Positions 1-30,172 of a stretch of 30,172 bases of DNA are shown here, one piece after another (the first letter of the stretch is position 1; each line of letters begins with the position of its first letter). The translations under genes and the position numbers were made by a program. Location of the stretch: IMG/VR virus record IMGVR_UViG_3300005573_000937, positions 1-30,172 of that record; one strand, given 5' to 3'. The notes beneath the pieces are model-generated. The model ran no database searches. It saw only the letters and a program-made list of their open reading frames with translations, and was not told the DNA's origin. This DNA is from a virus. Its lineage: Duplodnaviria; Caudoviricetes.

Positions 1-698
1 TGCATCTGATCCCAGGTGGCATTGTCGATCATGTCAGCGAAGGTCAGGATGCTCGGAATCTTGGCGTTGTCCTTGCCAAAGAACTCAGCGTTCCACCTCT
101 GCATCGCCAGGTCGCCCGCCGCCACCGTAGCCAGGGATTCGATCGGCGACAGGCCGATAAATGGATTGAGCGGGTGAAAGCGCTTGAAGTGCACGATCTG
201 CCAAGGGGGCAGCATGAGCGCCTGGCCATGGCCATCATTGAACTCATAGCCCTTCACGTACATGCGCCCATCAGGTACCGGCCGGACCTGATGACTGGGC
301 AGCAGCCAGAGCTCGTCCGGCTTCTGGCCTTCACCCGAGGCGTTCACGTACCAGTAGGCGTTGCCGGTAAGAGCACGATAGGCGAATGTCCCTACCAGGA
401 ACTCGAACCGCGACATCAGCGGATTTGGGTGAGCAAGGAGGAGCTCGAATGGATGATTGGTGATCTCCTCTTCGTCCTCAGCAACCAGCCGGCGCACACT
501 GAACGCCTGGCTGGCAGCGGCTTCGGCAACTGTATCAACAGCGATCGCCACCCAGGACAGCCGCTGGTACAGCTCAGATTGCGCCTCCGGCAATTGATAA
601 TCCGGCAGGCTCCAGCGATAGGCATCGGCCTGGCGCAGGATCGGTTCCGGGTAGGCCGGCTTCGCCTTGGTGCGCAGCAGATCAGCGATCAGTGCCAC
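1..698 (-). CDS. Phage portal protein (HK97-like), N-terminal part, truncated by window edge
   Basis: Not in ORF track. Manual translation from GTG at 698 is open to the edge and contains HPFELLLAHPNPLMSRFEFL, LTGNAYWY and IVHFKRFHPLNPFIGLSPIE, typical portal motifs. Lies downstream of TerL. Confidence 0.9.
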   Translation of the reverse strand, partial: MALIADLLRTKAKPAYPEPILRQADAYRWSLPDYQLPEAQSELYQRLSWVAIAVDTVAEAAASQAFSVRRLVAEDEEEITNHPFELLLAHPNPLMSRFEFLVGTFAYRALTGNAYWYVNASGEGQKPDELWLLPSHQVRPVPDGRMYVKGYEFNDGHGQALMLPPWQIVHFKRFHPLNPFIGLSPIESLATVAAGDLAMQRWNAEFFGKDNAKIPSILTFADMIDNATWDQM

Positions 699-837
699 GT
701 AATGCCCTCAATTCCACAATCACTACCAGGAATACACCAGCCGCAATGACAGCCGCCGGCACCGATACCAGAGCAATGCCAGCAACAATGGCGGCCACGC
801 CGACGTATTCCAGGGCGTCGTACCATCTCTCGCTCAT
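682..837 (-). CDS. Small 51-aa membrane protein between terminase and portal
   Basis: Manual translation MSERWYDALEYVGVAAIVAGIALVSVPAAVIAAGVFLVVIVELRALRGTDR; ATGA overlap with the TerL stop; hydrophobic. Confidence 0.7.
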   Translation of the reverse strand: MSERWYDALEYVGVAAIVAGIALVSVPAAVIAAGVFLVVIVELRALRGTDR

Positions 838-2063
838 ATGAACGCCACCAACTCTGCCGCCGCTGGTTGCAGCGCCGCCTTGAGCGCCAGGGCGCGAGCA
901 ATGACCGTGTCGTCATGCAGCCCTTCCGGTGCGCTGTAGCTGCTCCTGCCAGTGACCGCGCTCACTCTGCGTTCGTAGGCCTCCAGCTCCCCAGTCCATA
1001 CCGGGTCCGGTTGCCACTGCACCTGGCCCTGCTCGAACGCCAGGGCCAGCGATTCAATCAGCATGCTCTTGGTCGTCGCTGTCGTCTGGAAGCCGCGCAC
1101 CGGCAGACCATCACGTTGCAGCACCTCTATGATCGGATCGCCGATGCTGTTCGACTCGGCCAAGATCAGGCTCGGCTGCCAGCGATTAGCCAGAGCCTGC
1201 AGCCGGCCGCGCTGGACGACGTAATCAATTTGGTTGAACCGGTCGCGCGCCACCTCCCGCTGGCAATCAGCGCAGACAAGGCTGATCGCCGTAAAGTCCT
1301 CTTGCTTGCCCCAGTCCACACCGGCCACGATGCGGTGGCCGCGATGTTCCTCAGGGCTGCTGAGCGGCGCCTGCAGACAGGCAGATAGATTGCGGAAGAC
1401 ACTGCCTGCGCCTTCGATGAACTCGGCCAGATACTCTTGGCGAAATACGTCCTCGGGCAGATCGCGGCGAGCACTCTCGATCTCAGCCGGGTCAATGAAC
1501 GGATTGGCCGCTGTTGGAAAAGACCAACTTTGCCAGTCGCCCCCTTCGAGACCGCGTTGGTAATGCCGCCAGAACCAATTGCGGCCCCGAGGTGTACTGA
1601 TGAACAAAGCGCCGCCCTTGCGATCCGACAGGGCCGGCCGCAGCGCTTCCTGCCAGGCGTCCTCGACCACAAACGCACACTCATCCACGACGACGAAATC
1701 CAGGCCCTCACCCCGCAGGCTGTCGGGATCATCAGCCGATCGTACCTGCACGCTACCACCGCCCAGGAATGTCACCATCATGTCGCCATCGCGGATCGCC
1801 GCCCCGGGGAGCTGTGCCGCAAGCTGACGGATAAGCCGCCAGCCAACCGCTGCCACTTTGTAGGTCGGCGCCACCCACCAGGCACGTCCTTTCTGCAAAG
1901 CAGTGACAATGCAGAGCACTGCGCCGAGTCTGGTCTTGCCCCAACGGCGACCACATGCCAGGACGCGGAATCGCGCTGTGCTATCGCGCACCTCGCGTTG
2001 CCCGGAATGTAGAGGCGGCAAGGTGATCTCAATCAGTTTGCTCCGGCCAGCGGATGACAACAT
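834..2063 (-). CDS. terL: Terminase large subunit
   Basis: Walker A GRRWGKT, LRGEGLDFVVVDE (Walker B), ISTPRG coupling motif, nuclease GVDWG and HDDTVIA. Exact start uncertain (2036-2063). Confidence 0.95.
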   Translation of the reverse strand: MLSSAGRSKLIEITLPPLHSGQREVRDSTARFRVLACGRRWGKTRLGAVLCIVTALQKGRAWWVAPTYKVAAVGWRLIRQLAAQLPGAAIRDGDMMVTFLGGGSVQVRSADDPDSLRGEGLDFVVVDECAFVVEDAWQEALRPALSDRKGGALFISTPRGRNWFWRHYQRGLEGGDWQSWSFPTAANPFIDPAEIESARRDLPEDVFRQEYLAEFIEGAGSVFRNLSACLQAPLSSPEEHRGHRIVAGVDWGKQEDFTAISLVCADCQREVARDRFNQIDYVVQRGRLQALANRWQPSLILAESNSIGDPIIEVLQRDGLPVRGFQTTATTKSMLIESLALAFEQGQVQWQPDPVWTGELEAYERRVSAVTGRSSYSAPEGLHDDTVIARALALKAALQPAAAELVAFI

Positions 2064-2370
2064 CTAACCCGCCAGACATATTCACGTCGGTCTCGTTGCG
2101 CGGCGGCCCGTCCACCTGGCCGTACAGCCAGCGCACCAGTTCAAGCCAGTCCTGGCCGGTCATCGGGAACTCTATGCCATTGGGCAACTGCACAACTCCA
2201 TTCATGATTGCCTGCCACAGCGCTGTTCCCAACCAGCGCTTGGCCGCCATGCGCTTGCCGTTGATCTCAATAGTCTTCGACCCGGCCTGCTCCAACAGGC
2301 GGGTGAGGGCCCTATTTTTCTTTGGTCTACCCCGGGGGTTGCCGGATTGACCCTTTTGCCAAGCGCCCAT
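2029..2370 (-). CDS. terS: Terminase small subunit (DUF5681-like N-terminus)
   Basis: N-terminal WQKGQSGNPRGRPK motif; immediately upstream of and overlapping terL. Confidence 0.8.
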   Translation of the reverse strand: MGAWQKGQSGNPRGRPKKNRALTRLLEQAGSKTIEINGKRMAAKRWLGTALWQAIMNGVVQLPNGIEFPMTGQDWLELVRWLYGQVDGPPRNETDVNMSGGLDVVIRWPEQTD

Positions 2371-2399
2371 CTGATGCCTTCTGTAAAGCAGACAAAGTT

Positions 2400-2705
2400 T
2401 TACTTCTGACCGTCATCATCCAGCTGCCATACGGGGTCATGGCCAAGCTCGGTGATTTGATTGCACAACAGCTTGATGCCCTCGCGCAGCGTAGAAATGA
2501 CCGTCTTCTGCCGCTGCACCTCGGCCTCCAGTGCTGCCACCCGCTCCTGGAGGGGCTTCAACAGCGCGAGGACTGTCTGCGTGATTGCCGCTGTCGCCTC
2601 CCCCTCCGCTTTGCGCCGATTGGCCAAAGCAACCGCTAATGCCGAAAGACCTGTCACGACTGCGAGGATGACTCCGGCATCAAGGTCCATAAGGCGGCTA
2701 GCCAC
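2400..2705 (-). CDS. Membrane-anchored coiled-coil protein (lysis-associated?)
   Basis: N-terminal hydrophobic helix followed by heptad-like LQERVAALEAEVQRQK; overlaps the holin-like gene. Confidence 0.55.
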   Translation of the reverse strand: MASRLMDLDAGVILAVVTGLSALAVALANRRKAEGEATAAITQTVLALLKPLQERVAALEAEVQRQKTVISTLREGIKLLCNQITELGHDPVWQLDDDGQK

Positions 2706-2946
2706 GGACCGCCTTCTGGCCGCTGTAGAGGCCGGCAGCCGCCAGGCCCGAAAGAAGTCCCGCCATCTCGACCTGGAGCCAGGTGCCAGCGGCAGGTGAG
2801 TCCAATTTGAACGCGGTTGCTAGTAGCAGCCCGAGGCCCACGGCCAACGGCGCTGCCCACCGCGAGCTGAGGCCAGAGTTCTTGGCCAGCTGGACAACGG
2901 CTATGATCACCACAGCCGCCGGCACCCCATAGATAACCAGGTCCAT
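2698..2946 (-). CDS. Holin-like protein
   Basis: 82 aa with about 3 hydrophobic segments, GLLSGLAAAGLYSG and a basic C-terminus; RBS AGGAG. Confidence 0.7.
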   Translation of the reverse strand: MDLVIYGVPAAVVIIAVVQLAKNSGLSSRWAAPLAVGLGLLLATAFKLDSPAAGTWLQVEMAGLLSGLAAAGLYSGQKAVRG

Positions 2947-2961
2947 ATATCGCTCCTAACA

Positions 2962-3031
2962 GAGAGTCGGCCCTACATACATTATACAAGGCCGACCCCC
3001 GAATTCCGTCCGAATTGAAACTCAATTGAAA
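2962..3031 (-). promoter_or_regulatory. Putative late promoter (TATAAT) with inverted and direct repeats
   Basis: Minus-strand TATAAT (2981-2986) inside the inverted repeat GTCGGCC/GGCCGAC (2966-2972/2990-2996). No canonical -35; AATTGAAA occurs twice (3013-3020, 3024-3031). Confidence 0.55.
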
Positions 3032-3036
3032 ATTGG

Positions 3037-3261
3037 TCACTCAAGTTCTTGCATTGCGACCACCTGCCAGCCATCTACATCGCGATAGATCGGCAGGACC
3101 CGGCTGAGGCGGCAGAGAATACGGTAGGCACCGTCTTCGCTCAGGTGCAGAATCATCGCCGCCTCCTCATGTGAGATGCATTCGCCGTGGGCCAGCCACC
3201 AGGTCAGGATAGCTGCCCGTTCAACCGGGGTTTCCGGGTCCTCGCCTGGCAATCGCATCAA
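3037..3261 (-). CDS. Small HTH protein, possible late-gene activator
   Basis: ISHEEAAMILHLSEDGAYRILCRL is HTH-like; last gene before the late operon. Confidence 0.55.
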   Translation of the reverse strand: MMRLPGEDPETPVERAAILTWWLAHGECISHEEAAMILHLSEDGAYRILCRLSRVLPIYRDVDGWQVVAMQELE

Positions 3262-3767
3262 CCCTCCTGACGCCTCCGTGCAGCAGGAGCGGATCGCATC
3301 AGACCCACCTCGATCTCGACCCCTGCTGTCGTGGCATCCTGATCCAATGTCACTATCAAACTGCGCACTTGATGGTCGTCTTCATAGACAATCCCGTTCA
3401 TCCCATCGAGGCAGGCTTTGGCGAGATTATCGCAGTCGGCCCGGGCGGGGGCGTGGCAGAAACGCAGAATGACATAGACTGGCTCAGCAGTGCATTGCCA
3501 ACCCTGAACCAGGATTGCCTGCCGTGCCGTCCAGGCCAGAACCTGCTCGAATGCTTGCGTCCGGGCGGGCGTATAGACGTGACCGCCGCGTCCCAGTCTA
3601 GGCCGGGCCTTGGGAACCGGTTTGGCGTGGACCGTGAACCGCAGCGGCCGCACCGGTGTAAGACCTTCTATCACATCCTGCAGGCTGTCGAGTTCACGCA
3701 GAAGGCGAGCCCGCTCCACAGTGCATATAGCCAACTCCTCCTCAGGCGTGCCGCGCACAACCGGCAT
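3258..3767 (-). CDS. rusA: RusA-family Holliday junction resolvase
   Basis: PVPKARPR, DCDNLAKACLDGMNGIVYEDDHQV catalytic motif. Confidence 0.92.
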   Translation of the reverse strand: MPVVRGTPEEELAICTVERARLLRELDSLQDVIEGLTPVRPLRFTVHAKPVPKARPRLGRGGHVYTPARTQAFEQVLAWTARQAILVQGWQCTAEPVYVILRFCHAPARADCDNLAKACLDGMNGIVYEDDHQVRSLIVTLDQDATTAGVEIEVGLMRSAPAARRRQEG

Positions 3768-4489
3768 CAGCAGTTACCCTGCCGCTCTTCGCCACCGTTA
3801 CCGGGAGGCATGTAACACATGGTCTGGTTGGTGAACTCGTAGTAAGGCGGGTAGTAACCCCAAAACACCTGCCGTATTCCGGGTGTTACCAGCCGCTGCG
3901 TTTCTGGCGTCACTGGGATGGATCGCTGCGGCACACCGGCAACAATGACACTCTTGTCCTCGCTCACCTCCTCCACTTCCCATCTGAGAACCCGACCCCA
4001 ACCGTAGACACGCTTCTTGCCAATTGCCGCGATCGTCGCCAACAGGTCTTTGATAGCAGCAGCATCACCAACTGCCCACCAGCGGACCCAGGGCGCAACA
4101 CGATAGAAGACTGGCATGTGGTAGGCCTTGTAGCGCCCCTTGCTGGTCTCGATCCGACTTACAGCAACATCCAGGAGGTTGGTGTGCTTGCCCGAGTCCT
4201 CACGCTTGTTCCAATAATCGCGGCCCTCAGCGAAAGGCCGGCCCCACTCAGCAAACGAGCAGGCGTAATAGCGATACTCACCGTCATAGACCATCAGCAG
4301 GGGGAGCGTTGGCGCCATCATCTCTCTCGAAAGGGCAGCCAGCGAACCCTGTCCAGGGATGCTTGCCTCTGGCTGGCCATTGAACTGGCGCCGGCACGCC
4401 TCGTAGAGCAGTATGCCGTCGAGCGGCAGATACGGGTCAGAGATAACGCCGCAACGGAGCCAGGCAGTAATGCGGATCGGTCTAAACAT
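3767..4489 (-). CDS. csf3: Type IV CRISPR-Cas Csf3 (Cas5 family RAMP)
   Basis: LPLDGIL N-terminal motif, YYACS, G-rich loop IGKKRVYGWGRV, C-terminal RSIP...PPYY; clustered with csf2/csf1. Confidence 0.88.
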   Translation of the reverse strand: MFRPIRITAWLRCGVISDPYLPLDGILLYEACRRQFNGQPEASIPGQGSLAALSREMMAPTLPLLMVYDGEYRYYACSFAEWGRPFAEGRDYWNKREDSGKHTNLLDVAVSRIETSKGRYKAYHMPVFYRVAPWVRWWAVGDAAAIKDLLATIAAIGKKRVYGWGRVLRWEVEEVSEDKSVIVAGVPQRSIPVTPETQRLVTPGIRQVFWGYYPPYYEFTNQTMCYMPPGNGGEERQGNC

Positions 4490-5282
4490 AGATCGCCAGC
4501 TTCGGGAATTCGGCTACCAGCCGATTCCACAATCCTGGGTCGAGACGCTTCAGATAAGCGTAGCGGCCAAAGCCAACGGCAGCGGCACCGAGAACTGGAG
4601 CGATCCTCATCTCTTCCCGCTTTAGCCCCAATGCCGCCATCTTGTCGTATGCCGGGTTGTACGGTACCTGGAACGTGGCCAGGTAGGCCCAGATATCATC
4701 GACGCTCCAGAAAGCCAGCGGGCAGAGATGCCAGATGCCGTCCTCCTGGCAGAAATAGAACTCGCCCTTACGCAGAGCATTGAAATGCCGGCCAGTGCTT
4801 TCGTCTGCCCGCAGGCCAATTGCAACGGTCTCCAGGCTGAAGCGCTGGACAAACTCGGCTGAGGGCTCCTGGATCAGATGCTGGCCGAAATTGAACTCCA
4901 GGTCCGGCGTGCTAGTTGGGTGGCCCCAATAGCCACCCTGGCGGCACATTTCGAGCAGTGACGGCTTGGCAGCTATCACTGTGACGTTGGCGGTGGCGGC
5001 AATGAACTCGTAAGTGTCGCCAAGCTGGGCACCATCATCGAAGAACGCCGCCGGCGCCTCGGGGACAATCGAGCGGACAAGATGCAGCAGCACCGTGCTA
5101 TCCTTGCCGCCCGAGAAGGCGACGCCGATTGGGCCTGCCAGGGCAGCTTTTTCAATCAAACGCTTGGCCCGTTCGACCCTGCGCCTGAAAGAAGCAAGCT
5201 GCCCCAGCAAGTAGTCCGCCTTGCGGACTACTTCTCCTGCGGCCGCTTCTCGGCCATATCTCACCTCCTCATTGCATAGCAT
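4482..5282 (-). CDS. cysH: CysH-like PAPS reductase family protein (type IV-B accessory)
   Basis: PP-loop AFSGGKDSTVLLHL, GLRADES, PLAFWSVDDIWAYL, PYNPAYD; lacks the C-terminal ECGLH motif of metabolic CysH. Confidence 0.9.
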   Translation of the reverse strand: MLCNEEVRYGREAAAGEVVRKADYLLGQLASFRRRVERAKRLIEKAALAGPIGVAFSGGKDSTVLLHLVRSIVPEAPAAFFDDGAQLGDTYEFIAATANVTVIAAKPSLLEMCRQGGYWGHPTSTPDLEFNFGQHLIQEPSAEFVQRFSLETVAIGLRADESTGRHFNALRKGEFYFCQEDGIWHLCPLAFWSVDDIWAYLATFQVPYNPAYDKMAALGLKREEMRIAPVLGAAAVGFGRYAYLKRLDPGLWNRLVAEFPKLAIYV

Positions 5283-6234
5283 TCAGGAGCTCCCGGATGG
5301 CAGCAGCATTGTCGGACAGGTGCTTGTCGTAGGCCGCGCCAGCCGGCAGGGCTACCTGCGTACCCTGCGTTTTCAGCCGTGGGTTGATCTCGCACCAATC
5401 GAACTGCACGGCAATCTTGCCCATCCCGACCCGGCTCATGCCGCCGATGTATGGCCGCTTCGAAAACACTGCCAGACAGGAGAGAAAAGCTTCGTATTCG
5501 AGTTCGTTCAGGTCATGCAGAAGGATTTCCCAGTAGAACTCGCTGCCGGCGGCAAAGGTCTCAACGAAATAGCGCATCTGCTGGTGCTCGCCCACGGAAT
5601 CATCTGCCACATTCTCGCCCTGGCGCTGCTTCTCCCGTTTCGCGGCCGCTGACACTTCGAGAAGGTGCCGAACCTCAGGAGCAATCAGTAAGCGCAGATT
5701 CTCGTTCTTCTCGTCGTCGCGCCGGGTATAAGCCTCTTCCTGAAGCATTTCCCAGACGGACCGGTCCTTGTTGGCGAACCGATCCGGGACGATCAAGGCC
5801 GTCTCTCGGCAAAGGGGGAACAGTTTGCCGACTGTAAGCTTGCCCTCCATGATCTGGTTCCCCATTGCACCGCCAAATACAGAAACGAGCGGGATCAGGC
5901 GGCGGAGCTCACGGGCAGCATCAATATCCAGGCCGCGATCGCCAACCTTGGTAAGGGCACCACCAGAGAAGAGAAAGTAGAAGGCCGGCAAGGGCAGGCC
6001 ATGCACTTCCCCTGTCTCCTCGTCCACGCCATAGCCGAGCCGGCGGCACATGTAGAGCATGCCGCAATCGCGCAGCTGGCCACGAACACTGTTGCCGGAG
6101 ATGATCGGGATTTCCTCGATCCCGTCGGGGGTGACGACCTTTTCACGCCGCAGTTTGGCGTTGATCCCGAGCGTCTCGCCGATATGAGAAATGCTAGACA
6201 GAGCGGTTACAAGACCCTCAAACTGGTAATCCAT
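5269..6234 (-). CDS. csf2: Type IV CRISPR-Cas Csf2 (Cas7 backbone)
   Basis: ALSSISH, PIISGNSVRGQLRD, LFSGGAL, PLVSVFGG, G-rich loop IGGMSRVGMG. Start placed at ATG 6234 behind a GGAG RBS. Confidence 0.92.
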   Translation of the reverse strand: MDYQFEGLVTALSSISHIGETLGINAKLRREKVVTPDGIEEIPIISGNSVRGQLRDCGMLYMCRRLGYGVDEETGEVHGLPLPAFYFLFSGGALTKVGDRGLDIDAARELRRLIPLVSVFGGAMGNQIMEGKLTVGKLFPLCRETALIVPDRFANKDRSVWEMLQEEAYTRRDDEKNENLRLLIAPEVRHLLEVSAAAKREKQRQGENVADDSVGEHQQMRYFVETFAAGSEFYWEILLHDLNELEYEAFLSCLAVFSKRPYIGGMSRVGMGKIAVQFDWCEINPRLKTQGTQVALPAGAAYDKHLSDNAAAIRELLNAMQ

Positions 6235-6658
6235 TACCATCTCCTTCCTGCCAGAATGCATCGTCGGCGATCTCGGCATCGTCCCATTCATCCATCTCAG
6301 CGGCAGCCCGTTCGGCCCGTTGTGCCTTACGTTCTTCCGACCAGACTCGGACCTGCAGCACCAGCGTGGTCGCTTCGTCGCGGAACAAACGCAGCAGTTG
6401 CCTCTCCTCGGCAGGGGAGAGACTGTTGAGCAGTGTCTCGATCTGAGAGCGCTGGGCCTTATTCGTGCCCAGCAGTGGGACCTGCATCTTAGAACAGAGT
6501 GAGTTGACGAATCGGCTCAGGCTGTTCGTGTACGCCGCGCTGCGCACGTTGTCCGTCAGGATGCCCCAATACTTCAGCCGCTTCTCGCCCCACACCGACC
6601 AGTCCATGCTCAGGTGTACTGCCTGAATCAGTCTCGCTGCCGTCTCTTCCAATTCCAA
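6218..6658 (-). CDS. cas11: Type IV-B small subunit Cas11
   Basis: Small helical protein between csf1 and csf2; TTG start at 6658 with AAGGAGG RBS; YWGILTDNVRSAAYTNSLSRFVNSLCSKM. Confidence 0.75.
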   Translation of the reverse strand: MELEETAARLIQAVHLSMDWSVWGEKRLKYWGILTDNVRSAAYTNSLSRFVNSLCSKMQVPLLGTNKAQRSQIETLLNSLSPAEERQLLRLFRDEATTLVLQVRVWSEERKAQRAERAAAEMDEWDDAEIADDAFWQEGDGNGLPV

Positions 6659-7319
6659 CGTCTGCCTCCTTCTGGGCCAGAAATAGAGCCAAGGCGAATA
6701 ACGATGAACCACGCCACGGTCGGAGTGATCCTTCGAGCACCCGCCAGGAGCTCAAGCCAAACTTCACAATGCGATGGGCGAGATAATCCCCAGTCTCAAT
6801 TTCGTGCTTCGAAAAGAGCGTGAGGAGTGAGCACATTGCTGCGAGCAACGACTCCAGTCGTGCCATATCCGGCACCACCCGCTGCTCCTCAAATTGCCAT
6901 AGGCCAGGCTGGGCACGAAAGAGCAGGTGTTTTTGGCCCGAATCGGCGATGACAGCCAGGGCCGCCTCAGGCAATAAGGCGACCATGCGTTTCTTCTCAG
7001 CCTTCGAGAGTGCATACCATTCACCAGCCACGACAAAGTGGCTGTAGTTGCGCATGCATTGCGGCTTGTCCTTGCCAAGGCGAGTTTGCAGAAGAGCGCT
7101 GCGCTCGTCGGCACAGAAAGCACAGGCCGGGCAGACCCAGTCGCTTTGCCACTGCCGCGCCTTGTCGTGGTCGGTGAACGTCACCTTCACGAACTCGCGA
7201 TAAGGCACCGCCCGGCCGGGCAGGACAGCACCACAGAGCCAACATCTACCCTCAGCCGGAACCGCAGCGGCAACTTCGGGCTCACCAGCAGCTCGATAGA
7301 GCAATTCAGTCGCCGTCAT
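6489..7319 (-). CDS. csf1: Type IV CRISPR-Cas Csf1 (Cas8-like large subunit)
   Basis: Zn-finger CWLCG...FTDHD...VCPAC, SGQKHL motif; first gene of the csf cluster; low-complexity tail ending QLTLF. Confidence 0.85.
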   Translation of the reverse strand: MTATELLYRAAGEPEVAAAVPAEGRCWLCGAVLPGRAVPYREFVKVTFTDHDKARQWQSDWVCPACAFCADERSALLQTRLGKDKPQCMRNYSHFVVAGEWYALSKAEKKRMVALLPEAALAVIADSGQKHLLFRAQPGLWQFEEQRVVPDMARLESLLAAMCSLLTLFSKHEIETGDYLAHRIVKFGLSSWRVLEGSLRPWRGSSLFALALFLAQKEADVGIGRDGSETDSGSTPEHGLVGVGREAAEVLGHPDGQRAQRGVHEQPEPIRQLTLF

Positions 7320-7512
7320 TACTGCCGGCTCTCACTACTGGGATCATGCCATTCTCAAGCTGAGCAATGCGCTCCTGTGCGGCTTCGAGCGCGTGAGAGA
7401 GGCGCGTGATGCGGCCCTTCAGCGCCGCGATTTGGAGATACTGCATCTCGATGATCGTGCGCTGATTATCCAGCCGGTCCTCAAGAGTGAGAGGAATCTC
7501 AGATTTGTCCAC
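7306..7512 (-). CDS. Hypothetical coiled-coil protein
   Basis: 68 aa, RBS GGAGG, overlaps both neighbours. Confidence 0.6.
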   Translation of the reverse strand: MDKSEIPLTLEDRLDNQRTIIEMQYLQIAALKGRITRLSHALEAAQERIAQLENGMIPVVRAGSNDGD

Positions 7513-7795
7513 TTACTTCCTCCTCTCCATCCAGGCCGTCGCGACGTGCAATCTGCCCACAGCCAAGCCAATTCGGATTCCACTTCTGCACCGCCACCCG
7601 GCCCGGGTGGTGTAAGCGGCGGAGTTCGTGTGCAATCTGGCATTTCCAGATGGGGTGTTGATCCGAATCGCGCACTATAGATACGTTCTCTAGCCAAGTG
7701 CAATCTCTGCATACGCCGGTCGCGAACCCAAATGCCCGGTGCATTCGAGCAATGGCCTCAGGTTCCTTACCCATTACCTGCTTCCTCCCGGCCAC
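7499..7795 (-). CDS. Hypothetical Cys-containing protein
   Basis: CRDC...C...C pattern; fits the operon packing. Confidence 0.55.
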   Translation of the reverse strand: MAGRKQVMGKEPEAIARMHRAFGFATGVCRDCTWLENVSIVRDSDQHPIWKCQIAHELRRLHHPGRVAVQKWNPNWLGCGQIARRDGLDGEEEVSGQI

Positions 7796-7798
7796 ATA

Positions 7799-8233
7799 TC
7801 ATGCATGCTCCTCACGCCACACCTGCACGGCCTTGCGCAGGGCCTTGGCCGCCCTCTCGGCCGCATGGGCTTCACGTTGCACATCTTCTTCGTCCACGAG
7901 TCGACCCAGCTCGTGACAGATCGATGCATGCTGGTACTGATACTCCCGTTTCTCCCAGCGCTTGTCTGCATCTGCCCACTCGAGCACTGCGTCAATCAAT
8001 GCCTTAGTGTCCGAGTCTGGCTCGTAGATGAGGATCGGTCGCTCGACGATCCGCTCAACCGGTTTCTCTGCCTTGTAGAGGCCTGCCTTGTAGGCAGCGA
8101 GGTCAGCGCGGGCCAGCCCGACCTCTACCTGGAGCAGCCCAATAAGCTCATGCGCTTGGATAACGTGATCACGCACCCAAGACAGACTGACAGAATCGAG
8201 AATATCACCAGGCTTATCAACGTTGTCGCTCAT
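7799..8233 (-). CDS. Hypothetical protein
   Basis: Start reassigned to MSDNVDK (8233) behind GGAG; helical and charged. Confidence 0.55.
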   Translation of the reverse strand: MSDNVDKPGDILDSVSLSWVRDHVIQAHELIGLLQVEVGLARADLAAYKAGLYKAEKPVERIVERPILIYEPDSDTKALIDAVLEWADADKRWEKREYQYQHASICHELGRLVDEEDVQREAHAAERAAKALRKAVQVWREEHA

Positions 8234-8465
8234 GCTTACTCCATTTGGGCTCTTGAGCCTCATGCTTCTTCTGTTCCCGTATCCACGCCACCTCTTGTGC
8301 CGCTTTACATATCGCCCGTGACTGGGGATTGCACACATCCTTGCACTCATCCGCCCTGCCCCACATCTCCCAGCCAAGCGTCAGCACGTGGCAGCCAGAA
8401 GCAACAAAGGCCTCGTAGAACTCGCGCAGTGCCCGCAGTTCTTGCTTTTTCCAATCCTTACCCAT
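8217..8465 (-). CDS. Hypothetical protein
   Basis: 82 aa directly after the clamp gene, overlapping the next ORF. Confidence 0.5.
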   Translation of the reverse strand: MGKDWKKQELRALREFYEAFVASGCHVLTLGWEMWGRADECKDVCNPQSRAICKAAQEVAWIREQKKHEAQEPKWSKHERQR

Positions 8466-8470
8466 AGCCT

Positions 8471-9652
8471 CTACTCCGGCACACGCCGGGGCGCCAGCAT
8501 GTATATGTGCTCGCCCTCGTGCAGCTGCGTTGCGCAGATACGGCCCAACGGCATGCCGCCACCGTCCACCAGGCCGATGCTCACGTGCTCACTCTCGACC
8601 GTGCCCAGGAACTCCAACAGCAATTGCACGCCGAGAGCGATCCTCGCCTGGTTCTCAGTGACAGCATCCACCGTGATTTCACACGAGCCCGTGCTCTCCT
8701 CGCCGCCGCTGAGCTTCAGCCCGCCGTCAGCACTCGGCCACTCAAGCCGCACCGAGCCATCTTTCGGCGCGACCTTATCAACGCGTTTGAGAGCGGCGAC
8801 GAGATCCGCCACAGCGACAAGACAATATGGCTGCATCAGCGGCAGGCTAAAGAAGTGCTGCCAGTTCGGATATTCCTCGGTGATCAATCGCGCCGTCACT
8901 TCGACGCGCAGATCAGCCTCACCATCACCCGTGATCTGTATCTTCGGTGTTTCCGTGTCAGCGAATAGGCTGATAGTGACGTCTCCCTTGCCGGCAAGCA
9001 CACGCTTTGCGGCCGCAATCGTCGGCGCCGGTACGGTGAAGGCGGCCTCGGAGATGCCAGGGGCGGGAATCACCGGCAGCGTCCGCGTGGCAATGCGGAA
9101 GTTATCCGCACCGACCAGACGCATCTCGTCGTTAGTGAGGACAAAGCGGACGCCGCTGAGGGCATTACCCAAGCTGGGGTTGCAGGCATACTCGACTTGG
9201 CCCAATGCGCGTTTGAACGCCGGCGCGGCTACCATCCATGTGCCGCGCCACTCCGTGACTGCTGGCGTCTGATAAGCGTCAATCCCGTCCGAGTCATCCC
9301 AGGACGCAGCCAGGCGGGCCTTGCCCCGGCCTGCCATGTAACTGAGCTCCAGGATAGATGGAGCCTCAGCGGCCACCTGGCCCTCAACGAACCCAGGGCC
9401 CAGCGCAGCAATCAAATCGCCGAACATGGGAGCGGCAAGCACGATCGCCCCCGTTTCTCTCTCACCCACGTCCGGTAATGACAGCACCCGCACACCAGTC
9501 TGGCCATCGGTGCCAGTCATCTCAAGCGTGCCGTCTGCCTGTACCCTGAGCAGCACTCCCGAAAGGGCGGGTATAGTCCGCGCCTTCCCGGCCACGGTCC
9601 GCACCGCCTTGAGCATGGCCAGTAATGTCTCTTGCCTGGAACTGAATCTCAC
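8471..9652 (-). CDS. dnaN: DNA polymerase III beta sliding clamp homolog
   Basis: 393 aa; TIPALSGVLL, MTGTD, LSGVRF, LVGADNFRIA, ARLITEEYPNW and C-terminal YMLAPRR match beta-clamp motifs. Confidence 0.88.
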   Translation of the reverse strand: MRFSSRQETLLAMLKAVRTVAGKARTIPALSGVLLRVQADGTLEMTGTDGQTGVRVLSLPDVGERETGAIVLAAPMFGDLIAALGPGFVEGQVAAEAPSILELSYMAGRGKARLAASWDDSDGIDAYQTPAVTEWRGTWMVAAPAFKRALGQVEYACNPSLGNALSGVRFVLTNDEMRLVGADNFRIATRTLPVIPAPGISEAAFTVPAPTIAAAKRVLAGKGDVTISLFADTETPKIQITGDGEADLRVEVTARLITEEYPNWQHFFSLPLMQPYCLVAVADLVAALKRVDKVAPKDGSVRLEWPSADGGLKLSGGEESTGSCEITVDAVTENQARIALGVQLLLEFLGTVESEHVSIGLVDGGGMPLGRICATQLHEGEHIYMLAPRRVPE

Positions 9653-9720
9653 TAGAATCTGCCTCCGCTTGCTGTTCTCGTCGGTGTCGGCTTGCTGACA
9701 CCCGCGCGACGGGGCCGGGA

Positions 9721-9872
9721 TTCTCGCAAACCTGCTCTCACAGCCCTTTGACGGTGTTCGCAGGTTTCTCGCAAGAATTCTCGCACGCCCCCCTTAAGTG
9801 GGGGGGGCGTGCGCGAATAACAATATTCCAATTCCCGCACGACCTTTGCGAGAATCTGCGAGAATGCGAGAA
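9721..9872. repeat. Candidate replication origin: inverted iteron array TTCTCGCA/TGCGAGAA
   Basis: TTCTCGCA at 9721, 9766, 9778 and TGCGAGAA at 9847, 9857, 9865 flank a 17-bp imperfect inverted repeat (9777-9793/9802-9818); directly after the primase-helicase gene. Confidence 0.65.
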
Positions 9873-11870
9873 TCATTCGCCCTCACCGACTTTCGAGTAA
9901 AGAAACGGGCTGTTTCGTGTGCCAGCCCCTTCTTGGCGAACTTTCCCGATTGCGATCAATCCCTTCAGGTCGTACTCGATGCTTCTTATCCCCGGCAGCG
10001 GCACAGCGGAATCAGCCGGCCAGGACTGCCGGATCGCCTTGCTTGTCACCGGCACCTTGCTGAGCAGGCTGAGGATCACTCGCTGCCTGTCAGCAACCGT
10101 TGCCTGGGCCTTCGTTCCCCTGACGGTGTAGCCTTCGTCGCCAAGCCCGATCACGACCTCGGCTGGTGTCTCCTTGAACCGGCTGAGGCCTAGAAGCACG
10201 CGCCTCGTGTCCTCGGGCTCTTCCGCCTGATAGCGGCCGAACTCCAGGATGATGTCTACGAATCCCGGCAGGGCCCCAGAGCCACGGGAGCTGCGCCCCT
10301 GGCCCATGGGCGCCTTGCTCGGGTGGTGAGCGACGAGGAGACTGGCGCCGGCTTCGGTGATGCGGTGGAACTCGACGATGACAGTGGTCATCATCGCCGA
10401 GTCGTTCTCGTCCTCGATCGGCGCCTGGCTGCTGAGCGGGTCCAGGATCACGAGATCGTACCCATTTGCGATGACGGCATCGGCTACGAAACGCATGAAC
10501 TGGCGCCAGGTCCGCAGGTCCGGTCGGCCGAGGAAGGGCCGGAAAATGAAGTGCACATTATCACTCAGGTCGAGCTCATCGCGGCGTTCGGCCCAGAGTG
10601 ACGAATGCTCTTCGGTGATAATGAGCACCTTCCCCCGTGCCAGCGGCATACCGCAGAACATGCCGCCTCGTTCCATCGCCTTCACTAAGTGAGTCAGAAG
10701 CGTGGTCTTGCCGCTCTTCCACAGTCCAACCAACTCGGTGACGGCGCCGCTGGCGAGGTAGCCCTCCCATATCCAGTTGACGTGATCACCGTTCGGGTCG
10801 ATCTGCGAGGCGGGCACGATCACCCAGCGCTCTGCCGGTTCGGGCGGCATCGGCGGGTCTTCGTCCGTCTCCGGGGTGACCGGCTCGGCGTCCTTGCTCT
10901 GACTGCCACCCACGGTCACCGTTGGCAGCCCTTCGATCGTCCAGGTGTTTGAGACCTTGGCCGCGATCCGCTTGTACTCGATCTCGGCCTGGCCATTGCG
11001 CCGGCCCGAGTACTTGTTGTACCCGAGGGCCTGATCGCGTTCCGCCAGGGCGGCGGCAATCAGGCTGGTGGTAGCGCCGGCAGCTCGCAGGGCCCGGCCG
11101 ATGTGGAACAGGGTCTCCGAACGGTCAATGGACTGCGCCTCGGGCAGCTCCTTTTCCTGGCCATCGGTGGCATCGATCACCCGCCTGCCTTCCCAAAGAG
11201 CCATACCCCAGGCGGCCAATCGTACCGGTGGTTCCGGTCCGGTAACCGTTGCTTCTGCGGCTGCCTCTAGCTCTGTTTGGGCCTGCATCCGGTTCTGTGC
11301 CATTTCCAGCAGCCAATCCGGCAGGGCTGCCGGCGGCACGTCGGCCGGATCGCCCTGTACTTCCCAGTCATAGCGAAATGAACTGGCATGCAGGCTCGGC
11401 GGGGCGACCACATAGGCACCTTCTGCCTGGAGATCAATGCCCTGCGCCAGTTTCAACGAGCGGAGTTCCACGCCCTCCGGGTAGCGAAAGAACCAGTGAT
11501 CACCCCCGCCGCCAGTCAAGCTGTGCATGGTTGGTGGCAGCTCACCATGCTCGCGTTCCAGGTCCCGCAGGCTGAAATCACCGCCGTGGCGCGGGTCCAC
11601 GTCGAGTGCGATCAGTCCAGACGCTCTGCCCAGGATGATGCCGATGTTCGCGTCAGGAACAGTCGCCCACCAACGCCGGATCGTGGCCTCGTCGGTCGTC
11701 GCGTCCTTGCGGCCGTGCGGCACAAGCATCCGGTGTGGATGCTTGCCGGCACTCTTGCAGTTATGCACGCCGCAGGCGCATTGCAGGCTGGTCTTGTGCT
11801 CGCCTCGCACCGGGAAGAGCGGGATCACGGGCCAGCCGCGCCGGGCATAACTGAGTGCCGCTTCGAGCAT
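9873..11870 (-). CDS. Bifunctional primase/polymerase (Prim-Pol) fused to AAA_25/RepA-like helicase
   Basis: AALSYARRGWPVIPL, GKHP, NIGI, LDVDPRHGG, YVVAPPSLH; Walker A GLWKSGKT, LVILDPL, HHPSK, SRGSGAL. Probable start MLEAAL at 11870. Confidence 0.9.
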   Translation of the reverse strand: MLEAALSYARRGWPVIPLFPVRGEHKTSLQCACGVHNCKSAGKHPHRMLVPHGRKDATTDEATIRRWWATVPDANIGIILGRASGLIALDVDPRHGGDFSLRDLEREHGELPPTMHSLTGGGGDHWFFRYPEGVELRSLKLAQGIDLQAEGAYVVAPPSLHASSFRYDWEVQGDPADVPPAALPDWLLEMAQNRMQAQTELEAAAEATVTGPEPPVRLAAWGMALWEGRRVIDATDGQEKELPEAQSIDRSETLFHIGRALRAAGATTSLIAAALAERDQALGYNKYSGRRNGQAEIEYKRIAAKVSNTWTIEGLPTVTVGGSQSKDAEPVTPETDEDPPMPPEPAERWVIVPASQIDPNGDHVNWIWEGYLASGAVTELVGLWKSGKTTLLTHLVKAMERGGMFCGMPLARGKVLIITEEHSSLWAERRDELDLSDNVHFIFRPFLGRPDLRTWRQFMRFVADAVIANGYDLVILDPLSSQAPIEDENDSAMMTTVIVEFHRITEAGASLLVAHHPSKAPMGQGRSSRGSGALPGFVDIILEFGRYQAEEPEDTRRVLLGLSRFKETPAEVVIGLGDEGYTVRGTKAQATVADRQRVILSLLSKVPVTSKAIRQSWPADSAVPLPGIRSIEYDLKGLIAIGKVRQEGAGTRNSPFLYSKVGEGE

Positions 11871-11956
11871 GTTCACTTCTTCAGCCACCAGGAGTGCGCT
11901 CCTTACTGGCAGGGGCGCGCGCTGGCATCCATCGGGTGACGCCAGCGCGCTGATCA

Positions 11957-12376
11957 TCAGAACGGCACGTCCTCAGACTCGACGTCCGCTACGACCGGGG
12001 CCGGCTTAGGTGTTGCCTTGCGCCGTGGTAGGCGGACCTTCTCAATGCGGTTGAACATCCCCTTGTCGGTGTCAGAGACCGAGACGTAGAGCATAACCTT
12101 TGTCCCAATCAGGGATTCCAGGTCGATCTCTTCACCCTTTTCCAGGGCTCGGCCGAGCATCCCTTCGACCCAGCCGCGCAGCTTGGCTTTGGGCGACATG
12201 GCTTTGCTGGCCAGGCCGCTCACCTCCGTGCCTCGGTTGTCCTCGTCGAGGAGCGAGAAAGTCATCTTGATGGTCGGTCCGAAACTCATTTCGAGCTCTT
12301 CGACTTTGGCGAGTTGGGCGGGGTATTCCCCCTCCTCAATCACCGTGTAATCCGTGGCGGTCAGTTTCATCGTCAT
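11957..12376 (-). CDS. Putative single-stranded DNA-binding protein
   Basis: Start MTMKL with AAGGAG RBS; IEEGEYPA motif, acidic C-terminal EDVPF; lies between nuclease and primase. Confidence 0.65.
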   Translation of the reverse strand: MTMKLTATDYTVIEEGEYPAQLAKVEELEMSFGPTIKMTFSLLDEDNRGTEVSGLASKAMSPKAKLRGWVEGMLGRALEKGEEIDLESLIGTKVMLYVSVSDTDKGMFNRIEKVRLPRRKATPKPAPVVADVESEDVPF

Positions 12377-12423
12377 TTTGTGCTCCTTTTGCCTTTTCCC
12401 ACTCTGGGTTTCGGCTTTTGGTG

Positions 12424-13104
12424 TTATCTCGCCCCGGAGTGATCCGGCCCGATCCGGTCCTCCGAGGCGCAAATCTGCTGATGCGGGCAGTAGTCGCACA
12501 GGATCGTCCTGTGGGCCGGGAATTCCCCGGCCTGGATACCGAGCCAGGCTAGCTTCATCGAACGCCAATGCCGCTCCAGGTACTCCTCTTCCACCGCGAT
12601 TGGCATCACCCGGCCCTGGATCGGGCCGTTGTTGCCACCAACCAGCAGGTGGAATTCCGCCCCGGTCGGTTCAATGCCGTTGACCTGACAGAGAAACCAA
12701 TACATCGCCGGCTGGAGCTCAGAGAGGGCACGCTCCAGCACCCAGTGCCGGCCGGAGGTCTTGATGTCAATGATCCGGCCGTCTTTCGTCAGGCAGTCCA
12801 GGTAACCCACCAGCGGCAGGCCAATGCCGGGCATCTCGCCACGCAGTTCCAGTTCCACTGCCGCTACCTCGGAGGGATGGACGGCGCCTTTCATGCGCCG
12901 ATACGTCTCCAGGTAACGGTATGTGCCGGCTACGGGCGGTTGATGCTCGCCTCGCCACCACGACTCGATTAGCCGGTGGATGCGCGTTCCCAGGTTCATC
13001 GCCCCGGTTGTCGGCTCTGCTAGACGGTCCAGGTAACGATAGCGCCAGCGACGCGGGCATTGCTGGTAGGTCTTGATGGATGAGGCGGACAGGTGATCGA
13101 TCAC
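12424..13104 (-). CDS. PD-(D/E)XK nuclease, RecB/AddB/Cas4-like with 4-Cys cluster
   Basis: HLSASSI..CPRRW, GTRIH, GYLD, IIDIKTS, QPAMY, CDYCPHQQIC. Confidence 0.88.
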   Translation of the reverse strand: MIDHLSASSIKTYQQCPRRWRYRYLDRLAEPTTGAMNLGTRIHRLIESWWRGEHQPPVAGTYRYLETYRRMKGAVHPSEVAAVELELRGEMPGIGLPLVGYLDCLTKDGRIIDIKTSGRHWVLERALSELQPAMYWFLCQVNGIEPTGAEFHLLVGGNNGPIQGRVMPIAVEEEYLERHWRSMKLAWLGIQAGEFPAHRTILCDYCPHQQICASEDRIGPDHSGAR

Positions 13105-13439
13105 TAGGCGGCCCTGCCGGGAACCTGGGCCAAGGGCCCACGCAATTCCTGAGCCAGGCGTGTCAGGCCACTTTCGACGGCAATGTTGGCCTGGACGCTC
13201 TCGTGCCAGGCACGCACGTCGCTACTGGCGCGGTCGCAGACTGCCTGGGCGCTTTCCACGATCTCGGCTGCCTCGGCCGGTTCGATTACGCCGTCCATCA
13301 GGGCGCTGCGCACAAAGCAAATCAGGAGCAGCGCGCTGTCATGCAGGTTCTTCGCTCGCTCCATGGCGCTCATCTCTTGGGCCGTATCGTCCAGGTGCAG
13401 ATCACTAATCCTTCTCAGTTCGCGTTCCAGGATTGTCAT
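13104..13439 (-). CDS. Hypothetical helical protein
   Basis: 111 aa, RBS GGAGG; ALMDGVIEPAEAAEI is reminiscent of phage CII-like regulators. Confidence 0.55.
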   Translation of the reverse strand: MTILERELRRISDLHLDDTAQEMSAMERAKNLHDSALLLICFVRSALMDGVIEPAEAAEIVESAQAVCDRASSDVRAWHESVQANIAVESGLTRLAQELRGPLAQVPGRAA

Positions 13440-13526
13440 CCCTGCCTCCGCATGTTATGCTTTGAGGACTGAGCGAAATCCGTTCTTGCCGGGGCTCTCC
13501 GTTGACGCGGAGAGCCCCGTTGTGTT
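13433..13526 (+). ncRNA. Candidate antisense sRNA unit (promoter plus terminator hairpin)
   Basis: TTGTCA(13433-13438)-17 bp-TATGCT(13456-13461) with extended TG, then hairpin CGGGGCTCTCCG/CGGAGAGCCCCG (13490-13519) followed by TTGTGTT. Confidence 0.55.
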
Positions 13527-13749
13527 AGCGGCTATCTGGCTTTTCCTGCTCTGCAGGCTGCTGCTTGAGCAGGGCAGGTCCTGAGTCTTCGTCCAATATC
13601 CACAAGGCAATGGTGGAAAGAGCGCACTGTTCCGATTCCACCATCCACCAGGCACAGTTCCGTCCGATGCACTCCCAGGCCGGCCAGGCCCCGAGTGGAT
13701 TCATCGCCATCCGCAGCGGGCAACGTCTCAGCATTGGCCGCCGGCTCAT
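13525..13749 (-). CDS. Hypothetical small Cys-rich protein
   Basis: CP...EC...CAWW...CAL pattern; ATGA overlap with the upstream gene. Confidence 0.55.
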   Translation of the reverse strand: MSRRPMLRRCPLRMAMNPLGAWPAWECIGRNCAWWMVESEQCALSTIALWILDEDSGPALLKQQPAEQEKPDSR

Positions 13750-14321
13750 GCTGGCACCTCGGTGATCTCACCTGTCTCGGCATCCACCCGACGCAGGAAC
13801 TCGCGCGTCTCCCGCTCAGCGGCATAATGCTCGCGCGTCCAGCGGGCGATCTCCTCTTCCGCAGCCTGGTCGGCTTCGAGCTGTTGTGTGGCTCTTTCCA
13901 GGTCGGAACTGATGACTGCCTGGGGAACCTCCTCTACCTCGACGCAAGCCGGCCGCAGAGCCTTGGCTGCCTGCTCGAACGCCTTTGTGTCCAGCTTCAG
14001 CAGCCGGAAGTGTTTGTTCTCGATCGCCCAGGCGATTGCCCGCTCCGGCTCGTAGTGTGTGCGGGCGACAAGCCGGATTGAGACGCCCGGAACCGTCTTG
14101 CGGATACCGGTCAGGCGGTACACCTCCTCGGCACTGTCGCGCACCGCCAGCTCCAGATCGCGGGCGCGATCGGCGAGGGACCGCTCTGCTTGGAGGAGTT
14201 CAGCATTCTCCCGGGCGAAAGCTTGGCGCTTTTCTTCCAGCATCTCGTGGATGCTGGCGGCTGAACGGCGGGCGTCCGCCAGAGCCAGAACGAGTGCGGC
14301 GATCTCTTTCTCGGTTTTCAT
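13746..14321 (-). CDS. Hypothetical coiled-coil protein (possibly Gam/Gp157-like)
   Basis: Start MKTEKE with GGAGGT RBS; long helical N-terminus, then PGVSIR; ends VDAETGEI. Confidence 0.6.
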   Translation of the reverse strand: MKTEKEIAALVLALADARRSAASIHEMLEEKRQAFARENAELLQAERSLADRARDLELAVRDSAEEVYRLTGIRKTVPGVSIRLVARTHYEPERAIAWAIENKHFRLLKLDTKAFEQAAKALRPACVEVEEVPQAVISSDLERATQQLEADQAAEEEIARWTREHYAAERETREFLRRVDAETGEITEVPA

Positions 14322-14527
14322 GCCACCTCCTTGAGGAGCGCGTTGATCTCCTCGATCTCGGCGATTGAGGCGCCCAGCTGCCAGGCTCGTTGTACCCAAT
14401 AGGCAGCCTGGCCCTCGACGAATTCCACGTCCGCCGCGTCCTCCGGCCATTTCAGGTTCTCGTAGGCCCAGATCAATTGCTCGGTCCAGTAACGGCAGGT
14501 TTCGAGAGCTTGCTCTTTCGTCAGCAT
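14318..14527 (-). CDS. Hypothetical protein
   Basis: MLTKEQALE..., RBS GAGGAG, ATGA overlap with the next gene. Confidence 0.55.
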   Translation of the reverse strand: MLTKEQALETCRYWTEQLIWAYENLKWPEDAADVEFVEGQAAYWVQRAWQLGASIAEIEEINALLKEVA

Positions 14528-14538
14528 GTCGCATCTCC

Positions 14539-14826
14539 TCAATCGGGCCGCTGGTAGCTACTCACTGCCAGGGCGCTCATCACCACGATGCCCACGAATG
14601 CTCCGACGACGAGACCGGCCAGAAATGCGATCATTCATCGCCTCCACAGCGCTGCTATGATTGCTCGGGTGAAGATCATCCCGAGCAGCAGAATCGCTGT
14701 CGCCAGACAGATCACCGCGATCACTATCTCCGTTCAGCCCTCCTTCGGCGGCCAGATGTCCCTGGCCGACAGCCACAAACTCACGAGCATTCCGAGGCCC
14801 AACAGGAGAATCTGCCATGTTGCCAT
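14539..14826 (-). CDS. Three tandem ~30-aa hydrophobic micro-ORFs (14734-14826, 14635-14724, 14539-14634)
   Basis: Each has a GGAG(G) RBS and a single transmembrane-like segment; below the ORF-track cutoff. Confidence 0.55.
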
Positions 14827-14940
14827 CTTCCGACCTCCGTAAGGCGATAAGCCGCACAATCTGCGGTGCGGCCTGAGCGACCAGGCGCAATCGCTGTGAC
14901 TGCGACAATGAAAAAGCCGCCAGCTGCCAGGTCTGCTCGC

Positions 14941-15219
14941 TCATGCGGCATCCTGACAGCGGCGGCTGGAATCCTTGCCGGTGATTGTAGAGGCGGGCCC
15001 TACGATAGTAGGGTTCTCGGCTAAAAAAAGAAGGATGTCATTCCAGAGGTCCGAATAACGAAATGCCAGGGCGCGGAGCACTTTCGGCCCTGGGCGACGC
15101 CTGCCAGCGACGATATGCGGCCAATAGCTGGCACTCAGCCCGAGGGCGCGGGAGAAATCACTGCGCGTTAGCCCCTCGGCGGAGCGTCGCTCATCGGCTT
15201 TCTCGATCAGACGGTTCAT
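14941..15219 (-). CDS. cro: Cro-like XRE HTH regulator
   Basis: GLTRSDFSRALGLSASYWPHIVAGRRRPG HTH; divergent from cI; first gene of the lytic operon; RBS GGAGG. Confidence 0.8.
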   Translation of the reverse strand: MNRLIEKADERRSAEGLTRSDFSRALGLSASYWPHIVAGRRRPGPKVLRALAFRYSDLWNDILLFLAENPTIVGPASTITGKDSSRRCQDAA

Positions 15220-15242
15220 CCGTCCTCCCCGTTCTCTATCCT

Positions 15243-15317
15243 CTACTATTGTAGTCCACTCGCCTACCATTTGTCAAGAGTCAACTTCAATCGTCCGACC
15301 TTGTGCTACAATCGTAG
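15243..15317. promoter_or_regulatory. Divergent lysis/lysogeny promoters with CTAC-N4-GTAG operators
   Basis: Minus: TTGACA(15272-15277)-18-TACAAT(15248-15253). Plus: extended -10 TGCTACAAT (15304-15312). Palindromes at 15243-15254 and 15306-15317 overlap each -10; a third lies at 15000-15011. Confidence 0.75.
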
Positions 15318-15353
15318 CGTGGCACTCTTGAGTATCAGTAGTCTCTAGGAACG

Positions 15354-15737
15354 ATGAAGATGACCAGGTTTGGTAACAGGTTACGGGAACTTCGGGAGGG
15401 GGCGCGGCTGACACAGCGGGAGCTGGCGGAGCGTGCCGGCGTGGATGAATCCTACATTGGCCACCTCGAAAGCGGCCGGCGCGGGCTGCCGTCGCTGACT
15501 GTACTCGACACGCTCAGCCGGGCTTTGGACTATCCGCTAGACCTATTGCTGCGCGATATTGGTGTGCGGCTGCCAGATCGGGGCGAACTGGAGGACTGGC
15601 AGGAAGAGGTGCTTAGGGCACTTGAGGCTCTTTCGCCTGAGGAACGAGCGCTTCAGATAGAGCAGATACGGCTGCTTGCAGCGGCTCGGAGAGAACAACA
15701 CCGTAGCGTCGCTGGAGGTCGAGGGCAATCCAAATAA
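15354..15737 (+). CDS. cI: CI-like XRE repressor without peptidase domain
   Basis: FGNRLRELRE..LTQRELAERAGVDESYIGHLESGRR HTH_3 motif; only 127 aa. Confidence 0.88.
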   Translation: MKMTRFGNRLRELREGARLTQRELAERAGVDESYIGHLESGRRGLPSLTVLDTLSRALDYPLDLLLRDIGVRLPDRGELEDWQEEVLRALEALSPEERALQIEQIRLLAAARREQHRSVAGGRGQSK

Positions 15738-15795
15738 GCTCTGCTGCCCCGAGGGTCGCGATAAGATCACGAACGTCATTGTCGGTTTGCGCCAT
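15613..15795 (-). CDS. Candidate SOS-regulated antirepressor (60 aa)
   Basis: RBS GAGGTG; has its own promoter and palindromic operator upstream; overlaps the cI 3' end in antisense. Confidence 0.5.
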   Translation of the reverse strand: MAQTDNDVRDLIATLGAAELIWIALDLQRRYGVVLSEPLQAAVSALSEALVPQAKEPQVP

Positions 15796-15823
15796 TCTTG
15801 CACCTCGCCATCCAGGCCTGGAT

Positions 15824-15872
15824 TAGCACATATGTGCTATGCCATTATACCGCTGCAGATGTTAGGATTCAA
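15824..15872 (-). promoter_or_regulatory. Sigma70-type promoter with LexA-box-like palindrome
   Basis: TTGAAT(15867-15872)-17-TATAAT(15844-15849), followed by the perfect palindrome TAGCACATATGTGCTA (15824-15839) at the expected start site. Confidence 0.65.
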
Positions 15873-15921
15873 TAGCCGAAATCGGTAAAAGGATTGCCGG
15901 AACCGGTAGTGGGAGGTCTCC

Positions 15922-16326
15922 ATGACGCCAGAGACGCCACAGCAAACTGCCAGGCGCAAGACTTATAACCTGGCGATCGGGGTGGTGGCTTTCTTGATAT
16001 TGGGTTGCGTCATCCTCGATCAGATCAACAGAATCCCAAAGCATGTGTCCTATGCCGTCACGGGCGATGCAACCCGGGCGCATGTCCATTATATGACTCC
16101 GACAGGAACGGTAGACCAGTATGTCTCGCTTCCATGGCAGAGCCAGGTTATGGCATTTAGCAGGTACGACAAAGGCAAGGTGGCTCTCATTGCCGCCGAC
16201 AACATGCAAGAGTTTGGTAAGAGAGTTGATGTGAAAGCGGTCGTGGATGGCCGGACCGTCTGTTTCGAAACGGGCAAGGAAGACCAAGGATACATAGATG
16301 CCGTATGCAATGAGCGGCTCTGGTAA
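15922..16326 (+). CDS. Membrane-anchored protein, MmpS-like (possible superinfection exclusion)
   Basis: One N-terminal TM helix; VSYAVTGD...VHY...VSLPWQ pattern; lies between cI and int. Confidence 0.6.
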   Translation: MTPETPQQTARRKTYNLAIGVVAFLILGCVILDQINRIPKHVSYAVTGDATRAHVHYMTPTGTVDQYVSLPWQSQVMAFSRYDKGKVALIAADNMQEFGKRVDVKAVVDGRTVCFETGKEDQGYIDAVCNERLW

Positions 16327-17838
16327 ATGAGCCGCAGCAATCGCTCGCAGAAACACAATCGTTCCCTCGGGCCGGGCAGTGAGGTTTGGGCCTATCTGCG
16401 CGTGTCGGGAGACGAACAGGCTGATCGTGGCACGCCCATTCTCGGCCAGCGCCAAGCGATCGAAGCGTATTGCGCTCAGCATGGTTATTTCTTGGCCCGC
16501 ATCTATACTGACGAAGCGATCAGTGGCAGCAGTGATGATCGGCCACAATTCCAGCTCATGATGGCTGATGCCGCCGCGAGCAACTCACACGGCCCGGCGG
16601 CGATCGTCCTTTGGGCTTGGTCCCGGTTCGCCCGCAACCAGAACGACGCGATGTTCTGGAAGGCCAGCCTGCGCCGCCAGGGCATCGAGATCGTGACGAT
16701 CGAGGACGACATCCCCCGGGTTGACGGCTTCGAGACGATCATCGAGTCTCTGATCCACTGGAAGGACGAACAGAAGTTGCACGAGATCAGCGTCCAGTCC
16801 AAACGCGGCCAGCAAACTCTAGCCCGCATGGGTTACATCCCGGCCGGCGGCCCAGCGCCTCGGGGCTATAAGGTCGTGATCGAGACAGGCGAGGTTGGGG
16901 GCAAAGTGCGCCATTTGCGCCGCTGGGTCCCCGATCCCGAGATATGGCCAGTGGTGCGCCGAGCCTGGGAGATGCGTCTCGCCGGTGCCAGCTACCACCA
17001 GATCATCCGCGAGACCCGTCTTTACAAGAGTGCTGCCTGCCTGAACACCTTCTTCATGAACAGTGTCTACAAAGGCGAGGCCCATTTCGGGGATACCACC
17101 ATCCCGATCGAGCCGGTTGTCACAGCGGAAGAATGGGAGCTCGTGCAACAGAACCGCATGTATCGCGGTGGCAGCCACGCCCGCCAGATAGTCAGCCAGT
17201 TCCTGTTATCCGGTCTCCTCAAGTGTGGCCGTTGCGGCAGCATGTTGTCCGGTGGCCACACGCCAGACAGGGTTCGCCGCGACGGCTACCGCCGCCAGGC
17301 CTGGCGCTATTATCAGTGCACCAAGCGCCACAACCAGAAAGCCTGTGACATGCCGCAAATCAAAGCCGTTGCGGTAGAGCAGGCCATCGTGGATTTCTTA
17401 TTCGAGCAGGTGTTCACGCCTCAGGCTCTGGCATATTACCAGGAGCAGATCGAGGCAAAGATCAGCGCCGAGCGGCCCGATATCCAGGCCCGGCTGGAGC
17501 TGCTGCGCAACGAGTTACGGGACGTAGAGGGCCGCATTCAGAGGCTACTTGACGCGCTGGAGGATGGGCGCAGCGTTTCCGACCGCCTGGCCCTGCGTGA
17601 GACCGAGGCGGCAGCTCTTCGCCAGGAGATCGCCGCGCTCGAATATCAGGTCAGCGGCATGCGGCCGGCTACGACAGCTGATGTAGATGGACTGGCAGAT
17701 GAACTGCGGGCTGCGCTGGCTGAGGGGCCGGTGGCCGAGGCGCGGGCGCTGGTCGCATCGGTCATCAGCGAGATCATTGTCGAGGATGGAGCAGTTCTGA
17801 GGGTGAGGTGGCGGCTCCCTTTTGGAGTTTCGACATAG
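16327..17838 (+). CDS. int: Large serine recombinase (integrase)
   Basis: Catalytic YLRVS, DEAISGS, RPQFQ, SRFARN; recombinase domain; Zn ribbon LLSGLLKCGRCG...YYQC; coiled coil. Confidence 0.95.
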   Translation: MSRSNRSQKHNRSLGPGSEVWAYLRVSGDEQADRGTPILGQRQAIEAYCAQHGYFLARIYTDEAISGSSDDRPQFQLMMADAAASNSHGPAAIVLWAWSRFARNQNDAMFWKASLRRQGIEIVTIEDDIPRVDGFETIIESLIHWKDEQKLHEISVQSKRGQQTLARMGYIPAGGPAPRGYKVVIETGEVGGKVRHLRRWVPDPEIWPVVRRAWEMRLAGASYHQIIRETRLYKSAACLNTFFMNSVYKGEAHFGDTTIPIEPVVTAEEWELVQQNRMYRGGSHARQIVSQFLLSGLLKCGRCGSMLSGGHTPDRVRRDGYRRQAWRYYQCTKRHNQKACDMPQIKAVAVEQAIVDFLFEQVFTPQALAYYQEQIEAKISAERPDIQARLELLRNELRDVEGRIQRLLDALEDGRSVSDRLALRETEAAALRQEIAALEYQVSGMRPATTADVDGLADELRAALAEGPVAEARALVASVISEIIVEDGAVLRVRWRLPFGVST

Positions 17839-17882
17839 CTTCACGAGGTGGGCCCACCGGCTTACCTCCTGAAGCTATGTCG
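17831..17882. other. Candidate attP
   Basis: 52-bp site overlapping the int stop: perfect 13-bp arms CGACATAGCTTCA/TGAAGCTATGTCG plus inner GAGGT/ACCTC; central dinucleotide AC (17856-17857). Confidence 0.7.
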
Positions 17883-18025
17883 GTAGTCAAGGTGGATCAG
17901 TCACTGCTGGCACCACAGCGGCGCAGAAGGTCTTCGACCGAACCGTCCTGGAGAGTTGCGAGGAATTAGGATAGGCTTCTGTACAGTCTGCGGTCAGCCA
18001 GCTTGCTCCGTTCTCGTGTCTGTTG

Positions 18026-18457
18026 CTATACGTCTTTCACAAGCTTCACTTCCCGCAGGGCATCAGCCATGTCCGCTCCCCTGAGCCAGGCTCGCTCCAA
18101 GGCGTCCGCCACTGCTAATGCCTGGCCAGGGCAAAAGCCACGCAGTTTTCCGACGAGCGCGTCGCCATCCACACCCCATTTCTCGTCAAGCTTGTTCAGC
18201 GCGATGGCATCTGCGACTTCTGCCCATAGCAGGCGGGCAGTATCGGCAGAAAATGAGATCCCGTTCGTCGCGTCCGCTAGCAATAAGGCCTCAGCCTCGC
18301 TGAACTGGACACTCGCCAGTTCATGCCGCAGCAGCGCGAAATAGCGCTGCAGGCACTCTCGTGCCTTCACTGAAGCGGTGGCAGGTGCGGCAAAGCCCGC
18401 ACCTGTCCTTTCCCGGATATCCTGCTCCAACCCAACCGCGTGAAACTGCACTCTCAT
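18026..18457 (-). CDS. Hypothetical protein, possible operon regulator
   Basis: Start MRVQFH with GAGGAG RBS; N-terminal strand-helix-helix pattern; last gene of the accessory operon. Confidence 0.6.
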   Translation of the reverse strand: MRVQFHAVGLEQDIRERTGAGFAAPATASVKARECLQRYFALLRHELASVQFSEAEALLLADATNGISFSADTARLLWAEVADAIALNKLDEKWGVDGDALVGKLRGFCPGQALAVADALERAWLRGADMADALREVKLVKDV

Positions 18458-18459
18458 GT

Positions 18460-18987
18460 TTACTCCTCCTCGGCCAGAGCGAAGACTGGCACTTCTGCTT
18501 CGTCCGGAGTGGGCGCGATCGTCTCCCAAGTGGGCTTGCCGTCGTCATCGTAGCCGGTGAAAATCCGCACCCGCACCGTCACCCAGACAATGCCGCTGCT
18601 TGGCAGCTCGATGCCAAGCCAGCGCTGGGCCTCGGCGGCTAGCGGCGCCAGCATTGCGGCCGGGACGGGCATAGTATGCGGTTCGGTGGCATAGCCGTCG
18701 CAACCGCCCATTGTGTTGGGCAGGGACAGGCGGATTGTCCGCTGGTCCTCCTCGGTGTTGGCCGGCTCGTCCGGCCAGATCACCAGGGAGTGCTTGCCGT
18801 TGGCGGCCGCCAGCATGTACGGGTGTGCATACTGACGATAAAGGACAAGGCGATGCGTCTTGTATGGCGAACAACGGCCCGTGATTGTGGCCTCGACACC
18901 ACCGCCACGTATGACGGTGGCAGTGCTGTTGCTGAGGCTGGCAACAGCAGCCTTAAGAAGCATGACGTCACTTTCCCAGAGTGTCAT
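18460..18987 (-). CDS. Hypothetical protein
   Basis: 175 aa, RBS AAGGAG. Confidence 0.65.
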   Translation of the reverse strand: MTLWESDVMLLKAAVASLSNSTATVIRGGGVEATITGRCSPYKTHRLVLYRQYAHPYMLAAANGKHSLVIWPDEPANTEEDQRTIRLSLPNTMGGCDGYATEPHTMPVPAAMLAPLAAEAQRWLGIELPSSGIVWVTVRVRIFTGYDDDGKPTWETIAPTPDEAEVPVFALAEEE

Positions 18988-19031
18988 TGTTGCTCCTTGC
19001 CGGCCTTTAGCCCGACCGGCGGGGTCGGTGC

Positions 19032-19424
19032 TTAAAGGTCCTGGCTGCTATCGTTGGCCTTGGCGGCCTCAAGTGCCGCCTCGGCGCTTTCGAACCCCGT
19101 TACGTCGTCGGACTCATAAGCGAGCCCGTCCCGAGACACTCCATAGAAGCAGTAGCCCCAGGAGCCATCCCGAGTGTCCCAGAACACGACCACCTTGTCG
19201 CCGGCCGTCCAGCCGCCGTACGGGCTGCCAGACTGCGCCGGCTCGTCCGGCGAGAGTGTGAAGCTGTTCCAGTCCCAACGTGCCGGCTCAACTTCGGCGA
19301 CGGTAACGTCGCCGTGCCGCTCACACCAGGCGTAGTGCCCAACGTAGGGCATGTCCGACGACATGCCCGGCTCCTCCCAACTGCTGTCACACCCACAATC
19401 CAGCCGAACCTTCCAATACGACAT
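19032..19424 (-). CDS. Hypothetical acidic protein
   Basis: 130 aa, D/E- and W-rich, CGC and C..H motifs; RBS GGAGGT. Confidence 0.65.
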   Translation of the reverse strand: MSYWKVRLDCGCDSSWEEPGMSSDMPYVGHYAWCERHGDVTVAEVEPARWDWNSFTLSPDEPAQSGSPYGGWTAGDKVVVFWDTRDGSWGYCFYGVSRDGLAYESDDVTGFESAEAALEAAKANDSSQDL

Positions 19425-19536
19425 CGTGACCTCCAGGGGTGGCTAATCTCGTTGTGCCACCCGGCATCCTGCCCGCCAAGCGGGATAACGGATCGTTGTG
19501 CCGGCCTTTCTGCCCGGCCGGTGGGGCGATACCTGG

Positions 19537-19938
19537 CTAGTCGTCATCGTCGTCCATCAGCCAGTTGATGGACCATCGCAGGAACTCAGCATTCGCTGCG
19601 ATCTGGGCTTCCTGCTGCTCGCGCGTGAGCATTGCCCAGCGTGGCTTGAAGTCGAGCTCGGCACGCTTGAGTTCTCCGAGCTCGTCGAGAGCGTCATAGT
19701 ACAAATCGCGCTCACTGATCAGCCGGACGCACGCCGGGCTGAGCTGGCGCGGCTCAGCGCCGCCATCCCACGTCCACCGTTCTCGCGGCGCCGGGTGGCG
19801 GCGCTGGTACTCCTGCACCGCCTGGTGGCGGTCGCGCCAGGCAGTGCGGCAAACCTTGTCCCAGGCAGCGATCCAGCGGCGCGGGTCGAGTGCTGCGGAG
19901 CGCTGCTGGAGCGACTGAAGAGCGGCGTCACGAGTCAT
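19537..19938 (-). CDS. Hypothetical protein
   Basis: 133 aa, RBS AAGGAGG, acidic tail DDDD. Confidence 0.65.
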   Translation of the reverse strand: MTRDAALQSLQQRSAALDPRRWIAAWDKVCRTAWRDRHQAVQEYQRRHPAPRERWTWDGGAEPRQLSPACVRLISERDLYYDALDELGELKRAELDFKPRWAMLTREQQEAQIAANAEFLRWSINWLMDDDDD

Positions 19939-19953
19939 GATGATAGCCTCCTT

Positions 19954-20199
19954 TCAGTGCGGGTCGTGGTCGAAGATCACGACCGGACCGCTTGCCGGGC
20001 TGTCGTAGATCAGCCGCCCGGCCAGGCCGTGAAGGCGGTGCGCCAGGCGGAGGTACAGCCAGACTGGGCCCGGCCCGGTCAAGACAACCTCGTTGCCTTC
20101 ACCGGCCAGGGCAACAGCCTTGGCCTCGTAGTCGCTAAGCTGTGACAGCTTAGCGACCTGGTCGTAGAGAGAGTCGACACGAATCGTTATGGTCTTCAT
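19954..20199 (-). CDS. csx3: Csx3/Crn3-like cyclic oligoadenylate ring nuclease
   Basis: 81 aa from MKTITI (RBS AGGAGGT); VVLTGPGPVWLYLRLAHRLHG...IYDSP...VVIFDH matches the Csx3 G-x-x-P-x-W-L-Y...H-x-x-H...D...H pattern. Confidence 0.8.
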   Translation of the reverse strand: MKTITIRVDSLYDQVAKLSQLSDYEAKAVALAGEGNEVVLTGPGPVWLYLRLAHRLHGLAGRLIYDSPASGPVVIFDHDPH

Positions 20200-20209
20200 G
20201 CTATACCTC

Positions 20210-20665
20210 CTATAGCTCTGGGCTGTAACCATCGCACGCCAGCAGATACCAGTCGTTGCCGAGTTCCGCGATCACAGTCACGGAACCACGCGTCATATCG
20301 CCCTGGCCCGACGACTCGCCGAGCCGCGCCACCAGGGCCTTGGCCTCGGCCAGGGCTTCGTCTTCAGTCTCGGCTGCAAGGCCATAGACGCTGAGGCCGT
20401 AGTGATGCAGCCAATACCAGTAGCCGGTAGTGGGATCGTAGACCGGCTCCCAGTTACCCGGTTTGCACTCAATATAGCCAAGCAGGAACTTCTCGTAGTC
20501 CTGCTCGGGGCTGTCTTGCCAGGCTTCCTCGACTTCGGACTCACTGAAGTCGGGGGTCATGTCTACGAGCTCTTGCAGAGTGCTGCCGCGCAGGCCCCGC
20601 CATGCAGACCAACCGCGCTGGAGGTCTGCATTGATGTCTGGGCTCTGCCGCACTGCGTATCTCAT
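20210..20665 (-). CDS. Hypothetical acidic protein, first gene of accessory operon
   Basis: Start MRYAVRQ with AGGAG RBS, just downstream of the consensus promoter. Confidence 0.65.
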   Translation of the reverse strand: MRYAVRQSPDINADLQRGWSAWRGLRGSTLQELVDMTPDFSESEVEEAWQDSPEQDYEKFLLGYIECKPGNWEPVYDPTTGYWYWLHHYGLSVYGLAAETEDEALAEAKALVARLGESSGQGDMTRGSVTVIAELGNDWYLLACDGYSPEL

Positions 20666-20695
20666 CGTCGTCTCCTGTATCGTTGCTGTGACTAT

Positions 20696-20724
20696 AGTAT
20701 ACACCCGTCACGCAAGCGTGTCAA
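20696..20724 (-). promoter_or_regulatory. Near-consensus sigma70 promoter with operator-like inverted repeat
   Basis: TTGACA(20719-20724)-17-TATACT(20696-20701); CACGC-AA-GCGTG (20709-20720) spans the spacer and -35. Confidence 0.8.
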
Positions 20725-20760
20725 GTAGGTCAATGGTACTAGTTGGGCACCAAGAGGGAG

Positions 20761-20792
20761 GAAAACGAAAAGCCGCCGGTTGCCCGGCGGCT
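20761..20792 (-). terminator. Intrinsic terminator after endolysin
   Basis: Minus strand AGCCGCCGG-GCAA-CCGGCGGCT followed by TTTCGTTTTC. Confidence 0.85.
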
Positions 20793-20814
20793 CTGAGAGC
20801 GGGGTCTGTTGCTC

Positions 20815-22860
20815 TTACAACGGCTGGTCTGCGATGACCTGCCAGGTCGCTGCCGACAGCTTCAGCAACCTATACGCCTTTGCGGCCGGGTCATAACAGA
20901 TCGCAAGTGCCGCAGCGGCGTCTGGCTCGTACATCTCGTAGCGCCAGATATAGCCCCTGGCGTCGGCCGCTTTCATCGTCGCTGGCACTTGTGCCGCCAG
21001 CGCATTCCTGGCTTGTTGCAGCTCTTGTGCAGATATGCCTGCAGCCGGTTCAGACTCAGGCGTCGGAGTTGTGGCGGATGGCGCTGGCTCAGGTATCACC
21101 TCCGGTTCTAGCACAAGGGCAAATTCGGGCTCGACATGATCATGAACTGTGCCTCCTAGCATCCCAATCCCGGCGAGACAGTCGCTCGCCGTGCTCGGTG
21201 ACCATACCCAGACAGCATGCGGGCCGCCGAGCGCAACGTCCTTGATGTAGGCACCGGTCCCGAGGCCGAACCCGACATCACCGTTCTCGTTTGTCTCCCC
21301 GATTACATAGCGGTTCCACCAGTCATGACCTGTCGCTGTCTGCTGTGGCGCATCTGGCCAGTAGAACGCTACCCGACGCTGGCGGTCAGGAGCTCCTCCC
21401 TTGCTGCAGTGGACCGTGAGACTTGCCGGCCCGGTCTTCTCGCGAATCGTGGTGATGCGAAACACCTCGGCACCGGGCTTGGCATCGGCCCGCTTCACCA
21501 CGAACCCATAGCGCTTCTGCAAATCCACCAGGTCCACTGCCACACCATTGCGATCGAATGCCTGAATTGTCATCGTTTGATTCTCCTCTGCCGGCTGCGC
21601 CGGCGCAGGCGGTGCCTGCTGTTTGAGGGCTGCCGCCAGTCGCAGTAATGTTTCCTTGTCGTGGTCATAATCCGCCCAGTCTGACAATGCCCCGCAATCG
21701 AAGAGGGCGGCAAATTGCAGCCAGGGCAGCTGCTGGAAAGCTCGCTCTGCTTCTACCAGTTGCGCGAGATAGTCCGTCTCGGCCACTGCGCTGCGCCAGC
21801 CCTTCCTGGCCGGTCCGCCGGCAATGCTGCGATCTATGCCCCATTCGGTGAGCGCCAGCATCAGCCGGCTAGTATCTACGCCAGCCTCGGCCCACCATTG
21901 CACCATATCCTTGCAACGCAGAGCATGATACCGGTCGGTTGGATCGATGCTCCGTGTCGGATCGTAATAACCATGCAGCCCCACGAGATGACCGCCGGCC
22001 ACGGCTGCTTTCACGCAGGGCGCCAGCTGCTGCACTTTCCAGCGTGACACAGCCGGGTCGCCAGTGCCGTTATCGTGCGGGTTCCCCTCCGGCAGGTTGA
22101 GGATGCAGAGTCTCAATCCTTGACCCTCGGCGAGTTCAATGCACTTCAAGGTGAATGTGTTCACTGCCGCCAGACCACTGTCGCTGTTACATTCTGGTTC
22201 ATTCGGCAGCTCGAACCAGACCTCGCCCCAGTTCACGACCGTCTGCCAGCGCGGCAACATCCGGCTCATGTAACTGATCGCTCCAGCCTCACCAGCCGCC
22301 AGCAGCAGGCGATCGAAATTGTCCGTCCACCAACGGAGGCATTTCTTCCGGCCCGGGAAGGGGTCAGGTCCAGGTGAAGGGTCCATGATCTTCACCCAGG
22401 CACTTCCCAGGGCTGCCTGCACCTCGGCGGCATAGCCTGGCAATGTCTGCCAATGGCCTGTCATCTTCGGTAGCCCGGCCGATTGATAATGCAGCACTGC
22501 TGCCTGGTAGCGGGCCCAGTACTCATGCAGATATTGATCATAGCTCGCCCAGGCATTGCCACCGGAATAGTAGTAGACCGCCCGCTCCAGATCGCCACCT
22601 GCCTGTTTGAGATTGCCCGCCAGGATACGGCAGCCCCAGTCAATGTTCACCGCCGGGTCCAGCAACCGCTCCGGTGAGGGCCGGTCGGCGAAGGTGTGGT
22701 TGCTGACGACCTGCATCAGTCCCCAGGCATCGTAGCCACCGGCGTTCTGGACATTCTGCCAGTTCGATTCAATCTCAATGATTGCCGCGATCGTTGCCGG
22801 CGAAAGGCCATAGCGGCTGGCGGCTGCCTCGATTGTGGGCCGCAGTTCCTCGTATGTCAT
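20815..22860 (-). CDS. Multidomain endolysin: SLT transglycosylase, glycoside hydrolase-like domain and C-terminal domains
   Basis: IIEIESN...GLMQV...NIDWGCRIL (SLT); NEP, LHGY and TEWG (clan GH-A-like); Pro/Ala linkers; lies after the tail genes. Confidence 0.8.
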   Translation of the reverse strand: MTYEELRPTIEAAASRYGLSPATIAAIIEIESNWQNVQNAGGYDAWGLMQVVSNHTFADRPSPERLLDPAVNIDWGCRILAGNLKQAGGDLERAVYYYSGGNAWASYDQYLHEYWARYQAAVLHYQSAGLPKMTGHWQTLPGYAAEVQAALGSAWVKIMDPSPGPDPFPGRKKCLRWWTDNFDRLLLAAGEAGAISYMSRMLPRWQTVVNWGEVWFELPNEPECNSDSGLAAVNTFTLKCIELAEGQGLRLCILNLPEGNPHDNGTGDPAVSRWKVQQLAPCVKAAVAGGHLVGLHGYYDPTRSIDPTDRYHALRCKDMVQWWAEAGVDTSRLMLALTEWGIDRSIAGGPARKGWRSAVAETDYLAQLVEAERAFQQLPWLQFAALFDCGALSDWADYDHDKETLLRLAAALKQQAPPAPAQPAEENQTMTIQAFDRNGVAVDLVDLQKRYGFVVKRADAKPGAEVFRITTIREKTGPASLTVHCSKGGAPDRQRRVAFYWPDAPQQTATGHDWWNRYVIGETNENGDVGFGLGTGAYIKDVALGGPHAVWVWSPSTASDCLAGIGMLGGTVHDHVEPEFALVLEPEVIPEPAPSATTPTPESEPAAGISAQELQQARNALAAQVPATMKAADARGYIWRYEMYEPDAAAALAICYDPAAKAYRLLKLSAATWQVIADQPL

Positions 22861-24287
22861 GCCATCCAGTCCTCATACGCTGTCAAGATGACGCTGCTAT
22901 CGTCGTTCTGGACGAAATACCAGTCACCCACCGCCAGCCAAGCCAAAGTTCTCAGATCGAGCAGATTGTCGCCTCCGGCCGGGTCGGTATCACTCAAGGC
23001 TTGTGAATGAGCCAGATCGGCCGACCACAGTCTGCCGGCACCGCGATAGCGCAAGTAGGGCCAGGTATGGCAGAACTTGAACTTGCGGTTGTTGAACGTG
23101 TATAGGCCGCCAGCACCAGCATCCTGCGCTTGTGTCGTCTGACCACTGAACTCATGCTCATACCAATTCGGCGAAGCCTTGCCGGCGGCTGGCTTCTGTG
23201 CTTCAAGGTCTGCCGCCAAGTTGTTCAGTGTCGTCACCGAGGGAATCGCCCCATGAGCGAATTCACCGGCGGTGTAAGTGTAAGGCCGAGTTAGGCCAGT
23301 ATTATCCTTGAGGTAAGCATAATTGATCGTCACACTCGCAGTTGGTGTGGAGCCCGCCGTCTGACCGATGATGATGCTGTAACGCGTCCCAACGGTTACA
23401 TTAGCGCTGATATCCACGTCCAGCGTCTGATCGCCATTTGTCGTATAAGTCACCAGCGTCCTGATCCGGCTGCTGCCATTCGGGCCATGCGGGAATTGCT
23501 CGTCACAGAGATAGACCACGATCTGGTCCGTCGTGTCATTACAACCGGCAGTTGTGCATTCAAGGTGGAGTTTCTGCGCCCCACCGGCCCGGAAGGCCCA
23601 GCGCACTAGGTCTTCGTAGGCGTTCGATTGGCTATGGCTGAACTCGCCCATTTCACTGCCCAGGAGTGGCCGTTCATTGCATAGCTTCAGATATCGTGTA
23701 GCGTCTCGCAGCGTATTGAAGTCAGCTGCTGTGTGCACGGTTGGGCTGCCGGCAAAGGTCGGGAAGTTCGGCCAATCTGGGAATCCCGTCCTACCAATCA
23801 GCAGAGCCCGGTAAGTGTCAGCATTCGTATAGCCGGTATTGCCATTGCCGGCGACCACAAGCCGGGCCTGGACAATATCACCGTCGTTATAATGGCTGCT
23901 GATGTCATAGCTCAGGACGCCATTCACATCGTTCGCATCGTCCAGCCAATGATCACCTTGGCTGGTGTCAGTCACTAGTGCGTGCCAGCCGCCGCTATAG
24001 TAGATTTGCAGTTCCGCATATGGCTGACTGGCACTCGGCGCTGGGATGCTCACCCAGGCGGAGAATTCGAGGGTCGGATGGGCGGAGTGAAATGAGGTCT
24101 CCCCTGCCCAGACGGTCTTCACGCCTTGGCCCATGCTGACGCACCAGGCCTGGCTGAAGAAGCCAGTGTACCGGTGTGCCATCGAATAGCTCAGGTCGCA
24201 ATTACGGGCGATGCGTTCCAGCCAGGTAGGCCCACCCAGGATCATGCCATCCGCTAGTTCGACGACGGGGACGTATGCTTCATGCAT
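22857..24287 (-). CDS. Minor tail / receptor-binding protein
   Basis: 476 aa, beta-rich S/T/G/Y composition; positioned after the tail hub gene. Confidence 0.6.
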   Translation of the reverse strand: MHEAYVPVVELADGMILGGPTWLERIARNCDLSYSMAHRYTGFFSQAWCVSMGQGVKTVWAGETSFHSAHPTLEFSAWVSIPAPSASQPYAELQIYYSGGWHALVTDTSQGDHWLDDANDVNGVLSYDISSHYNDGDIVQARLVVAGNGNTGYTNADTYRALLIGRTGFPDWPNFPTFAGSPTVHTAADFNTLRDATRYLKLCNERPLLGSEMGEFSHSQSNAYEDLVRWAFRAGGAQKLHLECTTAGCNDTTDQIVVYLCDEQFPHGPNGSSRIRTLVTYTTNGDQTLDVDISANVTVGTRYSIIIGQTAGSTPTASVTINYAYLKDNTGLTRPYTYTAGEFAHGAIPSVTTLNNLAADLEAQKPAAGKASPNWYEHEFSGQTTQAQDAGAGGLYTFNNRKFKFCHTWPYLRYRGAGRLWSADLAHSQALSDTDPAGGDNLLDLRTLAWLAVGDWYFVQNDDSSVILTAYEDWMA

Positions 24288-26929
24288 CAGTATCCCAACC
24301 TGCCCACACCAAGATAGCTCGTCCCAACTTTGAAATAGCCTCCAGCTGTGTTAGCAGTCGTATAGGCATACATGTCCGAGAGCGGGACGCCTGTCCAGGT
24401 CTCCTCCCAACGCTGCCCAAACGTGCCTTCGCGACGCAGGAGGACGATATCAGTGTCCAACTGCGTCACGGCATCGGTGATATCGAGAGTGATCACTGAG
24501 CCTACCTTGAGATCGGGATTACCCGGAATCGGACCGAGTGTTACCAGGAGCGGCGGCCGGCTGCTACGGAATGCCCGCAGCTTGGCCACCAGTTGGGCCT
24601 GAGCAATTGTCTGCAACGTGTAGCGGACGCGATCCGTTGTCGGCCGGATGTCGGAACGGCGTTGGATGTCCAGCAGATTCAGCGTCTCGCTATATTCCTG
24701 GTCGGGATCACGTGAGATCGGCCGGGCCGTCACCTCGAACTTATCTATCACCATCGCATGCATGGAGTTCGAGTTGACGAAGACCACGTCACTGCTCTTC
24801 GCATACTGTGGTTGCCAGGGCGTGCTGTTGTCCGGGTTCTTGACGGTCAGATTGCTATTCAGGCTCACGCCGCCGGCCGTGCGAGCATTGGTTTCGAGTG
24901 AGACCATCTGCCCGATCGGGTAATTGAAATGCACCGTCTCCGTGCTATTGCTGCCGGGCGGCACAACGAATGGTTCCGTCGGTTGGTAGACGACGGTCGC
25001 CTGGCCCAGGGCGGTCGGCTGATAGTGGGCCACCACTTTGTCAAACACGTTGGCGTCGTCGTAATTGAGCTGGACCTCTTCCGCCAGACTAACGCTGTAC
25101 GTCGCTTCGCTCGCCGCTCCTACCCAGTGCGCCCAAGCCCAATACTTGAGCTTGCCATCCTGCGGATCAACCCAGCAGATGCCACTCTCGCTTTCCGCTG
25201 CCTCGCGCATCTTGCTGAGGCAGTCCTCTTCGTCGGCATACCACCAAGGAACCACGGTATAGGCCCGGTCCAGTTCTGTGTCGCTGAAACTGACCGCTGT
25301 TGCCAGAGTGCTGATGATCTCGTCCGCCCGCAGCGCATCACCGCCATCACCGCCATCACCGTAACCGAGTGTGCTCGGCCGGTCCTGGAGCAGATCGGTA
25401 TCATAGCCATTCACGGTCAACGTGACCGTGGCGTCGCGGTTGCTCTGCGGTGCTTTCTGGATGCGGCCAATGAAAATCTGCGTGTTCGTTCCCGAATAGC
25501 CGGCACTGAACCGGCAGCGGAGCAGGCTCAGGCCATATGTGGCCGCCATGCTGCCACTCACCGTTTTGGAGTAACGGCCATCGTGATTGTCGAGTCTCAC
25601 CGAGAGCGTGGATGGGATCGGCTGCCCCAGGTCGGCAATCGCTCCCCGTGCACCGGTCACGCCATACGAGTAGGAGACCGGGCCGACAATCCGGGCGGTC
25701 TCATCTACCCAATTAGTACCATCCCACTGGATCTCGAAGCCGCGCGTGGGGCTGGCATTCTGGCTGAGGGCTGGGATTACTGTACCGGTCGCTGCCACCT
25801 CGACATAGAGCGAGGTGAGCGATATGGTGTTGGACTCGGCATCAGTAACTTGTAAGCCAAACTGCGCTGCATTGATCTGGGCTGCGGTCCAGGCGGCGTT
25901 GGTGGCTGGGTTCTTGCTGATAGTCTCAAACCAAGGCACCTCATAGGTACCTGGCTCTGCGAACCAGACACCCCAACCGCCAGCACCAAAGTCTTCCGCA
26001 TACTCAGTGCCCCCAAGGATCAGCAGGCGCTTGAAGCGCCCACCCCGGTCACTGGTATCAAGCACCGGGTTGTATTGTAGCCCCAGGATGCCCGCCAGAC
26101 TGGGCAGCCCGCCATAGGCATAGCTGTCCTTGACTCCATCGGTAGTGGTTCTTACGTCAGTGGTAACGCCATCCTGGGGTGTATCATCCACGCATTCCCA
26201 GTTGTAGCCAGCAGAAGGCGTGAATTGGCTATACTGGCCTGGGCCAGACGGCTTGATGCCATAGACATGCGCCGTCCCCATCCAATCATCTGCTATTACA
26301 ATGTCATCAAAATACCCGGCCACATGCCCACAGCCGAACCAGGCATAGCTAAACGAGAATGCCCCTACATCTTCGATGAAAGAGCCGGACAGGATGGTGG
26401 CGCCCGTGTAGTCAATGTCCAAGACGCCGTCAATCTTGACCTGGCAAATGCCAGCGCTCGTCTTGTCTGCCTTGACGCGCATCTCAATGGTGTGCTCTGT
26501 GTTGAGAGTGAGCACATGCGTGCCCGTAGCCAGCACAGTCCGGTAGGGTGCGCTGGTGGTGTATGCCCACAGTTTTAGGTGCCCCGTGGCAGCGTCAATG
26601 CATACAGCCAAGAAGCACTCACCGTGCCCCGTGTTTGAGGCGACAATGACGTTAGGCGGGTCCAGACTGCCGGCGCTATAGCTGGTGAGATAGCACCAAA
26701 ACGAACAGACCGCCTCGGTTGGCGCAGGGAAATACCAATCTGAGCGTGTTGTTTCGACATAGAGCCAGCCATTGTCCGTGCCATCCAGCAGGGCGCTGTA
26801 ATTGCTGGCGCTACCATGTTTGGCACTTGAGATGCTGGCCCCAGAGCCATAGTTACCGGATGTTACACCCGATTGCTCGAATGACTGGCCCTCGAACCCG
26901 GCGATCCCATAGACAGTGGTTACAGGCAT
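24287..26929 (-). CDS. Minor tail protein (lectin-like N-terminus plus hub/Tal-like C-terminus)
   Basis: 880 aa; GYFDDIVIAD is LamG-like; LSVRLDNHDGRY and IFIGRI are typical of tail hub proteins. Confidence 0.7.
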   Translation of the reverse strand: MPVTTVYGIAGFEGQSFEQSGVTSGNYGSGASISSAKHGSASNYSALLDGTDNGWLYVETTRSDWYFPAPTEAVCSFWCYLTSYSAGSLDPPNVIVASNTGHGECFLAVCIDAATGHLKLWAYTTSAPYRTVLATGTHVLTLNTEHTIEMRVKADKTSAGICQVKIDGVLDIDYTGATILSGSFIEDVGAFSFSYAWFGCGHVAGYFDDIVIADDWMGTAHVYGIKPSGPGQYSQFTPSAGYNWECVDDTPQDGVTTDVRTTTDGVKDSYAYGGLPSLAGILGLQYNPVLDTSDRGGRFKRLLILGGTEYAEDFGAGGWGVWFAEPGTYEVPWFETISKNPATNAAWTAAQINAAQFGLQVTDAESNTISLTSLYVEVAATGTVIPALSQNASPTRGFEIQWDGTNWVDETARIVGPVSYSYGVTGARGAIADLGQPIPSTLSVRLDNHDGRYSKTVSGSMAATYGLSLLRCRFSAGYSGTNTQIFIGRIQKAPQSNRDATVTLTVNGYDTDLLQDRPSTLGYGDGGDGGDALRADEIISTLATAVSFSDTELDRAYTVVPWWYADEEDCLSKMREAAESESGICWVDPQDGKLKYWAWAHWVGAASEATYSVSLAEEVQLNYDDANVFDKVVAHYQPTALGQATVVYQPTEPFVVPPGSNSTETVHFNYPIGQMVSLETNARTAGGVSLNSNLTVKNPDNSTPWQPQYAKSSDVVFVNSNSMHAMVIDKFEVTARPISRDPDQEYSETLNLLDIQRRSDIRPTTDRVRYTLQTIAQAQLVAKLRAFRSSRPPLLVTLGPIPGNPDLKVGSVITLDITDAVTQLDTDIVLLRREGTFGQRWEETWTGVPLSDMYAYTTANTAGGYFKVGTSYLGVGRLGY

Positions 26930-27273
26930 TATGCTGTCGTCTCCCGCAGGACGAGCCGCACATCATGAGTCATATTGTCCGCCATCAGCGCGTCACTCCA
27001 GTCCACGACCTTCACGGTGTATGTCTCTGAGAGATGATTCACGAACGTGACCGTACTGCCGTAGGCGGCCTCAATGGCACTGACCAGGCTGCTATAGTCA
27101 CTGCCCTTCACCGCCAGGCGCAACGTGAACTCATAGCGGCTGGTGACGTAGTGCTCACCCTCCGAGCCATCCAAAAACAGCCAGTCCTGGCCGACACGGA
27201 CGCGCTTGCGGCTATAACCATCGCGCGCTAGCGGATTTCTCAGTCCCGAGGTCGCCCCCAATGTCCAGGTCAT
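26929..27273 (-). CDS. Distal tail-like protein
   Basis: 114 aa directly after the tape measure gene; ends VRLVLRE. Confidence 0.6.
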   Translation of the reverse strand: MTWTLGATSGLRNPLARDGYSRKRVRVGQDWLFLDGSEGEHYVTSRYEFTLRLAVKGSDYSSLVSAIEAAYGSTVTFVNHLSETYTVKVVDWSDALMADNMTHDVRLVLRETTA

Positions 27274-27298
27274 CGTAGTATGTTGCCCTCACCCCGAA

Positions 27299-30172
27299 TC
27301 ACGGTTGACCGCCCGGATAAATATAAGGCTGGAGATAGGGCCAGAGCCCGCCGGCCATGGATTTGAGCAAACCAGCGTCCATGCCCTTGATGCCCTCATT
27401 GATGCCACTCTTGAGCGCATCCGCAGCGGCATTGCCCAACCCCTTGAAGTTGATCGCCGACCAGGCGATACCAAAAGCTGCTCCCGCCGTCTCGGCGCCA
27501 CTTCTGCCCCAGGCTTCGAAGTCTATCCCGCCCAACCCGGCCTGGACGGTGGCCGCTGGCACTGCTGGCGCCTGGACAGCGGCTGCTGCTGGCGCTGCCG
27601 TTGCCACACCCGAGCCGAGCAGCTGCTGCAAGATCGCAAGAGTGTTCGCCCCCGCTGGCGCCGCCGCTCCAGGCGTCGGATACATCAGTTGATACTGCTG
27701 ATACAGGTCGAGCACCGGGTTGGCGTATTGCTCATTCGAATAGCCGCCACCGTACCCCACTGCCAGTGCCTTCTTCAGGTCATCTGGGAACTGTTGCAGT
27801 GCTCCCTTCAGGATTGCTACCGAATCGGCGATGTTCGTCGCTGGTTCGAGCAGTTCCTCGCTGGTGTGGCGGTTCTTGAAGACGCCACCATAACGATCGC
27901 TCACGTCCGAGGGCATCACCTGGCCGAGCCCAGTTGCCATGCTCGTCGGATTGATCGCACTGGGGTTGAAGCGGCTCTCGAAATAGAGCACGGCTCGCAC
28001 CAAGTTAGCATCAACCCCCTGACGCTCCGACTCAGCCCGAATGAGTGCATCTATTTCCGGTGGCACTGGTGCCGCCACGAGGCCACTCTGCCCCACTCCA
28101 CCACCACCTGCCTGGCTGATCAGGCTGGCGGCATTGGATAGGTCGCTTGCTGCCCCGCTCAGCCCTGTCGCCGCGTCACCGAGCGACGGGCCGACTTGAG
28201 AGACGACCTGGTCAATCAGCTGTTGTTGTGTCAACTGATTCTGGGCCTGGGTCTTGTAAGCCTCGATCAAGGCCGGCATATCATAATCCGACGGAACGCG
28301 CGGCTTCAGTAGATACTCGGCCGCCATCACCGCCGCCGTATGGGCGTCGGCAGTCAGGGGAATGCCGGCCCGCGTCGCTGTCTCGGCATAGTACGGTTGT
28401 TTCATCGTGTTCAGCGTGTCCTGGGCGATCGCCGCCAACCGATCCAGGAACTCTGTCGGCTTCGTTGGCGTCCCCTGGCCCTCACGCAAGAGCGTCTGAA
28501 CAGCGATACTGTTATAGTCCTGCGTATCCTTGAGCAGGCCCTTGATCGTGTCCTTCATGGTGCTCAGGGCTGTCTCGGCTTTTGAGGCGGCTTTCTGTGC
28601 CTCGGCGAGCTGCTCCGCTACTTTGCGCGTTGCTTCGCTCTCGGCGAACTGGCCCATTGCTCGCCAGTATTCGCTCTCGGTGGCATACCATTCACGCTGT
28701 GGCACGACGATGCCCTGGAGAATATCGCGGGCGCGGATCATCTCGCGGTTGTATTCTTCTTGGGCTTCAGTCAGGTCTTGTTGTTCATGGTAGGCCTTGC
28801 CTGTAGCGGCCTCTTGCGCCGGCGTCCAGACGCCGCCCATGCCAGCCGTACCGTGTACACCCATAAGACCACCGGCCGGGGCGGCAGCGATATCCTGCTG
28901 CCACATCTGCTGCTGCGTGCTTGGCAGTCCCTCGGTGACGATGTGCATGCGAATCTTCAGATCGCGGTCTGTCAAAGACTGGACAGCACCACCAAGTGTC
29001 TGGACTTTCTCTGTCAGTTCATCAACTGCCGCGCTTGTACCATGTGCTTTCTCGGTGGCGACGCCCAGTTTGTTAGCCAGCTCGGTAACCCAGGGTGGCA
29101 GCGTCACGCCTGCGAACAGACGGTCTAGCTTCGGTGCTAGTTCCGTTCCGATAATGTTGCCGAGCTCTCTAAACGCGCCTGTAATCAGCTGTATCGCTGG
29201 CAATGCTGGAGCCGGCAGCAGCTTTTCTTGTAGACTAGGCATACCTCCAAGCTGTTGCTCGATATCTTGCAGCTTGGCGGTCTCCGTGATAACTGGCGAC
29301 AGCAGCTTAGAGACACCGGCTACCTCCTGTGACAGCCGGTTGATGCTCGGGGTTGCTGCCATAGCGGCCGTATCGCTAAGGTCTTTCAGGGCAACACGCA
29401 GCCGCTGTGCTCCGTCCGCTGCCCCTTCGGCCCCTTGCCGCCAGCCAGGCATATTAGCGTCAGCCGCCTTGACCACTGCATTCCAGATCGCCATCTGTTG
29501 CTCAGCAGTCGTAAGCTCGGACGCGGTTTTGTGGACGCTGGCAGCGTAGGCCTCCATCGCCTGGGCTTGATCAATCTTGATACCGGCAGCCTGCAACGGC
29601 CTGGCCATGGCGCGGCTGACACCCTCACTGATCTCAGTCAAGAGCGTCATCGTGTCGCCGCCAGTCTCTACTGCCGCCGCACGAGCAAGCTTGATCATGT
29701 CGACGAACTGGGCCGACATTGTGTTGCCGGTCATGAGCATGACACGGTTGTACTGCTGCATCATGTCAGATGCATCAACAGTACCTGCCGCAGCCTCTTC
29801 AAAGGCCCTGCGCATTGCATCGCCAGTGGTGCCGGCAGTTTGTGCAAGCTCATCGAAATGGCGCTGCATATTGATGAGCTGGCCGCCTTCCAGGCCCATG
29901 CCAAGCCATTTGTCGAAGGTTATTCCCAGGCCCTTACCAACCATGCCTAGGCTGCCAAGCTGCATGATTGTGTTCAGGCTCTGGCCAAAAGCATTGACCG
30001 AGTCAGCCGCGCCCTTGGCACTCGTCGAGACTTTGTCGAAGCTCTCGCTGCCCTTAGCACCGCTGTTCTGCAGCTGACCGCCGGCATTCTGTGCTTCAGC
30101 ACCAGCACGGCGGATTGTCTCTGCTACCTGGTCAACAGCCGGTGCCGTCGCCCCGAGAGCGCGCGTTCCTTC
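27299..30172 (-). CDS. Tail tape measure protein with SLT lytic transglycosylase domain (5' truncated)
   Basis: Frame stays open past 29965 to the window edge; Ala/Gln-rich helical; LVRAVLYFESRFNPSA...GLGQVMP. Confidence 0.9.
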   Translation of the reverse strand, partial: EGTRALGATAPAVDQVAETIRRAGAEAQNAGGQLQNSGAKGSESFDKVSTSAKGAADSVNAFGQSLNTIMQLGSLGMVGKGLGITFDKWLGMGLEGGQLINMQRHFDELAQTAGTTGDAMRRAFEEAAAGTVDASDMMQQYNRVMLMTGNTMSAQFVDMIKLARAAAVETGGDTMTLLTEISEGVSRAMARPLQAAGIKIDQAQAMEAYAASVHKTASELTTAEQQMAIWNAVVKAADANMPGWRQGAEGAADGAQRLRVALKDLSDTAAMAATPSINRLSQEVAGVSKLLSPVITETAKLQDIEQQLGGMPSLQEKLLPAPALPAIQLITGAFRELGNIIGTELAPKLDRLFAGVTLPPWVTELANKLGVATEKAHGTSAAVDELTEKVQTLGGAVQSLTDRDLKIRMHIVTEGLPSTQQQMWQQDIAAAPAGGLMGVHGTAGMGGVWTPAQEAATGKAYHEQQDLTEAQEEYNREMIRARDILQGIVVPQREWYATESEYWRAMGQFAESEATRKVAEQLAEAQKAASKAETALSTMKDTIKGLLKDTQDYNSIAVQTLLREGQGTPTKPTEFLDRLAAIAQDTLNTMKQPYYAETATRAGIPLTADAHTAAVMAAEYLLKPRVPSDYDMPALIEAYKTQAQNQLTQQQLIDQVVSQVGPSLGDAATGLSGAASDLSNAASLISQAGGGGVGQSGLVAAPVPPEIDALIRAESERQGVDANLVRAVLYFESRFNPSAINPTSMATGLGQVMPSDVSDRYGGVFKNRHTSEELLEPATNIADSVAILKGALQQFPDDLKKALAVGYGGGYSNEQYANPVLDLYQQYQLMYPTPGAAAPAGANTLAILQQLLGSGVATAAPAAAAVQAPAVPAATVQAGLGGIDFEAWGRSGAETAGAAFGIAWSAINFKGLGNAAADALKSGINEGIKGMDAGLLKSMAGGLWPYLQPYIYPGGQP

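Follow-up and report, generated by a model that had tools for sequence, protein, structure and literature searches.

Evidence for selection on a sliding-clamp-type motif in an overprinted Csf1 tail of a phage type IV-B CRISPR module

Introduction

The closest described relatives of the module reported here are the type IV-B CRISPR systems of Mycobacterium sp. JS623 (PDB 7JHY) and of Rhodococcus jostii RHA1 pRHL2. What type IV-B systems do is an open question in the literature (PMC8175902, PMC7937560). The solved type IV-B complex is bound to RNA, and Csf1 is not resolved in it (PMC7937560); the associated CysH-like proteins have been proposed to be ATP-dependent modifiers of nucleic acids (PMC8175902). 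Type IV-B systems borne by viruses have already been described (PMC10848311, 10.1101/780106).

The beta sliding clamp is located on replicating and newly replicated DNA (PMC9690074), and its clients, among them Pol II (QLGLF) and Pol IV (QLVLGL), carry a short binding motif with the consensus QL[SD]LF (PMC11139829, PMC9690074). The use of host clamps by proteins of mobile elements has precedents in phage MuC (PMC12867686) and in insertion-sequence transposases (PMC4549789).

The module that we describe lies in a stretch of phage DNA of 30,172 nucleotides (the whole stretch is called the window below) from IMG/VR virus record IMGVR_UViG_3300005573_000937, the completeness of which is estimated at 55%. 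It resembles the known type IV-B systems in its five genes and in its carriage on a mobile element. No array or Cas6 was found within the window. It differs from them in being phage-borne and divergent, with all three csf models scoring under their cut-offs, in having its cysH-like gene between csf2 and csf3, and in a 56-residue overprinted Csf1 tail with a clamp-type motif that is absent from seven named loci. The Csf1 tail resembles the clamp clients in presenting Q-aliphatic-x-L-F at the free C terminus of a segment predicted to be disordered; unlike them, Csf1 is the large subunit of a class 1 CRISPR system, its motif is written in the second frame of another gene, and the likeness is a match of sequence. 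With phage Mu C and Mor (PMC12867686) it would share the use of the host clamp by a phage protein beyond DNA synthesis, but MuC is a single transcription factor for which binding has been shown, whereas Csf1 is one of several subunits that make up a predicted ribonucleoprotein complex, with which an enzyme is associated. New here are a codon-level test of the motif with a natural control group and the finding that the motif co-occurs only weakly with phage clamps.

Materials and Methods

The query for homologs was an alignment restricted to the Csf1 core (that of the window and 35 short homologs), which does not select for tails. It yielded 80 loci from viruses, 80 from metagenomes, and 15 from genomes; one earlier locus and the window bring the total to 177, of which 159 have a complete core and a stop codon and fall into 108 clusters at 80% identity. 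A cognate cas11 is adjacent in 81 clusters, and 80 were kept after the truncated L110 was dropped. A second sample consists of the best 150 of 1,200 representatives from the core-only profile, less 23 without a complete core, leaving 127 proteins, some of which are perhaps cut at contig ends and five of which are shared with the 120 proteins listed for a tail-inclusive query.

The relaxed motif is Q-x-x-[LM]-[FL]. The published definition is Q-aliphatic-x-[LM]-[FL] or a six-residue form (PMC11139829). Null expectations for the overprinted tails come from 400 synonymous resamplings in which the Cas11 protein was fixed and the -1 frame was kept open. A quick tree of 98 of the 108 clusters, poorly resolved, was used to show the scatter of the overprint. 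From 75 named records found with Csf2, we took seven named loci: Skermania phage SPI1; plasmids of Rhodococcus jostii, Mycobacterium adipatum, Xylanimonas, and Rhodovastum; and two haloarchaeal plasmids.

Results

The window carries a large serine recombinase gene (16327-17838, plus strand; Pfam search) together with genes for a primase-polymerase, a RusA resolvase, and tail proteins (Pfam or ORF reading), a content from which we take the phage to be likely temperate. A small ORF placed divergently to the recombinase (15354-15737, plus strand) looks repressor-like by eye. Between a PD-(D/E)xK nuclease and the primase-polymerase lies the gene of a 139-residue protein (11957-12376, minus strand) that has a weak DUF669 match and an acidic C terminus, ...ESEDVPF, which resembles the tips of single-strand binding proteins. 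A promoter and terminator scan of the window returned no more than chance level. Contigs with related loci come from bins that mostly bear the labels Chloroflexota, Acidobacteriota, and Bacteroidota.

On the minus strand the genes run in the order dnaN, four small ORFs, csf1, cas11, csf2, cysH-like, csf3, and rusA, with gaps of at most 5 nt, and the module sits between replication genes on one side and rusA and terminase genes on the other. The csf1 gene (6489-7319) encodes the 276-residue type IV large subunit, which consists of a Cys-rich folded core (residues ~1-218) and a C-terminal tail; it matches TIGR03114 at E 1.4e-5 and 24.9 bits, under the cut-off of 140. In the AlphaFold model the core has a pLDDT above 90, and Foldseek matches the model best to 7XG1_A (E 2.2e-4) and 8RC3_G, both of them chains from type IV-A complexes. 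Downstream lie csf2 (5269-6234), which encodes the Cas7-like backbone subunit (TIGR03115, E 1.3e-16, under cut-off; by tblastn, 34% to Skermania phage SPI1 and 29-37% among 40 plasmid records listed), and csf3 (3767-4489), which encodes the Cas5-like subunit (TIGR03116, E 1.5e-12, under cut-off). Between them, the cysH-like gene (4482-5282) encodes a member of the PAPS reductase family (PF01507, E 5.6e-19) with an SGGKDS loop and no C-terminal cysteine, its last Cys being residue 187 of 266.

The small subunit gene, cas11 (6218-6658, minus strand, 146 residues), lies between csf1 and csf2 and begins at a TTG; an RBS-like AGGAGG (6665-6670, minus strand) stands 6 nt before this start, inside the end of the csf1 core. 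No match to a Pfam, NCBIfam, or PHROG family was found for Cas11, which aligns with the small subunits of plasmid type IV-B systems. Its family profile matches the Cas11 of 7JHY at E 2e-29, a match that is partly circular because the profile includes Cas11s of actinobacterial plasmids; Cas11c was also matched. With csf1 (weak), cas11, csf2, csf3, and a cysH-like gene lacking the C-terminal cysteine all recognizable by sequence, the module is type IV-B by gene content. No CRISPR array, Cas6, or DinG was detected by direct-repeat searches of positions 1-16000, Rfam and tandem-repeat searches across the window, and Pfam searches of 18 ORFs in a record that is 55% complete; neither an array nor an Rfam match within the window offers itself as a source of guides.

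DNA methylase genes occur near related loci in 7 and 5 of the 108 clusters (raw counts). A Cas6-like protein (PF08798, E 5.5e-24) is encoded near a type IV-B module at L047:8829-9365, and its family occurs in three clusters. In the haloarchaeal plasmids (L184:6707-8781 and L185:6864-8801), where no gene is annotated cysH, a DUF3440 gene comes after the type IV-like module, and in L185 a ParB-like gene comes next.

The Csf1 tail (residues 221-276; 6492-6659, minus strand) is read in the -1 frame over cas11, such that the third base of each cas11 codon is the first base of a tail codon. Given the cas11 start at TTG 6658, the overlap covers the first 170 nt of cas11. The protein ends ...EPIRQLTLF, and the stop codon (TAA, 6489-6491, minus strand) follows directly after QLTLF (residues 272-276; 6492-6506, minus strand), which fits Q-aliphatic-x-[LM]-[FL] and, with the stop, overlies the Cas11 residues FVNSLCSK. 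The overprint and its terminal IRQLTLF were thus correctly described in the initial annotation; its description of the tail as low-complexity is rejected, since the mean 12-residue entropy is 2.87 bits, near the 2.96 bits of the core. The tail is instead predicted to be a disordered linker, with a pLDDT below 50 over residues 221-253 and 255-261 of the AlphaFold model, and the motif would accordingly occupy the exposed kind of position that is characteristic of clamp clients.

Of the 80 clusters, 41 have a Csf1 that extends to the same point in cas11 and 39 do not; as far as the position of the motif, the -1 frame is open in 43 of the 80, where 2.9 would be expected. The proposal that homologs should be enriched for a terminal motif is borne out by the overprinted clusters: 36 of 41 carry the relaxed motif, whereas the 400 resamplings average 4.5 and never exceed 10; the motif is spelled in the unused frame in 4 of the 39 clusters without overprint. 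The motif lies at most 4 residues from the stop in 23 of the 41 overprinted clusters and at most 24 residues from it in all 41. Sequences that fit the published definition are found in 28/41 overprinted clusters versus 2/39 with the frame unused and 10/855 ends of other ORFs. The four top-scoring columns among those tested are the Q, L, L, and F of the motif (z 9.4, 9.6, 7.9, and 8.0), and its third position is variable (A in 10, T in 10, D in 8, and S in 7). Other tail columns also exceed the null, with z up to 6.9, which means that the null is too lenient and the stated probabilities too strong; the tail may hold further constraints beyond the motif.

Codon choice in cas11 under the motif points the same way. 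Valine is GTC in 25/25 cases (background 0.27), leucine is CTY in 24/29 (background 0.25), and cysteine is TGT in 32/41 (background 0.51), the last being a weak contrast with the 11/21 of the other clusters (p 0.047). The base that gives the Q is C in all 41 overprinted clusters versus 20/39 others, and the Cas11 cysteine itself is kept in 41/41 versus 21/39 without overprint. Third-base identity at four-fold sites is 0.31 past the overlap, 0.47 within it, and 1.0 at the Q position; as four-fold sites are saturated outside the overlap, inheritance without selection does not account for the motif. On this codon-level evidence, selection almost certainly maintains the terminal motif in the Csf1 frame.

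Tails of other kinds bear the motif as well. With the Csf1-Cas11 fusion L048 set aside, 26 other tails exceed 12 residues; 16 of these carry the relaxed five- or six-residue motif against 1.4 expected by shuffling, and 5 fit the published definition. Free tails that overlap no gene bear it in L036, L062, L067, and L081, as do, in L044 and L046, tails that overprint a divergent Cas11 in the other frame; several other tails end earlier inside cas11. In the second sample, 59 of the 127 proteins have no tail, and among the 68 tails the published motif occurs in 34 (1.1 expected by shuffling) and the relaxed motif in 54 (4.5 expected). The 120 proteins listed for the tail-inclusive query include 70 with a long tail, and 57 of these tails have the five-residue motif. 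Both the codon test and the second sample indicate that the motif is conserved independently of the surrounding sequence. In L048 (5859-7074), Csf1 and Cas11 are apparently fused in one ORF. A distant group (L050, L054, L059, L060, L062, L067, L081, and L176) has csf1 last, after csf2, csf3, and cysH, and three of its members have free tails with the motif.

The Csf1 motif is nevertheless an optional feature, and its generality across type IV-B is not supported: 40 of 107 clusters have no tail, the relaxed motif is present in 53 of 107, and it was found in none of the seven named loci checked, where the Csf1-position protein was assigned by gene order. With the tail missing in so many relatives and the motif in all seven, clamp docking by way of Csf1 would not be required by all type IV-B systems. 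In the tree, overprinted, tail-less, and other-tail forms are intermixed with 16 changes, at least five of them forced by well-supported branches, a distribution that fits an old overprint that has been repeatedly lost. In four loci (L083, L120, L138, and L033) a single stop breaks the tail and the remaining -1 frame is open to the motif position; these may reflect recent loss, read-through, or assembly error. Beyond that stop the motif is still intact in L083, L120, and L033.

A handing over of the motif to other subunits in tail-less systems is not supported as a rule, as neither the Csf2 ends (0/88) nor the CysH ends (0/73) carry it; Csf3 has a motif in 8/79, mostly a recurring NQMxLxL stretch. 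The Cas11 of the Rhodovastum plasmid ends in FQLELFEAA, with the motif on Cas11. Cas11 tails bear LF or MF in 8/38 overprinted, 8/25 tail-less, and 7/14 other clusters, that is, in 23/77 versus about 5 by shuffling, at least one of these counts lying inside the folded part, and fuller motifs (QDPLF, QLELF) stand on some of them (examples are L014, L020, L102, L120, L129, L146, and L186:3465-3935). Such tails may give the Cas11 filament a second contact with the clamp, present in multiple copies. No PCNA-type motif was seen by eye in the two haloarchaeal plasmid systems, and no clamp motif was found at other protein ends of the window among the 20 ORFs checked.

The clamp homolog that had been placed about 1.2 kb upstream of csf1 in the same operon is confirmed: a divergent DnaN-like beta sliding clamp of 393 residues (8471-9652, minus strand), with all three domains (PF00712, PF02767, and PF02768), ends 1,152 nt upstream of csf1 in the same closely packed minus-strand run of ORFs. 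Its model has a pLDDT of 82.7 and a TM score of 0.83 to solved clamps. Five such proteins were found, four of which form a close clade that includes the window's own (56-100%); the next match is at 24%. Segments that we take to line the binding pocket differ from those of two other phage clamps (for example, ADNFR versus TDSHR/TDSHK and YMLAPRR versus FLVMPVS). Among related virus records, the clamp gene is present in 4 of 48 (2 of the 16 near-complete), small counts that may be too low because they missed a putative clamp-like ORF recognized by profile beside the L038/L039 cluster. Three of the four records have a tail-less Csf1. A long or motif-bearing tail is present in 30 of the 48 records and a clamp in only one of those 30, the window's near relative, so a general co-occurrence of the motif with the phage's own dnaN, which the initial annotation suggested checking, is rejected. 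As the motif is independent of a phage clamp, the host clamp is more likely to be the general partner, and the phage clamp may be a local one.

Discussion

We consider it probable that the Csf1 tail peptide binds the beta sliding clamp. The match to the published motif in its residues, in the pattern of substitutions that it tolerates, and in its position is what suggests clamp binding; conservation of the motif, selection on it in the Csf1 frame, and its recurrence together support such a role well at the level of sequence. The reading of QLTLF as a beta-clamp-type motif is upheld in this sense, both by the published definition and by the pattern of conservation.

In the mechanism that we propose, QLTLF would dock into the pocket of a beta sliding clamp of the bacterial type, in all likelihood that of the host, and through the flexible tail the Csf complex would be tethered to phage DNA that is newly replicated and clamp-loaded. 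Because the clamp is present on replicating and new DNA (PMC9690074), a long tail would hold the complex there. The CysH-like enzyme would then likely act on nucleic acid at this clamp-loaded DNA; its retained SGGKDS loop and missing terminal cysteine agree with the proposal of an ATP-using modifier of nucleic acids (PMC8175902). The DNA methylase genes near related loci, as raw counts, speak for this reading, and the RNA bound by the solved type IV-B complex, in which Csf1 is not resolved, speaks against it (PMC7937560). Taken as a whole, a clamp tether combined with CysH-driven modification of new DNA seems to us evenly balanced between right and wrong, and that the output is such modification rather than transcription control is the more weakly inferred part.

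Several other explanations deserve to be weighed against a clamp tether that serves DNA modification. The motif might bind the clamp for the purpose of transcription control, the complex switching phage genes on or off at replicated DNA in the manner of MuC, whose two clamp motifs couple late transcription to replication (PMC12867686). Type IV-A works by a transcription block (PMC12669027), and here the module has replication genes on one side and rusA and terminase genes on the other; however, this account leaves the near-constant cysH-like gene unexplained, and the window offers no array or Rfam match as a source of guides, so that we judge it rather unlikely, if the most serious of the alternatives. 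A tail that acts as a competitor, filling clamp pockets and slowing host replication, would recall the lethality of overproduced MuC, which depends on its clamp motifs (PMC12867686). Csf1 is, however, a minor subunit of the purified complex (PMC7937560) and would thus make a poor sponge for clamps, and the window holds no obvious replicative polymerase of its own in a phage that is likely temperate; we regard this account as improbable.

The remaining two concern the peptide itself. It could be selected for a partner other than the clamp, be it Csf2, the CysH-like protein, or another host hub protein, since selection shows function and not the partner; upstream positions of the tail are constrained too, and short hydrophobic termini are able to serve other pockets. 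Against this, the pattern of tolerance follows the published clamp motif (Q fixed, Leu preferred at the second position, the third free, L or M at the fourth, and F over L at the fifth), and the motif turns up on different subunits as well as on unrelated linkers, which makes a different partner unlikely in our estimation. That QLTLF is a chance read-through of the conserved FVNSLCS of cas11 in a GC-rich gene, the refuting case named in the initial annotation, gains something from the window taken alone, where resampling yields the relaxed motif in 13% and an open frame in 9% of cases, and from the four clusters without overprint that still spell the motif. It is nonetheless at odds with the 36 of 41 clusters that carry the motif against 4.5 expected, with the drift of Cas11 at these very residues once the overprint is absent, and with motifs on tails that overlap nothing; three of the four latent cases, moreover, have a single stop in the tail and look like recent losses. 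A chance origin is very hard to credit.

Returning to the clamp tether, we put forward, tentatively and as a doubtful extension, that phage type IV-B systems are replication-coupled machines in which the motif was re-created several times (in two frames, on free tails, and on Cas11) and in which the CysH-like enzyme modifies new DNA, protecting or marking the phage genome. A search of the open-access literature, with subscription papers and supplements outside its scope, found no link of Csf1 or of type IV-B to the sliding clamp, in agreement with the view that a replication-coupled role for a CRISPR effector had not been described; the word "clamp" is absent from the main text of three papers on type IV-B (PMC8175902, PMC10848311, 10.1101/780106).

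A clamp-type motif under selection points to clamp-loaded DNA as the place where type IV-B acts, and it also suggests why little was learned from plasmid systems when these were expressed in a different host. The overprint further offers a clear example from nature of a functional linear motif in the second frame of an essential neighbor gene, where it apparently constrains the neighbor's protein. If true, the replication-coupled reading would be the first mechanism for type IV-B, that of a CRISPR effector repurposed as a clamp client.
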